In this document: one piece after another, positions 1 through 64,000 of the stretch | Position numbering within the stretch: the stretch's first letter is position 1 | How the letters are laid out: each line of letters opens with the position of its first letter | Source: Candidatus Woesearchaeota archaeon | Lineage (GTDB): Archaea; Nanobdellota; Nanobdellia; SCGC-AAA011-G17; JACPIM01 | NCBI GenBank assembly: GCA_964457785.1 | Contig: CAYWEX010000002.1 | Location: forward strand, 15,691-79,690 | DNA: 64,000 bases | Direction: 5' to 3' | Program-made: the position numbers and the translations under genes | Notes under the pieces: generated by a model | What the model was told of the DNA's origin: nothing | Seen by the model: the letters and a program-made list of their open reading frames with translations, nothing else | Database searches by the model: none

Positions 1-80
1 TCTAATTTGGTTTTAATTCCAAATTGAGATTCTAGCTTATTGTTGATTTCTTTTATTTCCTTGCTGTTTAGGGGTTTCAT
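1..80 (-). CDS. 5' end of a CDS running off the window (MKPLNSKEIKEINNKLESQFGIKTKL...), function unknown
   Basis: ATG at complement(78..80); frame stays open to the window edge. Only 26 codons are visible, with a weak NIP7/PUA-like N-terminal flavour. Confidence 0.3.
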   Translation of the reverse strand, partial: MKPLNSKEIKEINNKLESQFGIKTKL

Positions 81-131
81 TGTTTTTTATAGAAAGAGTA
101 ACTTTAAAAATTAAATAGTTTATGATTAATT

Positions 132-1778
132 ATGCACAATGTTATTTTAAAGTATGCTCTGCAAAATGCAGCAAAATATGAGGGAAAAGCAAACTTAAAT
201 GCAGTTATTGGAAAGGTTTTTTCTGAGTTAAAAGATCTCAATAAAGGAAAGGTTGTTGAAGAAGCCAAGAAAATAATTAATGAAGTTAATTCTCTTAAAA
301 TAGATGAACAGTTAAAAAAATTACAAGAGTTAGCTCCTGAATTGTTAGAAGAAAAGAAAACAGAGGAAAAAGAAAGACCTATTCCTGATTTAGAAGGTGC
401 TGTGAAAGGAAAAGTAGTAATGAGATTTGCTCCAAATCCAGATGGGCCGCCTTCTTTAGGAAGAATGAGGCCGGGTTATTGGAGCTGGATTTTGACAAAA
501 AAATACAATGGAAAATACTTGCTGAGATTTGACGATACTGATCCGAGAACAAAATATCCAATTAAAGAGGCTTACAAATGGATGGTTGAGGATTTAAAAT
601 TCATGGGTGTAAAACCAGACAAAGTAATTATACAGTCAAAGAGATTTAAAATTTATTACAAGTATGCTGAAAAAGTAATCAAAGATGGGAATGCTTATGT
701 TTGTATTTGCAATGTTGAAGAATGGAGAAAATTAATCTGGAAATCTATTGAATGCAAATGCAGATCTTTACCATTTCAAGAACATCTAAAAAGATGGAAA
801 AAGATGTTTAAAGAATATAAAGAGGGAGAGGCTGTTTTAAGAATTAAAACAGATATTGATGCTCCAAATCCTGCATTGAGAGACTGGCCAGCTTTTAGAA
901 TTATTGAAAAACACAAGCATCCATTAAATAAAAAAGCAAGAGTATGGCCTTTATTGAATTTTGCATCTGCAATTGATGATCATGAATTGGGTGTAACGCA
1001 TATTTTAAGAGGAATTGACTTAATGATTTCTGATGAAAGACAAAAATATTTGTATAAGTTTTTTGGGTGGACTTACCCAAAAACAAAATATGCTGGAAAA
1101 TTATTATTTCATGGAATTAAAAGCACTTCCAAATCAAGAAAATTAATTGAAGAGGGAAAATTAACTGGGTGGGATGATCCTAGATTACCAACTATTAAAG
1201 CTTTAAGACGAAGAGGTTTTAGGGCAGAGGCTTTACAAAAATTCTTAATTGATTCTGGATTAGGAAAATCAGACATTAAAATTCCTGTTGATAAATTAGC
1301 TTTTTACAATAAGGAGATTATTGACAAGGATACAAACAGATACTTTTTTATTCAGGACCCTAAGAAAATTAAGATTAAGAATGTACCTAAATTAAAAACA
1401 AAAATTGAATTACACCCAGATTTTCCAAAAAAAGGATTCAGGAATTTTGAGACTTCAGATGAATTTTATATTGAAGACAATCTGGAAAAAGACAAATATT
1501 ATAGATTTATGCATTTGTTTAATTTTAAAAATAATGAATTTCACTCTGTTGAATTGAACAAAGAATTAAATGCTAAATTAATTCACTGGCTGCCTGTTTC
1601 AAAAGATTTAGTTAATGTTGAAATTGTAATGGATGATGCTTCTATTGTTAAAGGCTTAGCAGAACCTGCTGTAAAAAAAGTCAAGGTAAATGAAATTGTA
1701 CAATTTGAAAGGAAGTTTTTTGCAAAATGTGATAAAAAGGAGAAAAGTAAATTAATATTTTATTATTTACACAGATGA
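132..1778 (+). CDS. gltX: Glutamyl-tRNA synthetase, archaeal type (class I)
   Basis: N-terminal GatB/YqeY-like helix (ALQNAAKYEGKANLNAVIGKV), RFAPNPDGP, LLRFDDTDP, STSKSRKL (KMSKS equivalent), GWDDPRLPTIKALRRRG. HIGH position reads SLGR. Confidence 0.9.
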   Translation: MHNVILKYALQNAAKYEGKANLNAVIGKVFSELKDLNKGKVVEEAKKIINEVNSLKIDEQLKKLQELAPELLEEKKTEEKERPIPDLEGAVKGKVVMRFAPNPDGPPSLGRMRPGYWSWILTKKYNGKYLLRFDDTDPRTKYPIKEAYKWMVEDLKFMGVKPDKVIIQSKRFKIYYKYAEKVIKDGNAYVCICNVEEWRKLIWKSIECKCRSLPFQEHLKRWKKMFKEYKEGEAVLRIKTDIDAPNPALRDWPAFRIIEKHKHPLNKKARVWPLLNFASAIDDHELGVTHILRGIDLMISDERQKYLYKFFGWTYPKTKYAGKLLFHGIKSTSKSRKLIEEGKLTGWDDPRLPTIKALRRRGFRAEALQKFLIDSGLGKSDIKIPVDKLAFYNKEIIDKDTNRYFFIQDPKKIKIKNVPKLKTKIELHPDFPKKGFRNFETSDEFYIEDNLEKDKYYRFMHLFNFKNNEFHSVELNKELNAKLIHWLPVSKDLVNVEIVMDDASIVKGLAEPAVKKVKVNEIVQFERKFFAKCDKKEKSKLIFYYLHR

Positions 1779-2374
1779 TAGACTTACAATCTTTTGTTTT
1801 AAATTATGTTAACAGTTTTTCTTACTTTGGATTATTTATATTAATGGCAGTAATAGCCTTAGTTCCTGTTCCAGAAGAGGTTGTTTTATTATTTGCCGGA
1901 TATTTTGCTGGTTTAGGTTTTGCTGAACTGGATAAAATCTTAATAGCCAGCTTTTTAGGTGTTTTAGTTGGAGATAATTTAATTTATTTTGTAAGCAGAA
2001 GGGGGCATTATTATTTTAAAAAAATAAAAAACAAAATAGCTCCAAAAAAATTATTAAAGTACGAGAAATTAATGAAAGAGCATTCAGGAAAAACAATTTT
2101 TCTTCTCAGATTTATTGTTGGATTGAGATTTTTAGGGCCCTTTATGGCTGGACATATGAAAATTAAGTGGAGTACGTTTTTCTTTTTCAATCTGCTTGCT
2201 GTTTTGATTTATGTGCCTGTTTTTGTTTTAATTGGATATAATTTTACAACAATATTAGACATAATTATTGAAAATATAAATAAAGTCAGGCATGGAATTT
2301 TTTTAATTATTTTGTTAATAGTTGCGATATTTGTTTACCAGTTTATTGACAAGAAATTTTTAAATAAAAAATAA
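1775..2374 (+). CDS. DedA/VTT-family membrane protein
   Basis: LFAGYFAG...GDNLIYFVSRRG...RFIVGLRFLGPFMAG motifs; multi-TM; 4-nt overlap with gltX. Confidence 0.85.
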   Translation: MIDLQSFVLNYVNSFSYFGLFILMAVIALVPVPEEVVLLFAGYFAGLGFAELDKILIASFLGVLVGDNLIYFVSRRGHYYFKKIKNKIAPKKLLKYEKLMKEHSGKTIFLLRFIVGLRFLGPFMAGHMKIKWSTFFFFNLLAVLIYVPVFVLIGYNFTTILDIIIENINKVRHGIFLIILLIVAIFVYQFIDKKFLNKK

Positions 2375-2376
2375 CC

Positions 2377-2979
2377 TTAGATTAAAAATACACTGAAACC
2401 TGTCCTGAACAAGTAAATAACTGTGCCTGCAACCAGAGGAACAATGAAGTTATCGTCTATATCTGAAACACCAATTTTAAAACCAGCTCCCTCGACTATC
2501 ATTGCAAACAAGCTTGCGAAAAAAGCTTCTGTATAGCTCACAAATAAAATACTGCTTAAAAATGCAAAAAACATTCCAGCCAAGATTCCTTCTAATTTTT
2601 TAAGACCATTAAAAGCTAATTTTGTTTTTCCAAGAAAATGACCTACTAAGTAGGCTGTTGAATCTCCAAATGTCAGGATTATTATAGAGGCTAAGGCTAT
2701 ATCTTTATCAAATATTTTGATTACTAATAAAGAACCACCTAGAAAAAAGACCATGCCTTTAAATGGAAATTTTTTAATGTATTTCTTTCTTTCAAAATTT
2801 GTTAAAAGGAAGTTGATTACAGGAATTTTAAATTTCATGCTTAATAGCGAGAGAATGCCAAAGAAAATTATTAAAAAGAACAGATATTTTTGGGTTAAGA
2901 CATTATAGTAATATGTTAAGACAATAAACAAACCTGTACAAATGTGAGCTAATTTTCTTTTTACTTCTAAATTGTCCAT
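2377..2979 (-). CDS. CdsA-superfamily CTP-dependent polyprenol (dolichol) kinase / cytidylyltransferase-like membrane protein
   Basis: KRKLAHI N-terminus and GDSTAYLVGHFLGKTKL signature of the CdsA/SEC59 family; multi-TM. Confidence 0.6.
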   Translation of the reverse strand: MDNLEVKRKLAHICTGLFIVLTYYYNVLTQKYLFFLIIFFGILSLLSMKFKIPVINFLLTNFERKKYIKKFPFKGMVFFLGGSLLVIKIFDKDIALASIIILTFGDSTAYLVGHFLGKTKLAFNGLKKLEGILAGMFFAFLSSILFVSYTEAFFASLFAMIVEGAGFKIGVSDIDDNFIVPLVAGTVIYLFRTGFSVFLI

Positions 2980-2980
2980 T

Positions 2981-3008
2981 TTAACCTTTTTATAAAAAGC
3001 TTAACCAA
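2981..3008 (-). repeat. Stem-loop element copy (RNA sense UUGG-UUAAGCUUUU-UAUA-AAAAGGUUAA), ends 1 nt before the ATG at 2979
   Basis: Family member: 10-bp stem with a central G.G mismatch. A U-A pair replaces the consensus G-C pair. Confidence 0.65.
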
Positions 3009-3021
3009 AAACTTTTTGCTT

Positions 3022-3561
3022 TTAATTTTTGTTATTAAACAGCTTTATAATATTTACCCCAACTAAAATCCCAATCAACATTCCACCAATTATATCTGAT
3101 AAATGATGAACACCCAAATATATTCTTGAGAGAGCAACAAGCAAGGAAATTGTTAACCAGGTATATTTGTATTCTTTAAAATTTGAATAAAATATTGGGA
3201 GTAAAGCAAACATTATGGTTGTGTGGCCAGAAGGAAAAGAAAAACTTGATGTTTCAATTAAATTGATTAACGGCCTTGGTCTTTGTATAATTATCTTCAG
3301 AATAAAAACCAATAATCCTGCTGCGAGAAAAGAAGTCCAAAGAGCTATAAGGTTTTTTAACTTCTGATTTTTAAATAATGGAATTAATGTAATTATTACA
3401 GCTAAAAAGTAATAATTAAAGTATTTTGAGAAGAAAATAAAGAATTTATTCAAGCTTTCGATTCTTAAATATTCGATTAAATCTAAAATAAACTTGTCTA
3501 TATAAAAACTTAAAATCAGCATAAAAGTTAAACCAAGCAGTATTTTAGTTGTTTTTTGCAT
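3022..3561 (-). CDS. PAP2-family (polyprenyl-diphosphate/lipid) phosphatase
   Basis: All three PAP2 motifs are present: KIIIQRPRP, PSGHT, SRIYLGVHHLSD. Multi-TM. Confidence 0.85.
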   Translation of the reverse strand: MQKTTKILLGLTFMLILSFYIDKFILDLIEYLRIESLNKFFIFFSKYFNYYFLAVIITLIPLFKNQKLKNLIALWTSFLAAGLLVFILKIIIQRPRPLINLIETSSFSFPSGHTTIMFALLPIFYSNFKEYKYTWLTISLLVALSRIYLGVHHLSDIIGGMLIGILVGVNIIKLFNNKN

Positions 3562-3609
3562 CTTTTGGAAATCCTATAACTTTTTATAAACTTAACTTTT
3601 TATACTTTT

Positions 3610-4128
3610 ATGAAATACTTGCATAATTTAGGAATAAGGCTTTTAACAGCTTTGTTTTTATCTATTTTTGGAATCTATATAGTTTATTTTTTATTAACTT
3701 TACCTACTTTCTTTGCTTCTTATTTAACTTTATTTTTTTATAATCCCGCTATTTTTGGAAATATTTTAGTTATAAATGATATACATCTAGAATTTATTCC
3801 AGCCTGCATGGCTGCTTCAGCTTATGTTTTATTTGCTATTTTAATTTTATTAACAAAAGATATTGACTTTAAAAAGGGAATAAAGATGTTTTTATTAGGG
3901 GGCTTTATTTTATTTATGGTAAATATATTAAGAATATTTGTTTTGGCAATTGCGCTTATTGAATTTGACAAAAGATGGTTTGACACATTACATTTGTTTT
4001 TCTGGCAGATTTTTTCTACTTTTTTTGTTGTTATGACTTGGATTTATTTGACTAAGAAATTCAAAGTTAAGACAATTCCGATTTATTCTGATTTTATGTA
4101 TTTGAAGAGGCATTTAAGGATAAAGTAA
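3610..4128 (+). CDS. Minimal exosortase/archaeosortase-family protein (candidate)
   Basis: 172-aa polytopic protein with a Cys/Arg/His triad in family-typical contexts: IPACMAAS, VNILRIFV, DTLHLFFW. Confidence 0.5.
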   Translation: MKYLHNLGIRLLTALFLSIFGIYIVYFLLTLPTFFASYLTLFFYNPAIFGNILVINDIHLEFIPACMAASAYVLFAILILLTKDIDFKKGIKMFLLGGFILFMVNILRIFVLAIALIEFDKRWFDTLHLFFWQIFSTFFVVMTWIYLTKKFKVKTIPIYSDFMYLKRHLRIK

Positions 4129-4169
4129 ACTTTTTTAAATATTTAATTCCTTAAAGATAGTGTGTTGTT

Positions 4170-4652
4170 CTAGAAGTCTAAATCCTTCAATTCTACAATT
4201 TCTTTAAATCCTTTTAATCCTACACCTACAGATGCAATGGTTTGTGCTCGTGCTTTCATAACCTTTAATAATCCAGAATTAGGCCTTGAATGGAAATAAA
4301 TAGCTACACTATTATATGCTGGACAAGGAAACCTATTCTTATTTTTATTAGTTAAGAGTGCGAGATTGCCTTTTCCATCATTACCATATCTTGGATTTGG
4401 AAAAATCGAAACAGGTCTATGACATCCATGTTCATCTGGAACTTGAACAACTAAGTCTTCAAGTTTAGCAACTATATGTGGAATCTCTTTTTGAGCAATT
4501 TATGCTTCTTCTTTTCCAACTTCGCACTCTCCGATTTGACCAGTCACATATGCACAAATTTCTCTTTCAAAACTGCCTGCATATGTATCAGTATCTATAA
4601 CAAATAAATAATGGTCAGGTTCTTCTCGCTTAACAGGCTTTACCATAAACAT
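4170..4652 (-). pseudogene. 160-codon frame interrupted by one in-frame TAA (codon 51, complement 4500..4502); product unknown
   Basis: Manual translation: MFMVKPVKREEPDHYLFVIDTDTYAGSFEREICAYVTGQIGECEVGKEEA*IAQKEIPHIVAKLEDLVVQVPDEHGCHRPVSIFPNPRYGNDG...KDLDF. A TATA-like AAAATTATAAAG lies ~20 nt upstream. Absent from the ORF track. Confidence 0.55.
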
Positions 4653-4703
4653 AGGAATAAAGCAAGGCTTTATAATTTTTTGCAGGGAAACTCAAGATAA
4701 TTG

Positions 4704-4718
4704 CGAAAAGTTTAAATA
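4704..4718 (+). promoter_or_regulatory. BRE/TATA promoter (CGAAAAG-TTTAAATA) for the 4741 gene
   Basis: TATA centre is ~26 nt upstream of the ATG, consistent with a leaderless or short-leader archaeal mRNA. Confidence 0.5.
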
Positions 4719-4740
4719 TTACTTTGTATTACTTGGTAAT

Positions 4741-5001
4741 ATGATGGAAACTGTGAGCTTAAAATTAGAAAAGAAATTTTCCAAACACCTAGATAAAGTT
4801 ATGAAAAAACATAGTTATAGCACTAAAACTGAATTTATAAGAGAAGCTATTAGAGACAAGATTAATGAATTAGAAACAAAGCAAGCTTTAGAAAGGGCAA
4901 GAAAGATATACGGAGCTTCAAGATTAAAAACTACAGATGAACAATTACATAAAGCAAGAGAGAAAGCAGTTAAAGAGCTAGAGAACGAATTTGGATTGTA
5001 G
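4741..5001 (+). CDS. Ribbon-helix-helix (CopG/RHH) antitoxin-like DNA-binding protein
   Basis: N-terminal beta-strand VSLKLEKKF followed by TKTEFIREAIRDKI, the RHH pattern. Small, with a charged C-terminus. Confidence 0.7.
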   Translation: MMETVSLKLEKKFSKHLDKVMKKHSYSTKTEFIREAIRDKINELETKQALERARKIYGASRLKTTDEQLHKAREKAVKELENEFGL

Positions 5002-5024
5002 CAATTCTTTGGGTTTTTTTACTT

Positions 5025-5399
5025 CTATAATGTTATCAGTTTTTCAAAATGTTTATCTCTAGAAACCATAATCGCGTCATTATCTCTTGAAATGACGGCG
5101 TGTAAAACATCTCCTTTAGGTATATCTTTTTGAGAAGCTAATTTTTTTGATTCTTTTTCTTGATTTCTAGTTATGTGCACTCTTTTTATGTTTCCTAACC
5201 TAAATATTCTAAAAATCGAATTTATTTCGTCTAAATTATAATTTAAATCTTTTAATTCTTTAATGTGAAGATCAGATAAAATAATGGTGACATTCTCTTC
5301 AATTAACTTTAATATTAATTTGAGGGCTTCTTCACCATTTTCGCCTCTTTTTTCATAAGCATCTAATAAAATAGATGTATCTAAATTATAAGTTGTCAT
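5025..5399 (-). CDS. PIN-domain (VapC-like) nuclease
   Basis: LDTSILLD N-terminal acidic motif and SRDNDAIMVSRDKHF distal acidic residues; ~124 aa. Confidence 0.7.
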   Translation of the reverse strand: MTTYNLDTSILLDAYEKRGENGEEALKLILKLIEENVTIILSDLHIKELKDLNYNLDEINSIFRIFRLGNIKRVHITRNQEKESKKLASQKDIPKGDVLHAVISRDNDAIMVSRDKHFEKLITL

Positions 5400-5483
5400 A
5401 ATTTATAAAAAATAATTTGTTGCTTATAACTCTTCTCTAAAAGTTTACGAAAAATCTGAAAGATTTTCGAAATAATTCGTAAG

Positions 5484-6128
5484 TTAATGAAGTTTTTTAT
5501 TATTTAAATAATGGAAGAATATTTCTTTTATTAATGGAATTAATGAGACTATTATAATTAATATTATGACTATATTAAAATTATTCTGAACAAATGGAAT
5601 ATTTCCGAAGAAATAACCAGTAAAAATAAACAGACTACACCAAAGAAAAGCACCAATTGCATTATATTTTAAAAAAGTTGAATATGACATTTTCCCAATA
5701 CCCGCAACAAAAGGAGCAAATGTTCTTATTATGGGTATAAACCTTGCAAGAATTATTGTTTTTTTACCGTGTTTTTCATAAAATAACTGGGAGCGTGTTA
5801 AATGCTCTTTATGGAATAAAAATGAATTTTCTTTATGAAATATTTTTGGACCAATATATTTGCCAACATGATAGTTTACTGCATCTCCCATAATAGCAGC
5901 GATTAAGATTATAAAAAAAACGAATTTTATATTTAGAGAACCCAAAGCAGCTAAAGCCCCAACAACAAATAAAAGAGAGTCACCTGGAAGAAAAGGAGCT
6001 ACAATAAGACCAGTCTCCATAAATATAACAAGAAATAAAAAAACATAACTTAAGGAAGAATATTCCTGGACTACTATTTGGAGATATTTGTCTAAATGTA
6101 AGAAAATATCTATTAATTTTATTGCCAT
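5484..6128 (-). CDS. DedA/VTT-family membrane protein (second paralog)
   Basis: VAPFLPGDSLLFVVGALAA...GDAVNYHVGKYIG...ILARFIPIIRTFAPFVAG. Confidence 0.85.
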   Translation of the reverse strand: MAIKLIDIFLHLDKYLQIVVQEYSSLSYVFLFLVIFMETGLIVAPFLPGDSLLFVVGALAALGSLNIKFVFFIILIAAIMGDAVNYHVGKYIGPKIFHKENSFLFHKEHLTRSQLFYEKHGKKTIILARFIPIIRTFAPFVAGIGKMSYSTFLKYNAIGAFLWCSLFIFTGYFFGNIPFVQNNFNIVIILIIIVSLIPLIKEIFFHYLNNKKLH

Positions 6129-6142
6129 ATTTTTAAGAAATA

Positions 6143-7009
6143 TTACTGTTCATTTTTAAGCTTTCCCTGCATTACTATTAAATCTTCTGTTGTTAATTTA
6201 ACTCTATTTTTTATTTTTTCTTCTACAATCTTTGATTTTTCCTCTATTATCCTTTCCTCTTCTTTTTTTCTTGCTTCTTTTTTATTACTTTCTCTAAAAG
6301 ATGGATTTATTTTTCCAATTTCTATTAAGTTTGTATTTAGTTCTAAGCTTAAATTTTCAGAGTTTTTATTAATTTCATCTACTTCTTTTTGTTTGTCTTC
6401 TTGTGATTTTCTTAATTTATCCAATTGCCTGAATAAATCTTTAAATCCTTTATTTTCTTCTTTATTACAATTCAGGATTTCTTTTATTTTATTATGATAT
6501 GAATTTGCCTTTTCTCTTTCTTCTCTGATATCTTTTGATAATTTTTCTATTTTTTCCTGAATTACAAATAATTCCCCAGAATTCTTAAAATCTGTCTTCA
6601 ATTTTCTTATTTCAGCCATCAGCTTTTTCTCTTTTTCAAAAGAAATAACTTCTGTCTGGATTTTTATCTCTATTTTATCGATTTTTTCCTTTAAAGCCAA
6701 AGGATTGTAATTTATTTTAAATTTCTTTTCCACTTCCTTAGTTTGGATATTTAATGCTTTTAAGGCAGAAACTAAATTTTTAACATTTGTATTATGAGAA
6801 TCTCTTTGTTTTTTTAATTCTTCTAATTCAGCAGAAAATGTATTTTTTTTGTTTTTGAATTCGTTTACTTTATTTAGAACTTCCCTAATTTCAGATCTTA
6901 TTTTTTGTATTTCTTTTAATTTTTCTCTTTTTGTTAAATTTAAGCTGTTAAGGTTACTTCTAAGTAGATTAATGTCCTTTTTTAATTTATATAAGTCAGC
7001 TTTCTCCAT
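6143..7009 (-). CDS. Long coiled-coil protein (archaeal COG1340-like)
   Basis: Heptad-rich K/E/L/N composition throughout and no enzymatic motifs; lies downstream of the stalk operon. Confidence 0.55.
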   Translation of the reverse strand: MEKADLYKLKKDINLLRSNLNSLNLTKREKLKEIQKIRSEIREVLNKVNEFKNKKNTFSAELEELKKQRDSHNTNVKNLVSALKALNIQTKEVEKKFKINYNPLALKEKIDKIEIKIQTEVISFEKEKKLMAEIRKLKTDFKNSGELFVIQEKIEKLSKDIREEREKANSYHNKIKEILNCNKEENKGFKDLFRQLDKLRKSQEDKQKEVDEINKNSENLSLELNTNLIEIGKINPSFRESNKKEARKKEEERIIEEKSKIVEEKIKNRVKLTTEDLIVMQGKLKNEQ

Positions 7010-7051
7010 ATTAAAAATAAAATAACTGAAGTCATCAGTTTAAGGCAAGGC

Positions 7052-7351
7052 TTATCCAAATAATGAGCCTAAACCTGCGGCTGCTGCTTCTTCAGCTTTC
7101 TTTTCGTCTTCTGCTGATTTCTTTTCTTCTTTCTTGGCTTCTGCTTTTGTTTCTGCTGCTGGTGCTGCAACTGGTATAGCTGCTTGTTTTATGACTTCGT
7201 CTATATTTACGCCGTCTAAAGCTGCTAATAAAGCTCTTGCTTTCATTTCGTCTGCATGACCACCTGCTGCATCTACAACTTTTTTAACTCTATCAGTTGT
7301 CAATTCTGCTCCAAGTTTATGGATCAGCAAAGCTGAATAAACATATTCCAT
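7052..7351 (-). CDS. rpl12: Ribosomal stalk protein P1 (aL12)
   Basis: [15 protein letters not shown]-terminus, Ala/Glu/Lys hinge and conserved C-terminal GLGSLFG. SD GGAGGT lies 5 nt upstream. Confidence 0.92.
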
Positions 7352-7366
7352 ATTTAACCTCCGAAA

Positions 7367-8473
7367 TTATATTTCTCCTCTAATTTTTTTATCAGTAAGC
7401 TGTCTTAAGATATCTGCTGCTCTCTGCATTTCATCTTTTTCAGCATTAACTTTTTTCATTTCAACTTTAGTATCATTATTTTCTTTTACTTTTTCAATTT
7501 CTTCTTTTAAGGAATCTTTTTGAAAAGAAGCTTCACCAAGAGCTGGTTTTTCTTCAACATTTTTCGGTTCTTCTTTCAATTCTTCAGTTTTTTGTTCTGG
7601 TTCTGAAACTATTTCTTCAGAAATTTCATTAACTTCTTGTTTTACTTCCTCTTTTGATATTTCTATATTTTTTGTTTCAACTGAATCTAAATTTGGTACT
7701 TTTGTTTCTAAAGCTGATGCTTCTAAATAGGCTTTCTTCACTAATATTTCTATAGTTTCCTTTACTGGATATGATATGTTTACTGCTAAGTTTATAGATT
7801 CATGGAAAGCTAATTTTAAATTGTTTAGGAATTCCTCTTCATTTATATCCAAGATGTCTTTTGTCAATATTTCTCCATTTTTATAGGTTAATATTAGATT
7901 AAAACCAATTTCCATTGGCGCAATTCCTAGTTTGCTTAGAATACTAGCTACTTTTGAATTTATTTCTTCGCCTTCTCTTACAATTAGTTTATCTTCTTTT
8001 ATATGTATTTTTCCTTCTAAAACTTGAGTCTTAATTCCTAGCTGTCCGAATTCACCAATCATAGGGCCTGGTGTAAATTGTGTTGGACCTGCATTTATTG
8101 TAATGTCTTTATTTGCAATCTGACCTGGCTTAGCAAAAGCACTTGATTTATTTTTATTTAAGTTTTTTTGCAGCTTGAATTCATCTTCATTTGTGAATAA
8201 TAATGCTGGTGATCCCTTAATCATGTCTCCTATTTTGGAAATTTCTTTTTTTTCTTTTTCCAATTGAGACAATGCTATTTTTATCAATCTTTTTTTAGTG
8301 ACTTTTATAGAGACCTTATCTTTTAATTTATGCTTTATTTTCAAAAACTGGCTGGCTGGGAGATTTTGAAGATTTAAAACTCCAATTACATTATGCTTTC
8401 TAATTAAATCTTTTAATTGCTCTATTTCTTTCTTTTTATATTCACTTACATGAGCTACTTGGACTTGCTGCAT
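7367..8473 (-). CDS. rpl10: Ribosomal protein uL10 (P0) with a long K/E-rich C-terminal extension
   Basis: N-terminal P0 domain (EYKKKEIEQLKDLIRKHNVIGVLNLQNLPASQ...). Sits between L1 and L12. Confidence 0.88.
   Translation of the reverse strand: MQQVQVAHVSEYKKKEIEQLKDLIRKHNVIGVLNLQNLPASQFLKIKHKLKDKVSIKVTKKRLIKIALSQLEKEKKEISKIGDMIKGSPALLFTNEDEFKLQKNLNKNKSSAFAKPGQIANKDITINAGPTQFTPGPMIGEFGQLGIKTQVLEGKIHIKEDKLIVREGEEINSKVASILSKLGIAPMEIGFNLILTYKNGEILTKDILDINEEEFLNNLKLAFHESINLAVNISYPVKETIEILVKKAYLEASALETKVPNLDSVETKNIEISKEEVKQEVNEISEEIVSEPEQKTEELKEEPKNVEEKPALGEASFQKDSLKEEIEKVKENNDTKVEMKKVNAEKDEMQRAADILRQLTDKKIRGEI
7511..7539 (-). repeat. Stem-loop element copy inside the uL10 coding tail (translated ALGEASFQKDS)
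   Basis: CTTGGTGAAGCTTCTTTTCAAAAAGATTCC; stem GAAGCUU/AAGAUUC with a G.A mismatch. Shares an extra ~15 nt (GAAGAAAAACCAGC) with the uS3 copy. Confidence 0.7.
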
Positions 8474-8501
8474 TTAAACTTTTAGAAAAGTTTAATCAAA
8501 C

Positions 8502-8521
8502 ATAAGAACCTAGGTTCTTAT
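8502..8521. promoter_or_regulatory. Perfect 20-bp palindrome ATAAGAACCTAGGTTCTTAT in the L1-L10 intercistronic spacer
   Basis: Self-complementary by direct reading. As RNA it gives an 8-bp stem with a CUAG loop. Confidence 0.6.
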
Positions 8522-8535
8522 AATCTCCTAAACTT

Positions 8536-9264
8536 TTAATTTACCTCCTTAGTTTTCTTGACTTTTGGTTTTTGAATTATCATTTCCAATTCTTCTTTTT
8601 TATATTCTTTTTCTAAATGAACTGGAGAGCCCATGGACATTTTTATAATTGCACTTTTAATATTATTTTTTTCTTGAGGTAATGAGTGTAATACTGATGT
8701 ATAAACATGCAAGATATTATCTGCCAATTCTTCGTCTTTCATAGATTCATTTCCAACCAAGGCTTTAACTGTCGGCTCATTTTTAGTCTGCAATCTTATT
8801 GTTTTTCTTAATTTTTCTGCCAATGGCTTTAATGTTGGAACAGCTCCAGGTATTACTGCGCCGACTTTAGGATTTGGCATTTTTCCCAATGGTCCAAGTA
8901 TTTTACCAAATAATGTAGCTATTTTTGGCATTATATCTGCTTGTGCAATAAAAAAATCATTCTGCCTACCTATTTTTTTTAATTCTTTTTTTTTGTCTTC
9001 ATATTTTGGAAACTGGTCTTTTAGAATTATAATGTCGGCAATTTCTTTTGATTGCTTTTCTAGATCATAATCTACTAATGCTGCTATTTTTACTTGTTTT
9101 CCTGTAGAATGCGGGAGCTGTAGGAATAAATCAACATTACCTTCTGGTTTTTTTACATTCATATTTTTTAGATTTATGACTATGTCAAAACCTTGCTTAA
9201 AATTTCTTTTCTTAGAAAGTTCTCTTGCTAATTTTATTGCTTCTAAAACTTCATTCTTTTCCAT
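8536..9264 (-). CDS. rpl1: Ribosomal protein uL1
   Basis: MEKNEVLEAIKLARE...FDIVINLK...; AGGAGG SD 7 nt upstream of the ATG at 9264. The track's TTG start at 9306 reads through the stem-loop element and is rejected. Confidence 0.9.
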   Translation of the reverse strand: MEKNEVLEAIKLARELSKKRNFKQGFDIVINLKNMNVKKPEGNVDLFLQLPHSTGKQVKIAALVDYDLEKQSKEIADIIILKDQFPKYEDKKKELKKIGRQNDFFIAQADIMPKIATLFGKILGPLGKMPNPKVGAVIPGAVPTLKPLAEKLRKTIRLQTKNEPTVKALVGNESMKDEELADNILHVYTSVLHSLPQEKNNIKSAIIKMSMGSPVHLEKEYKKEELEMIIQKPKVKKTKEVN

Positions 9265-9277
9265 TAATTCCCTCCTA

Positions 9278-9306
9278 CGAACCTTTTTTGGGAAAAGCTT
9301 CACCAA
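9278..9306 (-). repeat. Stem-loop element copy (UUGG-UGAAGCUUUU-CCCAA-AAAAGGUUCG) 13 nt upstream of the uL1 ATG
   Basis: 10-bp stem with a G.G mismatch. One C-G pair of the consensus is replaced by U-A. Confidence 0.8.
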
Positions 9307-9469
9307 AAAGCTACGGATAAACCGTTGTAGTTCAAATGGGTTATATTTTTTGTAAATTTAGGATTTATAAAACTTAGTATTTATTCTGTTATTTCTTTAG
9401 AATAGTAACAAAAAGAAAGGTTTAAATACAAGTTTATGGCTTTTATGGCAAAATGGAAGAAGGTATAAA

Positions 9470-10270
9470 ATGAGCTATTCAAGAAAATTAAGTAAAGCAG
9501 AAAGAGAATTAATAGGACAAAAAGTAGCTGAATTAGGAACTTCAAAATCCCAAATAGTTAAGGAACTTGCTTTGGAACTTGCAGAATCAAGGAAAGCTGT
9601 TTCTAATAAATTTTATGGCCATTCTAATCTTTTTGATATTGAAGCTAATGTTTTATACAGAATTTTAGGAGAAGATCCAATATTGAATTTTTTAGCTGAT
9701 TACAAACCATTAGTAGAACCAATTGAAGTTAAAGAACCAAGAAAAGTAAGGGAAAAAGAACAAATTGAAGAAAAGAAAAGCTACCAAAGAAAATTAAGTA
9801 AAAAAGAAATAGAGAAAATATCACAAAAAGTAAATGAATTGGGAACTTCAAAATCACAAATAGTTAAAAGATTTTATCAACAAACAGGTATGAAAAAGAG
9901 TTCTGCCGGGTATAAATTCTTTGGGTTATGCCCAATAACTGAAGAGGAAGCTGGGGTTTTGTATAAAGTTTTGGGAGAGGATCATAATTTAGATTTTTTA
10001 ATTAATTATAGAGCTACGGAAGTAAAAAATCCAGAATTAGTTGGAGAGAAAAAACCAAAGAAAGAAAATGAAATTTTTCCTGAAGAAAAAGAAATATCTG
10101 AAAAACCAAGATTACTGAAAACTTCTTTGTCTGCTATTGAAAAAGCCAGGGAAAAATTAATTGATATTTACCTGGAACATATTAAATCTGATTATTTACA
10201 AGGTGATTCAGAGAGAAGAATAGAACTTACACATGGATTGGAAAAATTATTAGAAGACTTGGAAAAATAA
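9470..10270 (+). CDS. Tandem-duplicated HTH-like protein, unknown function
   Basis: Two ~78-aa repeats (aa 2-79 and 104-181: SY.RKLSK.E...KV.ELGTSKSQIVK...VLY+.LGED..L.FL..Y). The C-terminal motif is shared with the next gene. Confidence 0.55.
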   Translation: MSYSRKLSKAERELIGQKVAELGTSKSQIVKELALELAESRKAVSNKFYGHSNLFDIEANVLYRILGEDPILNFLADYKPLVEPIEVKEPRKVREKEQIEEKKSYQRKLSKKEIEKISQKVNELGTSKSQIVKRFYQQTGMKKSSAGYKFFGLCPITEEEAGVLYKVLGEDHNLDFLINYRATEVKNPELVGEKKPKKENEIFPEEKEISEKPRLLKTSLSAIEKAREKLIDIYLEHIKSDYLQGDSERRIELTHGLEKLLEDLEK

Positions 10271-10298
10271 TTAATCTTTAGTTTTGTTTAAAACAAAA

Positions 10299-12254
10299 AT
10301 GCTCAGCTATGATTTAGAACAATTTGTAAATGATCCTGAAAAGCAGAGGTCAAGAGATTTAATTAGAGAACAAGTTGAAAAAACTTTTCCAGGAGACAGA
10401 TCTAATTTAAGAGTTGCTTTTTTTACTGGCCCTTCTTTAAAAGAAAGCGAAATATATGAAAAAGCTGGAATTAAACCTGGAAATATTTATGGGATAGAAA
10501 GAGATTCAGAAGCGTTTAATTTGGCACAATTAGAAAATCAGAGAAGGTCTTTAGAAAAAAAAATTGTCCTTTATCATGGGGATTTTGAGAGATTTGTAAG
10601 ACATGGAACTAGACTAGATGTAATTTCCTTGGATTATATTCAGACTTATGGTTCTGAAGTAATTAATGGAATTAATTCTGTTTTTGATACTCCTGGAATT
10701 TTGGCTGACAAGACTTTGCTTGTTGTTAATACGCAAGCAAGAAGAGAAGCTGCTGTTAATCAAATGAGATTGAGATTTTTGACTTTTGCAGGAATGGCAT
10801 TGAATGGAGCAGATGCTGCTTTATGGTGCGAAGTTATAGATGAAATTTCTGGGTCTCCCAAAAAGTTTGACAGGCAACATCTCGAAAACATGGATGAAAT
10901 TTTAGTTGATACTTTGATGGGCCCATTAATTCAAAGACATAAAGGGGTAAATGTAAAAAGCACTGAGTATTTGGCTTATTCACGTTATGGTTTATTTCAA
11001 GAAGTTTTGATCAGAGCTGCTTATCCTTTATTGAGGGGACTTCAAGGAGTTAGAATAGATGATTTATTTTATAATGAACATTTTGGTGAAGAAGTCAAAA
11101 AAGCTGGAAGCGAAGAAAAGAGAGAAAGTTTTAGATTTTTAGCCAAGGCTTTGGATGATATTTTAGTAGAAAAAGGAGATTCTTTATCAGATCCAGTTAG
11201 ATTAGCATATGTCGGATCTTTATCAAGCGGACGTTTTTTCCCGCTTCTTTTTAAAATGCTTTCAAAAAATCTTCCTATGCCAAATATTGAGTTAAAGGAT
11301 AAGCAAAAGATTCATTCGGCTTATTTATATAACAGGAGTGTAGCAAGAATGATTAGTTCTTATTCTACATTTAGCTATACTAGCCAGAGTAAAACACCAA
11401 TGCTTATGCATTTTTTTAATTTGGAAAGAGCACATAAACTTGATGAATTTGTAGAAGGAATGCAAGGAGGTCAAAAAACAAGAGAAACAGCACAAACTTT
11501 TAATAATCTTTTTTTTAGCATGGATCTAAAATATAAGGAATTTAGAAATTTTTTAGTAGAGAAATTTGGAAGAGTTTCAATGAAAGATATTTTCTCCATG
11601 GATGTTAAGACTTTAAAATCTTTTAGAGCTGGCCAGGAAATAATTAATAAGTTTTTTTCCAAAGAAGGAAAAAATGAAAAGTCTTCTATTTCCAAATTTA
11701 TGAAAGAGACAACATCTTTTATTGATAGAGATATAACTTTCCAAATGCAGGAATCAAAAATTATGCTTGAATATGTAGACTTTGTCAAGGGAATAGGAAG
11801 TAAATTAAGAGAAGAAGAATTAAGTAAAATAGAAAAGAAGAAATCAAGAATAGAGGGAGAAAATATGAATGAACCTAAGAAAGAACTGGAATATAAGTCT
11901 CCTGGGAAGTCCCTGGAAGAACCAGCTCCTGGGTTGAGTATTGATGGCTATTTAGATAGAATTAAAGATAAATATCTTAATGGTGATGCTGATCAAAGAT
12001 TTAAAGTTACAAAAGGGCTGGAAAAAGTAATTGGAAATATAAATAATGGAGATACGAAATTTGAGAATCTTTCTGATCTTTCTCCTGAAGATAAAAACAA
12101 AATAAGAAAAATGAATTTAGACGGTAAAACTCCAAAGGAAATTCATACAACACATTTTAAAGAAAGCAATGTAAGTGTTTATCAGATTGCAGCTATTTGT
12201 GCATGGAATAAAATATGGAGAAACAAGTATCCTGATAGAATACAGGTTTCTTAA
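10299..12254 (+). CDS. Large uncharacterised protein; N-terminal Rossmann/methyltransferase-like pattern and C-terminal HTH-like segment
   Basis: ATG at 10299 is preferred over the TTG at 10284. Strand-loop pattern RVAFFTGP / IYGIERD / LYHGDFERF / LDVISLDY / LLVVNTQ. C-terminus DGKTPKEIHTTHFKESNVSVYQIAAI. Confidence 0.5.
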   Translation: MLSYDLEQFVNDPEKQRSRDLIREQVEKTFPGDRSNLRVAFFTGPSLKESEIYEKAGIKPGNIYGIERDSEAFNLAQLENQRRSLEKKIVLYHGDFERFVRHGTRLDVISLDYIQTYGSEVINGINSVFDTPGILADKTLLVVNTQARREAAVNQMRLRFLTFAGMALNGADAALWCEVIDEISGSPKKFDRQHLENMDEILVDTLMGPLIQRHKGVNVKSTEYLAYSRYGLFQEVLIRAAYPLLRGLQGVRIDDLFYNEHFGEEVKKAGSEEKRESFRFLAKALDDILVEKGDSLSDPVRLAYVGSLSSGRFFPLLFKMLSKNLPMPNIELKDKQKIHSAYLYNRSVARMISSYSTFSYTSQSKTPMLMHFFNLERAHKLDEFVEGMQGGQKTRETAQTFNNLFFSMDLKYKEFRNFLVEKFGRVSMKDIFSMDVKTLKSFRAGQEIINKFFSKEGKNEKSSISKFMKETTSFIDRDITFQMQESKIMLEYVDFVKGIGSKLREEELSKIEKKKSRIEGENMNEPKKELEYKSPGKSLEEPAPGLSIDGYLDRIKDKYLNGDADQRFKVTKGLEKVIGNINNGDTKFENLSDLSPEDKNKIRKMNLDGKTPKEIHTTHFKESNVSVYQIAAICAWNKIWRNKYPDRIQVS

Positions 12255-12280
12255 TTTTATTTTTGAGTATTCTAAATTAA

Positions 12281-12556
12281 TTAAGCTATATCTCTGTGAG
12301 TTTCATACATAAATGAAGCTTCTTTGCTGTGCTTTTTTAGTTCTTTTACAACCTGCTTAAAAATATCATTTGAAGTAACTGTTTTTTTAGTTTTAATCCA
12401 TTTTTTTACACAAGCTGTTACTTTCTCACATATTTTTTCAGTTTGTTTTTTATTAAAATTACAACAGCTTAGGGTAGCTTCATAACATGAACCATATATT
12501 TTCCTTTCATCAAATTTTTCCTTATGACCTTTTCTTTTTACAATGTGCTCAACCAT
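12281..12556 (-). CDS. Stand-alone ATP-cone domain protein
   Basis: VKRKGHKEKFDERKIYGSCYEA matches the ATP-cone N-terminal pattern (V.KRdG..E.Fd..KI); 91 aa. Confidence 0.65.
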   Translation of the reverse strand: MVEHIVKRKGHKEKFDERKIYGSCYEATLSCCNFNKKQTEKICEKVTACVKKWIKTKKTVTSNDIFKQVVKELKKHSKEASFMYETHRDIA

Positions 12557-12584
12557 AAACCTTTTTAGGAAAAAGCTTTACTAA
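12556..12584 (-). repeat. Stem-loop element copy (UUAG-UAAAGCUUUUU-CCU-AAAAAGGUUUA); the last stem base is the A of the ATG
   Basis: 11-bp stem with a G.G mismatch. An A-U pair replaces the consensus G-C pair. Confidence 0.65.
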
Positions 12585-12607
12585 AAAAACTTTTTCTTTT
12601 GACCTCC

Positions 12608-13318
12608 TTAACCGAAATTTATTGTTCCATTTGCTATTAATATTAACAGCCAGCCCATGCTAATTAACAACAATCCAGCCATTAATCTCATATACGCCCT
12701 GTTTTCAAATTTCCATTTTTTAATATCATACAATTTCTTTCCAGCAGACACTAATAATAAAATAATAATTAATGGCATTACAAATATTATATTGTATAAA
12801 ATTAACAACATTAAAGCTGTGAAATCAAAATATTGGGATAATAAAGTTATAATTGCCAAATATGGGGCTCCTGTACAAGGAAGCTCTACTGCTGAAACAA
12901 AAGCACCAAGAAAAATTACTCCAAATGCTGATGTATTTGATGCAAGCTTGTCTAATTTTTTTGAGAAAAAATAAGGGATAGCCAAAGAGAAGCCTTTACC
13001 ATACCAGAAAAAATCTTTTAATTCCAATAATCCTGCCAAAATAATTAGAGTTCCAACTGTTATTGAAATATATTCTGTAACAACCAGAGGAATTTTTGTG
13101 AAAAAGTAAACTAGACCCAAACCAGCCAGTAAATAAACAGTTAAAACTGAAGCAATATATAAAAAGCCTAAGAATAATAATTTCTTAATTGATCTGTGGG
13201 CTCCTAATAAAACTGAAATCATTAAAATTAAAACTCCAATAGCACAAGGATTAATTGAATCTATTCCTGCTGTTATTAATACAGTTGTTATAGTTGGAAT
13301 ATATGCTTCAACTGCCAC
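12608..13318 (-). CDS. ccdA: CcdA/DsbD-family thiol:disulfide electron-transfer membrane protein
   Basis: Two membrane-embedded Cys motifs (DSINPCAIGVL and ELPCTGAPYL); ~6 TM. Confidence 0.8.
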   Translation of the reverse strand: MAVEAYIPTITTVLITAGIDSINPCAIGVLILMISVLLGAHRSIKKLLFLGFLYIASVLTVYLLAGLGLVYFFTKIPLVVTEYISITVGTLIILAGLLELKDFFWYGKGFSLAIPYFFSKKLDKLASNTSAFGVIFLGAFVSAVELPCTGAPYLAIITLLSQYFDFTALMLLILYNIIFVMPLIIILLLVSAGKKLYDIKKWKFENRAYMRLMAGLLLISMGWLLILIANGTINFG

Positions 13319-14087
13319 TTAACTCACCTTTTCTTATTGATGTTTTATAACTTTCACAACTATGCTTTGTTTTTTCTTTTCTTTCATCAAATTCTATAAT
13401 AATACAATCTCCTGGGGGAACAGCTGTATAGGGAGAAATTACATAATTATCATAATCTTCTAATTTTTCCTGATTGTAAACCCAGTTTTTTGTATTTTCT
13501 GGATTAATTACTTTTAACAAGAAAACCTGAGTAAATGCTTTTTTTCCATTGCATTTATCGATGTTTAATTTTTCATTATTATGATTAATAAACATCCAGC
13601 GATCTTTTTCTATTTCTGCATCAACCTGTTCAAAAAATTCATGCAAATTTATATCTTTCAAATCAGTTACAACACCTTCAACATGGATTCTATTATCATT
13701 GTGCTCATGATAAACTGGAGATCCTACCCTGTTAAAGAATCCTTCTGGATCTATTAAATCTAATTTTTCTCCACAAGCCCAAAATTCAAAATCAGCATGC
13801 CAGTGAACTGGGCCTTTTGTTATTGAGTTCATATTTAATGAAATAGTTGAATACGATAAGTAAAATGTTGTTGTTAAAGTGATTAATACCATTAATGAAA
13901 ATAAAATTGTTTTTTCATTCTTTTTCAGCTTGTCTTTATGCAGGGAGTAAATTATTAATAAAAGAATTAGAATAAAAGAACCAGCACTTAATTGAAGAGA
14001 ATAATCTTGTTTTTCTATTTCCTGTCCATGAGCAAATACATTAGTTAATAAGATTACAAGTAAAAGAATTAAAAATTTCCACCTCAT
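13308..14087 (-). CDS. Exported/membrane-anchored His-rich protein, unknown function
   Basis: Signal-like N-terminus and further hydrophobic segments, then VHWHADFEFWACGE...VYHEHNDNRIHVEG. 11-nt overlap with ccdA indicates an operon. Confidence 0.5.
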   Translation of the reverse strand: MRWKFLILLLVILLTNVFAHGQEIEKQDYSLQLSAGSFILILLLIIYSLHKDKLKKNEKTILFSLMVLITLTTTFYLSYSTISLNMNSITKGPVHWHADFEFWACGEKLDLIDPEGFFNRVGSPVYHEHNDNRIHVEGVVTDLKDINLHEFFEQVDAEIEKDRWMFINHNNEKLNIDKCNGKKAFTQVFLLKVINPENTKNWVYNQEKLEDYDNYVISPYTAVPPGDCIIIEFDERKEKTKHSCESYKTSIRKGELSGS

Positions 14088-14154
14088 TTTATTTTGTATA
14101 TTTTCAAGAATATATAAATTTAAGTATTAAAAATTAAACATAGTTAATTTAAAA

Positions 14155-14679
14155 ATGGAAGAAGATTATACTTTTTTAAAGGTAGGAAAAATGCTGGATT
14201 CTAATATTTTAAGAAAAACTGGAAAATTAAATGCAGCTGCTGGAAAAATGGGGCAATATGCTTCTCTGCTTCTTGGTGTTTATGCTGTATCCAGAGGAAC
14301 GCCAGATATATTTACAGCTGTTTTGAGTGGTGCCAGTTATGTTACATCTATTGTTTTAGAATCTAATGGAATATCCAAAATCTCAAAAGCAGAAGCAATT
14401 TTAGCTGCTGAAAAAAAAGAAGAATTAGATAGAAGATTAAACCACTTGGAAAGAATTGCAAAAGGAAGAGTAGAAAGCGCCAGAATCATAAAACCTCAAG
14501 GAGAAGATCTTGCTGAACTTGAAAAAGAGATAATTGTGGGTTCTAACCAAAAACCAGAATATGAACGGCTTTTACCTGGAGAGAGAGCAGAAGCAGACAC
14601 AGCAAAAGAGACTTTTCCCAAAAAGGGAGATACTGACAAAATTTCTAAGCCACAAAGCGGTTGGAAAAAACAGGCTTAA
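14155..14679 (+). CDS. Hypothetical protein
   Basis: Intact ORF with a promoter-like AT-rich upstream region; no recognisable motif. Confidence 0.4.
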   Translation: MEEDYTFLKVGKMLDSNILRKTGKLNAAAGKMGQYASLLLGVYAVSRGTPDIFTAVLSGASYVTSIVLESNGISKISKAEAILAAEKKEELDRRLNHLERIAKGRVESARIIKPQGEDLAELEKEIIVGSNQKPEYERLLPGERAEADTAKETFPKKGDTDKISKPQSGWKKQA

Positions 14680-15185
14680 TATATTAAATAAACAAATAGT
14701 TTTTCAAAGAAGAATTTTTGCTCACTTAATTTTTTAAATTTAAATCTGTATTTTTTTATTATTTTATTTACATCTAGAGTTAATGAACTGAAAACAATTA
14801 AGATTTTTCCGTTTTTATTCAAATGTTTTTTAGCCTGTGAGAAGAATTTATCCAATATTTCTGAACCTTTTTTGCCACCAATGTAATTTAGGTCATCTTT
14901 TAAATTTAGATTATCATCTGGAAGATAAGGTGGGTTGAAAATTATTAAATCAAATTTTCCTTGAATATTGCTGAATAGATCTGATTTGACTGCTTTTATT
15001 CCTAATTTTTTACAATTTTTTACTGCTTCTGAATTTATATCAGCTGCCAAAACATCTTTTGTTTTTTCTAATGCTGTTAAGGCTTGAATACCGCTGCCTG
15101 TGCCTAAATCTAAAACTTTACCTTTTGCATATTTTCTTACTTGTTTTTGCAGTAAAAACGAATCTTCAGCAGGCGTGTACAACAT
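14676..15185 (-). CDS. HemK/Mtq2-type N5-glutamine (release factor) methyltransferase
   Basis: VLDLGTGSGI (SAM motif I) and FNPPYLP (NPPY catalytic motif); compact archaeal size. Confidence 0.8.
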   Translation of the reverse strand: MLYTPAEDSFLLQKQVRKYAKGKVLDLGTGSGIQALTALEKTKDVLAADINSEAVKNCKKLGIKAVKSDLFSNIQGKFDLIIFNPPYLPDDNLNLKDDLNYIGGKKGSEILDKFFSQAKKHLNKNGKILIVFSSLTLDVNKIIKKYRFKFKKLSEQKFFFEKLFVYLIY

Positions 15186-15193
15186 AAATTGTT

Positions 15194-15889
15194 TTACGAT
15201 AACAGAATTATAAAAGCCTTTTCTTTGGATTTTTTTACTCTTATTTTGTCTTTTTCATTTAAATAGATCATTTTTTTGTTGTTATCTGCTGAAACCAAGG
15301 CTTTTCCTTTTAATAGAATAAAGTCAATAACGTCATTTTCTTTTAAAAATTCATGAGATCTTGCCAGTACATTGTTGAAAGCAAGACCAATTCCTTTTGT
15401 AAAAGTTAATCTTGTTATAGAATTAAAATAACCAGTAGTACCAAAAACAGTACTTACAACAATGCCATCACCTATAAACTGGGAATTTAAATTTTTATTA
15501 TTTATTTTTACATTAAACCTGATTGCTTCATACTGGTTTTTATTTCTGATTACAATATCGTTTACTGCAAGTAATTTCTTATTATTGTAAGAACCTTCTA
15601 ATTTAGTGTATTCTTTTACTGAAAATTTCTTTTGATTTAATTTTTTAAGAACGAAATCAATATTTTTTATATCATATATTGAGCATAATTTGCATATGCT
15701 GTTGTCCCGAACAAGTATTTTAGGTATTTCTGGGTATTTTCTTTCATTATAGAAATAAGTTCCATCACCACCCAAGCTGATTATAATCTCTGGTTTTTTA
15801 CTTATTTTTAGATTTTTATACTTTAAAATCTGCTTTCTAACAAAAGAAATGCTTTTTGGGTTTCTGCCAACAACTAATATATTTAACAT
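15194..15889 (-). CDS. nadK: NAD kinase
   Basis: MLNILVVGRNPKS start and the IISLGGDGT signature. The track's start at 16168 is a spurious extension antisense to the next gene. Confidence 0.8.
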   Translation of the reverse strand: MLNILVVGRNPKSISFVRKQILKYKNLKISKKPEIIISLGGDGTYFYNERKYPEIPKILVRDNSICKLCSIYDIKNIDFVLKKLNQKKFSVKEYTKLEGSYNNKKLLAVNDIVIRNKNQYEAIRFNVKINNKNLNSQFIGDGIVVSTVFGTTGYFNSITRLTFTKGIGLAFNNVLARSHEFLKENDVIDFILLKGKALVSADNNKKMIYLNEKDKIRVKKSKEKAFIILLS

Positions 15890-15923
15890 TAATTTTATAA
15901 AATGAATTTTATTAATAAATCTT

Positions 15924-16481
15924 ATGGCTATATTTGTTATTGAACATTTAGATGGAAAATTATGGAAATGGTGCTTAATTGAATACAAGCATATTTCTAA
16001 AATAGTTGGAAAAAGGAACTTATTGTTTACAAACATCAAAAATAAAGAATTAAGCAAGTATGGGAAAGTTACTAAGAAATCTGTTTCTGAATTAGATTTA
16101 AAAAATGCATGTGTTTTAGATCCTGATGCAAAGAAAACATTGACACCTAAAGAAGCTAAGAAATTCAAATATTTTATTTTTGGGGGAATTTTAGGAGACT
16201 ATCCTCCGAAGAAAAGAACTAAAAAAGAACTAACTAAAAAATTGAATTTCGCAGCCAGAAACATAGGGAAGAAACAGTTTAGCACAGATAATGCTGCAGC
16301 TGTTGCTAAAGAAATTACAAAAGGAAAGAAATTACAGGATTTAAACTTTAAAGATAAAATCGAGATTCAATTAGGAAAATACGATTCTGTTATTTTACCT
16401 TACAGATATTTACTTGTAAATAATAAACCATTAATTTCTAAAGAGTTAATAGAATACTTGAAAAGAAGAAATGAGTTTTAG
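15924..16481 (+). CDS. DUF431 / Sfm1-like SPOUT methyltransferase
   Basis: MAIFVIEHLDGKLWKWCLIEYKHIS N-terminus is typical of the DUF431 (yeast Sfm1) family. Confidence 0.6.
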   Translation: MAIFVIEHLDGKLWKWCLIEYKHISKIVGKRNLLFTNIKNKELSKYGKVTKKSVSELDLKNACVLDPDAKKTLTPKEAKKFKYFIFGGILGDYPPKKRTKKELTKKLNFAARNIGKKQFSTDNAAAVAKEITKGKKLQDLNFKDKIEIQLGKYDSVILPYRYLLVNNKPLISKELIEYLKRRNEF

Positions 16482-16517
16482 TTTTTACGTTTACATAACG
16501 AAATATTTACAATATTT

Positions 16518-16931
16518 TTATTTTTGTTCTTGAGAAGATAGTTCATTTAATTCCACGGTTAATTGCTCTGAATACATTGCTGCTTTTGTCAATTCTTCTT
16601 TTACAGCTTCCTGAGACTGGTTAATGTTAGTTATCTGTGTTTTTACTAAATGCATGGCTTCATCTAATGTTTTTGTAACTAAAACTCCAGCACCAACATT
16701 TACAATTACATTTCCGGGATCTGCTAGTTTACTATTAATAAAAATTCCTGATCCTAATGAGGAAAATACTTCAGAATCTTTTTTAATATCTCTCATTTCT
16801 ATCATGGAAGTTTCTAAAGTTGTTAATTCACCCAACTGATGCTGTAAAATCATAAATTGTTCCTGGACTTTTTTTATCTGCTGGTTAAGAATCTGCAATT
16901 CAATATATTTTTGCTGGATCTCTTCTTTCAT
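16518..16931 (-). CDS. pfdA: Prefoldin alpha subunit
   Basis: Coiled coil - double beta-hairpin (SLGSGIFINSKL...VIVNVGAGVLV) - coiled coil. Confidence 0.8.
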   Translation of the reverse strand: MKEEIQQKYIELQILNQQIKKVQEQFMILQHQLGELTTLETSMIEMRDIKKDSEVFSSLGSGIFINSKLADPGNVIVNVGAGVLVTKTLDEAMHLVKTQITNINQSQEAVKEELTKAAMYSEQLTVELNELSSQEQK

Positions 16932-16932
16932 T

Positions 16933-16961
16933 TAAATTTTTTTAAAAAAAAGCTTTACCAA
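16933..16961 (-). repeat. Degenerate stem-loop element copy (UUGG-UAAAGCUUUUU-UUU-AAAAAAAUUUA), 1 nt upstream of the prefoldin ATG
   Basis: Keeps the UUGG-UAAAGCUU 5' half; the 3' half has decayed to A/U. Two mismatches. Confidence 0.4.
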
Positions 16962-16967
16962 GAAAAG

Positions 16968-17651
16968 CTATTTCTTTGCTCCTTTTGATTTTTTAGCTTT
17001 AGTTTCTGTTTTAGTTTTTTTAGCTTTGGGTTTTTCTATTTTAACTTTAGGCTCTTTTTTTGCCTCTTTTTTCTCAACAACTTTTTCTTCCTTTTTTATT
17101 TCTTTTTTCTCAGGAAGAACTTTCTTTTCCTTCTTCTGCTTCTCTTTTATTTCATAACCCAATACTTTTAACTCTCTTTTTATTGTTTCAGAAGCTTCAT
17201 TCTTTTTTATCTCTAATTTTTTATCTAAAGTTTTTAAATGAAGAACGTTACATTTTCTTCTTCTTACCTGGCCATCAATTAATACAAAATTATCATCTAT
17301 TTTATCAACAACAACACATACTGAACCTGCTTCTCTTCCTGCTGTTTTTATACAAATCTGGCCTAAATCTAATGGAAGCTCTTTAAGATCTTTGAATTTT
17401 TCTATTATTTTTTCTCTTGAACAGTTTGAACATAAGTTTCCACCATAAGGTCTAGCTACTGTTTTTTGGGAATAAGGCAGGTTTCTAAAATCAGAAGGCC
17501 TTTCTCGAGGAATACCAATTAATTCTTTATGGCAATTACCGCATTTTGCTATACTTGGTTTTCTTTTTTCATAATGAGTAACTAACCTATTTCCAGGAGT
17601 ACGAACTTGAATTCTTCTTAAGCTTCTTGTTGCCTGTGGTTGTATTGCCAT
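16968..17651 (-). CDS. Fusion of ribosomal proteins eL34 (N-terminal) and eL14 (C-terminal) with a Lys-rich tail
   Basis: aa 1-~88: RSLRRIQVRTPGNRLVTHYEKRKP...CGNC...GGNLCSNC (eL34 zinc ribbon). aa ~95-165: GQICIKTAGREAGSVCVVVDKIDDNFVLIDG...RRRKCNVLHL (eL14 KOW). Single uninterrupted frame. Confidence 0.8.
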   Translation of the reverse strand: MAIQPQATRSLRRIQVRTPGNRLVTHYEKRKPSIAKCGNCHKELIGIPRERPSDFRNLPYSQKTVARPYGGNLCSNCSREKIIEKFKDLKELPLDLGQICIKTAGREAGSVCVVVDKIDDNFVLIDGQVRRRKCNVLHLKTLDKKLEIKKNEASETIKRELKVLGYEIKEKQKKEKKVLPEKKEIKKEEKVVEKKEAKKEPKVKIEKPKAKKTKTETKAKKSKGAKK

Positions 17652-17707
17652 TTTAATTCATTTTTACCTTTTCATTGCCCTTTATAAACTCTATTTTTTT
17701 TGACATT

Positions 17708-18160
17708 TTAGTGTATTTTTAATATTTTTCTTAAAGCTATGCTGAATATTATTGAAAACAATATGTAGGAACCAAGCCACCCAAGTTCAATTCCAAAAGG
17801 TAGGTTTAATAATATTTTTTCTGGTGGAAAAGTTGTTCTTAACCAACCAAATATTAATAACAATGGCAATAAAGTTACCAATGTTGCTGGCATGGAATGT
17901 TTCAAGTATTTCATACTTGTTTCCATTGACTTTTTTTGTATTTCTATTAATTTTTGAGGATCATTTTTAAACTTTTTCATTTCCTGCTTAAAGAATTCGG
18001 TTTCTTCTTTTAGGGATTTCATGACATTTTGATTGGTGAAAAATTTCATTGCCAAGTTTACAATTAATGTCAAAATAAAAGAAATTATAATAATATCCCA
18101 AGGACTACCTAAAGCTAAAATAGGTCCAAAGATAAAATTGAAGAAACTTTCTAATGCCAT
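17708..18160 (-). CDS. DUF106 / archaeal YidC-Oxa1-EMC3-like insertase
   Basis: 3-TM topology with the charged coiled hairpin KSLKEETEFFKQEMKKFKNDPQKLIEIQKK; canonical position after secY. Confidence 0.7.
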   Translation of the reverse strand: MALESFFNFIFGPILALGSPWDIIIISFILTLIVNLAMKFFTNQNVMKSLKEETEFFKQEMKKFKNDPQKLIEIQKKSMETSMKYLKHSMPATLVTLLPLLLIFGWLRTTFPPEKILLNLPFGIELGWLGSYILFSIIFSIALRKILKIH

Positions 18161-18165
18161 TTTAT

Positions 18166-19560
18166 TTATTCTATCATTTTCCTTAGAGCTGGATTCATGT
18201 CTGCCATGTGCTGCTTTGTAATATCTTCATATAGTCTATATATAATCATTACTGTAAGAAGAATTCCAGTACCGCTTGATAAGGCGCCAAGCAAGTCAGC
18301 TACTGAAGCTAAAACACCAACTACTATGGCTCCCATTACTGTTAATGGAGAGATATATCTTTCCAGCAATCTTTCAATAACCCTGGGATCACGTCTAAAT
18401 CCAGGAACTTGTAAACCCGAACTAATTATTTGTTTTGCCTGGGATGAAGCATCCATTCCAGATGTTTGAACCCAAAAAACTGAAAATATGATTGAACCGA
18501 CTACAAAAGCCAAAACATAAACCAAAGATTTAAGCAACAGTATTGGGGCGAAACTTCCACCAAGGATTTCAGCTGGCAAATTAGGAGCAAATAACCAAGC
18601 AACTAAACCAGAAGTTGGAACATTTCCTGCAAAAGTCCCTAAAATAGGACGGCCCCAGCTTTCTAATAATCTTGCCCATAACTGAATATTTGCAAATAAA
18701 GCTGCAATTAAAATTACTGGAATATTTGAGGTGTAAATAAATTTCAAAGGCCATCTTATACCATGACCCCTTATTCTTCCAAAACTTAATGGAATTTCAA
18801 CTTTCATTGATTGTGCGTAAACAGCAACTACAAAGATTAAAACTGTAAAGAAAATTAATGCTGCTGCTAAAAATGCTTCTCTTGGATTTCTTCCAATTAA
18901 TGACAAGAAAAATACCCACAACTGACCTACAGGACTTTCTCCTGAACTAAATGCAAGTGTTCCTGCTCTTGTTAATGGAGAAAATATTCTTATAAAAATC
19001 TGCGATGAAACTCCAGCAGCTATAAACAATGATATACCAGAACCAAAACCCCATTTATTCAATACTTCGTCCATGAACATAACTATAACACCACCAATAA
19101 ATAATTGTATAATTAAAAATATTTGAATCAAGAGGAAACTTTGCTGATCTGGTGCAGGTGCAAGTCCACCGAGATAAACATATACAATTGCTTCAAAAAT
19201 TATGAAAAATATTGCTGCTATTTTCTGAACTCCCTGAAATTTCATTCTTCCTTCTTTTGTTGTTGTGTCAAATTTTATTATTTCAGAACCTACCAACAAC
19301 TGAAGAACTATAGAAGCAGTTACTATAGGACCAATACCTAAAGACAAGATACTGCCAAAACTAGCTCCCAATAATATAGACAAGGATTCAAATTGAGACA
19401 GAGCATTTTGCCCCAAGCCATATAAAGGAACTATGCTTAAAATAAAAAAAGCTGATAAAATAATCAAAGTCCATTTTAGTTTTATATTAAAAGCCAGATA
19501 TTTTTCTTCTGGCCCCTTTACTTCCGGCAGTTTATGAATTATATTCTCGAGAATACTCAT
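18166..19560 (-). CDS. secY: Preprotein translocase subunit SecY
   Basis: 10-TM SecY with a typical archaeal N-terminus (LPEVKGPEEK...) and operon position after uL15. Confidence 0.95.
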   Translation of the reverse strand: MSILENIIHKLPEVKGPEEKYLAFNIKLKWTLIILSAFFILSIVPLYGLGQNALSQFESLSILLGASFGSILSLGIGPIVTASIVLQLLVGSEIIKFDTTTKEGRMKFQGVQKIAAIFFIIFEAIVYVYLGGLAPAPDQQSFLLIQIFLIIQLFIGGVIVMFMDEVLNKWGFGSGISLFIAAGVSSQIFIRIFSPLTRAGTLAFSSGESPVGQLWVFFLSLIGRNPREAFLAAALIFFTVLIFVVAVYAQSMKVEIPLSFGRIRGHGIRWPLKFIYTSNIPVILIAALFANIQLWARLLESWGRPILGTFAGNVPTSGLVAWLFAPNLPAEILGGSFAPILLLKSLVYVLAFVVGSIIFSVFWVQTSGMDASSQAKQIISSGLQVPGFRRDPRVIERLLERYISPLTVMGAIVVGVLASVADLLGALSSGTGILLTVMIIYRLYEDITKQHMADMNPALRKMIE

Positions 19561-19561
19561 T

Positions 19562-19972
19562 TTACTTTTCTAAAATTTGTCCACCTATTTTTTCTATTTT
19601 TTCTTTTGCATTTCCTGAAAAGCTTTCAACAATAATTGTAACTTTTCTAGTTATATTTCCTTTGCCTAATAATTTATTATAGCCAAGATCTGTTAAATTT
19701 ATTTTATCTTCCTTGAATTTATTTAAATCTTCAACATTTATTGTTTTTACTTCTGATAATAATTTTTGAGGTCTTCTAAAACCCAATTTACCAAAGTAAG
19801 CATGGCCAAATTGCTTCAAGATCATTGTTTTTCTATGATCAGATCTTTTACCAGTACCAGACATTCCATGACCACCACGATTACCTGCTTTTCTGTGTTT
19901 TTTCTTACTACCCCAGCCATAAGTATAACTTCCTTTCTGTCTTGAATTTTTCTTTCTTTTATTTACCGGCAT
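19562..19972 (-). CDS. rpl15: Ribosomal protein uL15
   Basis: YGWGSKKKHRKAGNRGGHGMSGTGK motif; operon position. Confidence 0.9.
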   Translation of the reverse strand: MPVNKRKKNSRQKGSYTYGWGSKKKHRKAGNRGGHGMSGTGKRSDHRKTMILKQFGHAYFGKLGFRRPQKLLSEVKTINVEDLNKFKEDKINLTDLGYNKLLGKGNITRKVTIIVESFSGNAKEKIEKIGGQILEK

Positions 19973-19973
19973 A

Positions 19974-20001
19974 TGATCTTTTTGTGAAAAAGCTCAACCA
20001 A
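19974..20001 (-). repeat. Stem-loop element copy (UUGGU-UGAGCUUUUU-CAC-AAAAAGAUCA), 1 nt upstream of the uL15 ATG
   Basis: Stem retained after loss of one nucleotide from each arm; G.A mismatch. Confidence 0.55.
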
Positions 20002-20023
20002 AAACGTTAAACTTTTCATCCTC

Positions 20024-20503
20024 CTATAACATCCTCTGGATTAATTCATTTATTTTTTCTTTTCTATAACCTAATGAGCCACCTAATGAATATGGTTTTT
20101 TTGTGCCTTCTTTTTCAAAACCGCCTCTTGGAGGACACAGTTTAAAAAAATTTTTAAGACCAGGAATATCCTTGAAATCTTTTTTTGAATTTATGAATTG
20201 TTCTGAAAAGTCTTCTAATGACAGCTTTACTTTTTCTTTAAGATAATTTTCTGAGAATTTCTCTTTTTTAGTTATCTTTCCTCTTTTTGACAATAATAAT
20301 TTAAAAGTATCTTTATTGATTTCCCCCCATGTAACAAAATCATTTATTTTTTTGACCATGCCAGCATAATTTTGTGAAGAAGGAACAACTATACAAGTAT
20401 ATTTATTATATAATCTTAGAAATTTAAAAGTATCTCGAATATCTTTTTTAACACCAACATTTCCACACATTCTTATGATTGCTAACTTTTTACTATTTTC
20501 CAT
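20024..20503 (-). CDS. rpl30: Ribosomal protein uL30
   Basis: LAIIRMCGNVGVKKDIRDTFKFLRL...; position between S5 and L15. Confidence 0.85.
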   Translation of the reverse strand: MENSKKLAIIRMCGNVGVKKDIRDTFKFLRLYNKYTCIVVPSSQNYAGMVKKINDFVTWGEINKDTFKLLLSKRGKITKKEKFSENYLKEKVKLSLEDFSEQFINSKKDFKDIPGLKNFFKLCPPRGGFEKEGTKKPYSLGGSLGYRKEKINELIQRML

Positions 20504-20505
20504 TT

Positions 20506-21303
20506 TTAGGATATAACCTCTGGAATTGGCTCTCTTCTATTGCTGAATGTTTTTGTTGAGCTTAATTTTTTCAAGGCTTCAAAACATGCTGTGATTAAAT
20601 TTAATTTTGTTCTTGACTGGCCGAAAGTTCTTGAATAAATATCTTTAATTCCTGCAAAAGCCAACATTTTTGCGCATTCTTTTTCAACACACAAGCCAGT
20701 TCCTTTTGGTGCTGGGAATAATTCAATTTCAACTGACCCGCATTTTGACTTAACTGCAAATGGAATTGAATGAGTGCCTTTGCAATTACATTCCCATGAA
20801 CCGCAGCCAGTTTTTATTTTAATCATATTTAATTTTGCTTTTCTTACTGACTTTTCCCTTGCTGGAACTGTTTCTTTTGCTTTACCATAACCATAACCAA
20901 CATAACAATCTTTGTTACCTATTATAGCTAAGGCTGAAAATTTTGGCTTGTTACCTTCTGCTGTTTTTTTCTGAGTTTGCCTCCAAATAGATCTTTTACC
21001 ACCACCAAACTTTCCTTTGCTTTGGCCTACTAGAATAAAATCAGTTTCTAAATTAGGAATTAATAAATCAACAATATTAGCTTCAAGAATTCTCAATCCT
21101 TTTCCTAAAATTTCATCAATATCAGTAATTTTTCTTTCATTTACAAGCTTACCTAAATGTGTTTTAGGTTTCCAGTCACTTAGCTCTTCTCTTATAACTA
21201 CACCAGCAGGCAATTCTGCCTCTACTCCCTCTGTCAAAGCTGCAGCTATTTCAGTGCTTTCAAGCTTGCTTTCTTCTTGTTCTGGTAATTTTTTCTTTTC
21301 CAT
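20506..21303 (-). CDS. rps5: Ribosomal protein uS5
   Basis: dsRBD plus S5 C-terminal domain (FILVGQSKGKFGGGKR...IIGNKDCYVGYGYGKAKE). ATG at 21303 preferred over the GTG at 21330, which reads through the element. Confidence 0.9.
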   Translation of the reverse strand: MEKKKLPEQEESKLESTEIAAALTEGVEAELPAGVVIREELSDWKPKTHLGKLVNERKITDIDEILGKGLRILEANIVDLLIPNLETDFILVGQSKGKFGGGKRSIWRQTQKKTAEGNKPKFSALAIIGNKDCYVGYGYGKAKETVPAREKSVRKAKLNMIKIKTGCGSWECNCKGTHSIPFAVKSKCGSVEIELFPAPKGTGLCVEKECAKMLAFAGIKDIYSRTFGQSRTKLNLITACFEALKKLSSTKTFSNRREPIPEVIS

Positions 21304-21305
21304 TG

Positions 21306-21328
21306 GAACCCTTTTAACAAAAGCGTTC
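21306..21328 (-). repeat. Stem-loop element copy (GAACGCUUUU-GUU-AAAAGGGUUC), 2 nt upstream of the uS5 ATG
   Basis: An extra C-G pair is inserted symmetrically in both arms; G.G mismatch retained. A second small hairpin CACGGAAAACCGTG lies at 21328..21341. Confidence 0.55.
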
Positions 21329-21345
21329 ACGGAAAACCGTGGCTT

Positions 21346-21858
21346 TTATTTTATTATTTTTGCTTTAATTTCATTTATATGTTTTCCTAAATCAGGCACT
21401 TTGTACTGCTTGTTTAGTTTTTGATAGTGATTTGTAATATGCTTGCCTTCTAACCTGTCTTGGGAAGGAAGCACTTCTTTATTATGAGGAATATCAAGGC
21501 CAGCATCCAAAGATCCTTTTAATACTGCATATAATCTTGAGCCTTTTACATTTCTGTAAAGACCTGTATCTAAAATTACTTTTTTAATTCCCTTAGCTAA
21601 AGCTTTTTTACCAACTAACAAGCCAAGCAAATAAGCTGCTGGAATATTTTTTTTAGATGATTTTAAACTGAATTTCTTTTCTAATTCTTTTGTTGATGCT
21701 GACAATAATATTTTATCCCCATTATCGTGATATTCTACTACCTGAGCTATGGTATTTTTCAAAGATTTTCTAACTACTAATCTTGGCAATCTAGATTGGA
21801 CTAGACTTAACCTTTTTCTATAATCAGTACGACCCAGTAACTTTCTTTTGTATTGCAT
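21346..21858 (-). CDS. rpl18: Ribosomal protein uL18
   Basis: GRTDYRKRLSLVQSRLPRLVVRKSLKN motif; operon position. Confidence 0.9.
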   Translation of the reverse strand: MQYKRKLLGRTDYRKRLSLVQSRLPRLVVRKSLKNTIAQVVEYHDNGDKILLSASTKELEKKFSLKSSKKNIPAAYLLGLLVGKKALAKGIKKVILDTGLYRNVKGSRLYAVLKGSLDAGLDIPHNKEVLPSQDRLEGKHITNHYQKLNKQYKVPDLGKHINEIKAKIIK

Positions 21859-21859
21859 T

Positions 21860-22315
21860 TTATTTTCTCTTTACAAATAAGTTATTTTCATCTAAATATA
21901 GTTTCAAGTGTCTTTTACTTCTAAACTGGTTGCCTTTTATCATTCTGTAAATTTTAGTGTAAGTTTCTCGTGCAACCAAATCTTTTAATCTTAAGCTTTT
22001 AATAAATTTTCTCTGGACTCTTACTTTTGTGATCCAAGCTCTTTTTCTTGGTGTTCTTGCTGTTTTTGTTCCTTTTCTTGAACCGGGACCTTTTCTTTTA
22101 CCTTTTCTCTTTTGAGCTCTTAATTTATTTGCCCTGAAAGATGAAATTCCATGTTTTTGTTTTGCTTTTATTGCACCATCATTTATTAACTTCCTGATAT
22201 CTGCTTTTGTGATAGCTTCTTTTATTTCATTTAATCTTGTATTGTCAAACCAAACTCTATTTTGACCTGATTTCAAGATGTCTGCGGATATTCTTTTCTG
22301 AACATTTAATTTCAT
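21860..22315 (-). CDS. rpl19e: Ribosomal protein eL19
   Basis: NVQKRISADILKSGQNRVWFD...RKGKRKGPGSRKGTKTAR. Confidence 0.9.
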   Translation of the reverse strand: MKLNVQKRISADILKSGQNRVWFDNTRLNEIKEAITKADIRKLINDGAIKAKQKHGISSFRANKLRAQKRKGKRKGPGSRKGTKTARTPRKRAWITKVRVQRKFIKSLRLKDLVARETYTKIYRMIKGNQFRSKRHLKLYLDENNLFVKRK

Positions 22316-22764
22316 TGCTTTCCTCTTAATGCTGATTCAACTTTTCTTGTTATTTGTGATAGTTCATATAATGTTAATTCTCTTTGATGATCAGCAGGAC
22401 CAAATGTTGAATCTATTTTCTTTTCTATATCATCAAATTCTACTTCTATAGCTGCTTCTAATCTTCTCTTTGGTTTTAGATTGGAAACTATTCTAATTTT
22501 TTCTACTTGTGTTTGCTTTGATCTAGTATTTTGATAATCTTCAGCAATAATTTTTGCTACATAATTAAATACTAAGTCATGAGGGAGTAATGTTCCATCT
22601 TTTTTAGAAAACATAAATGCAACTGGAAATTTTAAAGGCTTTTTTCCTTTATCTCTAAAAACGCTATAACGTATATATAGGCCTACATTGTCTGCTATTG
22701 ATCCACAAGACTCCATAGCTGAAACATCATAAGTAAATGTTTTTGTTCTTAATTTTGTTGTCAT
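22312..22764 (-). CDS. Uncharacterised 150-aa protein inserted between eL32 and eL19
   Basis: Intact ORF with ATGA stop/start overlaps on both flanks (22761-22764 and 22312-22315); no known motif. Confidence 0.6.
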   Translation of the reverse strand: MTTKLRTKTFTYDVSAMESCGSIADNVGLYIRYSVFRDKGKKPLKFPVAFMFSKKDGTLLPHDLVFNYVAKIIAEDYQNTRSKQTQVEKIRIVSNLKPKRRLEAAIEVEFDDIEKKIDSTFGPADHQRELTLYELSQITRKVESALRGKQ

Positions 22765-23333
22765 AATCCTGCCTCTAGTACTTTTCTTTTTTCTTCTTGT
22801 TCTCTTTTTTTCTTTTCTTCGTCTGTTTCTTCCTTTTCTTCCTTCTTTGATTTTTCTTCTTTTTTCTCTGGCTTCTTTTCTTTTAGTCTTATTCTTTCTT
22901 TCTTTTCCTTTACTCTTTTTTCAAATTCCTGAGTTAAAGTTTTGATTTTTTCATCAATATTTTTTATATTCTGGATTTTGAAGCTTTTTTCTTTTATTTT
23001 CTTTAATATTTCAATTCTTTTCTTGTTTCCAACTGTTCTTCCAATAATTATAATATTATTTTTAGCTACTTTTGCCAAATCATTTAAAGTATGAATTAAA
23101 ATTGGAACTAAACCTTCTCTGCTTAAACCACGAACTAATCTTGGAGATTTATATCCAACACTAGGCTGCTTTCTCTTGCCAAGCTTCTTTTTTCTCATCT
23201 TGGAATGAATTCCTTTTGGTTTTCTCCAAGTTTTCTCCAATCTTTTTCTGGCAGGATACTCTTGCCTGATAAATTCTGGCTTATTATCCTTAATTTTTTC
23301 TCTTAATTCCAATAATTGCTGAAATGTTTTCAT
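22761..23333 (-). CDS. rpl32e: Ribosomal protein eL32 with a K/E-rich C-terminal extension
   Basis: WRKPKGIHSKMRKKKLGKRKQPSVGYKSPRLVRGL core. Confidence 0.85.
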   Translation of the reverse strand: MKTFQQLLELREKIKDNKPEFIRQEYPARKRLEKTWRKPKGIHSKMRKKKLGKRKQPSVGYKSPRLVRGLSREGLVPILIHTLNDLAKVAKNNIIIIGRTVGNKKRIEILKKIKEKSFKIQNIKNIDEKIKTLTQEFEKRVKEKKERIRLKEKKPEKKEEKSKKEEKEETDEEKKKREQEEKRKVLEAGL

Positions 23334-23896
23334 TTTACAGGTTCTCCTGCTTTCTCTATTATAAATACGCCATCTTGGAATACTCTCCTATCTTTATTAG
23401 GAATCTTTGTTGCCATTTCTATATTTGCACTAACTTGGCCTGCTTTTTCCTTGTCAACACTTTCAACAACAATTATATCACCATTGACTTTAACATCTAC
23501 ATTTTCGAGAATATTAGCTATTCTTGCAACTTTTTCACCCAAGAAGTTTTTTATTATTACTTTGTTTTTTTCCACAACAACATTCATAGGAAAATGACCA
23601 GAACAAACTTTTAATTTATATACATAATTTTCCTTTGCGCCCTTTACCATATTATGAAAATGCGAGATTGAGGAATTTAAAAAATCCTTTGACTTTCTTC
23701 CAACACCATGAACAGTGAAATGCAAAGTATTATTTTCTTTTTTCAATTCAGTTTTTAAGAATGTAAAATTTTTATGAACTTCTCCTTTTTGGCCCTTTAT
23801 TTTTAACAGATTTTTATCTAATGAAACCTCTATTCCTTCTGGAATTTCAATTTTTTCTGATAAAACTTTAGCTTTCATTTCAGTAAAAATAAGCAA
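23330..23896 (-). CDS. rpl6: Ribosomal protein uL6
   Basis: IEIPEGIEVSLDKNLLKIKGQKGEV...; two-domain L6; operon position. Confidence 0.9.
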   Translation of the reverse strand: MLIFTEMKAKVLSEKIEIPEGIEVSLDKNLLKIKGQKGEVHKNFTFLKTELKKENNTLHFTVHGVGRKSKDFLNSSISHFHNMVKGAKENYVYKLKVCSGHFPMNVVVEKNKVIIKNFLGEKVARIANILENVDVKVNGDIIVVESVDKEKAGQVSANIEMATKIPNKDRRVFQDGVFIIEKAGEPVK

Positions 23897-24272
23897 ATAA
23901 CCTTCCGCCTAATTTTTTCTCCTTAGCCTCAATATGAGTCATTACACCCTTGGATGTAGAAACAATCAAAAAACCAAAATCTTTAGCAGGAAGATATCTT
24001 TTTTCGAATTTTTCATAATCTGTTTTTTTAATATTATATCTTGGTTTTATAGTACCGCACTTGTTTATGTTGCCTAATAAATGAATTTTAGCAGCACCAC
24101 CTTTAATGTTTTCTGTTAATTCTACATTTCCCAAGTAACTGTTGTTTTTCATGATTTCAAGAACAACTTTTATTGTTTTTGAAATAGGTTTGATTAAACA
24201 AAACTGTTTTCCAATTTTTTCTGCGTTCAATATATTTGACAGCGCAGTTGATAATGTATCGTTCATTGACAT
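23880..24272 (-). CDS. rps8: Ribosomal protein uS8
   Basis: NDTLSTALSNILNAEKIGK...GFLIVSTSKGVMTH. Confidence 0.9.
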   Translation of the reverse strand: MSMNDTLSTALSNILNAEKIGKQFCLIKPISKTIKVVLEIMKNNSYLGNVELTENIKGGAAKIHLLGNINKCGTIKPRYNIKKTDYEKFEKRYLPAKDFGFLIVSTSKGVMTHIEAKEKKLGGRLFAYFY

Positions 24273-24273
24273 T

Positions 24274-24504
24274 TTAGTTGTATTTTTTAAATCCTATATC
24301 ACGAGCTATTTCTCTGAAGCATTGTCTGCATAAATTTAATCCATATTTGCTTATATGCGCTCCAGTTCTTCCACATCTCCTGCATTTATGATGCAATTCC
24401 CCGACACTTCTTTTTTTGGGAGCATTATGTTTTATGAACTTCTTTAATTTCACTGGCTTGTTTTTCAATTGCTTAAATACTTTTTTGTAATTGCTTGTTG
24501 TCAT
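24274..24504 (-). CDS. rps14: Ribosomal protein uS14 (zinc-binding type)
   Basis: [25 protein letters not shown]. Confidence 0.9.
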
Positions 24505-25010
24505 TGCGCTACCTCTAAAGCGAATTTCTTATTTATGAATTCAATTGCTTCTTGTTTTGTTATTTTGTGGTTTGGCGGGATTTTTCTTTTCATTACTGCT
24601 CTTTTTCTAATTCTGAAACCAGGCCTTTCCAATGTTACTGAAATATCAAAGCCAATAATTCCAATAGAAGGATCATATTGTATGCCTTGAATTTCAAGAT
24701 ATTCTGAAACTCCAAATGAAAAATTACCTTGATTATCAAATTTTAATGTATTAACATTTTCTTGGTAAGCTTTTAATATTCTTCCAAGCAATTCCTCAGC
24801 TTTTTTTCCTCTTACTGTAACTTTACAACCAATCTGCAAACCTGGCCTAATGTCCCAAGTTGGAATTCTTTTTTGAGTTGTAGTTGGAACTGCTTTCATA
24901 TTTGTAATTTTATTTAATAATTTCATACCTTTTTCCAGTCTTTCACCTGGACCACCTGTGCCTATATTTAAGGTGATCTTCGCTATCCGAATTTCTTTCA
25001 TTGGGTTCAT
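24501..25010 (-). CDS. rpl5: Ribosomal protein uL5
   Basis: [22 protein letters not shown]...; operon position. Confidence 0.9.
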
Positions 25011-25678
25011 TTTTCAATCACATATGAATAATCTGCTAGTGTTTCATGCATTTTGTTATCTATTTTGAATACAATAATATCTTTTGAAAATCCCGGTGCT
25101 TTCTTGATGTCAACTAAAATTCCCTTGTTTCCTACATGAGAGCCCCCAGTTAAATAAACTAAAGCATTTTTTTCAAATTTTAAGTGCTTTACAATTTTAT
25201 TGTCTTTCAAAATAACAGAATCACGAACTTTGTAACTATCCTTGTCTATCAGCATATTTTCACCATTATAGAAATTTAATTGTGTTTTCTTTTTCTTTAG
25301 AATTGTTTTTCCAATTATCTTGCAAATTTTATAATGACTTTCTTCTTTAGTTGCTTCCTGCAAAGTTAATTTTCCTTTATGAGTGTAACTTATTTTGTAA
25401 TTTTTGTTTAATTCTGGAATTGACAAAATATCAAAAACTCCAACTGGGAAATCAAATTCTTTTCTTGGCTTGTTGTTAACAAGAACTTTTTTGTTATTTA
25501 ATATAATTTTAATTTCCCTTTTGTCTTTACCCAAATCTAATATTTCCCTGAGTATAACTCCCAAAGGCATACTTTCTTCTAATCTATGAGGACCTGGTGA
25601 GGGCTTTGTAATGAAAGTTGTTGTCTTTCTTTCAACAGGCCATGTACTTGGTGCATTAATTCTTTTTAAGTGCGTCAT
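25007..25678 (-). CDS. rps4e: Ribosomal protein eS4
   Basis: MTHLKRINAPSTWPVERKTTTFITKPSPGPH. Confidence 0.9.
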   Translation of the reverse strand: MTHLKRINAPSTWPVERKTTTFITKPSPGPHRLEESMPLGVILREILDLGKDKREIKIILNNKKVLVNNKPRKEFDFPVGVFDILSIPELNKNYKISYTHKGKLTLQEATKEESHYKICKIIGKTILKKKKTQLNFYNGENMLIDKDSYKVRDSVILKDNKIVKHLKFEKNALVYLTGGSHVGNKGILVDIKKAPGFSKDIIVFKIDNKMHETLADYSYVIEK

Positions 25679-26073
25679 TTTTTGACTCCAATAATATTTC
25701 TTTCAATTGCTTTTTTCCTTTCTTTATCTTCTAAATTTAATTCTTTGATCATAACATTGGAAGGGTGGATCGGGTAAAATGCTTTTGTGCCATCTTTCTT
25801 AACCATTTCAGCTCCATCAACAAAAATCCTTAATTTTTTAAGATTTACTTTGTTAATGTTTCCTAATTTTCCTTTGAACTGACCACGCATTATTACTACC
25901 TTATCTCCTTTTTTTACTGAAATATTTCTTCTTTTGTATTTTTTAATTAATTCTTCTGACAAATGCGAGGACATTAAATTTTCTTTTATATTTAACGGAG
26001 CATTGGCTATGTATTTTCTCTGCTTTCTGGGCTGAGTACTTGCAATCCATTTTTTTGAAAATTTATTTTTCAT
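25675..26073 (-). CDS. rpl24: Ribosomal protein uL24
   Basis: KOW motif VKKGDKVVIMRGQFKGKLG; operon position. Confidence 0.9.
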   Translation of the reverse strand: MKNKFSKKWIASTQPRKQRKYIANAPLNIKENLMSSHLSEELIKKYKRRNISVKKGDKVVIMRGQFKGKLGNINKVNLKKLRIFVDGAEMVKKDGTKAFYPIHPSNVMIKELNLEDKERKKAIERNIIGVKK

Positions 26074-26075
26074 TT

Positions 26076-26477
26076 TTATACAACTATGCTAGCAACCTTT
26101 GCTACTGGCGGCCATCTCTCACATACCTCCTTAGCAATTGGTCCTTTGAACATTGTTCCTTTTGGATTTCCTTTTTCATCTTTTAATATAATTACGGCAT
26201 TGTCTGCAAATTTTATTCTTGTTCCATCTTTTCTTCTGTATTCTTTTTTCTGCCTTACAACGATGGCTGGAACAACCTGTTTTCTCATTTCAGTTTCTCC
26301 TTTTTGAACAGCAACCCATATTAAATCTGCAACTCCGCAGGATGGTTTTCTTCTCCTTACTGTTTTTGAACCTTTAACTGATACAATCCTGACTACTTTT
26401 GCTCCTGAATTATCACAGGTTTCTACTACAGAGCCATGATTAAGGCATTTTGTTATTCTTGCTTTAAGCGCTTTCAT
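26076..26477 (-). CDS. rpl14: Ribosomal protein uL14
   Basis: VVETCDNSGAKVVRIVSVKG... Confidence 0.95.
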   Translation of the reverse strand: MKALKARITKCLNHGSVVETCDNSGAKVVRIVSVKGSKTVRRRKPSCGVADLIWVAVQKGETEMRKQVVPAIVVRQKKEYRRKDGTRIKFADNAVIILKDEKGNPKGTMFKGPIAKEVCERWPPVAKVASIVV

Positions 26478-26802
26478 TTTCTATAATTACAAAATTTTTC
26501 ATCTTTGATATTGGCCTGCACTCCATGATTTTTACTACATCACCAACTTTTATATCAATGCAAGGAGTAGAGTGAACGTGAATTCTTGAATTTCTTTTTT
26601 CATATCTTTCATATTTTTGCAAGTAAAACAATCTAGGGAATTCTACACGAGCTGTTTTTTGGGAACCAATTTTTGTAACTTTTCCTGTGAAGAAATTGCC
26701 CCTTATTTTCAGGCCTTTATGGAAAGGACAATGCTTATCATCACAGCTTTTGCTAGGTAATTTCAAATTAATTCCTATTTTTGATACTTCTTGCTTTTTC
26801 AT
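26464..26802 (-). CDS. rps17: Ribosomal protein uS17
   Basis: CDDKHCPFHKGLKIRGNFFTGKVTK... Confidence 0.9.
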   Translation of the reverse strand: MKKQEVSKIGINLKLPSKSCDDKHCPFHKGLKIRGNFFTGKVTKIGSQKTARVEFPRLFYLQKYERYEKRNSRIHVHSTPCIDIKVGDVVKIMECRPISKMKNFVIIENESA

Positions 26803-27077
26803 TTTTTTAATCTGTCTTCCGGTCTTCCAACCAAAAGTTCTCCACTTACTTTTATTTCATTATTATCTACAAAAATTTTTAATGTAACTTGGTCTTTTAA
26901 CAAAGTTTTATTATGATGAGAACCAAGATTATTATTGTCTTCTACTTTAATTTTTAAAGTATTTCTAGTTTCATCTATTATAGTGCCCTTGATTCCGATC
27001 AAGTTCTTGTTTTTTGATTCTATTACTTCCATTTTTAAACCTATCAGCTCATGCCTCAAAAAATCATTTAGATTCAT
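26799..27077 (-). CDS. rnp1: RNase P protein component 1 (Rpp29/Pop4)
   Basis: ELIGLKMEVIESKNKNLIGIKGTIIDETRNTLKI; canonical position between SUI1 and S17. Confidence 0.8.
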   Translation of the reverse strand: MNLNDFLRHELIGLKMEVIESKNKNLIGIKGTIIDETRNTLKIKVEDNNNLGSHHNKTLLKDQVTLKIFVDNNEIKVSGELLVGRPEDRLKK

Positions 27078-27078
27078 T

Positions 27079-27387
27079 TTAGTTTGTTTCTATTGATTCT
27101 GATGAAAAACCCAATCTTACGAGTTCTTCTTTTGTTTTTTCAGCATGTTCTCCCTGTAATTCTATTGTATCTCCTTTGACTGTGCCTCCACAAGCAAATT
27201 TTGATTTTAATTTCTTTGCCAAATCCCTAAGGTCAATTTCCTTGTTGTTTATTCCATAAACAACTGTGATTAATTTTCCGAATTTTCTTTTTTCGATTTT
27301 AACTTTTATTCTTTGACCTTCTTTAGCTATTGTCTCACAAACACAAAGGTCTTTTGGCAAACCACATTTTGAACATATTTCGTTCAT
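27079..27387 (-). CDS. sui1: Translation initiation factor SUI1 (aIF1)
   Basis: N-terminal CxxC...CxC knuckle and [10 protein letters not shown]...[11 protein letters not shown] core. Confidence 0.9.
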
Positions 27388-27605
27388 TTCTTTTTCGCGA
27401 CCTCCACAGACTGGGTCTGATTTTTTGGATTCATTAATGTTAAAATTCTTGCAATTGTCCTTCTTGTATTTCTAATTAAAGCTGGCTTTTCCAGTGTTGT
27501 TCCTCTTGCCCTTTTTGCATTTAAAACAATCAATTCTTTTCTAAGTTCAACTATTTTAGATTTCAAATCTTCTTGTTTTAATTGTCTTAATTCATTGATT
27601 TTCAT
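27384..27605 (-). CDS. rpl29: Ribosomal protein uL29
   Basis: [23 protein letters not shown]. Confidence 0.85.
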
Positions 27606-28395
27606 TTTCTTCTACTTTTTCCACAATTACTTCTTCTGTTTTTTCTTCTACAATTTCTTCTTTGACTTTTTTTGATCTTTTCTTTTTCTCTTTTACTTCT
27701 GAACCTTCTTTGGGAGAAGCTTCACCAAGTGCTGGTTTTTCTTCTACAATTTCTTCTTTTATTTCTGGCTCTGGTTTTTTCTCGACTAGATCCATGTTTT
27801 TATCTAAAATTAATATTTTATCTGGAAGCACTATGTCTGGAGTCATTACACTTACTTTTATTCCAATTACACCAGATTTTAAATTAGCTTGAGCAATTGC
27901 TTTTTTTACTTTATCAGATGCTATATAACCTGATTTTTTTAAATGTCCTGCTTTAAATCTCCAGCTTCTTGCTCTTGCACTTGGGACTTTTCCTGAAATA
28001 ACTATTTCGGCTCCAAGAGCACCAGCATTAATTATATCCTGCAAGGTTTTGTAACCAACTGACTTAAATCTCTTTGAACCAAATCTCACCAGAGTTGATG
28101 ATATTTTATCTGCAATGAAATTTGCATCGAGCATAGGATTTTGCAATTCACCAATTTCAATTTGTGGATTTTCCATTTTGAATTTTCTCTTCAAAACATT
28201 TGTTAGTTTCCTTATGTTTTCTCCTTTTTTACCCACTACTAGACCTGGCCTTGTTGTGTAGATAATTACTTTTTCACCTAAGGGAGTTCTTTGAATATCT
28301 ATATGTGAAAATCCAGTTCCACCAAATTCTCCTTTAATATATTCCTGAATCTGGAATTCCTTTATTTTTTGACTGACAAATTGTCTTTCTATCAT
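27592..28395 (-). CDS. rps3: Ribosomal protein uS3 with a K/E-rich C-terminal extension
   Basis: KH domain GLVVGKKGENIRKL plus the S3 C-terminal domain. Confidence 0.9.
   Translation of the reverse strand: MIERQFVSQKIKEFQIQEYIKGEFGGTGFSHIDIQRTPLGEKVIIYTTRPGLVVGKKGENIRKLTNVLKRKFKMENPQIEIGELQNPMLDANFIADKISSTLVRFGSKRFKSVGYKTLQDIINAGALGAEIVISGKVPSARARSWRFKAGHLKKSGYIASDKVKKAIAQANLKSGVIGIKVSVMTPDIVLPDKILILDKNMDLVEKKPEPEIKEEIVEEKPALGEASPKEGSEVKEKKKRSKKVKEEIVEEKTEEVIVEKVEENENQ
27700..27728 (-). repeat. Stem-loop element copy inside the uS3 coding tail (translated ALGEASPKEGS)
   Basis: UUGG-UGAAGCUUCU-CCCAA-AGAAGGUUCA: 9 of 10 positions paired with a G.G mismatch. 29/30 nt identical to the uL22 copy. 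Confidence 0.8.
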
Positions 28396-28877
28396 TTTTT
28401 TGAACCTTCTTTGGAAGAAGCTTCACCAAGCATTTTTTTGGGTTTTTCTTCAACTTTTGATTTTTGTTTTTCTGAAGCATAAATTTCAACATCAGTTCTT
28501 TTCATTCTTCTTCCTTTATGCCTGCTGTAATGCCATGATACTGATCCTGAATTTGCAATTGCTTTTTCTATTTTCAACAATTCTGAATTTAGGCCTTTAT
28601 TTTTTGCATTGCCTTCTAATGTTTGAAGCAATTGTAAAAAGTGCATTGATGCTTTTTTAGGATAAAAACCAGGACCTTGATGTCCTGCTTTGTGTCCTCT
28701 CTTATGATAAAATCTTTTTAATTTGATTACTTCTTTTTCTTCCAAAACATTGTTCAATACTTTTCTTATTTTTGCAATTTCCTTGCCTTTCATAAATGAA
28801 CAAATTTCAATTGCATGCTTTGTTGAAATAGGCAAACCTGATCCAGATACTTTTGCTAAATTTTTTTCTTCTGTCAT
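28392..28877 (-). CDS. rpl22: Ribosomal protein uL22
   Basis: LPISTKHAIEICSFMKGK...; operon position. Confidence 0.9.
   Translation of the reverse strand: MTEEKNLAKVSGSGLPISTKHAIEICSFMKGKEIAKIRKVLNNVLEEKEVIKLKRFYHKRGHKAGHQGPGFYPKKASMHFLQLLQTLEGNAKNKGLNSELLKIEKAIANSGSVSWHYSRHKGRRMKRTDVEIYASEKQKSKVEEKPKKMLGEASSKEGSKK
28401..28429 (-). repeat. Stem-loop element copy inside the uL22 coding tail (translated MLGEASSKEGSKK*), 5 nt upstream of the uS3 ATG
   Basis: UUGG-UGAAGCUUCU-UCCAA-AGAAGGUUCA. Confidence 0.8.
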
Positions 28878-28878
28878 T

Positions 28879-29277
28879 TTACTTCTTTGGAGATGCTCCT
28901 GAACTAGATCTTGTAGCTCCTATACCAGGGGCTGAATGCTGAACTCTCCTTCTTGTTATTACAAATTCGCCCAAGTAATGGCCTAATTTTTCTACTGTTA
29001 TTGCAACAGGAACAAATTCCTTTCCACTATAAACATGTATTATTGTACCTAAAAATTCAGGTATGACTATCATATCTCTGCAGTGAGTTTTGATATTTTT
29101 CTTTATTTTTCCCAGCTTGAATTTTTTTATTTTTTCAATTAATTTTTTATGCTGGTCTGGAAGACCTCTCTTTAAATTTCTTCTCTGCCTTGAGGTTGTT
29201 AAATTCATGAAATCAATTAGAGTCATATCTTTGAATTCTCTTTCTGTCTTTCCTTTATATGTTGGTTCTTTAGCCAT
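28879..29277 (-). CDS. rps19: Ribosomal protein uS19
   Basis: HCRDMIVIPEFLGTIIHVYSGKEFVPV...GEFVITRR. Confidence 0.9.
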   Translation of the reverse strand: MAKEPTYKGKTEREFKDMTLIDFMNLTTSRQRRNLKRGLPDQHKKLIEKIKKFKLGKIKKNIKTHCRDMIVIPEFLGTIIHVYSGKEFVPVAITVEKLGHYLGEFVITRRRVQHSAPGIGATRSSSGASPKK

Positions 29278-29283
29278 TTTTAA

Positions 29284-29562
29284 TTAGTCCTTATTATTTT
29301 TTTTATGTCTCTTAATTTCTTCCAAAATTCTTTTTTCAACTTCCCCAATTTTTTCATCATCACCGAATAAAACTACTGTCATATAATTATCTGGATAGGA
29401 CCGAGCTTCTGTTTTTATAGCAATATCTTGAAAGAAATGAACATATGTTCCACGTGATATTTCTCTGATAATTGTCTCTGCTCCCATCATATTCATCATA
29501 CCATTAAAAACAAGAGGATTACAGAAATTTTCTTGTGGTCCGTTATAAATTTCTTTAGCCAT
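29284..29562 (-). CDS. Uncharacterised 92-aa protein inserted between uL2 and uS19
   Basis: Intact ORF; 1-nt gap after the uL2 stop and 6 nt before the uS19 ATG; no known motif. Confidence 0.55.
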   Translation of the reverse strand: MAKEIYNGPQENFCNPLVFNGMMNMMGAETIIREISRGTYVHFFQDIAIKTEARSYPDNYMTVVLFGDDEKIGEVEKRILEEIKRHKKNNKD

Positions 29563-29563
29563 T

Positions 29564-30286
29564 TTACTTTCTACCTGTTCTCCTTGCAGCGACTTTACCT
29601 ACTTTTCTTCCTGGTGGAGCATTTCTACTTACTACTTTAATCTTTGCGTGCATTCTTCCTCTACCAGAACCATAAGGATGATTCAAAGCATTCATAGCAA
29701 CTGCTGAAGTTTGAGGATATATTTTTCCTCTTGTTCTCATATAATGCCATCTTTTTCCAGCTTTTACAAACGGCTTGTCTTTTCTTCCGTGACCAGACAA
29801 AGTTCCTATTGTTGCCCTGCAATCTGGCTGGAATTTTTTTTGTTTTTTTGACGGCAACTCAATTAAAATTGAATCTTTAGTTGAGCTGATTATTTTTGCA
29901 AATGTTCCTGCAGCTCTGCAGAATTTACCGCCATCTCCTGGGGAGCTTTCTATATTATATATTAAAGTTCCCTCTGGAATTACTTTTAATGGAATTGTAT
30001 TTCCGTTGTTAATGGCTGAAGTGAAACCTGATTCTATAATATCATTGACTCTTATATTCAAAGGAGCCAGAATATATGCTTCTTCATTATTAGCGAATTT
30101 TATTTTTGCCAAAGGTGTTGTGTGGCCAGGACACTTTACTAAATCGATAACTTTGCCTGAAATTTTTGATGATTTTTCAATTTGATCATATTTTCTGTAT
30201 TTTACATCTGCCAAAAAATGACCAGAGTTAGCTCTATAAACTGGTGTTCCACGTCCACGTCTTCTGATCATTATTCTCTTTCCCAT
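29564..30286 (-). CDS. rpl2: Ribosomal protein uL2
   Basis: GTLIYNIESSPGDGGKFCRAAG...HPYGSGRGR. Confidence 0.95.
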   Translation of the reverse strand: MGKRIMIRRRGRGTPVYRANSGHFLADVKYRKYDQIEKSSKISGKVIDLVKCPGHTTPLAKIKFANNEEAYILAPLNIRVNDIIESGFTSAINNGNTIPLKVIPEGTLIYNIESSPGDGGKFCRAAGTFAKIISSTKDSILIELPSKKQKKFQPDCRATIGTLSGHGRKDKPFVKAGKRWHYMRTRGKIYPQTSAVAMNALNHPYGSGRGRMHAKIKVVSRNAPPGRKVGKVAARRTGRK

Positions 30287-30610
30287 TTATAATTGAGCTC
30301 CTACATCAGCTAATATTTTTACTAGTCTTGATCTTTCGCTTTCTGGAAATATTTGAATTCTATCTTTTGTTAAATGCATCATGCTGAATGAGGATATTGG
30401 TTTGTAAGTTACAATTCCATCTAATTCCATTATCCAATGATCTCGTGCTATGATAAATTCATTTTGTTTTCCTCTTTTTTTAAAAACGTGCTCTCTTTTT
30501 GTTTCTGATAATCCTAAATATTCAGCTTCTTCTATTTCTCCGTTTGGATATTTTTCTACACGATAAACATTTCCTTTTGTGAGTGCTGGTTTTTTAAAAT
30601 ATTCTTGCAT
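30287..30610 (-). CDS. Uncharacterised 107-aa protein inserted between uL23 and uL2
   Basis: Intact ORF abutting the uL2 ATG (0-nt gap) and 1 nt after the uL23 stop; no known motif. Confidence 0.55.
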   Translation of the reverse strand: MQEYFKKPALTKGNVYRVEKYPNGEIEEAEYLGLSETKREHVFKKRGKQNEFIIARDHWIMELDGIVTYKPISSFSMMHLTKDRIQIFPESERSRLVKILADVGAQL

Positions 30611-30611
30611 T

Positions 30612-30869
30612 TTACATTAGTCCTAGTTTTGTTGCTACATCCATGGCATTATTTTCCTTATTTAATTTGACGTATGCTTTTTTTCCTTCTACTCCTATTA
30701 GAGTATTTATTTTTTGAACTTTCACGTTGAACAGTTCTTCAACTGCTTTTTTTATATCTGGTTTTTTTGCTTTTCTGTCTACTATAAAAACAATTTTATT
30801 TTCTGTTTCCATTAACTTGAAACATTTTTCAGTTGCTACAGGATATTTTATTATTTCGTGACTTTCCAT
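30612..30869 (-). CDS. rpl23: Ribosomal protein uL23
   Basis: IIKYPVATEKCFKLMETENKIVFIVDRKAKKPDIKKAVE. Confidence 0.9.
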   Translation of the reverse strand: MESHEIIKYPVATEKCFKLMETENKIVFIVDRKAKKPDIKKAVEELFNVKVQKINTLIGVEGKKAYVKLNKENNAMDVATKLGLM

Positions 30870-31748
30870 TTACTTTTTTACCTTTGAACCTTCTTTTGAA
30901 GAAGCTTTACCAATAACCTTTTTTGAAACTTCTTGCTTTATTTCATTTGTAAATAATTTTTTTTCATTTAATATATCAATTGCGTCTTTTGTGAATAAAG
31001 TTAATCTTCCTGGTGTTCCACCTGGCGCTAATAACTCGACATTGATATTATTTATTAAAGTACAGTCAATTCCTTTAATTGAAGTTAAAACTTTTGAAAC
31101 CTCATGCTTTTTACCGAGAACAAATAAGGGACCTTTTTTATTTTGATATTTTCTTCCTCTTTTACTTCCCTGGCCTGCCTTTACTTTTTTTACATCCAAT
31201 CTTTGAAGTTCATTTTCAAGACCAATTTTTTCCAAGAATTTTAGTAAATCTTTTGTTTTCTTTAGATCATATAATTTATTATCAATAATTAAGGGCAGGT
31301 ATTTGAATAAATGGCCACGAGCTTTTACTAATTCCTGATTTATTACTGCGCTTAATGCAGACCTGATTGCTTTTCTGTTTTCTTTTTTATTTATTTTTTC
31401 ATCATAAATTTTGTAAGCTTTTGGAACATGAGCTCTTCTACCTTTGTATGTTCCTGGAGCAAATGCACCCATCCATTGGAATTGTGATCCTCTTCTTAAC
31501 AATATTTTTCTAGGTGCTCTGGAAATCCCTTTACCATAAGAACCTCTAAAGTCGCGTCTTCTTCTTGATATTTTTGCAGAAACTCTCTGACCTGCAGTTG
31601 GATAAGAACCATAAGGTTGTTTTTTATTTGATCTAATTGCCAAGAAAGCTCTTTGAATTAAATCTTTTCTTAAAGGCTCATTAAACTGACTAGGCAATTC
31701 AACTGAACCTGATTTACTTCCATCTGTGTTATATATATCTGCTTTCAT
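30870..31748 (-). CDS. rpl4: Ribosomal protein uL4
   Basis: L4/L1e family core (SYGKGISRAPR...GRRAHVPK); operon position. Confidence 0.9.
   Translation of the reverse strand: MKADIYNTDGSKSGSVELPSQFNEPLRKDLIQRAFLAIRSNKKQPYGSYPTAGQRVSAKISRRRRDFRGSYGKGISRAPRKILLRRGSQFQWMGAFAPGTYKGRRAHVPKAYKIYDEKINKKENRKAIRSALSAVINQELVKARGHLFKYLPLIIDNKLYDLKKTKDLLKFLEKIGLENELQRLDVKKVKAGQGSKRGRKYQNKKGPLFVLGKKHEVSKVLTSIKGIDCTLINNINVELLAPGGTPGRLTLFTKDAIDILNEKKLFTNEIKQEVSKKVIGKASSKEGSKVKK
30885..30913 (-). repeat. Stem-loop element copy inside the uL4 coding tail (translated VIGKASSKEGSKVKK*), 15 nt upstream of the uL23 ATG
   Basis: UUGG-UAAAGCUUCU-UCAAA-AGAAGGUUCA; 27/30 nt identical to the uL22 copy. Confidence 0.75.
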
Positions 31749-32707
31749 TGTTTAACCTTTAAATTTAATGATGTTATTTCAAAAGATTCTGATTTTTTAG
31801 GCAGTCTTGTTGGCTCTGTCAATACAACTGCTCTTTTTCTTGTTCCTGGCAGGGAACCTTTTATCAAAATAAAATCATTTTTAACTAAACCATATTTATG
31901 AAATCCTGAACTTGGATTTATTTCTTTAGAATTATTACTTACTTTTACAATTAATTTGTTATATTCTGTTCTTTGATGATAACCCATTTTACCTGTATTG
32001 GGAACTGTATATCTAACTTTTGAAGGATTCCATGGGCCTGGTGTACCGATTCCACGTACTTTTTTCTTTGACTTGTGCCTTAATCTTTTTACACCGAATC
32101 TTTTAATCGGGCTTTGGAAACCTTTTCCTTTTGTCACACCATGAACATCAATTAACTGATTATTTTTGAAAACATCTGATATTTTTATTTCCTTATCCAA
32201 GAATTGCTTTAAAAATTCTAATTTTTCTTTTAAACTTTTTCCGCCTGATCCTAATTCCAATATCTCTGGTTTTTTCCTTTCAACTGTTGTCAAAGATGGT
32301 TTTGTATAAACTACTAATCTTACATCATCAAAATTTTCAGGAATCTGGTTTTGTTTTTTAGGAATATGAATTCTTCTTTTAATTTCTTTATCAATATTTT
32401 TTGAAAAAACTTCAGAAAGAACTTTTAAACCATCAAAATGTTGTTTGTAAAATCTTAAAGAAAGAGCTTTTAACGGCGGGCACTCGAGAATTGTTAATGG
32501 GATGGAAATAATTTGATTTTTTGTGATAGAATTTGGAGTATTATCTTTGACCATTGCGTGAGTCATTCCCACTTTATAGCCAATGAAACCAAGTAATTTT
32601 GATTCTTCTCTTTTGACCCAATTTTTTATTCTAGCGTATGATCTTTGAGACCTCTTTCTAGGCCAGACCTGCATACTTCCCCGTCTTGGATGATGCCACT
32701 TTGACAT
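31745..32707 (-). CDS. rpl3: Ribosomal protein uL3
   Basis: HPRRGSMQVWPRKR...GYKVGMTH...; first gene of the cluster. Confidence 0.95.
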   Translation of the reverse strand: MSKWHHPRRGSMQVWPRKRSQRSYARIKNWVKREESKLLGFIGYKVGMTHAMVKDNTPNSITKNQIISIPLTILECPPLKALSLRFYKQHFDGLKVLSEVFSKNIDKEIKRRIHIPKKQNQIPENFDDVRLVVYTKPSLTTVERKKPEILELGSGGKSLKEKLEFLKQFLDKEIKISDVFKNNQLIDVHGVTKGKGFQSPIKRFGVKRLRHKSKKKVRGIGTPGPWNPSKVRYTVPNTGKMGYHQRTEYNKLIVKVSNNSKEINPSSGFHKYGLVKNDFILIKGSLPGTRKRAVVLTEPTRLPKKSESFEITSLNLKVKQ

Positions 32708-32806
32708 TTTATTATTTTCTCTTTTATTCTCTCTTTTTGGTAGTTCTAGCTAAGAATCAGCGACTAATTTCTGATACAGTAAGGGTAATTTTTTAGAGAA
32801 ATAGGA

Positions 32807-32816
32807 TATTTATAAA
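32807..32816 (-). promoter_or_regulatory. TATA box (AGC-TTTATAAATA in gene sense) of the r-protein supercluster, ~100 nt upstream of the uL3 ATG
   Basis: Matches the local promoter consensus seen at other genes. Implies an ~80-nt leader, unlike the short-leader genes nearby. Confidence 0.45.
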
Positions 32817-32844
32817 GCTGCTGGTTTTTTCAAAAAAAGAAAAA

Positions 32845-32854
32845 TTTAAATATA
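32845..32854 (+). promoter_or_regulatory. TATA box (TTTAAATATA) for the 32876 gene
   Basis: Centre is ~27 nt upstream of the ATG. Confidence 0.45.
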
Positions 32855-32875
32855 AGTTAATTACTAAAAAGTAGT

Positions 32876-33298
32876 ATGGATGAAGCAAAAATAGATTGGG
32901 AAGAAGTGAGAAGGCAAATAGATGTATATTTAACAAATCCCCAAGAAAAGCCAGAACAGAATTTTCATCTACTAAAAGGTAAAATAAAAAATGAAGATAT
33001 TCTAAGAAAGTTTCGAGAAAAAGGAATAGAAATAAGAGAAGCAGCTGCTTTTGATATTCATGCGGAACCAATTCCTGGTATGGTTGCAGTTTATAGAAAG
33101 AGAAAAGAAGGACAAGCACCATTAGTGATAAGAGAAGGTTGGAAAAAATCTAAATTAGAGGAAGAATTAGAAAAAGATGGCTGGGAATTTATTGGTAATT
33201 ATGCTAAACCCGAGTATGCCGAGTATGCGAGACAACCAAAAACCCTTGGATACGGTTTTAATAGAACTAATGATATCCAAATCAACGATATCAAATAA
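32876..33298 (+). CDS. Hypothetical protein
   Basis: Intact ORF with a promoter at the proper distance; no recognisable motif. Confidence 0.4.
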   Translation: MDEAKIDWEEVRRQIDVYLTNPQEKPEQNFHLLKGKIKNEDILRKFREKGIEIREAAAFDIHAEPIPGMVAVYRKRKEGQAPLVIREGWKKSKLEEELEKDGWEFIGNYAKPEYAEYARQPKTLGYGFNRTNDIQINDIK

Positions 33299-33357
33299 TT
33301 TAGACTTTAATTTTGACGACCAAAAACATTAAAAATAATGAAATCTATTAAAATTGT

Positions 33358-33498
33358 ATGGCGCAAGAAACGGTTACAATAACAAAAGAAGAATACGAAT
33401 TGCTTAAAAAGCAGTCCACAATAGATTTAGCTTTACTAAAACAATTCGTAGAAAGTTTTAAAGATATTAAAGAAGGTAGAATTAGAAGAGTTAAGTAG
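33358..33498 (+). CDS. Small antitoxin-like ORF (46 aa: MAQETVTITKEEYELLKKQSTIDLALLKQFVESFKDIKEGRIRRVK)
   Basis: Manual translation; below the ORF-track cutoff. Its 3' end overlaps the RelE-like gene by 8 nt in convergent orientation. Confidence 0.35.
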   Translation: MAQETVTITKEEYELLKKQSTIDLALLKQFVESFKDIKEGRIRRVK

Positions 33499-33826
33499 GC
33501 AGTTTATCTTCACTGATTAATTTTGTTATCTCTTCCTTAAATAAATCAAATAAAAACTTTATGGTGTTAATTATTTTTTGTTGGTCATTTTTATCACTAG
33601 TAGCAACCATAAAAACAGCATTCATTTCTTCATAAATAATAAAATAGATTCTATATTTTCCATAACGTTTTTCTCTAAACCATTCATAATCTATTTTATC
33701 GCCCAAATAAGGATTTTCTACAAGCTGATCTTCTATTTTATCAACGCGATTTAGAAAGTCTTTATCAGATTTCTTTAGCTCATCATCAAATCTTTTAGAA
33801 TGATAAACTTTGAACCTCTTTTCCAT
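33491..33826 (-). CDS. RelE/ParE-superfamily toxin-like protein
   Basis: Size and pattern fit the family: ...LVENPYLGDKI...EKRYGKYRIYFIIYEEMNAVFMVATSDKNDQ. Confidence 0.6.
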   Translation of the reverse strand: MEKRFKVYHSKRFDDELKKSDKDFLNRVDKIEDQLVENPYLGDKIDYEWFREKRYGKYRIYFIIYEEMNAVFMVATSDKNDQQKIINTIKFLFDLFKEEITKLISEDKLPT

Positions 33827-33864
33827 CAGGTTTTTGTATCTTTTATTTATATATAAATTTGCAA

Positions 33865-34254
33865 TTAGATCTTGAATACTAAATCTTTAGCTTTTACGCG
33901 AGAATTTACTTTTAGACCAATTTCAAGACCTTTTTTTGCTTCTTTAATTTGTTCGTGCTCCATTTGCATTGAATCTACTTTTTGCTTAAAAGATTTTCCA
34001 TGACCTTCTATGTGGATTGTGTCTCCTTTTTTAAGAATATTACTGAGTTTTACAACTGCTACTGAGATATGATCATAGAAATGAGTTATTTCACCAATTT
34101 TTGTTTTCTTTACTGTTTTTTGTTTTGAAGGTTGTTTTAAAGCTATTTTTTTGGCTGGCTTTCTTTTAGATACTGTTACTTTTTTTAGTTTAGAAACCTT
34201 TTTTGGTCTAGTTTTAGAAACTTTCTTTTTAGAAGATGATTTCTTCTTAACCAT
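33865..34254 (-). CDS. Lys-rich N-terminal tail fused to an EF-Tu-domain-2-like beta-barrel; function unknown
   Basis: aa 1-50 are K/S/P-rich. The C-terminus IGEITHFYDHISVAVVKLSN.LKKGDTIHIEG...GLEIGLKV resembles a translation-protein beta-barrel. Confidence 0.45.
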   Translation of the reverse strand: MVKKKSSSKKKVSKTRPKKVSKLKKVTVSKRKPAKKIALKQPSKQKTVKKTKIGEITHFYDHISVAVVKLSNILKKGDTIHIEGHGKSFKQKVDSMQMEHEQIKEAKKGLEIGLKVNSRVKAKDLVFKI

Positions 34255-34273
34255 TAAAAATTACATAATTCTA

Positions 34274-34288
34274 TTATATTTAAAGCTT
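34274..34288 (-). promoter_or_regulatory. BRE/TATA promoter (AAGC-TTTAAATATAAT in gene sense) for the 33865..34254 gene
   Basis: TATA centre is ~25 nt upstream of the ATG at 34254. Confidence 0.45.
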
Positions 34289-34350
34289 CTGGCGGGACAT
34301 GTTTTCTTTTAGTTTTAGCATATAATTTATAAATTTCGCCTTTAAATTAA

Positions 34351-35259
34351 ATGGCTATGAAAAAATTGACTTTGTTGATAATAGACTATAATTCTGGTCA
34401 TCATATACTTGAATTGCTTGATAGTTTAAAATATTCTAGTTTCAAAGACTATGATTTTTTAATATTAGATAATAATTCTACAAAACCAGAAGCTGTTGAG
34501 GCAAGAAGTAAAATTGAAAAAATTTCTAATATTAAATTAATTAAACTAACTAAGAATATTGGATTAACGGGCGGAGTAAATGAAGCTATTAAATATATTA
34601 AAACCAAATATGTTCTTTTAATAAATCCAGATACAATTATTGACAAAGATACTATAAAGGAAATGATAGATTTAATTGAAAGCGACGAGAAAATAGCTTT
34701 TGTCAGTGCAGCAATTTATAATTACAAACATAGGAATATAATTGACTCTTTTGGAGGAAAAATTAATTTTTTTACAGGTATTGGAAAACCATTAAGAGCT
34801 GAAAACGAAATAAGAGCACTGAGGTTCGGAGAGTATTGCGATGCGTGCTGTCTTATGTTTAACAGAGAAATATTTGAAGAATTGGGCAAATATGATGACA
34901 GGTATTTTGCATATGCTGAAACAGAAGATGTTTTGTTCAAAGCTATGAAAAAAGGATACAAAGTTTACATTAATCCAAAAGCTAAAGTGTGGCATAAGTT
35001 ATATGGCGGCTCTGGCGGAAAAAGGAGCAAAATTGCAACATATCTTTTGGCTAGAAATAGAATTTTGCTTATGAAAAAATATCTTAACTTACCAAAATTT
35101 AGTTTATTTTTATTTATTAATTTATTTGCAACTATGCCTATTCAAACCTTATTATTTATAAAAAGAAAGCAATTTGATTTAATGCCAAGTTATTATAAAG
35201 GAATTTTACATGGATTAATTGGAAGATATGGCAATTCTTTTTTGAATAATCATTCATAA
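34351..35259 (+). CDS. GT2-family glycosyltransferase (rhamnosyltransferase-like)
   Basis: LLIIDYNSG...ILDNNST...LINPDT (DxD-like) GT-A pattern; first gene of the rhamnose block. Confidence 0.8.
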   Translation: MAMKKLTLLIIDYNSGHHILELLDSLKYSSFKDYDFLILDNNSTKPEAVEARSKIEKISNIKLIKLTKNIGLTGGVNEAIKYIKTKYVLLINPDTIIDKDTIKEMIDLIESDEKIAFVSAAIYNYKHRNIIDSFGGKINFFTGIGKPLRAENEIRALRFGEYCDACCLMFNREIFEELGKYDDRYFAYAETEDVLFKAMKKGYKVYINPKAKVWHKLYGGSGGKRSKIATYLLARNRILLMKKYLNLPKFSLFLFINLFATMPIQTLLFIKRKQFDLMPSYYKGILHGLIGRYGNSFLNNHS

Positions 35260-35299
35260 GTTTTTTAAATAAAAGAATTGGGTTTGCTGGTTGATTAAG

Positions 35300-36283
35300 A
35301 TGAAGCTTTTTATAACTGGGGGTTGCGGATTTATTGGAAGTAATTTTGTCAGATTTGTTTTGAATAATTTTACAGACGTTGATATAATTAACTATGACCT
35401 GCTTACTTATGCAGCAAATCCCTTACCGGATTTTTCTCACTCTTATAATCTCTCTGATATTGAAAAAAATAACAATTACAAATTTGTAAGGGGAGATATA
35501 TGCAATGAGATTCTGCTGGACAAGCATATGAAAGACGTTGATTTTGTGGTTCATTTTGCTGCAGAATCTCATGTTGATAATGCTTTGAAGAACAATGATG
35601 TATTTTTAAATTCAAATACAATTGGCACAAAGAAATTATTGGAAGCTGCGCTTAAAAACAATGTTAAAAGATTTCATTTTGTATCCACTGATGAAGTTTA
35701 TGGGAGTATTGAGAAGGGGTATTTTAAGGAAGATGCCCAATTAAAGCCAAGCAACATTTATTCTGTTTCAAAAGCAGCAGGCGAACTATTATGCCAAGCA
35801 TTTTGGAAAACTTATAACTTGCCATTTACTATTACGAGAGGCGCAAATAATTTCGGACCTTATCAATTTCCTGAGAAAGTTATTCCATTGTTTATAACTA
35901 ATCTTCTGGATGGGAAAAAAGTTCCTCTTTATGGAGATGGGCTACATAGAAGAGACTGGATTTTTGTTGAGGATCATTGCAGGGCTATTTGGCATGTTTT
36001 AAAAAATGGCAAAACTGGTGAGTCGTATAATGTTACAGCAAACAATGAACTGGCTAATATTGAACTTACCAAACTTTTATTAGAAAAAACTGACAGAGAT
36101 GAATCTTTTATTGAGCATGTAACTGACAGGCCGGGGCATGATAGGAGATATGCAATGAATGCAGAAAAACTTAATGAATTGGGATGGAGACCTAGTTATA
36201 GTTTTTCAGAAGCTTTAGATAATACTGTTAATTGGTATAAAAATAATGTAAGCTGGTGGAAAAGACTTAAGAATACAAAATGA
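35300..36283 (+). CDS. rfbB: dTDP-glucose 4,6-dehydratase
   Basis: ITGGCGFIGSNF and YSVSKAAGE (YxxxK) with full-length RmlB pattern. ATG at 35300 preferred over the TTG at 35291. Confidence 0.9.
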   Translation: MKLFITGGCGFIGSNFVRFVLNNFTDVDIINYDLLTYAANPLPDFSHSYNLSDIEKNNNYKFVRGDICNEILLDKHMKDVDFVVHFAAESHVDNALKNNDVFLNSNTIGTKKLLEAALKNNVKRFHFVSTDEVYGSIEKGYFKEDAQLKPSNIYSVSKAAGELLCQAFWKTYNLPFTITRGANNFGPYQFPEKVIPLFITNLLDGKKVPLYGDGLHRRDWIFVEDHCRAIWHVLKNGKTGESYNVTANNELANIELTKLLLEKTDRDESFIEHVTDRPGHDRRYAMNAEKLNELGWRPSYSFSEALDNTVNWYKNNVSWWKRLKNTK

Positions 36284-37122
36284 AATTTCTGATTTTTGGA
36301 AACGGGTGGCTGGGAAATAAGTTTCATAATTTTTTTACTGAAAGTTCTATTTCCACTAGCGATATAACAAAATTTGATTTGGTTGAAAAAGAGATAATTT
36401 CGAAAAAACCGGAAGTAGTCATTAATTGCGCTGGAAAAACAGGAAGACCAAATATTGACTGGTGTGAAGATCATAAATTTGAAACTTATTCTTCAAATGT
36501 AACTGGACCATTTACTCTTGCTTCTGCCTGCAGCAAGCTAAATATCAAGTTAGTACATATTGGCTCGGGATGTATTTATCAGGGAGACAATAACGGCAAA
36601 GGATATTCTGAAACTGACGAACCTAATTTTTTCGGTAGTTTTTATTCAAGAACAAAAATATGGAGCGAGGAAGCTTTAAAAGAATTTCCAAACGTTTTGC
36701 AGGTAAGAATAAGAATGCCAATAGACGGAATTCCTTCTGATAGAAATTTAATAACTAAAATTACAAATTATAAAAGAGTTATTAGTGTAAAAAATTCAAT
36801 TACTGCTTTAACTCCTGATTTTTTTAATGCTGTAAGAATTTTATGCGAGAGAAATAAAACTGGGATTTATAATTTAACTTTTCCCGGTTCTATTGAGCAT
36901 AAAGAAATTTTGGATTTATACAAAGAAATTGTTGACAGAAATTTTTCTTATGAACTTTTTTCTTTGGATGAATTGCATAATGTAACAAAAGCAAAGAGAT
37001 CAAATTGTGTTTTGAATAATGACAAGATTACCAGAGAAATTCAATTACCAAATGTCAGAGAGGCTTTAAAGGAATGCTTATATGAATATTCAAATAATTT
37101 TAACAAGGTGATTTCAAAATGA
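36280..37122 (+). CDS. NRS/ER-type 4-keto-6-deoxyglucose 3,5-epimerase/4-reductase (RmlD-like)
   Basis: Full-length colinearity with plant NRS/ER: [67 protein letters not shown]. Confidence 0.75.
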
Positions 37123-37997
37123 AAGGAATAATTTTGGCTGGAGGGTTAGGGACAAGGCTTTATCCAATTACCAGAGCTGTATGCAAACAATTACTTCCTA
37201 TTTATGACAAACCAATGATATATTATCCTCTATCAGTCCTTATGCTGGCTGGAATAAGAGAAGTTTTGATAATTTCAACACCTCAAGACCTGCCAAGGTT
37301 TAAAGATTTGCTTGGTGATGGTTCTAGTTTAGGTATGAAATTTTTTTATAAAGAACAGGCAAATCCAAATGGGCTTGCAGAAGCATTTATTATTGGAAAT
37401 GATTTTATTGGAAAAGACAATGTCTGCTTAATTTTGGGAGATAACATTTTTTACGGCAGCGAGTTTCATAATAAACTGGTTGAAGCGAGGACTTTTGTTG
37501 AGAAATATGGCGGCGGTTTAGTTTTTGGTTATCATGTCAATGATCCAGAAAGATATGGTGTAGTTTGTTTTGATGAAAATAAACAAGCATTATCTATAGA
37601 AGAGAAACCGAAAAATCCCAAGTCAAATTATGCTGTTACTGGTTTATATTTCTTTGATAATAATGTTGTCGAAATCGCCAAAAATCTAAGGCCTTCAAAT
37701 AGAGGAGAGTTAGAGATTACTGATGTAAACAATGAATATTTGAAAAAAGGCAAGCTAAAAGTAGAACTTCTTGGAAGAGGTTTTGCCTGGTTGGACACAG
37801 GAACTTATGAAAGTCTTTCTGAGGCTGGAAATTATATATCAACAATTGAAAAAAGACAAGGCTTGAAAATAGCCTGTATAGAGGAAATAGCTTTTCAATT
37901 AGGTTTTATTAATAAAGATCAATTGCTAAAACTCTCGGAATCATTAAAAAAAACTGCTTATGGACAATATTTAGTCGGTTTGGCTAATGGTTTATAA
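37119..37997 (+). CDS. rfbA: Glucose-1-phosphate thymidylyltransferase
   Basis: [18 protein letters not shown]...[17 protein letters not shown]. Confidence 0.92.
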
Positions 37998-38028
37998 TTA
38001 TTAATAAATTAATATTTAAGAAGCATAT

Positions 38029-39417
38029 TTAAGAAGCGCCGGATAATTTAATTCCATACAACTGATTATCTTTATGACTTCTAAATTTATTATAAACAAA
38101 TTTGTATAAGTTTTTTATGTGTTTATTATCTGGCATGTTAATTAAAACTTTTAACAAGCCAGTTTTGTATATGATTGGGTAAGCTGAGGCAACTGCAAAC
38201 CATTTTTGCAAATGCTCTACTTGTTTTTTATTTTCCAGTTTTACTATTGTAGTTTCAAAGAATTTAGGACCAATATCATTAAAGTCACCCTCTAATAATC
38301 CTCTTGATGCTGCATATTCTGTTAATGGCAAACCAGGATAAGGCTGGAAAATTGAGCACCAAGCATACAAAGGCTTACATTTTATATTCATCTTTAAGGT
38401 TTCCAAATCTGTTTCCAAACTAGATTCTGGCAAGCCTAAAATATTTTGAAGCATAATTCTTATTCCATATTTATGAAGCAAGTCTGCGGCTTTGTAAACT
38501 GTTTCTTTATCCATTTCTCTTTTAATTACAACATTTCTTATGTAATCATCTGCTGCTTCCAAAGCCATATGAACTGAATAACAACCAGCCTCTTTCAATA
38601 ATCGCGCTGTATTTTCATCTACTGTATTTGGTCTTACATGACAATGAAAGGGCAAGTTAATTTCTTTTTTGTATTTTTCCGAAAATTCTTTTAGCCATGG
38701 CTTATTCATTACAAAAATATCGTCCTGGAAATAAACAAATTTTCCACCGTGTTTTTGGAATACTTCTTTTATTTCAGTAATTAAATTATCTACAGATCTC
38801 CATCTCACCCATTTTCCTTTTCCACCATATATCTTATCTATAGATGCATTAAAACAGTACTGGCATTTATAGGCGCAACCTCTGCAAGCAATGAAATGTC
38901 TTATTGGTTCATCTTTCCATAACTTATGTTCATATGCGACGTCTCTGTCTGGAAAAGGCAATGTGTCCAGACTTTCATTTAAATTTCTAATTTCATTTTT
39001 GTAAATTTTTCCATCTTTTTTTATCCAAAGATTCTGGATTTTTGTATAATCTTTTCCCTGATCATAATTATCTGCAAATTCTGCAATTGCTTCTTCACAT
39101 TCACCCTGTGCTACAATATCCAAACCCTCTTCTTCCAGTACTTGCGGATGAAAAGTTGGATGAGTTCCGCCCATTAATGTTAAAAAGTTATGGTGCTGTT
39201 TTAACTCATTTGTTATTCTTAAAAATTCTGTCTGACCGCCAGTCATTACTGAACCTGCAACAACATCTGGCTTGAAATCCTGGACAACTTTTTTTAAATC
39301 GTCTTCACCAATAACAGCTATTTTTGTTTGATGATTATATTTTTTTAGAATTGCACTTATGTATAATAAACCTAATGGTTCTACAGGATGCTTCCATGCC
39401 AAAAATAGAAATTTCAT
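38029..39417 (-). CDS. B12-binding-domain radical SAM enzyme (paralog 1)
   Basis: N-terminal cobalamin-binding-like Rossmann domain plus CAYKCQYC (CxxxCxxC). Confidence 0.8.
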   Translation of the reverse strand: MKFLFLAWKHPVEPLGLLYISAILKKYNHQTKIAVIGEDDLKKVVQDFKPDVVAGSVMTGGQTEFLRITNELKQHHNFLTLMGGTHPTFHPQVLEEEGLDIVAQGECEEAIAEFADNYDQGKDYTKIQNLWIKKDGKIYKNEIRNLNESLDTLPFPDRDVAYEHKLWKDEPIRHFIACRGCAYKCQYCFNASIDKIYGGKGKWVRWRSVDNLITEIKEVFQKHGGKFVYFQDDIFVMNKPWLKEFSEKYKKEINLPFHCHVRPNTVDENTARLLKEAGCYSVHMALEAADDYIRNVVIKREMDKETVYKAADLLHKYGIRIMLQNILGLPESSLETDLETLKMNIKCKPLYAWCSIFQPYPGLPLTEYAASRGLLEGDFNDIGPKFFETTIVKLENKKQVEHLQKWFAVASAYPIIYKTGLLKVLINMPDNKHIKNLYKFVYNKFRSHKDNQLYGIKLSGAS

Positions 39418-39465
39418 TTTTACCTCTAAACTATTGTTAATTAAGTATTTTTATAAAGATTTCGA

Positions 39466-40740
39466 TTAAAGTGATTCTATTTGTAATCTTTTAGAAATAT
39501 CTTTTCCTTGTTCATGCATTAGAATAGTCTCAGCCATATATTCTATGCCATCTAAAGTTCCGTATTTTTCTTTTAGTCTTTCATTAAATCCTTTATTCAT
39601 TTCTGCCCTTTTTATTGCTTTTTCTAAACACTTTCTTGGATCTTCTTGATCAATTTCAACACCTAATTCAAGATCTAAAACACCCATATTATTCATTAAT
39701 ATTTCCGGATCGTCTTTTGGTTGATATTCTGGAAATAGTAATCCAACATTTAAACTCAGTTCTGCTAACATATGAACAGACCATACAGAAGACCAGCCTG
39801 TTCTTGCTATCTGTGCTTTAATTTTTGGATTTCCTATTTTATTAAAAGGAAGTTTTATTCCGTTAACTCTTGCGTTAAACTCATCATCATTAGAATAAAT
39901 TTGCAAACCCATTTCTCTTGCAGAATCATAAATTCCAGATTCAGCTACTCCTTTAATTCCTGTTACAGCAACATAAATTCCATCTGTTGGTAATTCTGTT
40001 GTATCTAATTTAGGAACATGAATTTGTGGTGGACATGGCAATTCTGTTAGTTTGCTTTTTCTTCTTTCAACATCGTATGAAAATACTCCTGGATCTGAAA
40101 TGAAATGTAATTTTTGATAATTTGTTAATCTTTCTGCAAGAGGAATTACTTGCTCTAACAATTTTGGATTTATTTCTGAATTAAGAGCTAAAAGATCTAA
40201 TGCTCTTTCTAGAACTTCTGAAAAGTAGCCTGCACCAGCATTCATATAAAAAGCATTTTTATGTGGGAATCTTATTCTGTTATTAAAATCAAAAACCGCT
40301 GTTATGTCTCTTGCATCTATTGGAACTTTTTCTCCAGATAATGTTTCAACTTCTCTTTTTCCATTTTCAATTAATCTTTTTAATTCTTCTTCATTTTCTG
40401 CATTATGTTCCAAGAAAGCTCTTAAAGCATCTTCGTAATTTGATCCTTTGAAAAAAACCTTATCTAATAAAGCACCAACTTTTAAATCTAATAAAAATTC
40501 ATCAGGATGTTTATCAAGAAAATCTTTTCCTGCTGCTTCTTCAGCTGTTTCTTTCATAATTCTTCTTTGTTTAGAACCAGGAATTTTATTTTTATCAATA
40601 TAAGAAGGAATTAAAGGAAATACTGCCGGCAGTCTTGAAAGTCCTCTTTGTTCTCTTTGATTATTGTAAGAAATAACTAAATCAACCATTCTTGAGAATG
40701 GCCCATTTCCATGCGCAAAATTAACATAAATGTGATTCAT
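39466..40740 (-). CDS. Uncharacterised protein, possibly a GT-B-fold glycosyltransferase
   Basis: N-terminus FAHGNGPFSR and C-terminus ARTGWSSVWSV...PEY..KDDPE...N loosely match GT1/GT28 patterns. By eye, less Lys/Asn-rich than its neighbours. Confidence 0.35.
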   Translation of the reverse strand: MNHIYVNFAHGNGPFSRMVDLVISYNNQREQRGLSRLPAVFPLIPSYIDKNKIPGSKQRRIMKETAEEAAGKDFLDKHPDEFLLDLKVGALLDKVFFKGSNYEDALRAFLEHNAENEEELKRLIENGKREVETLSGEKVPIDARDITAVFDFNNRIRFPHKNAFYMNAGAGYFSEVLERALDLLALNSEINPKLLEQVIPLAERLTNYQKLHFISDPGVFSYDVERRKSKLTELPCPPQIHVPKLDTTELPTDGIYVAVTGIKGVAESGIYDSAREMGLQIYSNDDEFNARVNGIKLPFNKIGNPKIKAQIARTGWSSVWSVHMLAELSLNVGLLFPEYQPKDDPEILMNNMGVLDLELGVEIDQEDPRKCLEKAIKRAEMNKGFNERLKEKYGTLDGIEYMAETILMHEQGKDISKRLQIESL

Positions 40741-40812
40741 TTTTTTAAGAGTCTTTATTGTGTTTATATAAAACTGATTTATCTGCTTTAAGTAATGAAA
40801 ATTTGTTATTTT

Positions 40813-41067
40813 TTAATTATTTTTTATTTTTAAGATTAATATTGAAAAGGCAAAAATAAAAGTTATTGAATTTGCAACTAAAAGTGGTATGTCTTTAATA
40901 AAAAATCCATAAGCTAACCAAAGAAAAGTACCACTACAAAGAATTATGTACATTAAGATAGAGATATCATCTGTTTTTCTTGTTTTAAAAGTTTTAATCA
41001 CTTGTGGCAGAAAAGAAATGGTTGTTAATGTTCCTGCCAGTAATCCAAGGTATATTATTAAGCTCAT
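40813..41067 (-). CDS. SemiSWEET / PQ-loop 3-TM sugar transporter
   Basis: 84 aa, 3 TM, with PQ motif in TM1 (ISFLPQVIKTFKTRKT). Confidence 0.7.
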   Translation of the reverse strand: MSLIIYLGLLAGTLTTISFLPQVIKTFKTRKTDDISILMYIILCSGTFLWLAYGFFIKDIPLLVANSITFIFAFSILILKIKNN

Positions 41068-42911
41068 TTTTTAATGATTACATTTAACCACATTGACAAT
41101 CTAGCAAAGAATAGTAAAATAGTCCAGTAAAATTCTCGTATATTTCTTGGGTATGATAATGCTGAGATAGTACCTTTAATTATTTCATTTTTTAGAGATT
41201 TTACTTTCGCTTCCTTTATATGCAACTTGTTTTGAATAATTTCGTGCTTTTTAGCGTGTTTTGTTTTTTCTTCGAACCATTCATTTAGAGTAACTGGGTT
41301 TTTTATTAGTACTTTTGCATTTTCCAAGTATTTTATTTTGTAGAAATTCCTCCAAAAGATATATGGTATTAAATGGTCTTCTGCAACTCCAACAGGAATT
41401 TCCTTTACAAATCCATTTTTAAAAGCAAATAAATAGTTGGTACATTCAAAGAATTTTTCTTGTTCTGATAATTCTTTTCTTATTCTATGGGCTCCAGCAT
41501 CTAATAATAGATGAGACCAGTAACCTAGTAAATTATTTTTTGAATTTAGTGAAACTGGTCTGCCAGTTACACATCCTACTGTGGGATCTTTAAATGCATT
41601 TAGTGCTTCATTTATTGAATTCTTTATTAAGATTGCCTGATCTGTTGTGACTAAAATTATTTTATTTTTTGCCATTTCAAGACCAGCATTTATTAAATTT
41701 GAAGAATTTTCTTTTTGCAAAATAATCTTAATATTATCATATTTTTTAACAAGATCTTTTACTTTTTTGTCTTTGGAAGAAATAATAATTTCGCAAGGAG
41801 CATTTATTTTTTGGTCTAAAATTGATCTTAATGTTTTTTCAGTTTCTTCTAATTTATTAGACATTAAAATTATTGACAAGGATTGTTTTTTTACTTCTAG
41901 AACTGCATTAAACAAGTCTTTTACATGAACGCCATCTATACAACTTGGAGTTCTTCCATCATAAGAAGAGTAACAGCCTACACAATCTGACTGAGTATAA
42001 ATCTTTAAGCCCTGATTATACATTTCTATTTCCTGAGGTGCTGTCTGTCCAAAGAATGTAATTGTATTTCTTTTTAGAGCCAATGCAATATGCAAGCCCA
42101 AAGAATCTGATGTAACAACTGTGTCACAAACTGAGATTAAAGAAGCTAATTCAAAAATATAATTGCCGCAGCCAGCATTTATCAAAGGAACTCTTGCTTC
42201 TGTCATTATTTTGTCATTTCTTTCAATTTGATCTTGTCCACCTAAAAGAATTATTTTTGCATTAAGTTCTTTGTATAATCTCTGGATTAATTCTATTGTT
42301 TTGTCTATTGGCAATGATTTTAAAGGCCATCTTGTTCCTGCCCCTGTATTAATTCCTATGATAAAATCATCTTTCTTTAAATTATATCTTCTTAGGAAAT
42401 CTTTTGCAAATTCTTTTTGTTTTCTAGTTAAAATCAAAATTGGCGGGTCTTTTTTATATGTTAATTCAGCTAATTCATAAATAATTTCAGGATAAGTTTT
42501 CTTGTTTTTCTTTTTTAGAATATCATTCATTGGTTTTGGACCAATAAAAGATGTTTTGAAGTAGTATTCTGCTGACGGAGTAGGAACTATTTTGTTTTCA
42601 TTATTTACATAATATCCAAATATTCTTGATTTTTTATTTAAAAAATGGGAAGTTAAAGAGCAAGCTTCAAAATCTTCATCCAAATTAATTACTATATCAA
42701 AACTTTCCTGCTTAATATTTAGAATATTTTCTTTTCCATAAATAATAATTCTATTAATGTATGGGTTTGTTTTTACAAGATCCAATGCTTCTAATTTTGT
42801 GAACCATGTTATTTTAGAATTTTGATATTTTCTTTTTATACCGGCAAGTATACAAGTTGATCTAAGTACATCACCCAATGCACCCTGTTTTATTACGAGG
42901 ATATTTGTCAA
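41064..42911 (-). CDS. Bifunctional glycosyltransferase: GT9 (heptosyltransferase-like) N-terminal domain fused to a GT2 C-terminal domain
   Basis: ILVIKQGALGDVLRST and GDSLGLHIALAL (GT9), then SIILMSNK...TLRSILDQ... GT-A-like region. Confidence 0.65.
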   Translation of the reverse strand: MTNILVIKQGALGDVLRSTCILAGIKRKYQNSKITWFTKLEALDLVKTNPYINRIIIYGKENILNIKQESFDIVINLDEDFEACSLTSHFLNKKSRIFGYYVNNENKIVPTPSAEYYFKTSFIGPKPMNDILKKKNKKTYPEIIYELAELTYKKDPPILILTRKQKEFAKDFLRRYNLKKDDFIIGINTGAGTRWPLKSLPIDKTIELIQRLYKELNAKIILLGGQDQIERNDKIMTEARVPLINAGCGNYIFELASLISVCDTVVTSDSLGLHIALALKRNTITFFGQTAPQEIEMYNQGLKIYTQSDCVGCYSSYDGRTPSCIDGVHVKDLFNAVLEVKKQSLSIILMSNKLEETEKTLRSILDQKINAPCEIIISSKDKKVKDLVKKYDNIKIILQKENSSNLINAGLEMAKNKIILVTTDQAILIKNSINEALNAFKDPTVGCVTGRPVSLNSKNNLLGYWSHLLLDAGAHRIRKELSEQEKFFECTNYLFAFKNGFVKEIPVGVAEDHLIPYIFWRNFYKIKYLENAKVLIKNPVTLNEWFEEKTKHAKKHEIIQNKLHIKEAKVKSLKNEIIKGTISALSYPRNIREFYWTILLFFARLSMWLNVIIKK

Positions 42912-42916
42912 TATAA

Positions 42917-43192
42917 TTAATTATATTCTGATTCTTGTTCTAATCCTGATTTTCGGATTGATCTATCGCTTTGCTCTTTTTTTCTTCCTTTTTCTGAATC
43001 ATAACCTCTTTTACTTAAGTAATCGCGAATTCTTTTTTCTTTATTTGGAAATTGCAATAAAGCAACATATAATAATCTATTCGCAACTATGCTTTTAGCA
43101 ATCTTTAGTTCAACCTTACTTACTCTTCTTTTAGAGGCCATATTTTCAAACCTATTTATTTTATCATCTAAAAATTCTTCTAATTCACTCAT
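42917..43192 (-). CDS. Hypothetical protein
   Basis: Intact ORF with a 4-nt overlap with the upstream gene; no motif. Confidence 0.4.
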   Translation of the reverse strand: MSELEEFLDDKINRFENMASKRRVSKVELKIAKSIVANRLLYVALLQFPNKEKRIRDYLSKRGYDSEKGRKKEQSDRSIRKSGLEQESEYN

Positions 43193-43767
43193 TTTAATTC
43201 ATCATCCTGGACATATTCTAAATTTTCCTGCAATGCTATATAGGCCTTTTGCAATTCTCTACCTAAATAAGCACAATGATCTTTTCTAATTGGTATTTTT
43301 TCTTTATTGATAATTGTTTGATAAATGTCAATTGGTTTTTTCCCATTTATTTTTAAAACTAACTTATTTCTTTCATTACAAAAACCAACTTCAATTAAGT
43401 TTTTTTCTTTATTTATTCTTATTAAAAAATAACCTGCTGGATCTAAGACAAATTCTTTATCATCATCATATTCGGCTTCTATTTCCCTTACATTATTTTC
43501 TTGAAGCTCAGTTGTTACTAATTCTCTTTTATCCTGAACATCAATTACTTTTATTGAATTTGTAGGGCAAGAACTGGCTGCTTTAATCAATTTTTCAGCT
43601 TCCTCGTCAGAAAGTTCTATATTCAAGATTTGAAAATTGTTTTTTGTTTCTCCTTTTTTTAAACTCGCTTTCTTGTTTTTTGTTTCAAAATGAGAAGGAT
43701 CTATATTTATACAGCTCCTGTTATCTATACATTTTTCCATATCTAATTCTACTCTTAATTTTTTCAT
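43189..43767 (-). CDS. Ferredoxin-like domain fused to a DUF4346 domain
   Basis: N-terminal CIDNRSC...SSCPTNSIKV, then DPAGYFLIRI...HCAYLGRELQKAYIALQENLEYVQDDEL (DUF4346 pattern). Confidence 0.5.
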   Translation of the reverse strand: MKKLRVELDMEKCIDNRSCINIDPSHFETKNKKASLKKGETKNNFQILNIELSDEEAEKLIKAASSCPTNSIKVIDVQDKRELVTTELQENNVREIEAEYDDDKEFVLDPAGYFLIRINKEKNLIEVGFCNERNKLVLKINGKKPIDIYQTIINKEKIPIRKDHCAYLGRELQKAYIALQENLEYVQDDELK

Positions 43768-43852
43768 TTTGCTAAGAACACCTTATTTTTGTAGATTTAA
43801 TGGTATTAATAAGGTTTATAAATTTTAAGGTGGTTTTAGTCTTTACAAGGGT

Positions 43853-44923
43853 TTATTTTTGATTAGCTAAAATTTGTTGATTTATTTCTTTACATATTAA
43901 ATCAGCTGCTTTTACACAAGTTCCTATTTTGCCTGAAAATATGGAAAATTCGTTATTTGAAATTCTTCTAACAATTGTAGGCCTTGCATCATCATGCTCG
44001 TGACCTGGAAGAACTGTTCTAAATGTATACATAGAACCAATATGAACTGCTTTTTCTATATTTACAAAGTATTCTTTAGCTGAATCTATGAATTTTGAAA
44101 AGTTTGTTATTTCTGGGTTTTTTACAATTCCTTTATTTAACAGATTTCTGAATTTATCTGGTATATGAGGAAATTTACCTGTATTAACATGATGAATAGC
44201 ATGAACAACATTACCCATCACGTGAAATTCTGAATCTCCTAAAGGATCTATACACATAAATGGGCCATCTAATATTACAATGCTTTTATTTTTGTATTCT
44301 TCGGGCAATTTCAATACAAGCTTTTCACATAATTCAAACTGATAATCTTTTTGAAAATGCTCTCTATCTTGAAATGGGTGGTTATTGTTTGCATAAAGGG
44401 CATAAATTAAGTAATTATAATCTTTAGAAAATCCCTTATTCCATTCTTTAAAAATTACATTTACTTTATTTTCATTTAATTTATTCCAGCATAATTTACG
44501 CAGTTTGTTGGCATCAAATAAATATTCTTTTGGCTTAATTGACAATGAAATAGATTCTTTTTTTACTAAATTTGTATAAGCTTCTTTGTGTTCAAGATTT
44601 AAATCTCTGCAAAATTTTAAAAAATCAAGATGATTTACTTTTGATTCTCTTTTTGAAATACAATAGTAATTATCAGTTTCAACCAAGCAATCTTTATATT
44701 CTTGAGCAAAACTTTCAAATTGCTCTTTACAATCCAGAGCAGTTTCCTTGCTTCTGGGATAATGATAACCGCGATGAAGCCTATATTGATTTATTCCAGA
44801 GGCTGCCTGAAGAATGTCTTTTTCTTTTTCATATAAATCTACTTGGTGGCCGAGATTTGCCAGTTTCCAGGCTGATGTGACTCCAAATATTCCACCACCA
44901 ACAATCCCAATCTTTAATGCCAT
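43853..44923 (-). CDS. FAD-dependent oxidoreductase
   Basis: IGIVGGGIFGVTSAWKLANLGHQVDLYEK dinucleotide-binding fingerprint. Confidence 0.7.
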   Translation of the reverse strand: MALKIGIVGGGIFGVTSAWKLANLGHQVDLYEKEKDILQAASGINQYRLHRGYHYPRSKETALDCKEQFESFAQEYKDCLVETDNYYCISKRESKVNHLDFLKFCRDLNLEHKEAYTNLVKKESISLSIKPKEYLFDANKLRKLCWNKLNENKVNVIFKEWNKGFSKDYNYLIYALYANNNHPFQDREHFQKDYQFELCEKLVLKLPEEYKNKSIVILDGPFMCIDPLGDSEFHVMGNVVHAIHHVNTGKFPHIPDKFRNLLNKGIVKNPEITNFSKFIDSAKEYFVNIEKAVHIGSMYTFRTVLPGHEHDDARPTIVRRISNNEFSIFSGKIGTCVKAADLICKEINQQILANQK

Positions 44924-44924
44924 G

Positions 44925-46073
44925 TTATTTTTTTGCTAGCTGTTCTTTATATAAATTTAAAGTTTTTTCTGCTATTAAATCCCAATCATAGTTTTTAGCT
45001 TTTTCTATGTTGTTTTTAGAAATTTCTTTTGCTAGTTTTTTATTTTCCAATAGAAACAAAATTTTCTCTTTTAATTTTGCTATGTCCCCATATTTTACAA
45101 AAAATCCATTTTCTGGATCAGATATTTCAAAAGGAATACCGTTTACAGGAGACGCAACTATTGGAAGACCAGATGCCAAGGCCTCAATTAAAGTCAGTGG
45201 CAATCCCTCGCGATAGCTAGGCATTACATAAACTTCAGAAGACTGGTACATTTGGACGATTTTTTCTTTTTCTCTTATTGGACCTAAAATAATTATATTT
45301 TTTTCATCTTTGCTTAATTCTTTTACTTTATTTAGCATGCCTTCATCAGGACCGACTATTAAGAATTTAACATCTTTTCTTTCTTTTAGAATTTCTTTTG
45401 CAGCCAAGACAAATTTATCAGGGCCTTTTGTTGGATTTAGTCTGCCAAAGAACAAGACTATTGGATCATTAATTTTTAATTCTTTTTTAAAGTCATTATT
45501 TTTTATTTTCTGGAAAAATATCTTGTCAACGCCATTTGGTATTGTTATTATTTTATTTTTATTTCCTCCATATTTTTCTATAAATGGAATTTCCCATGGA
45601 GTAATTGCAATTATTTTATCTGAGAGTTTAAAACTTATTCTATTTATTGTTTTATATGAAAAATTAACCAGAATTCTTCCTGCCAGGGATCTAAAACCTT
45701 CTGTCCAAGGACAATGAGTTGTATGAATTAATGGTGTGCTTTTTAGTTTAGCAATTATAGATCCAAAAAAAGTATGTGCATGGCCAGAAACATGAGTATG
45801 AATAATGTCAAATTTGTATCTTGATAAAGTCCATAATACTGAAGGAAAAATAGAGGCAAAATTTGCTATTTTTAAAATATGAAAATGCCTATGAACTTTA
45901 ACTCCATTAATTATTTCTTCTTTTAGTTTTATCCTATTTTTTTTATCCCAATCTGATGTAAAAACATGAACTTCGTGGCCCTGCTTTACATATCTTTCTG
46001 CCAATTCCTTTACAACCTGTTCGACACCGCCAATTGTTGGATAATAGAAGGCTGTTACATAAGCAATTTTCAT
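44925..46073 (-). CDS. GT4-family glycosyltransferase
   Basis: MKIAYVTAFYYPTIGGVEQVV... and C-terminal EGLPLTLIEALASGLPIV. Confidence 0.85.
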   Translation of the reverse strand: MKIAYVTAFYYPTIGGVEQVVKELAERYVKQGHEVHVFTSDWDKKNRIKLKEEIINGVKVHRHFHILKIANFASIFPSVLWTLSRYKFDIIHTHVSGHAHTFFGSIIAKLKSTPLIHTTHCPWTEGFRSLAGRILVNFSYKTINRISFKLSDKIIAITPWEIPFIEKYGGNKNKIITIPNGVDKIFFQKIKNNDFKKELKINDPIVLFFGRLNPTKGPDKFVLAAKEILKERKDVKFLIVGPDEGMLNKVKELSKDEKNIIILGPIREKEKIVQMYQSSEVYVMPSYREGLPLTLIEALASGLPIVASPVNGIPFEISDPENGFFVKYGDIAKLKEKILFLLENKKLAKEISKNNIEKAKNYDWDLIAEKTLNLYKEQLAKK

Positions 46074-46157
46074 AAGAGATCCCCCAATTTGAGTATTTCC
46101 TTAAATTTTAAAAACCTTCCCAAAGGCTTAAAAATTAAATATATATAGGTTTTGATC

Positions 46158-47252
46158 ATGAAAATCTTATACTCTAACAGGACTTTGTATCCTTATGAGG
46201 GAGGAGCTGATATATCTGCTTCTATTCTATTAGAACATTTGTCTAAAAATCATGATGTTAGTGCTGTATATATTGGCAAGGAATTAGAAAATTCAAAGAT
46301 AAAATGCTATCCACAAAACCTAAAAAAGAAAAGAGGAATATGGATTAATTTATATTTTCTAAATAAAAAGTGGTTTAATATATTAAGTGCAATTGTGAAA
46401 AAAGAGAAACCTGATTTGATTATTGCCCAGGATTATTTAATTCCCGCAACTATAAAAGTTGCCAAAAAATTTGGAATAAAAACAATTTCATTTTTGAGAA
46501 GTTATGTGCATATAAGCATTGATGGTTTTATGACTTATTTGCCTGAAGACAAAAAACCTGGAAAAACTTCTGATTTTATCCACAAAATACAGTATCCATT
46601 TTATTCTAGAGTTGTAAAAGATTTTGAATGGGCTCTTAAGAATACTAACTTAATTATTTGCAACAGCCATTATCTGAGCAGAGTTACTAATGATTATTAT
46701 AAAGTTAAATCTGAAGTTTTAAGACCATTTGTTCCTGTTGAAAAATATAAAGTTGAAAACAAAGGAGAATATATTACTTATATTAATCCAGATATTCACA
46801 AAGGGGTTAAAATTTTTGAACAACTTGCTGAAAAGATGCCAGACAAAAAATTCCTGGTCGCTGGAAAAGAAGGATACAAGCTAAACAAACCAAATGTTGA
46901 AGTAATTGGCTGGATTAAAGACATGAAGGAGGTTTATGCAAAAACAAGATTACTGGTTGTTCCTTCTATATGGCCTGATACTTGCCCAAGAGTCTGCATA
47001 GAAGTTATGCAATCTGGAATTCCCTTTATAGTAAGTGACAGGGGAGGTTTAACAGAGGAAGCTGAGGACTGCGGAATTGTTGTTAAAAATATTTTCAATA
47101 CGAATGAATGGATAAATGCAATCAACAAATTTGATGACAAGAAATTTTATAATGAAATGTCAAAAAATGCCATAAAGAAATCTTCTGAATTTGAGTCAAA
47201 AGGACAGCTTAAAAAGTTTGACTTATTACTGCAAGATTTATTTAAATTATAA
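46158..47252 (+). CDS. GT4-family glycosyltransferase
   Basis: C-terminal PSIWPDTCPRVCIEVMQSGIPFIVSDRGGL (E(x7)E-like region). ATG at 46158 preferred over the TTG at 46152. Confidence 0.75.
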   Translation: MKILYSNRTLYPYEGGADISASILLEHLSKNHDVSAVYIGKELENSKIKCYPQNLKKKRGIWINLYFLNKKWFNILSAIVKKEKPDLIIAQDYLIPATIKVAKKFGIKTISFLRSYVHISIDGFMTYLPEDKKPGKTSDFIHKIQYPFYSRVVKDFEWALKNTNLIICNSHYLSRVTNDYYKVKSEVLRPFVPVEKYKVENKGEYITYINPDIHKGVKIFEQLAEKMPDKKFLVAGKEGYKLNKPNVEVIGWIKDMKEVYAKTRLLVVPSIWPDTCPRVCIEVMQSGIPFIVSDRGGLTEEAEDCGIVVKNIFNTNEWINAINKFDDKKFYNEMSKNAIKKSSEFESKGQLKKFDLLLQDLFKL

Positions 47253-48752
47253 TCTTTTCATTGCTTTATTTTTAATATCTTTAATTAATTCAAAGTCTTC
47301 ATTGTCAAAAATCTTTAGAAGATAAACTAAAACTGAATAAATTACAAGTATGATTATTATGAAAAAAAACAAATTAAATAAAGGCGAAAATTTAATCTGC
47401 ATTTTTATTAGAGAAGTTAAAATCAAAGTTAAACCCAGAACTAGCAAAATTCTTGAGTAATTAAACATAAATGGGTGCAGTCTGCTGTAATGGTAAGAAA
47501 TTGACATCATTAAAACAGCACCAATAAAAAAAGATATTGAAGTTGCTATACCAGCTCCAACAATTCCATATTTTGGAATTAAAAAATAATTTAAAACAAC
47601 ATTTGACAAGGCAAAAGTCGCTATTATGCAAAATATTGTTTTTGTTCGTTTTAATACTGACAATATGTTCATGCTTATGTCGCTTAAGGAGAAAAGCAAA
47701 TACCCTATGCTTAAAATTGTCAATGGTAAGGCTGCCTTAACATATTCTTTTCCAAACAAGGCAGAAATAATGTCTTCTGACAGCAAGGATATTATTATGA
47801 AAATTGGTATGTTCATTAACAAGGAGTATTTGGATATTTTTTTGTAAATTTCTTTTATTTCAGTTAAATTATTTTTTCCATACAATTCGCTTATTATTGG
47901 AAAGAACAAGTACATAATTCCATAAATAGGGACAATTATAAGATTAGAAGTTGGCAAAGCAACATTATAGATACCAACGTCAGAAGTGGTTTTAAAATAA
48001 CCTATCATCAACAAATCTGTCCAGGCTATAATAAACCACATAAAATTTTTCAGCATTAATGGCAAAGAATAATTTAAAAGTTCTTTTTTATTTCCTTGTT
48101 CTTGAATTTCTTTTGAAAAAATATTGAATATTTTTTTGTTAAATGTTATAAAAACCAGGAAAAACATAATAATAGCTGCCAATGATAAACCAATTAGAGC
48201 GCCTGTTAATTTAAATCCAAGAGCTATCAATATTAAAGTTAATACAAGTCTTAAAGATTTTTCCAATAATTCCTTAAAAATAACTTCGTATTCTGGTTTT
48301 TGAAAGGCTCTAAACGACACTAAGAAAATATTTGACAATGCTCCAAACGGCAATATTATAGCCATAAAAAAAAGAACTTTTACCAACTCGTATTCATCAA
48401 ATATATTTGAAATAAAATCTGAAAAAACAATAAGAAGGACTGCAAAAAACAAACTAGAATTTAATACTGTTTTTAATGCTGTCAAAATTGTGCCCTTTAA
48501 AAGAGCTTGTTCATTTTTCCCCCTATAAAAAGAAACAAACCTGATTACTCCCTCATCCAGGCCTAATAATGAAAAGGCTATAAAGAAAGATATTATTGCA
48601 ATACCAAGACTTAACAAACCATATTCATAAGAACCCAGTTTAACAGCAACCAAAATAACAAAAAGATAGGAAAAAAGTTTTCCGAAAATCATTGAAAATA
48701 GAACGAGAAAAGCTCCTTTCATGATTTTTTCTATATATTGGAAAGAATTCAT
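47247..48752 (-). CDS. wzx: Wzx-like MOP-superfamily oligosaccharide flippase
   Basis: ~14 TM polysaccharide-biosynthesis-protein architecture in glycan-cluster context. Confidence 0.75.
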   Translation of the reverse strand: MNSFQYIEKIMKGAFLVLFSMIFGKLFSYLFVILVAVKLGSYEYGLLSLGIAIISFFIAFSLLGLDEGVIRFVSFYRGKNEQALLKGTILTALKTVLNSSLFFAVLLIVFSDFISNIFDEYELVKVLFFMAIILPFGALSNIFLVSFRAFQKPEYEVIFKELLEKSLRLVLTLILIALGFKLTGALIGLSLAAIIMFFLVFITFNKKIFNIFSKEIQEQGNKKELLNYSLPLMLKNFMWFIIAWTDLLMIGYFKTTSDVGIYNVALPTSNLIIVPIYGIMYLFFPIISELYGKNNLTEIKEIYKKISKYSLLMNIPIFIIISLLSEDIISALFGKEYVKAALPLTILSIGYLLFSLSDISMNILSVLKRTKTIFCIIATFALSNVVLNYFLIPKYGIVGAGIATSISFFIGAVLMMSISYHYSRLHPFMFNYSRILLVLGLTLILTSLIKMQIKFSPLFNLFFFIIIILVIYSVLVYLLKIFDNEDFELIKDIKNKAMKRL

Positions 48753-48805
48753 CTTTTTTAAAAAGAAGTGTTAAATTTAAAAACCTTTCAGTATGGCTTT
48801 CTGGG

Positions 48806-50680
48806 ATGTGCGGAATAGCTGGATTTAATTTTGAGGACAAAGAGCTAATCAGGAAGATGTGCGATAGCATGGAATACAGAGGGCCTGATGATTCTGGCTA
48901 TTACACAGACAAGAATGTTTCTTTAGGAAACAGAAGACTAAGCATTATTGATTTAAGCACAGGCAAGCAACCAATTCATAATCAGGATAAAACAATATGG
49001 GTTGTTTTTAATGGTGAGATCTATAATTTTATGGATATTAAGGATGAATTAGAAAAAAGAGGGCATAATTTTTATACAAATACAGATACTGAAGTTATTG
49101 TTCATGCATATCAAGAATATAAAGAGGATTGCGTCAAACTATTCAGGGGGATGTTTGCTTTTTGTCTTTATGATATTAATGAAAAGAAATTATTTCTAGC
49201 AAGGGACAGGACAGGAAAAAAACCTCTTTATTATAAGGATGATGCTGAGAGATTTTTATTTGCTTCTGAATTAAAGGCTTTATTATGCGATGAAGAACTG
49301 AAAAAAGAAATTAACCCTGAAGCTGTACATCATTATCTTACTTTTGGCTATGTTCCTACGCCATTAACAATTTTAAAAGGAATAAAAAAACTAGAACCAG
49401 GCCATTATTTAGTTTTAAAAAACAAAGAGATAACTATAGAAAAATACTGGGATTTAAATTTTAATGAGCTTAAAAGCAGCGAGGGATATTTTGCAAACAG
49501 AGTTTATGAAATTTTGAAAGACAGTGTAAAATTAAGATTAATCAGTGATGTTCCTTTGGGTGCATTATTATCTGGTGGCATAGATTCAAGCATAATTGTT
49601 GGATTAATGAGCAAATTAACTGACAATGTAAAGACGTTTTCTATTGGTTTTAGTGAAAAAGATTTTGATGAATTAAAATATGCAAAAATTCTAAGTGAAA
49701 AATTTAATACAGATCATAAGGAATTTAATGTAAATGTCAATTTAGTAAAAGATCTTCCATTAATTGCAAAGCAATTAGATGAACCATTTGTCGACCCCTC
49801 CGCCTTGTCAACTTATTATTTATGCAATTTAGCTAGAAAACATGTAAAGGTTGTTTTAAGCGGTGACGGGGGAGATGAAATTTTTGCAGGCTATACAAGA
49901 TATAATTCTGCCTGGGAACAGGACAAGATTGTGAAATTTTACAAAGTAATGCCTTCTTTTTTAAGAGCAGGATTCAGCAAAGCTTCCGGCTTATTGTATG
50001 ACAAAACTGAAAATAATTTTTTCAGGAAATTCAAAAAAATCAATGACTTAAGCAACCTAAATAAAGAGGAGAGATGGATGAGCAAGTTAAATTTATTTAA
50101 TGAAGAGGAAAAAAAAGAACTATATAATGAAGCACCCAATGTTCCAAATTCTTTTACTGTTTTGAAATATCATTTTACAAAATGCAATTCAAATTTTTTA
50201 AACAAGCAATTATATGCTGATGTGAAAACTTTCCTATTAGATGACGGTCTTGCCAAGGTTGACAGGATGAGCATGATTAATTCTCTTGAAGTCAGGTGCC
50301 CTTTTTTGGATACTTATGTTATTGACATGGCTTCCAATATTCCCTCTTATCTTAAAATAAAAAACAATGAAAATAAATACATCTTGAAAAAGGCTTTTTC
50401 AGATTTACTTCCCAAAGAAATTTTAGAGAGGAAAAAACAAGGTTTTGATGTTCCAATCAAGCATTGGATAAAGAACGAATTAAAAGACCTAATCAATACA
50501 GATTTAATTAATGATATTAAACAGAGAGGAAATTTCAAAATTAGTTATATAAAGAAAATAATTGATGAACATAATTCAGACAGAAGAGATAATTCAAGAA
50601 GAATTTGGAGCTTGTTAATGCTTGAATTATGGAACAAGATTTATATTGACAATATTGATGTTAAGAAAATCAAATTATAA
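48806..50680 (+). CDS. asnB: Asparagine synthase (glutamine-hydrolysing) family amidotransferase
   Basis: MCGIAGF Ntn nucleophile and SGGIDSS PP-loop. Confidence 0.9.
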   Translation: MCGIAGFNFEDKELIRKMCDSMEYRGPDDSGYYTDKNVSLGNRRLSIIDLSTGKQPIHNQDKTIWVVFNGEIYNFMDIKDELEKRGHNFYTNTDTEVIVHAYQEYKEDCVKLFRGMFAFCLYDINEKKLFLARDRTGKKPLYYKDDAERFLFASELKALLCDEELKKEINPEAVHHYLTFGYVPTPLTILKGIKKLEPGHYLVLKNKEITIEKYWDLNFNELKSSEGYFANRVYEILKDSVKLRLISDVPLGALLSGGIDSSIIVGLMSKLTDNVKTFSIGFSEKDFDELKYAKILSEKFNTDHKEFNVNVNLVKDLPLIAKQLDEPFVDPSALSTYYLCNLARKHVKVVLSGDGGDEIFAGYTRYNSAWEQDKIVKFYKVMPSFLRAGFSKASGLLYDKTENNFFRKFKKINDLSNLNKEERWMSKLNLFNEEEKKELYNEAPNVPNSFTVLKYHFTKCNSNFLNKQLYADVKTFLLDDGLAKVDRMSMINSLEVRCPFLDTYVIDMASNIPSYLKIKNNENKYILKKAFSDLLPKEILERKKQGFDVPIKHWIKNELKDLINTDLINDIKQRGNFKISYIKKIIDEHNSDRRDNSRRIWSLLMLELWNKIYIDNIDVKKIKL

Positions 50681-50682
50681 TT

Positions 50683-51063
50683 TTATTTTAGAGACTCGTA
50701 TAAACTATCCATGATAACCATCAATGCTTTTGGACTTACTGGTTTTCTTATGAAATAATCTATTTCCAAACCTTTCCATTCTTCTATTCCATTTGCTGCG
50801 CCAGAAGTAGCTACTACTCTTACTTTACTAATTTCCTTTGCTCGCGAAACTATTCTTGGGCCATATGGAATATTAGCACAATAAGTATCTGAAACAATAA
50901 TATCAAATTTCTTTTGAGAAACTAATTCAAGGCCTTCTTCTTCTGATGCTGCCCAATCTGGGTTAAATCCACTTCTTCTTAAAACTGCTGATAAAAAATC
51001 AGCTACCAGGTATTCATCTTCTATTATTAAAACTCCTAAATCTTTCTTTTCTTTCTTTTCCAT
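50683..51063 (-). CDS. Stand-alone response-regulator receiver (CheY-like) domain
   Basis: LIIEDE acidic pocket, IIVSD phospho-acceptor, ATSG and IRKP Lys positions. Confidence 0.75.
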   Translation of the reverse strand: MEKKEKKDLGVLIIEDEYLVADFLSAVLRRSGFNPDWAASEEEGLELVSQKKFDIIVSDTYCANIPYGPRIVSRAKEISKVRVVATSGAANGIEEWKGLEIDYFIRKPVSPKALMVIMDSLYESLK

Positions 51064-51153
51064 TTTGTTATTACTTCTAAATAGTATATATAAAGTTTTC
51101 GGTTTAGGGAATAGATTTATTAATTTATTTTAAAGTTTCCTGCTCGAAAGAAC

Positions 51154-52314
51154 ATGAAAGAAATAAGTTTTTTTGGAACATTACCTCCTTTAAAGCAGAA
51201 TGTTTATTATTGTGTACCTTTTTTAAAAGCATTAGTAAAAAAAACAGATGTTCATTTTATTTCTATAAAAAAATTATATCCTGAATTTTTATATCCTGGA
51301 GGAAAGCTGGAAGACAATACTTTTGAATTTAATGAAAAAGAATATAAGAATTTGGATGTAAAAAGGATACCGACATATGCCAATCCATTAAGCTGGATTT
51401 ATACTGGATTAAAAGTTAGAAACAAAATTTTTCATATACAGTGGTGGGGAAGCTTACCATTATTTCCAATGTTTTTTACAATAGCTTTTATAACTAAAAT
51501 CAGGGGCATTAAGAATATTATAACTGTACATAATATACAGAGTCATGAAAAAGGCGGGTTTTTATACAGATTTTTAAATAATTTGCTGTACAATGTATCA
51601 GAACATTTTATTGTTCATTCTTTAGACAATAAAAAGGTCTTTTGTGAAGTTTTCAAGATAAAAGAAGAAGATGTTAGTGTAATTCCAATGGGCATTCATG
51701 ACAGCTATATACAAAGAAAAATAAGCAAGGAAGAAGCAAGAAAAGAACTTGGATTTACAAAAGATGATTTTATTATTTTTAATTTTGGAAGCATTAGAGA
51801 ATATAAGGGAGTTGATGTATTAATCAAGGCTTTTGCAATTGCATCAAAAGAAAACAAAAATGCAAAATTGGTTATAGCTGGAAAACCTTGGATTGATTTT
51901 AAAGAGTATGAAAAATTAATTTTAGATTTAAACGTAAAAGACAAAGTACATTTATTTTTAGATTATGTTCCAATGAATAAAGTAGAAAGTTTTTATGCTG
52001 CTTGTGATTTATTTGTATTACCATATAAATTTTTTGATGCCCAAAGCGGACCTGGAAATATTGCCTTGGCATTTAACAAGCCAATTATTGTAACTAATGT
52101 CGGGGGTTTGCCTGATTTAGTAAAAGACAAGGAAGCTGTTGTTGAAAAAGATAATTTTAATGAAATGGGGAAGATTATTTTAAAAGTTTCCAATGACAAG
52201 AATCTGCTTAAAAAATTAGAAGAAGATTCCAAAGAATTATCAGAATATTTTTCCTGGGATTCTATTGCTGATGAAACAATTGAACTGTATAAAAAACTCT
52301 CAAGTGTTAATTAA
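51154..52314 (+). CDS. GT4-family glycosyltransferase
   Basis: FGSIREYKGVDVLIKAF...LPYKFFDAQSGPGNIALAFNKPIIVT. Confidence 0.8.
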   Translation: MKEISFFGTLPPLKQNVYYCVPFLKALVKKTDVHFISIKKLYPEFLYPGGKLEDNTFEFNEKEYKNLDVKRIPTYANPLSWIYTGLKVRNKIFHIQWWGSLPLFPMFFTIAFITKIRGIKNIITVHNIQSHEKGGFLYRFLNNLLYNVSEHFIVHSLDNKKVFCEVFKIKEEDVSVIPMGIHDSYIQRKISKEEARKELGFTKDDFIIFNFGSIREYKGVDVLIKAFAIASKENKNAKLVIAGKPWIDFKEYEKLILDLNVKDKVHLFLDYVPMNKVESFYAACDLFVLPYKFFDAQSGPGNIALAFNKPIIVTNVGGLPDLVKDKEAVVEKDNFNEMGKIILKVSNDKNLLKKLEEDSKELSEYFSWDSIADETIELYKKLSSVN

Positions 52315-53455
52315 CAATCATATTTTTTATAACTTTTAATGCTGTTCTTACATTTAAAGGAATATTTACATATGATACTCCAGCCAATGGACAGTGACAT
52401 TTTTTATTAAATATATATTGTCTTACATCCTTTGCCTGATCAGAGTAATATAGTTTCTTGAAATCATAATTAAAATCTCTTACATTTCCCATTGGTTTGT
52501 TATAAGCTAAAGTTGCACAAGACCACAACTGACCACGAGCACTTAAATGAACACTACCAGAACCTGCATAACATTGTATTACCTGCCTTTGTTCTTTGAT
52601 TATTTTAATTGCAAGATCATAATAAGTAAGCCTAAAAGCCTGAATAAATTTTGACAAAAAACTTTTTCCTTTCATATTTCTTTTAACTTCTTCCTTAAAT
52701 GTATTTACAACTTTTTCATATTCTTCTGGAGAAGGAGTCACATCATCTTCAAGATTAAACATTTCTTCCCTTTTTTCTGCAATTTCGTTTATGTATGTGT
52801 CAACATCCTGTTTTTTTGCATAATCTGCTATTTCCTTTATTTTATGCATATTTAATTTTGAAATTACAGTTCCAAGGCCAATATCCAAATTAGAATATTC
52901 TTTTTTTAATTTCTTTAATTTCTCTAATGTTTCCATTAGTTTCACAAAGTTTCCCTTTACGCCTCTTATATAGTCATGATCTTCACCAATACCATCGTAA
53001 GAAGGCTTTATTGTAAAAATAGTTTTGTTGCCGTATTTTTTTATTATTTCCATTATCTCTTTTGTTTTCTTTTCTATTACATCAGGAGATAAAGCGTTTG
53101 TTGGGGTATGAATAACTTTTGGCTTTAAATATTTACAAGCTAATTCAACTATCTTTGGCAAGTCTGTTCTTAAAAATGGCTCACCTCCACTAATATTAAA
53201 ATAAAAAACTGGATCCATTGAACTAAATACTTTCTCTATTTCTTCAATCTTTAAATCGTCCTTAATCATAGAAGGATTTTTTTGAAAGACTAGGCCAATA
53301 TTGCATGATTTACATAAAGACTGACAGGCACTTGTAACTGAATAAACTAAAATTACTGGTTGGGGAGATTTAATTAGACCTAATTTACTTAATCTGTAGC
53401 CAATCATTCTAGGAACTACAAATTTTGCATATTTTAGATTTTGAAGAAGGCCCAT
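52307..53455 (-). CDS. Radical SAM enzyme with a SPASM/twitch-like C-terminus
   Basis: CQSLCKSC (CxxxCxxC) plus C-terminal Cys cluster (CYAGSG...WSC...CHCPLAG). Confidence 0.8.
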   Translation of the reverse strand: MGLLQNLKYAKFVVPRMIGYRLSKLGLIKSPQPVILVYSVTSACQSLCKSCNIGLVFQKNPSMIKDDLKIEEIEKVFSSMDPVFYFNISGGEPFLRTDLPKIVELACKYLKPKVIHTPTNALSPDVIEKKTKEIMEIIKKYGNKTIFTIKPSYDGIGEDHDYIRGVKGNFVKLMETLEKLKKLKKEYSNLDIGLGTVISKLNMHKIKEIADYAKKQDVDTYINEIAEKREEMFNLEDDVTPSPEEYEKVVNTFKEEVKRNMKGKSFLSKFIQAFRLTYYDLAIKIIKEQRQVIQCYAGSGSVHLSARGQLWSCATLAYNKPMGNVRDFNYDFKKLYYSDQAKDVRQYIFNKKCHCPLAGVSYVNIPLNVRTALKVIKNMIVN

Positions 53456-53516
53456 AAAAGCACCTTTTCTAATAAAAGAAGATATATTTATAAATTTTCT
53501 TAAAAAGGTGAATAGA

Positions 53517-54293
53517 ATGGTAGAAGTTGAGGCTTTTGGTGTTGATTATGAAAGATATGCTTTAAATAAATGCATGAAAAGAATTGTAAACAAATTAAAA
53601 ATAAAAACTATTTTAGAAATTCCAGCATCTGGGATGAAGTTGATGCCTGGTTTGTATTCTTTAGGATTTGGTAATGCTGGCTGTGAAGTTACTTTAGTGA
53701 ACTGCCATGAAAAAACAAAAAAAATATGGAAAGAACTGGGATTTAATGCTAATTTTATTGAAATTAAGGATTTAAATAAAACTGAATTTGAAAGTAATTC
53801 TTTTGATTTTGTATGGAACATGGCTACTTTACCATTAAGCACGGATATTAAAAATAATTTTGAAGAAATGTGCAGAGTGTCAAGAAAATATGTAGGTTAT
53901 TTTGGTGTAAATGGTTTGAATGTTGGGTTTCCAGTTCATAATCTAGTTCACAAGATAAACAAAGTTCCATGGACTCATGGAGATAGAAGATGGTTTTTTC
54001 CTTTTTTAGTTAAGAGATATTTTAAAAAAAATAATTTAAAAATTGTAAAAAATAATGTTGTTGACTGCCCGCCATGGCCTGATACTTTAGGGTTTAGAGA
54101 TATGAGGCTACATAGAATGAACTTAAATAATGATGACATAGACTGGTATTCAAATACAATTGATTTTATGATGAAAAGAAAAGAGTATCCAAAATGGATA
54201 AAATATGTTTATGCTTTTGAAAGATTTCCAATGCCATTAGCAATAAAGTATCTTTATTCGCATTTATATTATGTAATTGGAGAAAAGAAATGA
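53517..54293 (+). CDS. Class I SAM-methyltransferase-like protein
   Basis: ILEIPASG / EVTLVNC / FDFVWNMATL beta-strand pattern. ATG at 53517 preferred over the GTG at 53508. Confidence 0.45.
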   Translation: MVEVEAFGVDYERYALNKCMKRIVNKLKIKTILEIPASGMKLMPGLYSLGFGNAGCEVTLVNCHEKTKKIWKELGFNANFIEIKDLNKTEFESNSFDFVWNMATLPLSTDIKNNFEEMCRVSRKYVGYFGVNGLNVGFPVHNLVHKINKVPWTHGDRRWFFPFLVKRYFKKNNLKIVKNNVVDCPPWPDTLGFRDMRLHRMNLNNDDIDWYSNTIDFMMKRKEYPKWIKYVYAFERFPMPLAIKYLYSHLYYVIGEKK

Positions 54294-55300
54294 TTAAGTT
54301 TGCATTAATTGGAACAGGACATATTGCCCATGTTCATGCCAAAGCTATAAAGAGAATCAAAGGAGCAGAATTAATTGCAGTAAAAGGGAGTGATAATCAG
54401 AGAACAAAAGATTTTGCAGGAAAATACAATATAAAAGATTATTTAGATTATGATGAATTATTAAAAAATAAAGATATTAATGCTGTTGATATAGTTACTT
54501 TAAATAATTTGCATGCAGATTTAGGAATAAAAGCTGCGCAAGCAGGCAAGCATGTTCTTGTAGAAAAACCAATTGATATTTCATTGGAAAAAGCCGAAAA
54601 TTTAATAAGAACCTGCCAAAAAAATAAAGTTAAATTAGGAGTTATTTCTCAAAAAAGATTTGATAAATCAATTTTATGGCTAAAAAAAGAAATAAATTCA
54701 GGGACTTTTGGAAATTTAATCTTAGGAAATGCTTCTGTAAAATGGAATAGGACAAGGAAATATTTTGATTCTTCACAACAATGGAGAAAGAAGAATGAAA
54801 TTTCAGGCGGAGGGGTATTAATTCTTCAAGCAATTCATTATATAGATTTATTATTATGGTTATTTGGAGGTGCAGAAAGTGTTTATGGAAAAATTGACAC
54901 AAAACTTCATGATATTGAAGGAGAAGACATTGGTTTAGGCATAATAAAATTTAAATCAGGAGCATTAGCTACTATCAGTGCAACAACAACAGTTGTAAAA
55001 AATTTGCCAGATATATTGGAAGTTCACGGCGATAAAGGTTCAGCAGTTTTGACAGCTGGAAAATACAGAAATTATGTTTCTATACTTAATTTGAAAAACA
55101 GAATCAAAAAGTTTAAAGTTAAATTCTATAATTATTTTGTTTTTAGAAAAGGCACTATAAAAGACCAGATTAAAAATTTCGTATATTCTATTCAAGAAGA
55201 AAAAGAACCTCTCGTTACTGGAATTGATGGAAAGAATGCATTAGAATTAGTGCTTGCTATTTATAAATCTTCAAAAACAGGCAAGGAAATAAAATTATAA
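54290..55300 (+). CDS. Gfo/Idh/MocA-family NAD(P)-dependent sugar oxidoreductase
   Basis: IKFALIGTGHIAHVHAKAI...HVLVEKP. Confidence 0.85.
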   Translation: MIKFALIGTGHIAHVHAKAIKRIKGAELIAVKGSDNQRTKDFAGKYNIKDYLDYDELLKNKDINAVDIVTLNNLHADLGIKAAQAGKHVLVEKPIDISLEKAENLIRTCQKNKVKLGVISQKRFDKSILWLKKEINSGTFGNLILGNASVKWNRTRKYFDSSQQWRKKNEISGGGVLILQAIHYIDLLLWLFGGAESVYGKIDTKLHDIEGEDIGLGIIKFKSGALATISATTTVVKNLPDILEVHGDKGSAVLTAGKYRNYVSILNLKNRIKKFKVKFYNYFVFRKGTIKDQIKNFVYSIQEEKEPLVTGIDGKNALELVLAIYKSSKTGKEIKL

Positions 55301-56152
55301 TTCTTCTGGTGAATCAGCTTTGTTTAGTTTATTTTTTGATTTATTTTTAATTAAGTCTTTTATCTCTTTTCCAATTAGTAAGAAATAAAAACCACCAAAG
55401 ATGAAATGGGGGAGCATAGATATAATTCTGTAAAGCAATACTGCCAGAGCAGATATTTTTACATCTATATTTAGCAGGAGTACAAGAATGCTGCCCATAG
55501 TAAGATCTCTTGCTCCAAATCCGCCTGGAATGCCTGAAATAAATCCTATTGTAAGACTAAGCCAGTAAGCTATGAAAGCTATAAGATAGGTAGTGTTTAT
55601 TGATAATGACAGGAAAATAAAATAAACCATTAATGGAATTAAAAAGACAAATATCACTGCTGCAACAAGATACTTAATTAAAAATTCTTTTGTTGAAATT
55701 AATTTTTTTAAATTATTTAAAATATCATTTGCTATTGACAGAAAACGATTTCTAACTTTAAATATCATTAATATGAAGACTAAGAAAATTGAGAGTGCAA
55801 TTATGAGCTTAATGTAGTTTTTGTCTGTTAAATTTGGAATAAACTTGAAGAAAAGACTAACAACCAGTACCTGGATTAAAAGATATAACAGAATATCCAG
55901 AAAAAACACAGCACAGGTTTTATCAGTTGGAACATTGTACTTATATTTGTATAAAATTGGGGCTGATACTGCAGAAGTGTATCTAAACGGTGTCAAGTAA
56001 CCGATTAAAAAAATAAAATTGTTTATTAAAAAAAGATCTTTTATTTTTAGTTTTATGTCTAGAACTTTAAAAGCAATCAAGTTCCTATAACTTATGATAA
56101 ATAAAGCAATAAGGTTTATAATCAAGCTTAAAAATAGAAAAGATATTTTCAT
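55295..56152 (-). CDS. LPG-synthase-TM / UPF0104 flippase-like membrane protein
   Basis: 8-TM protein with the IPGGFGARDLT motif. Confidence 0.55.
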   Translation of the reverse strand: MKISFLFLSLIINLIALFIISYRNLIAFKVLDIKLKIKDLFLINNFIFLIGYLTPFRYTSAVSAPILYKYKYNVPTDKTCAVFFLDILLYLLIQVLVVSLFFKFIPNLTDKNYIKLIIALSIFLVFILMIFKVRNRFLSIANDILNNLKKLISTKEFLIKYLVAAVIFVFLIPLMVYFIFLSLSINTTYLIAFIAYWLSLTIGFISGIPGGFGARDLTMGSILVLLLNIDVKISALAVLLYRIISMLPHFIFGGFYFLLIGKEIKDLIKNKSKNKLNKADSPEEL

Positions 56153-57582
56153 AACACTGAATTTTTTATATAACCCATTGCATTTTTTACATATTTATTA
56201 AACTGAGATAAACTTTGAACCTCTTTAAATCTTCTTAATATGTATTTAGGCCTGAAATAAAATTCTCTATAAGCTTGTTTCTGAATTTTTATCAGATATT
56301 CTTTTGTTAATCCTTCTGGAACATATACTGGGCGAGCTGAATGCCCGCTCATAAAATCAGGATTGTCTTCAAATTCTCCAGCACCACTTTTGGCTATTTC
56401 GTATAATTCGGTGCCTGGATAAGGGATTGCAAAATTAAACTGAACACTAAAGAATGGAAGGCTTTTGGCAAAGTCTATTGTTTCTCTAATTGTTTCTTTG
56501 GTGTCTGTAGGATGGCCCAACATAAAAAATCCTCTTGTTGAAATTCCTTTTGCTTCACATGCTGTTATTACTTTTCTTACTTGATCTACAGTTGTTGGCT
56601 TTCTAATATCTTTCATGACTTTTGCATTTCCTGATTCAATTCCAAAAGAAATGTGCCAGCAACCACTTTTTCTCATGCTTTCAATTAATTCATTATGGTT
56701 GTTTATAGTTGCTATTGTACCTAAACATGACCATGAAACATCTATATTTTCTTTTATTATTAAATCTGAAATTTTCTTTACTCTTTCTGTGTCAACTAAG
56801 AAATTGTCATCAAAATATTTTATGTCTTTAATTCCCCATTTTTCTTGCAAATATTTTATTTCTTTTACAACATATTCTGGTGAATGTGGTCTATAGTCCC
56901 AATCCCAAATAGTATGAATTGCACAGAAATTGCATTTGTAAGGGCAACCTCTACTGCTTATTGAGATAGTTGTTGGCAGTCTTTTATATTGATAAGGAGT
57001 TTTATAATACTCAGATGTAATTGAAGGTTCTAATAAGTGTCTTGCTGGAAATGGTAAAATATCTATGTTTTTTATAAAATCTCTGTTTGGCGTTTCAATT
57101 ATTTTATTATCTTTTAAATAACTTATACCTAGAATTTTACTAAAGTCTGGATTTTTTTCATTTAATAAGGCATCACATAATTCTAGAAATGTAAACTCAG
57201 CTTCTCCTTTGACAATAAAATCAATATTTTTCTCTCTTAGAAAATCTTCTTTCAAAGATTGGAGATAGCCGCCAGCTATTACATAAATAGATTTATTGAA
57301 ATCTTTAATTTGTTTACTAACTTCTCTTACTGGATTTAGCATTATTGAAGAGCTACAACTTAAACCAATTACAGACGGGTCGTAATTTTTTATATATTTA
57401 ATTAGATCTTCTACTGACATATTAAGAGAATAAGCATCAATGACTTTAACTTCTGGAAATTTTGTGTTTAATAGTCCTGCTATGTAGCAAAGCCCCATTG
57501 GAGGAGAGGTAGTCATTTTTTGACCCCATCTAAAACTTTGATTACCAGTATCTGGAGTATTAATCAAAAGAATTTTATTCAT
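56149..57582 (-). CDS. B12-binding-domain radical SAM enzyme (paralog 2)
   Basis: N-terminal B12-like domain plus CPYKCNFC. Confidence 0.85.
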   Translation of the reverse strand: MNKILLINTPDTGNQSFRWGQKMTTSPPMGLCYIAGLLNTKFPEVKVIDAYSLNMSVEDLIKYIKNYDPSVIGLSCSSSIMLNPVREVSKQIKDFNKSIYVIAGGYLQSLKEDFLREKNIDFIVKGEAEFTFLELCDALLNEKNPDFSKILGISYLKDNKIIETPNRDFIKNIDILPFPARHLLEPSITSEYYKTPYQYKRLPTTISISSRGCPYKCNFCAIHTIWDWDYRPHSPEYVVKEIKYLQEKWGIKDIKYFDDNFLVDTERVKKISDLIIKENIDVSWSCLGTIATINNHNELIESMRKSGCWHISFGIESGNAKVMKDIRKPTTVDQVRKVITACEAKGISTRGFFMLGHPTDTKETIRETIDFAKSLPFFSVQFNFAIPYPGTELYEIAKSGAGEFEDNPDFMSGHSARPVYVPEGLTKEYLIKIQKQAYREFYFRPKYILRRFKEVQSLSQFNKYVKNAMGYIKNSVL

Positions 57583-57675
57583 CTTAAGCCACCTTTACTT
57601 TTATTATTACTTAAATTTATAAAGTATTCGCTTGTTATTTTTTGACACTACATGCTTTTCTTGAATTTAGAAAAC

Positions 57676-57684
57676 TTTTTATAT
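57676..57684 (+). promoter_or_regulatory. TATA-like box (TTTTTATAT) for the 57705 gene
   Basis: Centre is ~25 nt upstream of the ATG at 57705. Confidence 0.4.
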
Positions 57685-57704
57685 CGAATATATTAAGAAA
57701 TTTT

Positions 57705-58259
57705 ATGCAAAAATTAAATCTTGGTTGTGGGACAAGAGTCTATAAAGATTATGTAAATATAGATTATCATAAACATTCAGGTGTAGATGTTGTGCATAAT
57801 TTAAGCGAGTTTCCCTGGCCTTTTAAAGATAACACTTTTGATGAAATTTTAGCTATTGATATAGTCGAGCATTTGCCTGATGTTACTAAATCTATGAAAG
57901 AAATGCATAGAATATGCAAAAATGGGGCTGTAATAAGGATTCAGGTACCTCATTTTTCTTCTGCAACAGCTCATCATGAGGAGCATTATCATTTTTTCAG
58001 GTGGAAAAGTTTTGGAGATGGTGTAAAGGATCTTGATAAGGTGCTAGTTTTTGGCAAATTGTTTAAATTAAGAAAGAAAAAAATTCATTTTTTTAATGCG
58101 CCTTATACACCAAGCCTTTTACATAGAGCTTTGTTTTATAATTATTTTATAGAAAAATTAGTTAATATATGGAGACTGCCTTTACTTTATGAAAATACTT
58201 TCTTAAGAAGTTTGTTTCCTGCTATTGCTATGTATTTTGAATTAGAAGTTGTCAAATAG
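57705..58259 (+). CDS. Class I SAM-dependent methyltransferase (type 11)
   Basis: LNLGCGTRVYKDYVNID and ILAIDIVEHL. ATG at 57705 preferred over the TTG at 57642. Confidence 0.7.
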   Translation: MQKLNLGCGTRVYKDYVNIDYHKHSGVDVVHNLSEFPWPFKDNTFDEILAIDIVEHLPDVTKSMKEMHRICKNGAVIRIQVPHFSSATAHHEEHYHFFRWKSFGDGVKDLDKVLVFGKLFKLRKKKIHFFNAPYTPSLLHRALFYNYFIEKLVNIWRLPLLYENTFLRSLFPAIAMYFELEVVK

Positions 58260-58341
58260 CTTAATTATTAATTTATGTGCAAAGCCTTTTAAACAAGAAG
58301 CTTTATAAAGTTTTTAATGTATAAATCTTCAGATTACTGGG

Positions 58342-59838
58342 GTGATCAAAATTAAAATATTGTTTATTATTCCACCAAACACTTTTTTTAAGGGAGATTT
58401 TAGAGGATATATCCCTTTTCCTATTGGAATAGCTTATTTAGCTGCAGTAACTGAGAAGTATGGTTGTGAAACGCATGTTTTAGACTGCATGATAGAAGAT
58501 GAGAGTGAAAAGGATATTGGTGGAAGCCAAGTACATGTCGGTTTAAGCTGGGAAGAGATTGGAAAAAGAGTGAAAGAAATAAATCCCGATATTGTAGGCA
58601 TCAGTTGTTCTTATTCTGCACAATATGATAATTCTGCAAAAGTTGCTAAAATTGTAAAAGAAGTTAACAATAAGGCACTTACTTTTATTGGCGGGTCTTA
58701 TCATTCTGCAATGCCAAAAGATGGATTAAAAGACAGCAATATTGATTATGTTTTTATTGGAGAGGCTGAAAATACTATTATTGATGTTCTTGATTCTTTG
58801 CATGGAAAAAAAGATTTAACGAAAATAGACGGGATTGCATATAGGAAAAGCAATGAAATTGTCATTAACCCAAAAACAAAATTCATTGAAAATGTTGATG
58901 AACTACCGTTCCCAGCAAGGCATTTATTTAAGTTTGAAAAATATACCAAGTATGACACTTCATATACAATAAGAAAACCACATGCAACAATGATTACATC
59001 AAGAGGCTGTCCATATGATTGTACTTTCTGCTCTATTCATTCAATCTGGGGATATAAGTTTAGGGGCAGGAGTCCTGAAAATGTAGCTGATGAAATTCAA
59101 TTTCTAGAAAAAGAATATGGAATAAAAGAGATTTATTTTTTAGATGATATAATAAATTTTGACAGAAAAAGAATGATGGGTATATGTGATGAAATTATAA
59201 AAAGAAAAATAGATATAAAATTTGTAACTCCAAATGGAATAAGAGTGGACAGGCTAGACAGAGAATTGTTAGTAAAAATGAAAGAAGCTGGATGCAGTAC
59301 TTTAATGTGCAGTGTTGAAAGTGCAGATGAGTTTATTTTGAACAAAGTTATTAGAAAAAATTCCAATCTGCCAAAAGTTATAGAAAATGTTAAGATAATG
59401 AATGAAATTGGAATAAGAACAGTTGGTTACTTTATAGTTGGAATGCCAGGAGATACACAGGAAACGATTATGAAAAGTGCTGACTTGGCAGTTGAACTTG
59501 ATTTTTGGGATGCTTACTTTGCAATAGCAACTCCATTACCAGGAACTCATTTATGGAAGATGTGCAAAGAAAATAAATATGTTGATGAAGATATAGATAC
59601 AAAACCCACCATGAGAATGAGATATGCTAATATAAGCACACCACAGCTAAGCGCCAAAGAAGTTGAGAGATTAAGAAACAGGGCATTGCTTAAGTACAAT
59701 TTTTATAAAGCAAAAAGGCATCCTATTGAATTCTTTTCCAACCCAAACCATACATGGAAATTAAAGAACTATTCCAAGGTGCTTGCCAGAAAGATTTCGA
59801 ATAAATTGAAGAATACAGCTTTAAGCATAGTCAGCTAG
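58342..59838 (+). CDS. B12-binding-domain radical SAM enzyme (paralog 3)
   Basis: N-terminal B12-like domain plus CPYDCTFC. GTG start. Confidence 0.85.
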   Translation: MIKIKILFIIPPNTFFKGDFRGYIPFPIGIAYLAAVTEKYGCETHVLDCMIEDESEKDIGGSQVHVGLSWEEIGKRVKEINPDIVGISCSYSAQYDNSAKVAKIVKEVNNKALTFIGGSYHSAMPKDGLKDSNIDYVFIGEAENTIIDVLDSLHGKKDLTKIDGIAYRKSNEIVINPKTKFIENVDELPFPARHLFKFEKYTKYDTSYTIRKPHATMITSRGCPYDCTFCSIHSIWGYKFRGRSPENVADEIQFLEKEYGIKEIYFLDDIINFDRKRMMGICDEIIKRKIDIKFVTPNGIRVDRLDRELLVKMKEAGCSTLMCSVESADEFILNKVIRKNSNLPKVIENVKIMNEIGIRTVGYFIVGMPGDTQETIMKSADLAVELDFWDAYFAIATPLPGTHLWKMCKENKYVDEDIDTKPTMRMRYANISTPQLSAKEVERLRNRALLKYNFYKAKRHPIEFFSNPNHTWKLKNYSKVLARKISNKLKNTALSIVS

Positions 59839-61556
59839 AGTTGATATATTTTTATATTCTCTGTTTGATAAACTAAATTAAGTTTGTTTAAATTATCTCT
59901 AGTTATGAAAAAATCCATATTACCAGTATTTTTTACATCGCCAAAATACAGATTGTCATTTGTCCAAAACCCAATGTAACTTAGAAATTGTTTTTCTTTT
60001 AATTCGTCATAAAGAGCTGTATTGTTTGTGAAGGGACTTCCTTTATACTTTGAATCAATAAGAATGTTTGATATTTTTTTGTCATTGCTATTGAGCCATA
60101 ACCCAATTTGAAACTGTTCATTGTCTGACTGAGAGCTGGCTCTATAATAAGAGAAAGAAAAGTTTATTGCACTAGTTAACAAGAAGAAAACCAATGTTAA
60201 ATAAAATATTTTTTTAAAGTCTAATTTATCTATTAATAATATAGAAAAAGCAACTAAGATAAATATAATTGACATGATAACATATACAATTAAATTAAAA
60301 GAAGAACTAAATGTTACTCCGTTGTTTATTAGAGATTCTATTAATATTTTCACGGCTCCAATAAGAGAAAGTGATAAATTATTGATAGGCAACAAAGGAT
60401 AAATTAAGAGCTGAGAACCTATTATGAAAAATGGAATGCTTAAAACAAATGTTTTGTTTAATGTTTTTTTATTTGGTTTTTCTTTGTAGTTATTAAGACC
60501 AACGGCCCCTAGGATTATAATCAAAGGGGTTAACATATCCAAGTATCTTGTTATTGGTCTGTTTGTTAAAAAGGAGAATATTGCTGGAAGTTCAAGCGGC
60601 TGTGGGCCGAGAGAATTATTTGCCAGAATAAGCACATAACTTATTAATGTTATCAGAGTTACTATGAACAGAATCTTTAACTCTCTGCTGCTTTGTGATT
60701 TAAGAGCGAAAACAGAGAGGAAAAAAAAGAAAATACCAGAAGCCAGAGCTAAAGTAACCAAATTTAGTATTATCCAGTTTAACAAAGCAAATAAAAAGAA
60801 ATCTCCGTATCTTGAAACTGAATTTATGTTGTCATTTGCTCCTCCCCCCAATATACCATAAACGCTAAACCCGAAATGAGAGGAATTTCTTATAACTAAT
60901 GGAGAGATAATTAAGAAAATTATTAAGAATCCTAAAAATATATTCTTAATTCTTAATTTTTCTTTTAATATTATTTTATTAAGCAGATGAGCTATCAAAT
61001 AAATTAAAATAAGCACTACTCCTGCTGGTTTAGTTAAAAATGACAGTGCTATGAAAACAGCTGCCAAAAAATTATTTTTCTTAGTGTTTTCTTTTAAAGA
61101 CTTATAAATATAAAATATAGAGAATAAAAATAATGGGAAAAAAAGATTTTCTGATAAAATGTAAGTTGAGAAAGAAAAATTAGAAGGCAATAAAGCTATT
61201 AAAATAGGAATGTAGATTTTTTGTTTTTCTTCTAGAAATTCTTTTGACAATAAATATGCGGGAATAATTATTAATGATGAAATAAAGGCATTTATTATTT
61301 TCATTAAAAAATAGACTACTTGCATATCATTTGCTATATAGGCTAGTGAAATGACAATAGAATATAATGGGGGATAAAATGGGGAGGGCTGGTTTTCTAT
61401 ATCCAAATTCAAGTTATAAAAAAAACTTTTCCCTACTTTTGAATAAATATATTCGTCCCAGAATCCTGTTGGTGAGGTAATAAAAAAAGCCAGAACTATT
61501 TTAATTAAAATTATTAAAACAAAAGCAAACATTAGTTTCTTGGAGCCTGGGTTCAT
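59835..61556 (-). CDS. GT-C-fold (GT39/GT83, ArnT/PMT-like) polyprenyl-phosphate-sugar-dependent glycosyltransferase
   Basis: Polytopic 573-aa protein with a first-loop DE motif (GFWDEYIYS). Confidence 0.7.
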   Translation of the reverse strand: MNPGSKKLMFAFVLIILIKIVLAFFITSPTGFWDEYIYSKVGKSFFYNLNLDIENQPSPFYPPLYSIVISLAYIANDMQVVYFLMKIINAFISSLIIIPAYLLSKEFLEEKQKIYIPILIALLPSNFSFSTYILSENLFFPLFLFSIFYIYKSLKENTKKNNFLAAVFIALSFLTKPAGVVLILIYLIAHLLNKIILKEKLRIKNIFLGFLIIFLIISPLVIRNSSHFGFSVYGILGGGANDNINSVSRYGDFFLFALLNWIILNLVTLALASGIFFFFLSVFALKSQSSRELKILFIVTLITLISYVLILANNSLGPQPLELPAIFSFLTNRPITRYLDMLTPLIIILGAVGLNNYKEKPNKKTLNKTFVLSIPFFIIGSQLLIYPLLPINNLSLSLIGAVKILIESLINNGVTFSSSFNLIVYVIMSIIFILVAFSILLIDKLDFKKIFYLTLVFFLLTSAINFSFSYYRASSQSDNEQFQIGLWLNSNDKKISNILIDSKYKGSPFTNNTALYDELKEKQFLSYIGFWTNDNLYFGDVKNTGNMDFFITRDNLNKLNLVYQTENIKIYQL

Positions 61557-61604
61557 TTTATTTTTAATTTAACAGCTATTTAATAGCCTTTGGGTGGGTT
61601 TTTG

Positions 61605-61618
61605 GAAAAGTTTATAAT
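61605..61618 (+). promoter_or_regulatory. BRE/TATA promoter (GAAAAG-TTTATAAT) for the 61643 gene
   Basis: Centre is ~29 nt upstream of the ATG. Confidence 0.5.
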
Positions 61619-61642
61619 AAGACTCCCTGAATATAGAAACCC

Positions 61643-62668
61643 ATGAGAAATGAATTTTATTTAGAATTAATAAATGAAGGCATTACCAAGATTACAAGTT
61701 TTCAAGACATTAAACCTAATTCAATGACAGAGGGGTGTTTTTATTATCCTTACTGGAGGTTAAAAAAAGAAAACTTTGTGAATGCAAGATGGCAGGAGGC
61801 TGTCCTAAGCTTGAGCTGGTTTTACAATAAATATACATCTGAGGAGATCTGGCCAAAAATTATCAAGGGAATAGATTTTTGGTGCAAATTACAACATAAA
61901 AATGGTTCTTTCCCAGAATACTCCAGATTAGACAGAAGCTTTTCAGCAACAGCATTTTCAACTCTAGCTGTTGTAAATTCTATTATTTTATTAAATTATT
62001 CAAAGGAAAAATGGCTTGAAAAAATCAGGAACAGCTGTGAATATCTTATTAAAAATGATGAATTATTTTTAATTAATCAAGAAGCGGCAGCTGCATTAAC
62101 ATTATTGAAAGTTGGAAACTATACAAACAATATAAGATATGTAAAAGAAAGCGAGAAAAAACTAGATTTAGTTTTAAAAAACCAAAGTTCAAAAGGATAT
62201 TATAAAGAATTTAATGGGTTTGATTTAGGGTATAGTTCATTAACTCTGGAAATTCTGGGGCATTATTATCTTGCAACAAATGACCAAAAAATTTTGGATT
62301 CTGTTTCTAAATTCATAAAATTTATACTTAATCTTGATTTTAAATCAATTAGAAACGGCAGAAATACCAACTGGGTAATTATTGATGGTTTTGAGATTTT
62401 TGCTGATTCTGTTTTAAATGGCGAAGAGGCTCTTAAGAAAATCCTGAATAATTTTAATATCCAGCATTTGGAATCTGACAAAAATTACTGCACTGACTTG
62501 TACAGGTTATGTTATGCTTATGATAATGCGAAAAATGAAGTAGAGCACAGAGATTTGGAAAAAATCCAAAATGTAAAAAATCCCTTTTACAGACCTTCAA
62601 AAATTATTAATCTTTTAAGACCATTTGGGATACATAAATTCAGAAAATACAAATATATTTTTACTTAA
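61643..62668 (+). CDS. Uncharacterised protein, possibly an alpha/alpha-toroid (prenyltransferase/terpene-cyclase-like repeat)
   Basis: Weak repeat pattern (LQHKNGSFPEY, QSSKGYYKEF); low confidence. Confidence 0.3.
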   Translation: MRNEFYLELINEGITKITSFQDIKPNSMTEGCFYYPYWRLKKENFVNARWQEAVLSLSWFYNKYTSEEIWPKIIKGIDFWCKLQHKNGSFPEYSRLDRSFSATAFSTLAVVNSIILLNYSKEKWLEKIRNSCEYLIKNDELFLINQEAAAALTLLKVGNYTNNIRYVKESEKKLDLVLKNQSSKGYYKEFNGFDLGYSSLTLEILGHYYLATNDQKILDSVSKFIKFILNLDFKSIRNGRNTNWVIIDGFEIFADSVLNGEEALKKILNNFNIQHLESDKNYCTDLYRLCYAYDNAKNEVEHRDLEKIQNVKNPFYRPSKIINLLRPFGIHKFRKYKYIFT

Positions 62669-62670
62669 AG

Positions 62671-63534
62671 ATGGAAAAAATTTCTGTAATTGTAATAAGC
62701 TTTAATGAAGAAAAAAATATTCGAGAATGTTTAAATTCTTTAAACAGTCAGGATTTTAATAAAAATGATTATGAAATTTTAGTTGTTGATGCTTCTATTG
62801 ACAACACCAAAGAGATTATCAAGGAATTTAAAGATGTAAGGCTAATTAATTCTGAAAAAAAAGCATATGGCTATCAAAGAAATTTGGGAATAAAAAATTC
62901 AAGATATAATTTAATTGCATTTACAGATGCTGATTGTGCTGCTCCAAGTGATTGGTTAAGCAATCTTGTTAATAATTTAGAAGAATGTTCCTGCTTAGGA
63001 GGATCTGTAAAATATCCAAATAATACGAGATTAATTGGAAGAGCTATTACTGCTTTGGGATTTCCAGCTGGCGGATCTTTGGGTATTGAGAATTTTGGAA
63101 ATATTTCAACCTGCAATTCTATTTTTAGAAAAGAAGTTTTTAATAAATCCGGCTTGTTTAATGAAGAATTAATTTTTGGCGGTGAAGACAGCGAGCTAAT
63201 GGAAAGAGTAAAGAAAAATAATTTTAAAATAAAATTAACTAACAACTGTTTTGTATATCACAAGCCAAGAAACTTCATTGATTTTTTAAAATGGAATTTC
63301 AAAAGGGGGGCGGCAAGATACCATCTTTATAAAAATTTATCTCATTTATTTATGCCTTTATCTGTTGTTGTATATCCCTTCACAAAAAAATTCAGACTTT
63401 TACTAAAAAACAGAAATAAAATAGGATTAAATATTATCTCTTTATTCACAATAGTAATCTTTTTATTCTTTTTGAGACAGTTATTTATGTCTTTTGGATG
63501 GGCATATGGATTTAGACAAAGTATTCGAAAATAG
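62671..63534 (+). CDS. GT2-family glycosyltransferase
   Basis: ISVIVISFNEEKNI...ILVVDASIDNT...FTDADC. Confidence 0.8.
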   Translation: MEKISVIVISFNEEKNIRECLNSLNSQDFNKNDYEILVVDASIDNTKEIIKEFKDVRLINSEKKAYGYQRNLGIKNSRYNLIAFTDADCAAPSDWLSNLVNNLEECSCLGGSVKYPNNTRLIGRAITALGFPAGGSLGIENFGNISTCNSIFRKEVFNKSGLFNEELIFGGEDSELMERVKKNNFKIKLTNNCFVYHKPRNFIDFLKWNFKRGAARYHLYKNLSHLFMPLSVVVYPFTKKFRLLLKNRNKIGLNIISLFTIVIFLFFLRQLFMSFGWAYGFRQSIRK

Positions 63535-64000
63535 AAGGAGCATTAGATTTTTTCAAAATTCTCCAGTTGATATAGAGTTAGTGAAAACTATAATTGCTGC
63601 AGGAAAACACGCTCCCAGAGCATCGAACAGACAGCATTGGGAAGCAGTAATAGTAGAGGACAAAGAGCTTAAAGAAAAATTAGTAAAAGACGGGGGAGCA
63701 CAAAGAACAGTTATAGGTGCGCCGGTAATTGTGGTTATTCTTGTTGATATGAGATATAATATAGCTAATTATGACAATATTCAAAGTGCAAGTGCGTCTG
63801 TCCAGAATATGCTACTGAAGGCTGTTGATGTTGGTTTGGGCAGCTGCTGGGTTGTTGGATTTGGAAGCAAAGAAAATGTCAGAAAAATACTGAACATACC
63901 AGAATATTTTGAACCTATGTGTTATATTTTACTGGGAAACAAAGATGAAAAGATGAAAATCCCATTTATTCCACCGCAAAAAAAACTTGATGAAGTTATT
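63506..64000 (+). CDS. Nitroreductase-family protein (3' end outside the window)
   Basis: Manual translation MDLDKVFENRRSIRFFQNSPVDIELVKTIIAAGKHAPRASNRQHWE...; frame stays open to the window edge; overlaps the previous gene by 29 nt. Confidence 0.75.
   Translation, partial: MDLDKVFENRRSIRFFQNSPVDIELVKTIIAAGKHAPRASNRQHWEAVIVEDKELKEKLVKDGGAQRTVIGAPVIVVILVDMRYNIANYDNIQSASASVQNMLLKAVDVGLGSCWVVGFGSKENVRKILNIPEYFEPMCYILLGNKDEKMKIPFIPPQKKLDEVI

Follow-up and report, generated by a model that had tools for sequence, protein, structure and literature searches.

A fast-evolving orphan gene occupies the eL32/eL19 junction of the spc ribosomal-protein cluster in a Woesearchaeota-type DPANN clade

An intact gene of 150 codons, here called ORF150, is embedded between the genes for ribosomal proteins eL32 and eL19 in the window, which is the whole 64,000-nucleotide stretch of archaeal DNA that we analyzed. 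Our best explanation, to which we give about an even chance of being correct, is that ORF150 is a dispensable, taxonomically restricted passenger gene confined to a single genus-level clade of Woesearchaeota-type DPANN archaea, kept open mainly by the relay architecture in which it is placed. The gene entered the eL32/eL19 stop/start junction before the lineages that carry it diverged, it was inherited along with the adjoining eL32 allele, and it has been cleanly removed at least once, in a relative designated L007. Its open reading frame is under selection, since neutral drift would not keep it (P ≤0.01 per lineage).

The genes on the minus strand of the window follow the canonical archaeal spc order, S4e-L5-S14-S8-L6-L32e-ORF-L19e-L18-S5-L30-L15-SecY. 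A preliminary description of this DNA had noted an intact 150-aa ORF between eL32 and eL19, and its coordinates and translation were reproduced exactly (Table 1). The TGA of eL32 and the ATG of ORF150 (22764-22762) share an ATGA overlap, and the TGA of ORF150 (22314-22312) and the ATG of eL19 do likewise. These overlaps, which had also been described before, are each accompanied by a GAGG motif located 6-7 nt before the start codon. ATGA-type packing is common to most genes of the cluster. The GAGG motif before the ORF150 start is kept in all three genomes that carry the gene (the window, L003 and L004) and also in L007, which has no insert. The motif before the eL19 start reads AGAGGA, AGAGGAG and AAGGGGA across the three orthologues. 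ORF150 thus has the attributes of an operon member, namely a shared strand, stop/start overlaps on both sides and a ribosome-binding motif, with the translational coupling itself being a prediction from the sequence. At a density of ~0.08 stops per codon in sequence of 30% GC, the chance that 450 nt would be open from junction to junction is ~4e-6.

Table 1. Positions of ORF150, its flanking genes and associated sequence features in the window
Feature	Coordinates	Strand	Basis
ORF150, orphan gene, 150 aa, ATG start	22312..22764	-	ORF list and translation
eL32 gene, 190 aa, long K/E-rich C-terminal extension	22761..23333	-	Pfam Ribosomal_L32e PF01655, E 1e-27
eL19 gene, 151 aa	21860..22315	-	Pfam Ribosomal_L19e N and C domains
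GAGG, Shine-Dalgarno-like motif 7 nt 5' of the ORF150 ATG, within the eL32 tail codons (VLEAGL-stop)	22772..22775	-	
GAGG (in AGAGGA), Shine-Dalgarno-like motif 6 nt 5' of the eL19 ATG; encodes the conserved Arg-Gly of the ORF150 tail	22322..22325	-	
Best-conserved block of ORF150, residues 128-140, R-x-L-T-x-[YF]-E-L-S-x-I-[ST]-R, predicted C-terminal helix	22345..22383	-	
Conserved N-terminal segment of ORF150, M-T-[TR]-K ... R-x-[KQ]-x-[FG]-x-Y-[DN]-V	22705..22764	-	

The base composition of ORF150 (GC 0.29) and its codon adaptation index relative to the ribosomal-protein set (CAI 0.78, within the 0.63-0.80 of its neighbours) agree with the earlier impression of a neighbour-like gene. Its GC3 of 0.10 is the lowest among all tested genes, which is expected if its composition drifts toward mutational equilibrium. 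We rejected a regulatory RNA element in the 3' end of ORF150, as RNAalifold found no shared RNA structure there and an Rfam search of the whole window returned no match. A gene for a ParE-like toxin is located near ORF150, at 33491-33826.

When 1.84 billion representatives, standing for 15 billion proteins, were searched exhaustively with HMMER, two proteins, P0002 and P0003, emerged as the sole credible homologues of ORF150. Both are encoded at the eL32/eL19 junction, with identical ATGA overlaps, in related Woesearchaeota-type (DPANN) genomes, and the family therefore comprises three genomes, those of the window, L003 and L004. Matches to a 2476-aa adhesin-like repeat protein (P0004, E 6e-6) and an 800-aa TPR protein (P0005, E 5e-5) were rejected as repeat or low-complexity artefacts in which many short stretches had been matched. 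No further family member was found by word-based and profile searches, a profile scan of genome contigs yielded no extra relative, and ORF150 had no match in two scans of JGI metagenomes or in IMG/VR, phages and plasmids. The gene had previously been described as having no recognisable family motif, and it had no match in Pfam, NCBIfam or PDB sequences. No ribosomal-protein profile matched it, and hhalign comparisons with eL19 and eL32 were negative (probability 0.1% each). Among PADLOC and PHROG profiles nothing was better than E 0.009, a match to PADLOC mad2 (12.9 bits) that we took as noise, together with PHROG, NCBIfam and PDB matches at E 0.1 or worse. ORF150 fits the description of a taxonomically restricted orphan gene, with its narrow clade, intact syntenic ORFs, fast rate of change, and gain and loss.

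Two relatives that are as close to the carriers as these are to one another, L007 and L008, have no ORF150. In these genomes eL32 overlaps eL19 directly, the operons are otherwise identical, and the flanking proteins are 83-89% identical to those of the carriers. About 75 further DPANN loci are also without the gene. A tree constructed from 13 proteins has the topology ((window,L003),(L007,(L004,L008))), with bootstrap support of 1.0 at key nodes. The carriers are not monophyletic on this tree, and the insert-free L008 is the sister of the carrier L004. L007 keeps a carrier-type eL32 tail, GAGGCAGGATTATGA, joined straight to eL19, and to judge from the sequence this junction looks like a deletion scar of ORF150. 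The eL32 gene tree unites the carriers with L007 and leaves out L008; it is discordant with the species tree, unlike nine of ten other genes, indicating recombination at the ORF150 locus. L008, the second lineage that lacks ORF150, carries an eL32 allele that is discordant with the species tree. The preliminary description suggested that ORF150 could be a lineage-specific ribosomal protein and named absence from close relatives with matching operons as grounds for rejecting this, which is the situation in L007 and L008.

Amino-acid identity between the carriers' genomes is 77-96% for the flanking proteins, compared with 31-37% for ORF150, whose protein sequence changes roughly ten times faster than those of its neighbours. 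Nucleotide differences in ORF150 are flat across codon positions 1, 2 and 3 (0.46-0.51, 0.43 and 0.34-0.47, respectively), and the corresponding values for ten neighbouring genes are 0.07-0.18, 0.03-0.09 and 0.27-0.46. The Nei-Gojobori omega is 0.74-0.87 for ORF150 versus 0.02-0.12 for its neighbours, and the maximum-likelihood omega under GY94-F3x4 is 0.24-0.30 versus 0.02-0.08, the variation between methods arising because synonymous sites are near saturation. These estimates for ORF150 are pairwise and derive from three orthologues, which are too few for site-specific tests. Measured by omega, constraint on ORF150 is 5-20 times weaker than on every neighbouring gene. This weak constraint, the non-monophyly of the carriers, the negative hhalign comparisons and the failure of ribosomal-protein profiles to match all speak against the earlier idea of a ribosomal protein needed at r-protein stoichiometry.

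The whole-gene maximum-likelihood omega of ORF150 is nevertheless significantly <1 (p about 1e-4 to 5e-4), indicating some purifying selection at the protein level. Omega is 0.06-0.49 in the N-terminal part and 0.15-0.35 in the C-terminal part, and it is 0.32-0.53 in the central 113 columns, where two of the three pairs show no significant departure from 1. The calculated dN for ORF150 is 0.58-0.69, and its dS is 0.66-0.93 as compared with 0.77-1.34 for eL32. Divergence of ORF150 at synonymous and third positions equals that of the flanking genes, indicating that ORF150 was already present before at least three species-level lineages separated and bearing out the earlier proposal that it is not a recent insertion. 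In neutral simulations with 0.25-0.5 substitutions per site, 4-10 stops were expected in ORF150, and the frame remained open in ≤0.9% of runs (typically <0.1%). The frame is open in three lineages, and every indel is in frame.

The protein encoded by ORF150 is basic, with a pI of 9.5 and a net charge of +7, and all three orthologues are basic as well (pI 9.5-10.1, net charge +7 to +13); for comparison, the net charges of eL19 and eL32 are +37 and +31. The alignment of the three sequences contains 25 invariant columns, many of them aromatic or aliphatic. Conserved residues of the 13-residue C-terminal motif are encoded by codons that differ synonymously between orthologues. An AF2 model built from just the three sequences reaches a pTM of 0.59, with low confidence (pLDDT 56), and it predicts a helix at residues 132-147 with pLDDT 70-76.

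Under our preferred explanation, ORF150 would have no expression signals of its own and would use only those supplied by the junction. Ribosomes would end translation of eL32 at the TGA that overlaps the ORF150 ATG, where GAGG lies 7 nt upstream. They would then read 150 codons and stop at the TGA that overlaps the eL19 ATG, where GAGG lies 6 nt upstream, and the relay would continue into eL19, L18, S5, L30, L15 and SecY. Selection would chiefly preserve the relay by keeping the frame open, tolerating indels only where they stay in frame, and maintaining the two Shine-Dalgarno-like motifs and the two overlaps. The product would be a small basic polypeptide that is weakly constrained, with constraint falling mostly on the N-terminal ~20 and C-terminal ~23 residues. 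It would not be a core ribosomal protein, and any function that it has would be accessory and non-essential. Several observations weigh against this explanation: the whole-gene maximum-likelihood omega below 1, the 25 invariant columns, the C-terminal motif maintained through synonymous changes, the basic charge of all orthologues and the pTM of 0.59 from so few sequences. Moreover, eL19 has a GAGG motif of its own, so its translation could survive a premature stop in ORF150, and a frame kept solely for coupling is less plausible on that account.

ORF150 is one of several tightly packed orphans that its clade carries at ribosomal-gene junctions. X107, at the L23/L2 junction, is 32-48% identical between genomes versus 81-94% for its flanks, and it is missing in L091. 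The L2/S19 junction contains X92, whose first codons duplicate the start of S19: X92 begins ATGGCTAAAGAAAT (MAKEIYNG), and S19 itself begins MAKEPTYKG in the window and MAKEILYKG in L091. A 193/180-aa orphan is present at L6/L32e in L004 and L009, and a pentapeptide-repeat gene is present at L23/L2 in L090. An unrelated 75-aa ORF, which ends GGKK-stop over GGAGG, occupies the L32e/L19e junction in the distant L084. In total there are at least five junction occupants: the five-genome clade has four, of which one also occurs in the next relative, L009, and a further, unrelated one belongs to a distant lineage. The maximum-likelihood omega was unusable for all X107 and X193 pairs and for two of three L23 pairs, where saturation gave infinite branch lengths. 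A survey of unassigned ORFs at 80 DPANN loci was too noisy, as tblastn misses divergent ribosomal proteins, and from it we kept the hand-checked L084 case.

Several other explanations for ORF150 were weighed. It is unlikely, in our estimation, that ORF150 is a small basic ribosome-binding protein, located for example on a lineage-specific rRNA feature and evolving fast because of its position at the ribosome surface. Such a protein would be in keeping with the operon position and overlap architecture, the basic character of all orthologues, the maximum-likelihood omega below 1, the conserved terminal motifs, and codon usage that resembles that of highly expressed neighbours. However, two genomes with the same operon otherwise are without it, one of them being a carrier's sister, and its omega exceeds that of each ribosomal-protein gene tested by the factor given above. 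In addition, its net charge is far under those of eL19 and eL32, no ribosomal-protein family or fold was matched in Pfam, NCBIfam, PDB sequences or Foldseek, and a collection of 15 billion proteins contains the family in three genomes only. A broader form of this idea, which we regard as quite doubtful, is that ORF150, X107, X92 and the 193/180-aa family make up an outer layer of the DPANN ribosome that varies between strains, composed of fast-evolving accessory proteins that are gained and lost and are made at ribosomal-protein stoichiometry. Such proteins might bind lineage-specific rRNA features or shield the ribosome when symbiont and host, or cell and virus, are in conflict, and sister species would then differ in ribosome composition. 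A role in conflict could also be separate from the ribosome. ORF150 would then take part in an arms race, for instance as an anti-viral, anti-toxin or host-interaction factor, and would reside in the operon for strong constitutive expression. Diversifying mixed with purifying selection would then account for the high replacement rate, and a changing selective value would account for the patchiness. The elevated dN of a frame that is kept open, the patchy presence and recombination at the locus, the ParE-like toxin gene nearby and the pentapeptide-repeat gene at another junction in L090 are all compatible with this, the pentapeptide-repeat family being one that includes DNA-mimic proteins. Omega is nowhere >1, though with three sequences, too few to reveal positively selected sites; the best PADLOC or PHROG match is only at E 0.009, a partner gene is absent, and viral or plasmid homologues were not found. 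We consider an arms-race factor improbable as well, to about the same degree as the ribosome-binding protein.

That ORF150 is a degenerated selfish or mobile gene that had targeted the conserved junction, for example a homing-type nuclease of the free-standing kind or an RNase H-like nuclease that has lost its activity, seems to us very improbable. The gene is patchy among close relatives with precise empty sites, alleles have been exchanged at the adjoining eL32, ribosomal-gene junctions have been repeatedly occupied in the clade, and the top Foldseek matches are mostly RNase H-like (PIWI, NurA, EndoV, DDE transposase, RAG1), with which the predicted strand/helix order is roughly compatible. 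Patchiness with precise empty sites is also expected of any dispensable insert. All of the Foldseek matches are non-significant, the best having E 0.36 (probability ≤0.30, TM 0.27-0.37) on a low-confidence model (pLDDT 56), and the candidate catalytic Asp of the first strand varies, being D/N/N in the three orthologues. Nuclease, transposase and integrase profiles in Pfam, PHROGs and PADLOC were unmatched, terminal inverted or direct repeats were not above chance, and other copies are absent from the window, from related loci and from all collections searched. Furthermore, the agreement of ORF150 dS with flank dS fits vertical co-inheritance over recent spread. A LAGLIDADG homing endonuclease was considered and rejected. 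Residues 14-24 (VSAMESCGSIA) resemble the LAGLIDADG motif, and the single-sequence AF2 topology looked alpha-beta-beta-alpha-beta-beta-alpha, but these residues are not conserved in the orthologues, Pfam was empty even at E 10, and LAGLIDADG proteins did not occur among the Foldseek matches. A further candidate, for which we see only a slim chance, is an in-situ de novo gene, in which a junction duplication or insertion copied the downstream translation start and non-genic DNA became translated, leaving a young, drifting gene. The duplicated S19 start of X92 offers a parallel, homologues elsewhere are absent, and the middle region is near-neutral. The head of ORF150 (ATGA..AAATTAA; MTTKL or MTRKL) is like that of eL19 (ATGAAATTAA; MKLN), and its tail (RKVESALRGKQ-stop) is like the ancestral eL32 tail (RKVLEGKA-stop). 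The head match, however, is just 7 AT-rich nucleotides, and the likeness of the tails is attributable to the Shine-Dalgarno motif and the overlap constraint, as the unrelated L084 ORF has the same kind of ending. The body of ORF150 is unlike eL19 and eL32 by hhalign, and tblastx and blastn found no source sequence. On these same grounds, a tandem-duplication chimera of an eL19 head and an eL32 tail was rejected and is kept as a weak rival only.

The passenger gene that we favor has partial counterparts in known systems. Stop/start overlaps of the ATGA type join translationally coupled genes in ribosomal-protein and other operons, and ORF150 resembles such genes in its overlaps and in having a Shine-Dalgarno-like motif 6-7 nt before each of the two starts. 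It differs in that the middle gene appears to be kept mainly as a relay link rather than for its product. The proteins aL45-aL47 are lineage-specific archaeal ribosomal proteins, conserved throughout the lineages that have them and identified by their physical presence in ribosomes. ORF150 is likewise small, basic and restricted to part of the Archaea, but it is missing in sister species and has an omega of 0.24-0.87. Taxonomically restricted genes (ORFans) that ride an existing operon are comparable to phage morons. ORF150 shares with such genes a narrow clade, undisturbed conserved neighbours, borrowed expression, a raised omega and presence/absence polymorphism. Unlike them, it is located in the archaeal S10-spc super-operon with 4-nt ATGA joins on both sides and without a promoter or terminator of its own, and several unrelated orphans fill different junctions within the same genus. 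The S10-spc clusters of Thorarchaeota and Odinarchaeota contain an Hsp20 gene as a non-ribosomal addition, and the canonical DPANN order L6-L32e-L19e-L18 is insert-free in GW2011_AR10 (PMC10833476). Like the Hsp20 gene, ORF150 is a gene for something other than a ribosomal protein in an otherwise conserved cluster; however, Hsp20 is a known conserved family, whereas ORF150 belongs to no family, is much more weakly constrained and is patchier.

These results caution that synteny alone is insufficient for naming operon-embedded ORFs as new ribosomal proteins, and that marker-gene studies based on MAGs should not dismiss such inserts as assembly errors. The S10-spc cluster is generally regarded as frozen, yet within a single DPANN genus unrelated orphan ORFs have been gained and lost repeatedly, and alleles exchanged, exactly at its stop/start junctions. 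If the relay reading is true, these junctions would provide a natural system for how new genes get expressed in streamlined, promoter-poor genomes, and they would show how translational coupling can lock in an ORF with a barely constrained product.

The archaeal S10-spc ribosomal super-operon occupies ~18.1-32.7 kb of the minus strand of the window, in the order L3-L4-L23-...-S8-L6-L32e-[ORF]-L19e-L18-S5-L30-L15-SecY. We reproduced both the coordinates and the translation of the intact orphan gene (ORF150) that a preliminary description had placed between eL32 and eL19. The ATGA overlaps claimed for it are present at both junctions, with the ATG of ORF150 lying over the eL32 TGA and its own TGA lying over the eL19 ATG. 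A GAGG motif precedes each of the two starts, by 7 nt at ORF150 and by 6 nt at eL19. The reported match to the neighbours in composition and codon usage was also borne out (GC 0.29; CAI 0.78, inside the neighbour range of 0.63-0.80), and the GC3 of 0.10 is the lowest among all genes tested. As had been said of its lack of a recognisable family motif, searches of Pfam, NCBIfam, PHROG, PADLOC and PDB sequences gave no credible match.

Coordinates of the orphan genes and of other features in and near the ribosomal cluster
Feature	Locus	Position	Strand	Description
ORF150	window	22312..22764	minus	150 aa; between eL32 and eL19
eL32	window	22761-23333	minus	adjoins ORF150
eL32 C-terminal extension	window	22761-22950	minus	K/E-rich, ~60-70 aa
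X107	window	30287..30610	minus	107 aa, no Pfam match; between L23 (30612-30869) and L2 (29564-30286)
X92	window	29284..29562	minus	92 aa, no Pfam match; between L2 and S19, tightly packed
P0002 gene	L003	2235-2672		ORF150 homologue
L6/eL32 orphan	L004	4853-5434		193 aa, no Pfam match; between L6 and eL32
L6/eL32 orphan	L009	3884-4426		180 aa, no Pfam match; between L6 and eL32
Pentapeptide-repeat gene	L090	1686-2279		197 aa, PF00805 E 7e-21; between X107 homologue and L2
L084 ORF	L084	829-1056		75 aa, no Pfam match, unrelated to ORF150; between eL32 and eL19
L34e/KOW gene	window	16968-17651	minus	227 aa; Ribosomal_L34e (residues 7-86) and KOW motif (97-126)
ParE-like toxin ORF	window	33491-33826	minus	PF05016 E 2e-4, just below Pfam cut-off; just upstream of the ribosomal cluster
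46-aa ORF	window	33358-33498	plus	adjoins the ParE-like toxin ORF on the opposite strand

The L34e/KOW product may be an L34e-L14e fusion; L34e and L14e are separate adjacent genes in another DPANN genome (PMC10833476). The 46-aa ORF could be the partner of the ParE-like toxin.

A word-indexed search with the ORF150 protein returned only itself, and the identical protein is also encoded by a 90-kb contig at NCBI and by two further assemblies. When 1.84 billion representatives were scanned exhaustively with HMMER, two credible homologues were recovered, P0002 and P0003 (163 aa); two weaker matches were repeat proteins and were set aside as artefacts. No further relatives emerged when profiles were searched or when GTDB genomes, JGI metagenomes, IMG/VR, phages and plasmids were scanned. 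P0002 and P0003 are each encoded at the eL32/eL19 junction, with stop/start overlaps like those of the window; ORF150 is therefore a real gene whose position is conserved across three lineages of species rank. An eL19 probe retrieved 80 DPANN loci with Woesearchaeota, Pacearchaeota or Nanoarchaeota labels; among them, only the window, L003 and L004 (the carriers) have the family at this junction. Published comparisons report the cluster order without an insert in the DPANN genome GW2011_AR10 and an added Hsp20 gene in some Asgard genomes (PMC10833476). The public P0002 call, 145 aa ending …RGEQWN, reads an in-frame TGA as Trp; table 11 gives 143 aa ending …RGEQ*, with the ATGA overlap to eL19 seen in the orthologues. 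The assembly annotation of L003 thus used the wrong genetic code.

ORF150 is only 31-37% identical between the window and L003 or L004, and the flanking proteins are 77-96% identical. Nucleotide differences at codon positions 1, 2 and 3 are 0.46-0.51, 0.43 and 0.34-0.47 in ORF150, a flat profile, versus 0.07-0.18, 0.03-0.09 and 0.27-0.46 in ten neighbours, which show the usual steep one. Third-position and synonymous divergence resembles that of the flanks (dS 0.66-0.93, versus 0.77-1.34 for eL32). ORF150 is therefore as old as the lineage split and was co-inherited with its flanks, which upholds the earlier judgement that it does not look like a recent mobile insertion. Omega was 0.74-0.87 by Nei-Gojobori (neighbours, 0.02-0.12) and 0.24-0.30 by GY94-F3x4 maximum likelihood, which corrects for the extreme AT bias at third positions (neighbours, 0.02-0.08); the values vary by method because synonymous sites are near saturation, and some likelihood fits failed to converge for other genes, but by either method ORF150 exceeds every neighbour 5-20-fold.

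Whole-gene omega is nevertheless significantly below 1 (pairwise likelihood, p about 1e-4). It is 0.06-0.49 over the N-terminal ~30 columns, 0.15-0.35 over the C-terminal 23, and 0.32-0.53 over the central 113, where two of the three pairs show no significant departure from 1. In neutral simulations (0.25-0.5 substitutions per site; fourfold-site or ORF composition; kappa 1-4), 4-10 stops were expected and ORF150 kept an open frame in no more than 0.9% of runs and typically in under 0.1%. Since the frame is open in all three lineages and every length difference is a whole number of codons, uninterrupted translation of ORF150 is under selection.

Two close relatives, L007 (isolate H51-bin052_1) and L008 (isolate RIFCSPHIGHO2_02_FULL_29_19), lack ORF150 despite otherwise identical operons, and in both eL32 overlaps eL19 directly. 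An absence of this kind is what the preliminary description had named as evidence that would refute its proposal. Over 13 concatenated proteins they are 83-89% identical to the carriers, a level of similarity like that among the carriers themselves. The neighbour-joining tree of these proteins is ((window,L003),(L007,(L004,L008))), with bootstrap 1.0 for L004+L008 and for L004+L007+L008; therefore, presence of ORF150 is not monophyletic. The eL32 gene of L007 has a carrier-type tail (…GTACTTGAGGCAGGATTATGA, VLEAGL*) that runs directly into eL19, for which the simplest reading of the sequence would be a precise deletion of ORF150, whereas the tail in L008, L009 and L010 is VLEGK[KA]*. The eL32 tree groups the carriers with L007 (0.82) and leaves L008 outside, which disagrees, across the window and L003-L010, both with the 13-protein tree and with those of the two adjacent genes; L004 and L008 pair in 9 of 10 other genes, including the flanking eL19 and L6. 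This discordance points to homologous recombination, limited to the gene adjoining the insert, that would have swapped insert-bearing or insert-free alleles. In the clade and its nearer relatives, eL32 carries a C-terminal extension and totals 186-206 aa, versus 110-130 aa in Pacearchaeota-type loci.

AF2 models of ORF150 were poor from the single sequence (pLDDT 39) and modest from three (pLDDT 56, pTM 0.59), with a predicted N-terminal beta-hairpin, helix 62-81 and C-terminal helix 132-147. Foldseek found nothing significant in PDB (best E 0.36) or BFVD (best E 0.28). RNase H-like nucleases predominate at the top of the non-significant PDB list. Because the candidate Asp on strand 1 is D/N/N, we record this likeness as a lead only. 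A decayed selfish nuclease gene is very unlikely, and an in-situ de novo origin only slightly less so. No relationship of ORF150 to eL19 or eL32 was detected by hhalign; neither tblastx nor blastn identified a donor, whether in the window or in related loci, no repeats stand out at the termini, and no conserved RNA structure was found in the 3' part. Its tail, …LRGKQ*, resembles the ancestral eL32 tail, …LEGKA*. The Arg-Gly is simply an AGAGGA Shine-Dalgarno-like motif read in frame, and the unrelated ORF of L084, a distant Woesearchaeote, ends …GGKK* over GGAGG; we therefore treat the likeness as convergence under the same signals.

The reading that best fits the data, to which we give an even chance, is that ORF150 is a dispensable passenger gene, and a de novo birth is compatible with it as an origin story. 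ORF150 would have entered the eL32/eL19 junction once, in the clade ancestor, and would owe its expression solely to being spliced into the operon's relay, which is built of overlapping stop/start codons and Shine-Dalgarno motifs. Nearly all of its residues would since have been free to vary. Nonsense and frameshift mutations have been removed, presumably because they would break the passage of ribosomes to eL19 and the six genes that follow; a weak function of the two conserved termini may be a further part of the reason. Removal would be tolerated only where a clean eL32/eL19 junction was restored, as seen in L007, and L008 would reflect a second deletion or replacement by an insert-free allele. 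A true ribosome-associated accessory protein would sit well with the constrained termini, and a conflict-driven factor with the divergence between carriers; we consider the former unlikely and the latter equally so. Of the preliminary description, the real embedded gene stands, and the reading as a new ribosomal protein is not supported, given the absence from L007 and L008 and the omega contrast.

Other orphans occupy junctions of the same super-operon. X107 is separated from L23 and L2 by 0-1 nt and has homologues of 105 and 119 aa at the corresponding junction of L087 and L090. Its orthologues are 32-48% identical and their flanks 81-94%; X107 is a second fast-evolving, patchy orphan. L087, whose L2 protein cluster includes the 143,890-bp contig of L007, lacks X92; L090, which shares its sample of origin with L003, adds the pentapeptide-repeat gene, a recognisable cargo gene within the S10 operon of a close relative; and L091 has none of the three inserts at L23-L2-S19. 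Among these loci, only the window genome shows X92, whose first codons (ATGGCTAAAGAA…, also listed as ATGGCTAAAGAAAT; MAKEIYNG) duplicate the S19 start (MAKE[IP][LT]YKG), which suggests that the insert borrowed a copy of the translation start of S19. The L6/eL32 orphans of L004 and the more distant L009 are homologous (28% identity, E 1e-15) and absent from the window, L003, L007 and L008. The L084 ORF is tightly packed, with a TAATG overlap to eL19. ORF150 represents an orphan family that is new but familiar in type, and added interest comes from its location and from the evidence that ribosomal-gene junctions of this DPANN genus repeatedly accept, exchange and lose such ORFs.

What the first reader, a model, noticed from the sequence alone, without database searches (positions are those of the whole stretch)
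27700..30913. Four unrelated ribosomal proteins share a C-terminal 'LGEASxKEGS' peptide because the stem-loop element lies in their coding tails
The tails read uS3 ...EEKPALGEASPKEGSEVK..., uL22 ...KKMLGEASSKEGSKK*, uL4 ...KKVIGKASSKEGSKVKK* and uL10 (7511-7539) ...EEKPALGEASFQKDSLK.... Each is encoded by the element, always in the same frame (CTT GGT GAA GCT TCT ... AAA GAA GGT TCA). Nucleotide identity is near-perfect (uS3 vs uL22 29/30; uL4 vs uL22 27/30). The uL10 and uS3 copies share a further ~15 nt upstream (GAAGAAAAACCAGC[T/A]). Two explanations are open. A nucleic-acid element needed near the next cistron may have been absorbed into, and now constrains, the upstream gene's 3' end. Alternatively, a short module may have spread into the K/E-rich tails by duplication or gene conversion and the peptide itself may be functional. 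Both would be unusual for universally conserved r-proteins.
Basis: seen in the sequence. Interest (0 to 1): 0.7.

Follow-up and report, generated by a model that had tools for sequence, protein, structure and literature searches.

The report
Hairpin repeat translated in ribosomal-protein tails
Four ribosomal proteins of a tiny DPANN (Woesearchaeota-like) archaeon share the tail peptide LGEASxKEGS because a roughly 30-base hairpin repeat, scattered mostly between genes in this lineage, has landed in frame in their floppy C-terminal tails.

Summary
The four tails (uS3, uL22, uL4, uL10) carry near-identical 28-30-nt copies of one element in one frame, where 0 matches are expected by chance.

The element is not special to ribosomal proteins. 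A covariance model finds 9 copies in the window, all on the minus strand. Five are non-coding and end 0-14 nt before a start codon.

The usual form is TTT-TTGGTRAAGC-TTTTT-loop-AAAAA-GRTTY. It lies between genes, in tRNA introns, beside tRNA ends and inside the P3 stem of RNase P RNA. The stem covaries (outer pair GC/AU/UA/CG) and keeps a purine-purine mismatch.

Among relatives the tail copies are intact with no synonymous change in the stem codons, decayed, or cleanly absent. One relative nested among carriers lacks all tail copies and has no replacement. The uL10 copy occurs only in this lineage.

Best reading: a REP/RPE-like dispersed hairpin repeat selected as nucleic acid, with the peptide as a translated passenger. 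What the hairpin does is unresolved; I favour a cis-acting intercistronic RNA hairpin. Its 3' end abuts start codons in 19 of 36 cases, which hints at a role next to the start codon.

I rate this a new variant of a known kind, of moderate interest.

The parts
27701..27728 (-). Element copy (C-type, TTGGTGAAGCTTCTCCCAAAGAAGGTTC) inside the uS3 C-terminal tail. It encodes LGEASPKEGS, 109 nt before the uS3 stop.
   Evidence: (39.2 bits). Intact at the same place in L126 and L124, decayed in L002, absent in L001.
28402..28429 (-). Element copy (C-type) in the last 12 codons of uL22. It encodes LGEASSKEGS and ends 6 nt before the uS3 ATG.
   Evidence: 47.5 bits. Intact in L126, L127 and L002; 5' arm decayed in L124; absent in L001 and in P0003, P0007, P0009.
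30886..30913 (-). Element copy (C-type, with an A.C mispair in the outer stem) in the uL4 tail. It encodes IGKASSKEGS and ends 15 nt before the uL23 ATG.
   Evidence: 45.5 bits. Intact in L124, possibly remnant in L002, absent in L126 and L001.
7512..7539 (-). Element copy in the uL10 tail, with a partly mispaired 3' arm. It encodes LGEASFQKDS, 145 nt before the uL10 stop. It is an insertion specific to this lineage.
   Evidence: 38.4 bits. Absent from all the closest uL10 homologues checked. The empty-site comparison with L128 and L129 shows a clean in-frame gain of about 30 nt.
9279..9306 (-). Non-coding copy in the 5' UTR of uL1, followed by the Shine-Dalgarno sequence GGAGG and the ATG at 9264.
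   Evidence: 51.7 bits. Conserved at the orthologous site in L129. A canonical promoter lies about 75 nt upstream of the ATG.
12557..12584 (-). Non-coding copy that abuts (0 nt) the ATG of an ATP-cone protein gene (12281-12556).
   Evidence: (51.3 bits). Orthologous copy in L102.
16934..16961 (-). Non-coding, degenerate copy between eL34 and prefoldin, 2 nt before the prefoldin ATG.
   Evidence: 39.4 bits. Orthologous copy in L129.
19974..20001 (-). Non-coding copy between uL30 and uL15, 1 nt before the uL15 ATG. Its outer stem TTGAGC...GATCA carries two compensatory pairs.
   Evidence: (42.8 bits). The junction is filled in L124 and L002 and empty (1-nt gap) in L001.
2982..3008 (-). Non-coding copy (outer pair U-A), 2 nt before the ATG of the membrane-protein gene 2377-2979.
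   Evidence: (44.6 bits).
21306..21336 (-). Sister family-2 hairpin (TTTTCCGTGAACGCTTTTGTTAAAAGGGTTC, also with a G.G mismatch), 2 nt before the uS5 ATG.
   Evidence: fold -11.5 kcal/mol. At the same junction L001 has family 1, L002 has both in tandem, and L129 has family 2 nested in the loop of family 1.
8474..8500 (-). Sister family-3 hairpin (TTTGATTAAACTTTTCTAAAAGTTTAA) that abuts the uL10 ATG. A perfect 14-nt palindrome lies just upstream at 8505-8518.
27636..27764 (-). A 33-nt direct repeat (27636-27668 and 27732-27764, 91% identical) that brackets the uS3 element. It is a local duplication of KEEIVEEK and is not present in L126.

Best explanation
The shared peptide is a translated passenger. 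The underlying feature is a short dispersed hairpin repeat of about 33 nt: TTT-TTGGT-R-AAGC-TTTTT-loop(2-5 nt)-AAAAA-GR-TT-Y. It is characteristic of this Woesearchaeota/Nanoarchaeota (DPANN) lineage and is comparable to bacterial REP elements and Rickettsia RPEs.

Shown:
- It has many copies, and most are non-coding.
- It folds as a 9-10-bp stem with a conserved purine-purine mismatch and a conserved single-stranded 5' tag, TTGGT.
- It occurs at gene boundaries, in tRNA introns and in the P3 stem of RNase P RNA.
- Copies are gained, decay and are lost cleanly between close relatives.
- In the K/E-rich, fast-evolving C-terminal extensions of uS3, uL22, uL4 and uL10, the variant without T5 runs (TTCTT/AAGAA) lies in one of its two open frames and reads LGEASxKEGS.

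Inferred:
- Selection or homogenisation acts on the nucleic acid, not on the peptide.
- The element is most likely a cis-acting hairpin in polycistronic RNA. Its 3' end sits 0-2 nt from the next start codon. It may act in processing, in stability or in start-codon access (translational coupling).
- It spreads by an unidentified copy mechanism, either transposition of a hairpin or templated copying between tails.
For: 1. Copy number and distribution.
- The covariance model finds 9 copies of at least 38 bits in the window; the next best hit scores 13 bits. Five of the nine are intergenic.
- I counted 141 distinct copies in the sequence held. About 70% are intergenic by ORF context.
- Eight contigs show a copy in a tRNA intron; ARAGORN called five of them, the other three rest on my reading of cut-off contigs, and some contigs are duplicates. 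Six copies lie 2 nt after a tRNA 3' end.
- One copy lies inside RNase P RNA P3.

2. Structure.
- 98.8% of cells are paired.
- 4 of 9 pairs show changes on both sides.
- The outer pair is GC 28, AU 17, UA 6, CG 1.
- None of 500 shuffles reached the observed covariation score.
- The internal mismatch is G.G 43, G.A 9, A.G 3, G-C 1.

3. Orthologous tails.
- In four genomes with an intact uL22 copy, all 9 stem codons are identical and only the loop codon varies. Codon identity at conserved residues elsewhere in the gene is 0.65-0.75.
- The flanking tail codons differ freely.

4. Gain and loss.
- L001 lacks the uL22, uS3 and uL4 copies and the copy at the uL30|uL15 junction. Yet it groups with L124, which carries them.
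- Decayed copies occur in L124 (uL22) and L002 (uS3).
- The uL10 copy is found only in the window.
- Family 2 is nested inside the loop of a family-1 copy in L129.

5. Frame.
- Frame 3 of the G-variant holds a TGA.
- Common T-type loops give TAA in the LGEAS frame, so the non-coding copies cannot encode the peptide.

6. Position.
- Of 36 copies with a sense ORF start within 40 nt, 19 lie 0-2 nt from it.
- In 11 copies the stop codon of an opposite-strand ORF overlaps the same 3' end.
- The 5' end never abuts a gene.

7. Precedent.
- Bacterial REPs also lie in ORF ends and donate stop codons (PMC3733652).
Against: - No mobilising enzyme was found. Only 10 unannotated ORFs of the window were scanned, and none is a transposase.
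- There are no target-site duplications and no inverted doublets.
- Covariation could partly reflect descent of subfamilies rather than selection on pairing, and the alignment used for counting was fitted by the model.
- Predicted RNA hairpins are only moderately stable (-0.4 to -12 kcal/mol). Several are no better than shuffles; z-scores range from +1.8 to -2.4.
- Orientation relative to neighbouring genes is mixed in the metagenome set (34 sense starts against 33 convergent ends). The intron copies called by ARAGORN are all antisense. Both points argue against a single sense-RNA function.
- Synonymous-site conservation in the tails rests on few taxa. I roughly estimate P of about 0.003 that no synonymous change would be seen by chance.
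- Translation of the tails is inferred from intact frames only.
Confidence: 0.75

Rival explanations
1. Obligatory regulatory hairpin for the next cistron. The element masks or presents the ribosome-binding region of the downstream gene (uS3, uL23), so that gene is translated only when ribosomes finishing uL22 or uL4 melt the hairpin. It lies in coding sequence because the operon has no spacer left.
For: - The uL22 and uL4 copies end 6 and 15 nt before the next ATG.
- The non-coding copies end 0-14 nt before an ATG.
- 19 of 36 copies lie 0-2 nt from a start codon.
- Stem codons are invariant in orthologues.
- Orthologous intergenic copies persist between the window and L129.
Against: - L001 has none of these copies and no substitute. 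Its uL22/uS3 genes overlap as ATGA and its uL30|uL15 gap is 1 nt.
- The uS3 and uL10 copies are 95 nt or more from the next start.
- L124 has lost the 5' arm in uL22, and L126 lacks the uL4 copy.
- About half of the metagenomic copies are antisense to their neighbours.
Confidence: 0.25
2. Purely selfish or neutral mobile DNA. The hairpin has no host function and is seen only where insertion is tolerated: spacers, disordered tails, peripheral RNA loops and introns.
For: - Patchy presence among close relatives, decayed copies, a nested insertion and tandem copies.
- Occurrence in tRNA introns and in RNase P P3.
- AT-rich copies occur in contigs of 47-58% GC.
Against: - Copies are retained at orthologous intergenic sites, with near-identical sequence, across genomes that differ at 9-16% of r-protein residues.
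- These genomes are very compact.
- The 3' end abuts start codons in a strongly non-random way, while the 5' end does not.
- No transposase was identified.
- The element is almost absent from viral contigs (3 hits).
Confidence: 0.3
3. Functional peptide module. LGEASxKEGS is a short linear motif, for example a docking or modification site, that several r-proteins acquired by duplication or conversion. Nucleotide identity then reflects recent copying.
For: - The same frame is used in all four tails.
- The peptide is conserved in the uL22 and uS3 tails of several relatives.
- The uL10 copy looks copied from the uS3 copy together with its flank.
Against: - Most copies are non-coding, and many carry a stop in that frame.
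- Copies also occur antisense in other K-rich tails, where they encode unrelated peptides (L109, L079).
- There are no synonymous differences in the stem codons, while the loop residue varies (S, P, F).
- The peptide is lost outright in L001 and degraded in L124 and L002.
- Only 2 of the 3 frames are open, so shared frame use is weak evidence.
Confidence: 0.05
4. Protein-binding site on double-stranded DNA. The palindrome is an operator for a global regulator, or a look-alike of the archaeal promoter elements BRE (TFB-recognition element) and TATA box. The 5' arm RAAGC-TTTTT resembles the local promoter RAAGC-TTTAWATA.
For: - The 5' arm resembles the canonical promoters of this genome.
- The palindromic layout has an A/T-tract centre.
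- The position is close to gene starts.
Against: - The spacing is wrong for a promoter. Canonical promoters place AAGC 30 nt before the ATG; the element places it 18-20 nt before the ATG in the commonest arrangement.
- The two half-sites differ systematically (G against C). Covariation keeps pairing rather than a fixed half-site sequence.
- Loops are strand-asymmetric: C 187, T 106, G 59, A 25.
- Copies occur inside genes, introns and RNase P RNA.
Confidence: 0.1

Closest known systems
Bacterial REP elements (repetitive extragenic palindromes; REPIN/RAYT systems)
   Same: - Imperfect palindromes of 20-40 nt in many dispersed copies.
- A conserved short tag on one side of the hairpin.
- A conserved imperfection in the stem.
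- Mostly between genes, but sometimes inside ORF ends or donating stop codons (PMC3733652).
- Persist at orthologous sites.
- Thought to act as RNA hairpins in transcripts.
   Different: - The host is an archaeon (DPANN).
- The tag is TTGGT preceded by a T-run, not GTAG or CGTC.
- The stem is AT-rich.
- No inverted doublets: every locus with several copies has them on one strand.
- No RAYT gene was seen.
- The 3' end abuts start codons far more often than chance would give.
Rickettsia palindromic elements (RPEs)
   Same: Palindromic repeats inserted in frame into protein-coding genes, and also into RNA genes, without destroying them. The encoded peptide is a passenger (background in PMC3733652; otherwise my own knowledge).
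   Different: - RPEs are about 100-150 bp and add 30-50 residues.
- They are bacterial.
- They are not concentrated in front of start codons.
- Here the insert is 10 residues and confined to disordered tails.
Intercistronic hairpins and translational coupling in bacterial ribosomal-protein operons
   Same: A stem-loop that overlaps the end of one cistron and the initiation region of the next, which could tie downstream translation to upstream translation. This matches the positions of the uL22 and uL4 copies.
   Different: - Those structures are operon-specific and bound by a specific r-protein.
- This element is generic and genome-wide.
- It has no Rfam match.
- It is dispensable in a close relative.
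Mobile C/D box sRNA genes and tRNA-intron elements of Nanoarchaeum and other archaea
   Same: A similar distribution: next to tRNA genes, within tRNA introns and overlapping mRNA ends (PMC3491384).
   Different: There are no C (RUGAUGA) or D (CUGA) boxes and no guide regions. The element is a simple hairpin half the size of a C/D box sRNA.

Membership tests
REP / REPIN-RAYT | Short (20-40 nt) imperfect palindrome able to form a stem-loop | tested here: met
   A 28-nt core. The stem has 9 counted pairs and 98.8% of cells are paired, with compensatory changes.
REP / REPIN-RAYT | High copy number, dispersed through the genome | tested here: inconclusive
   9 copies in 64 kb. The count per complete genome is unknown.
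REP / REPIN-RAYT | Conserved GTAG (or CGTC) tetranucleotide at one end | tested here: not met
   The conserved tag is TTGGT preceded by TTT.
REP / REPIN-RAYT | Cognate single-copy Y1 (HUH) transposase gene (RAYT) flanked by REPs | tested here: inconclusive
   None among the 10 unannotated window ORFs scanned with Pfam. The rest of the genome is not available.
REP / REPIN-RAYT | Frequent inverted pairs (REPIN/BIME organisation) | tested here: not met
   All loci with several copies have them on the same strand. Tandem pairs are direct.
REP / REPIN-RAYT | Mostly extragenic, with some copies inside ORF ends or supplying stop codons | tested here: met
   The stop codons of 11 opposite-strand ORFs overlap the 3' end of the element.
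Rickettsia palindromic elements (RPE) | Palindromic repeat of about 100-150 bp | tested here: not met
   The element is about 33 nt.
Rickettsia palindromic elements (RPE) | In-frame presence within otherwise intact protein genes | tested here: met
   Four tails in the window, plus orthologues. The reading frames continue to conserved C-termini. Translation itself was not tested.
MITE | Terminal inverted repeats with target-site duplications, 70-300 bp | tested here: not met
   The element is too short. Empty-site against filled-site comparisons show no duplication.
Ribosomal-protein autoregulatory mRNA leaders (Rfam) | Match to a curated family; specific to one operon | tested here: not met
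   No Rfam hit at gathering score in the window. The element is also found beside unrelated genes and in RNA genes.
Archaeal BRE/TATA promoter | TATA box centred about 26 nt upstream of the transcription start (here AAGC + 30 nt = ATG of leaderless genes) | tested here: not met
   In the commonest arrangement the AAGC of the element is 18-20 nt from the ATG.
C/D box sRNA | C box RUGAUGA and D box CUGA framing guide sequences | tested here: not met
   The boxes are absent from the consensus.

The most novel reading that the evidence does not exclude
The hairpin may be an RNA punctuation mark. An endonuclease, for example one of the tRNA-processing enzymes RNase Z or RNase P acting on a minihelix-like stem, would cut polycistronic transcripts at the 3' foot of the hairpin. 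That would release downstream cistrons as leaderless mRNAs that start at or within 2 nt of AUG, and would also define tRNA ends. This is analogous to tRNA punctuation in mitochondria. It would explain why the 3' end of the element, and only that end, abuts start codons and tRNA 5' ends. On this view the copies in the uL22 and uL4 tails are punctuation marks that the upstream ORFs have grown over.
Probability: 0.12. Interest if true: 0.85.

Novelty: new variant of a known kind. Interest (0 to 1): 0.55.

Why it matters
The finding shows that even universally conserved ribosomal proteins can carry translated copies of a genomic repeat in their lineage-specific tails. Shared tail peptides in DPANN proteomes should therefore not be read as functional motifs without checking the DNA.

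More broadly, it exposes a conserved family of REP-like hairpins in Woesearchaeota/Nanoarchaeota genomes, together with at least two sister families. These hairpins fill nearly every spacer of the ribosomal-protein cluster. They sit directly against start codons, and they also occur in tRNA introns and in RNase P RNA.

I found no description of REP-like repeats in archaea in two targeted searches of the held library. The element gives a concrete, testable handle on how these ultra-compact genomes organise polycistronic expression and on what mobilises short hairpins in archaea.

Tried and rejected
- Promoter. The 5' arm resembles the local BRE/TATA promoter (RAAGC-TTTAWATA), but the distance to the ATG is wrong in either orientation.
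- Terminator avoidance as the reason for the C-type (TTCTT/AAGAA) copies in coding tails. T5+ runs are not depleted on the coding sense strand: 229 observed against 208 +/- 11 in codon-order shuffles. T-type copies also occur in tRNA introns and in or next to the 5' part of RNase P RNA.
- Shine-Dalgarno function of GGTGA. Positions 6-7 covary with positions 27-28 and are often not GA. uL1 has its own GGAGG.
- K-turn and C/D box. The sequence requirements are not present; I checked this by inspecting the consensus.
- Known RNA family. There is no Rfam hit.
- Replication-strand polarity. Copies within a locus are always co-oriented, including L060, where the local gene directions differ. Across 47 loci, however, orientation shows no link to the majority gene strand (22 against 24) or to GC skew (24 against 23). 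This remains unresolved.
- An alternative helix between the TTTTTGG flank and a CC-AAAAA loop. Only 45 of 141 loops contain CC.
- Virus association. Only 3 hits in the viral collection.
- Transposase in the window. None among 10 unannotated ORFs.
- G.U against A.C asymmetry, to identify the functional strand. There are too few cases: after setting aside two chance coding hits, 3 A.C against 2 G.U.
- Locating the source record of the window by exact protein look-up failed.

Full report
**Setting**

The window is AT-rich (about 29% GC). It carries the archaeal ribosomal-protein (r-protein) supercluster on the minus strand. The run from uL3 to uL15 with SecY lies at about 32.7-18.2 kb. eL34, prefoldin, uL1, uL10 and P1 lie at about 17.6-7.0 kb.

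The closest genomes found are a Candidatus Woesearchaeota MAG (L001) and a 'Nanoarchaeota' MAG (L002). Both are 85% identical in uL2. The organism is therefore a DPANN archaeon of the Woesearchaeota type.

The 30-mer CTTGGTGAAGCTTCTnnnAAAGAAGGTTCA occurs at 27700-27729 (uS3 tail), 28401-28430 (uL22 tail) and, with two mismatches, 30885-30914 (uL4 tail). Chance expectation is 0.00 matches. A fourth copy lies in the uL10 tail at 7512-7539.

**The element is not special to these tails**

Repeat finding and pattern searches turned up further minus-strand copies that are not translated.

I built a covariance model from 88 copies and ran it without filters. It gives nine hits of 38-52 bits in the window; the next best hit scores 13 bits, and all nine are on the minus strand.

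The five non-coding copies each end just before a start codon:
- the membrane-protein gene 2377-2979, 2 nt
- uL1, 14 nt, with a GGAGG Shine-Dalgarno sequence in between
- an ATP-cone protein, 0 nt
- prefoldin, 2 nt
- uL15, 1 nt

Two sister hairpin families with the same layout abut the start codons of uS5 (21306-21336) and uL10 (8474-8500). In effect, every spacer longer than about 35 nt in this gene cluster consists of such hairpins.

**Distribution outside the window**

The viral collection gave 3. In all the sequence held I counted 141 distinct copies.

The typical form is TTT-TTGGTRAAGC-TTTTT-(2-5 nt, C-rich)-AAAAA-GRTTY. By ORF context about 70% of copies are intergenic.

Contexts involving RNA genes:
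- Eight contigs show a copy in a tRNA intron. ARAGORN called five of them; the other three rest on my reading of cut-off contigs, and some contigs are duplicates. The five called by ARAGORN are all antisense to the tRNA.
- Six copies lie 2 nt beyond a tRNA 3' end (antisense), and two lie 0-7 nt before a tRNA 5' end (sense).
- In L119 a copy forms a 46-nt insert in the P3 stem-loop of RNase P RNA (Rfam RF00373, 144.6 bits).

Copies also occur in contigs of 47-58% GC.

**Structure**

On 56 distinct model hits, 98.8% of cells form standard pairs. Four of nine pairs show changes on both sides. The outer pair occurs as GC 28, AU 17, UA 6 and CG 1. None of 500 shuffles reached the observed covariation score. 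Sliding the 3' partners by one column drops pairing to 71-83%.

One position inside the stem is almost always a purine-purine mismatch: G.G 43, G.A 9, A.G 3, and G-C once. The TTGGT tag and a T-run on the 5' side are conserved and unpaired.

Two caveats apply. The alignment was fitted by the model, and subfamilies related by descent can mimic covariation. Predicted RNA stabilities are also modest, from -0.4 to -12 kcal/mol, and several copies fold no better than shuffles.

**A distinct subfamily sits in the tails**

All the coding copies belong to a 'C-type' with three linked changes: T to C at position -1, T to C at position 13, and A to G at position 21. The result is TTTC-TTGGTGAAGC-TTCTT...AAGAA-GGTTC. 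This keeps the pairing and removes every T5 run on both strands.

The same subfamily occurs outside coding sequence in RNase P P3 (L119), in a tRNA-like RNA (L086, L107) and before genes (L040).

I tested whether avoidance of oligo-T terminators explains this. It is not supported, because T5+ runs are not depleted in coding sense strands (229 observed against 208 expected).

**Orthologous tails**

uL22:
- The copy is intact in the window, L126, L127 and L002. All nine stem codons are identical, and only the loop codon differs (TCC, CCA, TCC, TCT).
- Elsewhere in the gene, codon identity at conserved residues is 0.65-0.75.
- The tail around the element is otherwise highly variable.
- In L124 the 5' arm has decayed (VAGKVSSKEGS). 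P0006 keeps only KEGSKK.
- P0003, L001 (P0007), P0009 and all more distant homologues lack the copy.

uS3: intact in the window, L126 and L124 (TTAGT variant); decayed in L002; absent in L001.

uL4: intact in the window and L124; possibly a remnant in L002; absent in L126 and L001.

uL10: present only in the window. All the closest homologues checked (57-71% identical), including those of the L124 and L002 genomes, lack it. Comparison with L128 and L129 shows a clean in-frame gain of about 30 nt just before the conserved SLKEEI. It carries the same CCAGCWC flank as the uS3 copy, which suggests templated copying between tails.

**Gain and loss**

Distances over 1046 aligned residues of six r-proteins give the grouping ((window, L126), ((L001, L124), L002)). 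L001 has none of the tail copies, and its uL30|uL15 spacer is a single nucleotide. It is nevertheless nested among carriers. Either it lost at least four copies cleanly, or the others gained copies in parallel at the same sites.

At the uL18|uS5 junction four genomes show four arrangements:
- family 1 alone
- families 1 and 2 in tandem
- family 2 inside the loop of family 1
- family 2 alone

Against that turnover, intergenic copies before uL1, prefoldin, uL15 and the ATP-cone gene are retained at orthologous sites with near-identical stems.

**Position relative to genes**

Of 36 copies with a same-strand ORF start within 40 nt, 19 lie 0-2 nt from it. In 11 further copies the stop codon of an opposite-strand ORF overlaps the same 3' end.

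The 5' end never abuts a gene. Divergent starts cluster 30-36 nt away, which is the room a canonical promoter needs.

Orientation shows no overall link to the direction of neighbouring genes, to the majority gene strand or to GC skew. Yet copies within a locus are always co-oriented. This includes L060, where one copy is sense and the other antisense to the local genes. I cannot explain this.

**Interpretation**

The peptide is a by-product. The entity under selection or homogenisation is a nucleic-acid hairpin repeat whose closest analogues are bacterial REPs and Rickettsia RPEs. REPs likewise occur in ORF ends and supply stop codons (PMC3733652).

The element differs from REPs in several ways:
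- its host domain
- its tag (TTGGT, not GTAG or CGTC)
- the absence of inverted doublets
- its tight association with start codons

No cognate transposase has been found.

The K/E-rich tails are permissive sites. One of the element's two open frames gives a hydrophilic G/E/A/S/K peptide. An antisense copy sits in another K-rich tail (L109).

I favour a cis-acting RNA hairpin at cistron boundaries, because of the abutment to start codons and the retention at orthologous spacers. Its exact role is inferred, not shown; it could be processing, stability or coupling. Its dispensability in L001 argues against an essential role at the r-protein junctions.

A functional peptide is very unlikely. A promoter or operator on double-stranded DNA is unlikely because of the spacing, the systematic half-site asymmetry and the strand-biased loops.

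**Verdict**

It is a lineage-wide hairpin repeat that has been translated in disordered tails. It is a new variant of a known kind, of moderate interest. It carries one attractive but unproven possibility: that the hairpins punctuate polycistronic transcripts.

Noticed in passing
window 21306-21336 (-); L129 1875-1951; L002 18195-18310; L001 18020-18095: A second hairpin family (TTTTCCGTGAACGCTTTT..AAAAGGGTTC, also with a G.G mismatch) sits 2 nt before the uS5 start. At this one junction four genomes show four arrangements. In L129, family 2 is nested inside the loop of a family-1 copy.
   Followed up: partly
window 8474-8518 (-): The uL1|uL10 spacer consists of a perfect 14-nt palindrome (AGAACCTAGGTTCT) followed by a third hairpin family (TTTGATTAAACTTTTCTAAAAGTTTAA) that abuts the uL10 ATG. 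The same family occurs in L020 and L059.
   Followed up: partly
L008 3828-3946, L017, L039, L042, L091 (also L104, L108, L120): tRNA genes (Glu, Ser, Pro and others) have introns of 45-62 nt made largely of the element. In all cases called by ARAGORN the element is antisense to the tRNA.
   Followed up: partly
L119 118-464 (+); L099 118-408 (-): In L119, archaeal RNase P RNA carries the element as a 46-nt insert in the P3 stem-loop. In L099 the model aligned the element itself to the 5' part of the RNA, so its position there is uncertain.
   Followed up: partly
L086 725-815; L107 1175-1262: After a TATA-like box comes a transcript-like unit of about 85 nt: GGTGAATCA..., then a C-type element, then a T-arm-like GGGGTTCGAATCCC and ...CCGCACCA. 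No 5' tRNA half is detectable and neither ARAGORN nor Rfam calls it. It could be a split or degenerate tRNA, or a tRNA-like RNA.
   Followed up: partly
window 16968-17651 (-): A single 227-aa ORF combines eL34 (Pfam Ribosomal_L34e, 3.9e-28) with a KOW-containing segment that looks like eL14, followed by a K/E-rich tail. The L129 orthologue (225 aa) is also a single gene.
   Followed up: partly
window 29284-29562 (-), 30287-30610 (-), 22312-22764 (-): Three small ORFs (92, 107 and 150 aa) with no Pfam match sit inside the r-protein operons: between uL2 and uS19, between uL23 and uL2, and between eL32 and eL19. Counterparts without Pfam hits exist in L001 and L124. L126 has in addition a 197-aa pentapeptide-repeat protein in the uL23-uL2 gap.
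   Followed up: partly
window 9470-14087 compared with L129 8476-9237: The window carries about 4.5 kb that the syntenic L129 region lacks, between the methyltransferase and uL1. It holds a 266-aa protein with an internal 306-nt direct repeat (83% identical) and an RHH-like motif, a 651-aa protein of unknown function, the ATP-cone gene and two membrane proteins. It may be an inserted island.
   Followed up: no
window 7367-7450 (-) and uL10 homologues P0031-P0046: uL10 (P0) in this clade ends with a strongly conserved ...DEMQ(R/K)AADILRQLTDKKIRGEI. The usual acidic stalk C-terminus, ...GLGSLFG, is present on P1 (7052-7351).
   Followed up: no
window 27636-27668 and 27732-27764 (-): A 33-nt direct repeat (91% identical, spacing 96 nt) brackets the uS3 element and duplicates KEEIVEEK. 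It is absent from L126, so it is a recent local duplication in the tail.
   Followed up: partly
all loci with two or more copies (window, L124/L129, L002, L004, L058, L060, L110, L123): Element copies within a contig are always on the same strand, in 19 of 19 pairwise agreements. This holds in L060 even though the local gene directions differ. No correlation with the majority gene strand or with GC skew was found. This is unexplained.
   Followed up: partly
window 4741-5399 and 33491-33826: Probable toxin-antitoxin genes lie near the r-protein clusters: an RHH-like 86-aa ORF next to a 124-aa ORF that looks PIN-like (my reading of the sequences, not scanned), and a ParE-like toxin (Pfam PF05016, E = 2e-4, just under the curated cut-off).
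   Followed up: no

Follow-up and report, generated by a model that had tools for sequence, protein, structure and literature searches.

The uL23-uL2-uS19 string is one of the most stable gene orders of cellular life. It is also treated as a conserved core in a paper on Asgard archaea (PMC10833476). In the DNA studied here, a stretch of 64,000 nt to which we refer as the window, this string is interrupted on both sides of uL2, i.e., by the small open reading frames ORF107 (between uL23 and uL2) and ORF92 (between uL2 and uS19). The host is a tiny, low-GC archaeon from groundwater, of the Woesearchaeota/Nanoarchaeota type (DPANN). Are these ORFs genuine genes, how did they enter the operon, and do their products belong to the ribosome?

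Locus and junctions

The features of the locus are listed in Table 1. A preliminary description had given the coordinates, N-termini and gaps of both ORFs (1/0 nt around ORF107, 1/6 nt around ORF92), all of which match the ORF listing as well as the raw sequence. In the latter, uL23/ORF107 and uL2/ORF92 are both joined by TAA-A-ATG (gap of 1 nt). ORF107 and uL2 are directly adjacent and in the same frame (TAA-ATG, gap of 0 nt), and 6 nt separate ORF92 from uS19 (TAA-TTAAAA-ATG). That is, TAA is the stop at all junctions from uL23 to uS19, and TAAAATG junctions or ATGA overlaps are found throughout the operon. Since the junctions of both ORFs are of the TAAAATG type seen elsewhere in the operon, we infer that termination-reinitiation coupling on the operon mRNA would drive their expression, at levels like those of ribosomal proteins.

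Table 1. Positions within the window of the two ORFs, their neighbors, the repeat copies and the third extra cistron.
Feature	Position	Strand	Description
uL23	30612-30869	-	upstream neighbor of ORF107; Pfam-confirmed
ORF107	30287-30610	-	107 aa; between uL23 and uL2; from ORF listing and raw sequence
uL2	29564-30286	-	extra genes at both sides; Pfam-confirmed
Upstream 15-nt repeat copy AAAATGGCTAAAGAA	29551-29565	-	last A of the uL2 stop, 1-nt spacer, start and first four codons (MAKE), now those of ORF92
ORF92	29284-29562	-	92 aa; between uL2 and uS19; from ORF listing and raw sequence
Unique 270 nt of the 285-bp insertion	29281-29550	-	ORF92 body, TAA stop, TT; the alignment gap is exactly this stretch
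Downstream 15-nt repeat copy	29266-29280	-	start region of uS19 (MAKE...)
uS19	28879-29277	-	downstream neighbor of ORF92; start region duplicated by the insertion; Pfam-confirmed
ORF150	22312-22764	-	third extra cistron; between eL32 and eL19

In this clade, the N-terminal domain of uL2 does not reach the Pfam gathering threshold. An Rfam scan of positions 28700 to 31000 revealed no known RNA element. The recurring 'LGEASSKEGS' DNA module forms a small hairpin when folded, though no better than shuffled controls do.

Coding potential

Based on dinucleotide-preserving shuffles, the probability of an open frame by chance is 5e-5 for the body of the ORF92 insert and 1e-4 for ORF107. We also scored codon usage with the operon as training set. 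For both ORFs, only the annotated frame has a positive score, which amounts to about 0.29-0.30 bits per codon and resembles that of uL23. Neither GC content nor codon usage can be distinguished from that of the host.

The window is exactly matched in separate assemblies, namely by the Logan contigs L002 and L012 (SRR8863434) and the ENA contig L001. The Logan contigs break at the uL2 stop, which could point to a polymorphism with and without the insert. We rejected this, since the contigs overlap by 28 nt and L012, which covers the end of uL2, ORF92 and uS19, continues through ORF92 into uS19; the break is thus no evidence for a polymorphism. The window is not a misassembly at ORF107 and ORF92. 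Given openness beyond chance, frame-specific codon usage, AlphaFold models that are confident despite shallow alignments (see below) and the exact match in separate assemblies, ORF107 and ORF92 are genuine protein-coding cistrons.

Family and structure searches

For neither family did we find a match in Pfam, NCBIfam, PHROGs, PADLOC or the PDB sequences, using both single sequences and profiles. Respective PADLOC searches gave zero matches, all PHROG matches have an E-value of 0.03 or worse, no sequence-level relation to PDB chains was observed, and no relatives were found in IMG/VR contigs. Neither model has a Foldseek match at E<=0.001 in the PDB, and the same holds for ORF92 in BFVD. Beside the Sec3 PH match discussed below, the chance-level near-matches are cytochrome b5 (E 0.007, PDB only) and UPF0217/TrmY (E 0.04). 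A relation of ORF107 and ORF92 to each other was rejected by hhalign. The earlier statement that neither ORF belongs to a nameable family is therefore upheld by family and remote-homology searches. In the literature searched, neither ORF is described, and no insertion into these junctions is reported for DPANN archaea.

ORF107, an older family between uL23 and uL2

The AF2 model of ORF107 (pLDDT 87.9, pTM 0.81) is an all-beta fold of seven strands that ends with a C-terminal helix. Tudor/SH3-like barrels are its top Foldseek matches, over about 40-66 aligned columns; these matches are not significant (E 0.19-1, TM on query about 0.3-0.36). Like the SMN Tudor domain and related barrels (PDB 4qq6, 1mhn), ORF107 is predicted to be a small all-beta domain, but its seven strands and helix contrast with their five-strand barrel. 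Thus, of the beta-rich, SH3/OB-like N-terminus initially proposed, the beta-rich part agrees with the model, while the SH3-like part corresponds to best matches without significance. One weak Pfam match is to a PH-like domain, i.e., PF15277 (Sec3-PIP2_bind) with 13.2 bits versus a cut-off of 25.3 bits (E 0.09), found for 1/8 family members; this match is chance-level.

Single-sequence word-seeded searches with ORF107 and with ORF92 returned only the query itself, and relatives were found by synteny through uL2. Within the sampled clade, we mapped the ORF107 family by combining word-seeded search and uL2 synteny. It comprises 8 clusters with 35-69% identity. The uL23|uL2 slot holds an ORF107 homolog in every sampled relative (L003/L008-10, L004/L011/L022/L023, L006/L007/L019-21, L015 and L016-18), for which uL2 is 83-86% identical.

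We compared the selection on ORF107 with that on its neighbors. Omega is 0.40-0.66 for ORF107, with a bootstrap 95% upper bound below 1 in 4/6 pairs, versus 0.05-0.16 for the flanking uL23, uL2 and uS19. Non-synonymous sites change 3-10 times faster in ORF107 than in its neighbors. Absent conservation and a dN/dS near 1, named in the preliminary description as signs against a real gene, are hence not what we see for ORF107: its position is conserved across the clade and omega stays in the given range. The spacing between ORF107 and uL2 differs among relatives (0, +1, -1 nt), which makes ORF107 an independent cistron rather than an extension of uL2. A readthrough fusion of both was rejected on the same grounds, i.e., the relative frame is not constant.

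Judged from these comparisons, ORF107 represents a new family of small proteins, which occupies the uL23|uL2 slot throughout a narrow Woesearchaeal clade and is under relaxed purifying selection. It would be the older event, in which a new small all-beta family was fixed in the ancestor of the clade and has since been retained under such selection.

ORF92, a recent insertion with an intact scar

The ORF92 model (pLDDT 90.8, pTM 0.82) has the order beta-alpha-beta4-alpha, such that the alternating beta-alpha pattern initially suspected corresponds to an alpha+beta fold. The same order is found in two-layer alpha+beta domains, namely the C-terminal domain of phosphoglucomutase, the N-terminal domains of spermine synthase and BamC, and the Roco COR domain, and it is also that of TBP-like/helix-grip alpha+beta domains. 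However, PDB fold matches are no better than E=0.024 and all miss the 0.001 level (TM on query about 0.5-0.58, sequence identity 7-21%), and the matches have no function in common.

An exhaustive phmmer scan of 1.8 billion proteins identified only two full-length, distant homologs of ORF92 (E 2.5e-5 and 3.3e-4), namely P0010 and P0011, which also match each other. The searches returned no donor sequence of ORF92. ORF92 is thus not the complete orphan it was first taken for. Both homologs stand alone on other low-GC archaeal contigs, are preceded by AT-rich upstream regions of their own, and have the N-terminal motif M-x-K-x-I-Y-[ND]-G in common with ORF92. P0010 is located among small RHH_12 and DUF2283 genes. 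P0011 adjoins the genes of NFACT-R, YhbY, eS19 and eL31, which makes a translation-linked role of ORF92 possible.

When aligned to L003 and L004, ORF92 is a clean 285-bp insertion. Its boundaries carry a 15-nt direct repeat (family D1, 100% identity, spacing 285). The uL2|uS19 junction lacks ORF92 in 5/5 sampled relative lineages, i.e., in the closest one (L007) as well as in four further lineages, uL2 is followed after 1 nt by uS19. At this position, ORF92 is known from one genome only, and conservation, named initially as a test for both ORFs, is not observed here. We found neither terminal inverted repeats at the insert ends nor a transposase within the 285 bp, and a BLASTP paralog check revealed no second copy of the insert in the window or the compared loci.

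The repeat falls on the uS19 start region, and its 15 nt are more than is usual for a target-site duplication. A target-site duplication, whatever its mechanism, or later gene conversion would be alternative origins of such a repeat.

From the alignments, ORF92 appears to be a recent event specific to the source genome. The insert would come from a sparsely represented family of small archaeal genes that stand alone. It would have entered exactly at uL2|uS19, with a duplication of the uS19 start region. Because of this duplication, ORF92 would have taken over the old uL2-coupled start while uS19 retained a copy. Recombination or template switching via short homologous stretches of the junction/start sequence, rather than transposition, probably brought the gene in. 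Most likely, ORF92 is a recent passenger that gains from the expression of the operon.

Recurrent insertion into the operon

The two ORFs are not the only additions. For ORF150, 449 nt were cleanly inserted where stop and start overlap as ATGA, and a decayed junction repeat edges them; the gene has no family match and is absent from L022, the sole relative that could be checked. In L015, a pentapeptide-repeat gene flanked by ATAAAATGG is inserted beside uL2. This gives four independent cistron insertions among close relatives and shows that, in this lineage, new genes enter an otherwise fixed operon again and again. The preliminary description had interpreted the three extras of the window as a pattern. 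This holds with regard to recurrent insertion in the lineage but not in the sense of one phenomenon, since the proteins are unrelated (hhalign negative) and entered at different times.

With a probability of roughly 60%, we consider the best explanation to be that ORF107 and ORF92 are genuine cistrons that entered stop/start junctions of the S10-spc supercluster by separate insertions, where ORF107 is older and ORF92 genome-specific.

Relation to the ribosome

Structural ribosomal proteins are typically strongly basic, slow-evolving binders of rRNA, although not without exception; ORF107 and ORF92 do not fit this profile. The net charge ranges from -3 to +7 in the ORF107 family and from -10 to 0 in the ORF92 family; the operon's ribosomal proteins range from +5 to +42. 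That both families are near-neutral in charge and that ORF107 evolves fast speaks against core rRNA-binding proteins, and for ORF107 such a function is unlikely. Location in a ribosomal operon, coupling-type junctions and positional conservation all fit ORF107, whereas ORF92 has the location and junctions without the positional conservation. A ribosomal role of ORF107 is plausible, and, given its fast evolution, an accessory or passenger role fits at least as well.

Small non-ribosomal cistrons with overlapping or 1-nt junctions, as seen for ORF107 and ORF92, are found in the S10-spc supercluster for aSUI1/eIF1, the RNase P subunit Rpp29, SecY and the Asgard Hsp20. SUI1 and Rpp29 are present in the window and have a near-neutral charge similar to that of the two ORFs. 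In contrast to ORF107 and ORF92, which match no family and interrupt uL23-uL2-uS19, these are known, widespread families at their usual positions; ORF107 is confined to a single clade and ORF92 to a single genome. Lineage-specific additions to the archaeal ribosomal cluster have been recorded in Asgard archaea, e.g., Hsp20 in some genomes (PMC10833476).

Precedents for what ORF107 might be are also provided by the hibernation factors HibA and SriA/SriB, which are small, lineage-restricted and ribosome-associated. The proteins aL45-aL47 are lineage-specific archaeal ribosomal proteins. All of these come from ribosome biochemistry or cryo-EM, and neither sequence nor fold similarity of ORF107 or ORF92 to them was detected.

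We infer that ORF107 is most likely a putative clade-specific ribosome or assembly partner, e.g., a peripheral factor or a chaperone of uL2/uL23. A more specific proposal, which we regard as tentative and rather doubtful as a whole, is that ORF107 might be a ribosome-bound protein specific to Woesearchaeales (peripheral or a uL2/uL23 chaperone), present 1:1 with uL23/uL2 and with a fold without solved relative, while the supercluster acts as a gene-capture platform. Such a platform would have stand-alone genes (ORF92, ORF150, the pentapeptide-repeat gene) spliced into the short repeated stop/start junction sequence, and captured genes would gain ribosomal-level expression at once.

Alternative explanations

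It is unlikely that ORF107, and possibly ORF92 and ORF150, are structural ribosomal proteins of this DPANN lineage, stoichiometric with uL23, uL2 and uS19. The strictly conserved position of ORF107 within the most conserved gene string known, its tight coupling-type junctions in every relative and its purifying selection are in line with such proteins, as are the sub-threshold N-terminal domain of uL2, which hints at local divergence, and the P0011 neighborhood with eS19, eL31, NFACT-R and YhbY. Furthermore, unknown ORFs in archaeal spc operons later proved to be eS4, eL32 and eL19. This is opposed by a near-neutral to acidic charge unlike every ribosomal protein in the operon, by an omega of ORF107 (0.40-0.66) several times that of its neighbors, by a very narrow distribution (8 clusters for ORF107, one genome for ORF92 at its position), by missing structural similarity to any PDB ribosomal protein (Foldseek), and by close relatives that live without ORF92 and ORF150. 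Extra proteins of this kind might compensate for reductions in rRNA or proteins. We consider it improbable that the extra cistrons are selfish or conflict cargo (toxin-antitoxin, defence, anti-defence or virus-derived) brought by a junction-targeting mobile element. In line with such an element, the insertions are repeated and independent, concern unrelated genes and have flanking direct repeats, the RHH_12 and DUF2283 genes around P0010 form a typical toxin-antitoxin neighborhood, and a pentapeptide-repeat protein is among the inserted genes of a relative. On the other hand, PADLOC and PHROGs match neither family, IMG/VR contigs and viral structure models hold no relatives, terminal inverted repeats, a transposase or integrase and a second copy in the window are all missing, GC content and codon usage are those of the host, and ORF107 is kept in place clade-wide, unlike mobile cargo.

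Still lower, we rate non-functional ORFs, i.e., spurious frames within spacers or junk, a chimeric assembly, or ORF107 as an N-terminal extension of uL2 via TAA readthrough; this is highly improbable and largely refuted already. In the window, ORF107 shares the frame of uL2, whose ATG directly follows the TAA, and ORF92 is without positional homolog anywhere, both of which would suit this reading. Against it stand the chance probabilities of the open frames (5e-5 to 1e-4), the frame-specific coding signal and confident AF2 models, the conservation of ORF107 with omega below 1, its varying frame relative to uL2 (+1, 0, -1), a whole gene between the ORF107 homolog and uL2 in L015, the exact window match in three separate assemblies, and full-length ORF92 homologs significant against 1.8 billion proteins. 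Scarcely credible is an origin as degenerate duplicates of the neighbors (ORF92 from uS19, ORF107 from a uL2 domain), which is refuted at the sensitivity of our hhalign and BLASTP comparisons. The coding sequences of ORF92 and uS19 begin with the same 12 nucleotides, their N-termini are similar (MAKE..Y.G), and uL2 contains an SH3-like domain while the best fold matches of ORF107 are SH3/Tudor-like. However, hhalign probabilities are 0.4% (ORF107 vs. uL2) and 1.5% (ORF92 vs. uS19), BLASTP of ORF92 against uS19 finds nothing past the first few residues, and the M-x-K-x-IY-[ND]-G motif belongs to the ORF92 family itself, which carries it in unrelated genomic surroundings.

Implications

A clade of ultra-small archaea repeatedly breaks the uL23-uL2-uS19 order. 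With ORF92 and its intact 15-nt scar on the one side and the old, maintained ORF107 on the other, the locus offers a rare before-and-after view of how genes enter an essential, translationally coupled operon and leave it unbroken. The literature searched contains no structural study of DPANN ribosomes, and ORF107 is a candidate for a lineage-specific ribosome partner in these archaea. If ORF107 is only a passenger, it would serve as a caution that location in a ribosomal operon is insufficient to call a gene ribosomal.

Operon layout and coding status

A complete archaeal S10-spc ribosomal supercluster occupies part of the minus strand of the window (GC ~30%); in it, ORF107 lies between uL23 and uL2 and ORF92 between uL2 and uS19. 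Both genes had been delimited in a preliminary description, and the ORF listing and the sequence reproduce their positions exactly as well as their spacing, i.e., gaps of 1 and 0 nt around ORF107 and of 1 and 6 nt around ORF92. Every stop at these junctions is TAA. The operon as a whole is packed by ATGA overlaps or TAA-A-ATG junctions, and both ORFs obey this rule. Given that the junction pattern is common to the rest of the operon, we infer that ribosomes probably reach both genes on the operon mRNA by termination-reinitiation and translate them at neighbour-like levels. No known RNA family was found by Rfam in the ORF107/ORF92 region.

Features of the window and of related loci
Feature	Location	Strand	Remark
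S10-spc supercluster	~32.7 kb down to 18.2 kb	-	uL3, uL4, uL23, ORF107, uL2, ORF92, uS19, uL22, uS3, uL29, SUI1, Rpp29, uS17, uL14, uL24, eS4, uL5, uS14, uS8, uL6, eL32, ORF150, eL19, uL18, uS5, uL30, uL15, SecY
ORF107	30287-30610	-	
uL2	29564-30286	-	
ORF92	29284-29562	-	
Perfect direct repeat AAAATGGCTAAAGAA	29551-29565 and 29266-29280		15 nt; brackets the ORF92 insert
ORF150	22312-22764	-	between eL32 and eL19
'LGEASSKEGS' module	28378-28429, 30862-30913, 27677-27728	-	three copies
227-aa ORF	16968-17651	-	fusion-like
P0011 and RuBisCO large-subunit fragment	L013:1-369 and 436-759		35% GC archaeal contig
Pentapeptide-repeat gene	L015:1686-2279		Logan SRR22388059
Epimerase/dehydratase	L022:2666-4828		720 aa, with intein-splicing domain (PF14890)

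Several independent lines of evidence identify both ORFs as coding genes. In dinucleotide-preserving shuffles, the ORF92 insert keeps an open frame by chance at P=5e-5, and ORF107 at P=1e-4. The codon-usage log-odds, trained on the operon, are positive when each ORF is read in its annotated frame (0.29-0.30 bits per codon, about the value of uL23) and negative in the other five frames. The AlphaFold2 models are confident despite shallow alignments: ORF107 (8 sequences; pLDDT 87.9, pTM 0.81) shows seven strands and a C-terminal helix, and ORF92 (3 sequences; pLDDT 90.8, pTM 0.82) a beta-alpha-beta4-alpha order. Furthermore, separate assemblies reproduce the window exactly in three contigs, two from Logan and one from ENA, and one of the Logan contigs (L012) runs unbroken from the end of uL2 across ORF92 into uS19, uL22 and uS3. 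This excludes an assembler artefact as the source of the arrangement.

Some further features were recorded. A ~30-nt DNA module, TTGGTGAAGCTTCT(T/C)CCAAAGAAGGTTCA, encodes 'LGEASSKEGS'; of its three copies, two occupy the very 3' ends of uL4 and uL22, exactly at cistron junctions, and the third is within the C-terminal tail of uS3. The module is present in the uL22 tail of one relative (L004) and absent in another (L003). Its hairpin is small, with a stability not above shuffled controls (z -0.6 to -1.5), and the module may be a trace of sequence copied from one junction to another. In this clade, the RNA-binding domain at the N-terminus of uL2 reaches 17.3 bits, below the Pfam gathering threshold of 23, and is weak or unlisted in the precomputed annotation of relatives. 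Judged by its translation, the 227-aa ORF seems to combine an eL34-like N-terminal part (zinc-ribbon CxxC...CxxC), an eL14-like middle (GQICIKTAGREAGSVCVVVDKIDDNFVLIDG) and a lysine-rich tail. In the relative L022, the intein-bearing epimerase/dehydratase gene precedes the ribosomal operon by a few kb.

Resemblance to known families

The preliminary description could name no family for either ORF, and this holds for single sequences and profiles alike: searches of Pfam, NCBIfam, PHROGs, PADLOC and PDB sequences were negative. Among PDB structures (Foldseek), ORF107 has non-significant partial matches to Tudor/SH3-like barrels (best E 0.19, TM ~0.3 on the query). ORF92 has non-significant matches to mixed two-layer alpha+beta domains (best E 0.024, TM ~0.5-0.58), including the spermine synthase N-domain, Roco COR, the BamC N-domain and the phosphoglucomutase C-domain, and no significant match among viral structure models.

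Position and selection of ORF107

ORF107 is an old, positionally fixed gene under selection. A single-sequence word-seeded search returned no match besides the query. Synteny was more productive: using the window's uL2 as query, we find two GTDB genomes whose uL2 is 85% identical, i.e., Candidatus Woesearchaeota RIFCSPHIGHO2_02_FULL_29_19 and Nanoarchaeota H51-bin052_1, both with a 105-113-aa ORF107 homolog in the same slot between uL23 and uL2 (tblastn E 5e-24 and 4e-18). Extended by metagenome scanning and by an alignment-seeded search, the family comprises eight 90%-identity clusters (35-69% identity to the window protein), its distribution being that seen by word-seeded and pattern-seeded searches. 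Wherever a family locus has sufficient context, the gene is found in this slot, and homologs are 'hypothetical protein' in all sources that name them. The distance between ORF107 and uL2 differs between lineages (0, +1 or -1 nt), which marks ORF107 as a cistron of its own and rules out a readthrough extension of uL2.

The ratio of non-synonymous to synonymous change (omega, Nei-Gojobori), estimated for the same genome pairs throughout, is 0.40-0.66 for ORF107 (bootstrap 95% upper bound below 1 in 4/6 pairs) and 0.05-0.16 for uL23, uL2 and uS19. ORF107 is thus kept by selection, yet evolves much faster than its neighbours. Missing conservation or a dN/dS near 1, earlier named as grounds for doubting the gene, are not what we observe, given this omega and the slot kept in relatives. 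ORF107 represents a new family conserved in the clade.

We also compared synonymous divergence (window 30287-30610 vs. L003, L015, L017 and L019). The pS of ORF107 is 0.28-0.48 vs. 0.42-0.64 for the flanking uL23, uL2 and uS19 and is lower in 5/6 genome pairs, while its non-synonymous divergence is much higher than theirs. The low synonymous divergence could reflect nucleotide-level constraint or a method bias in AT-rich codons.

Insertion of ORF92

ORF92 is a genome-specific, recent and clean insertion from a stand-alone gene family. Conservation in related genomes, on which the preliminary description would have it judged, is not found at the uL2-uS19 junction: uS19 comes 1 nt after uL2 in 5/5 sampled relative lineages. 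Among these five is the closest lineage (L007/L019), with an ORF107 homolog of 66-69% identity. In the DNA alignment, relatives show a single clean 285-bp gap at this position.

An exhaustive phmmer search of 1.84 billion representatives yielded two distant homologs over the full length, P0010 (E 2.5e-5) and P0011 (E 3.3e-4), with pairwise E-values of 2e-6 between them and 1e-14 between ORF92 and P0011. All three share an N-terminal motif M-x-K-x-I-Y-[ND]-G...F and a motif V-x-L-F-G...I-x-E-x-E-K ahead of the C-terminal helix. Each of P0010 and P0011 is a stand-alone gene preceded by an AT-rich region of its own; the archaeal contigs that carry them have 27% and 35% GC. P0010 neighbours small RHH_12 and DUF2283 genes; P0011 is followed by NFACT-R, YhbY, eS19 and eL31 and directly preceded by the RuBisCO fragment. 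The donor of ORF92 was not found.

The direct repeat bracketing the insert consists of the ancestral junction and uS19 codons 1-4, its upstream copy serving ORF92 (MAKE-IYNG...) and its downstream copy uS19 (MAKE-PTYKG...). The N-terminus of the ORF92 family happens to be similar to that of uS19, and in ORF92 itself the likeness is limited to the first few residues. This short homology probably guided the insertion, with illegitimate recombination or template switching duplicating the junction. Alternatively, the repeat may stem from a long target-site duplication or from later gene conversion. The insert has no terminal inverted repeats, and no second copy is found in the window or any fetched locus.

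Repeated capture of unrelated genes

ORF150 interrupts the eL32/eL19 ATGA overlap as a clean insertion of 449 nt, flanked on either side by a decayed junction repeat, and has no family match in Pfam, PADLOC or PHROGs. It is absent in L022, the sole relative with a full operon retrieved, where eL32 overlaps eL19 by ATGA. In L015, another relative, a 197-aa pentapeptide-repeat gene (PF00805, E 7e-21) separates the ORF107 homolog from uL2, with 1-nt spacers and a flanking repeat ATAAAATGG; this is an unusual site for such a gene. ORF107 and ORF92 are unrelated in profile-profile comparison. Together with ORF150 and the pentapeptide-repeat gene, they therefore bring the independent insertions in this operon to four or more, all of unrelated genes, among lineages with 83-86% identical uL2. 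The three extra genes of the window had been regarded as a pattern. The pattern is real, but it is one of repeated capture and not of one coordinated set of new ribosomal genes.

Role and precedents

Our best single guess is that ORF107 may have a ribosome-linked accessory role, e.g., as a factor at the ribosome periphery or as chaperone of a strongly basic neighbour, because it has long been retained where co-expression with uL23 and uL2 is enforced. Its near-neutral net charge (-3 to +7) and the speed at which it evolves speak against its being a core rRNA-binding ribosomal protein. ORF92 is most economically read as a recently captured passenger, because its absence is tolerated in close relatives and the homologs sit outside ribosomal operons; given the neighbourhood of P0011, it may still have a link to translation.

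Non-ribosomal genes known inside archaeal ribosomal clusters are SUI1, Rpp29 and SecY, all present in this window, and some Asgard genomes have Hsp20 within a ribosomal cluster (PMC10833476). The searchable literature reports no genes interrupting uL23-uL2-uS19 in DPANN and describes neither family. Given these precedents, ORF107 and ORF92 are therefore lineage-specific cistrons embedded in the ribosomal operon, from two undescribed families.
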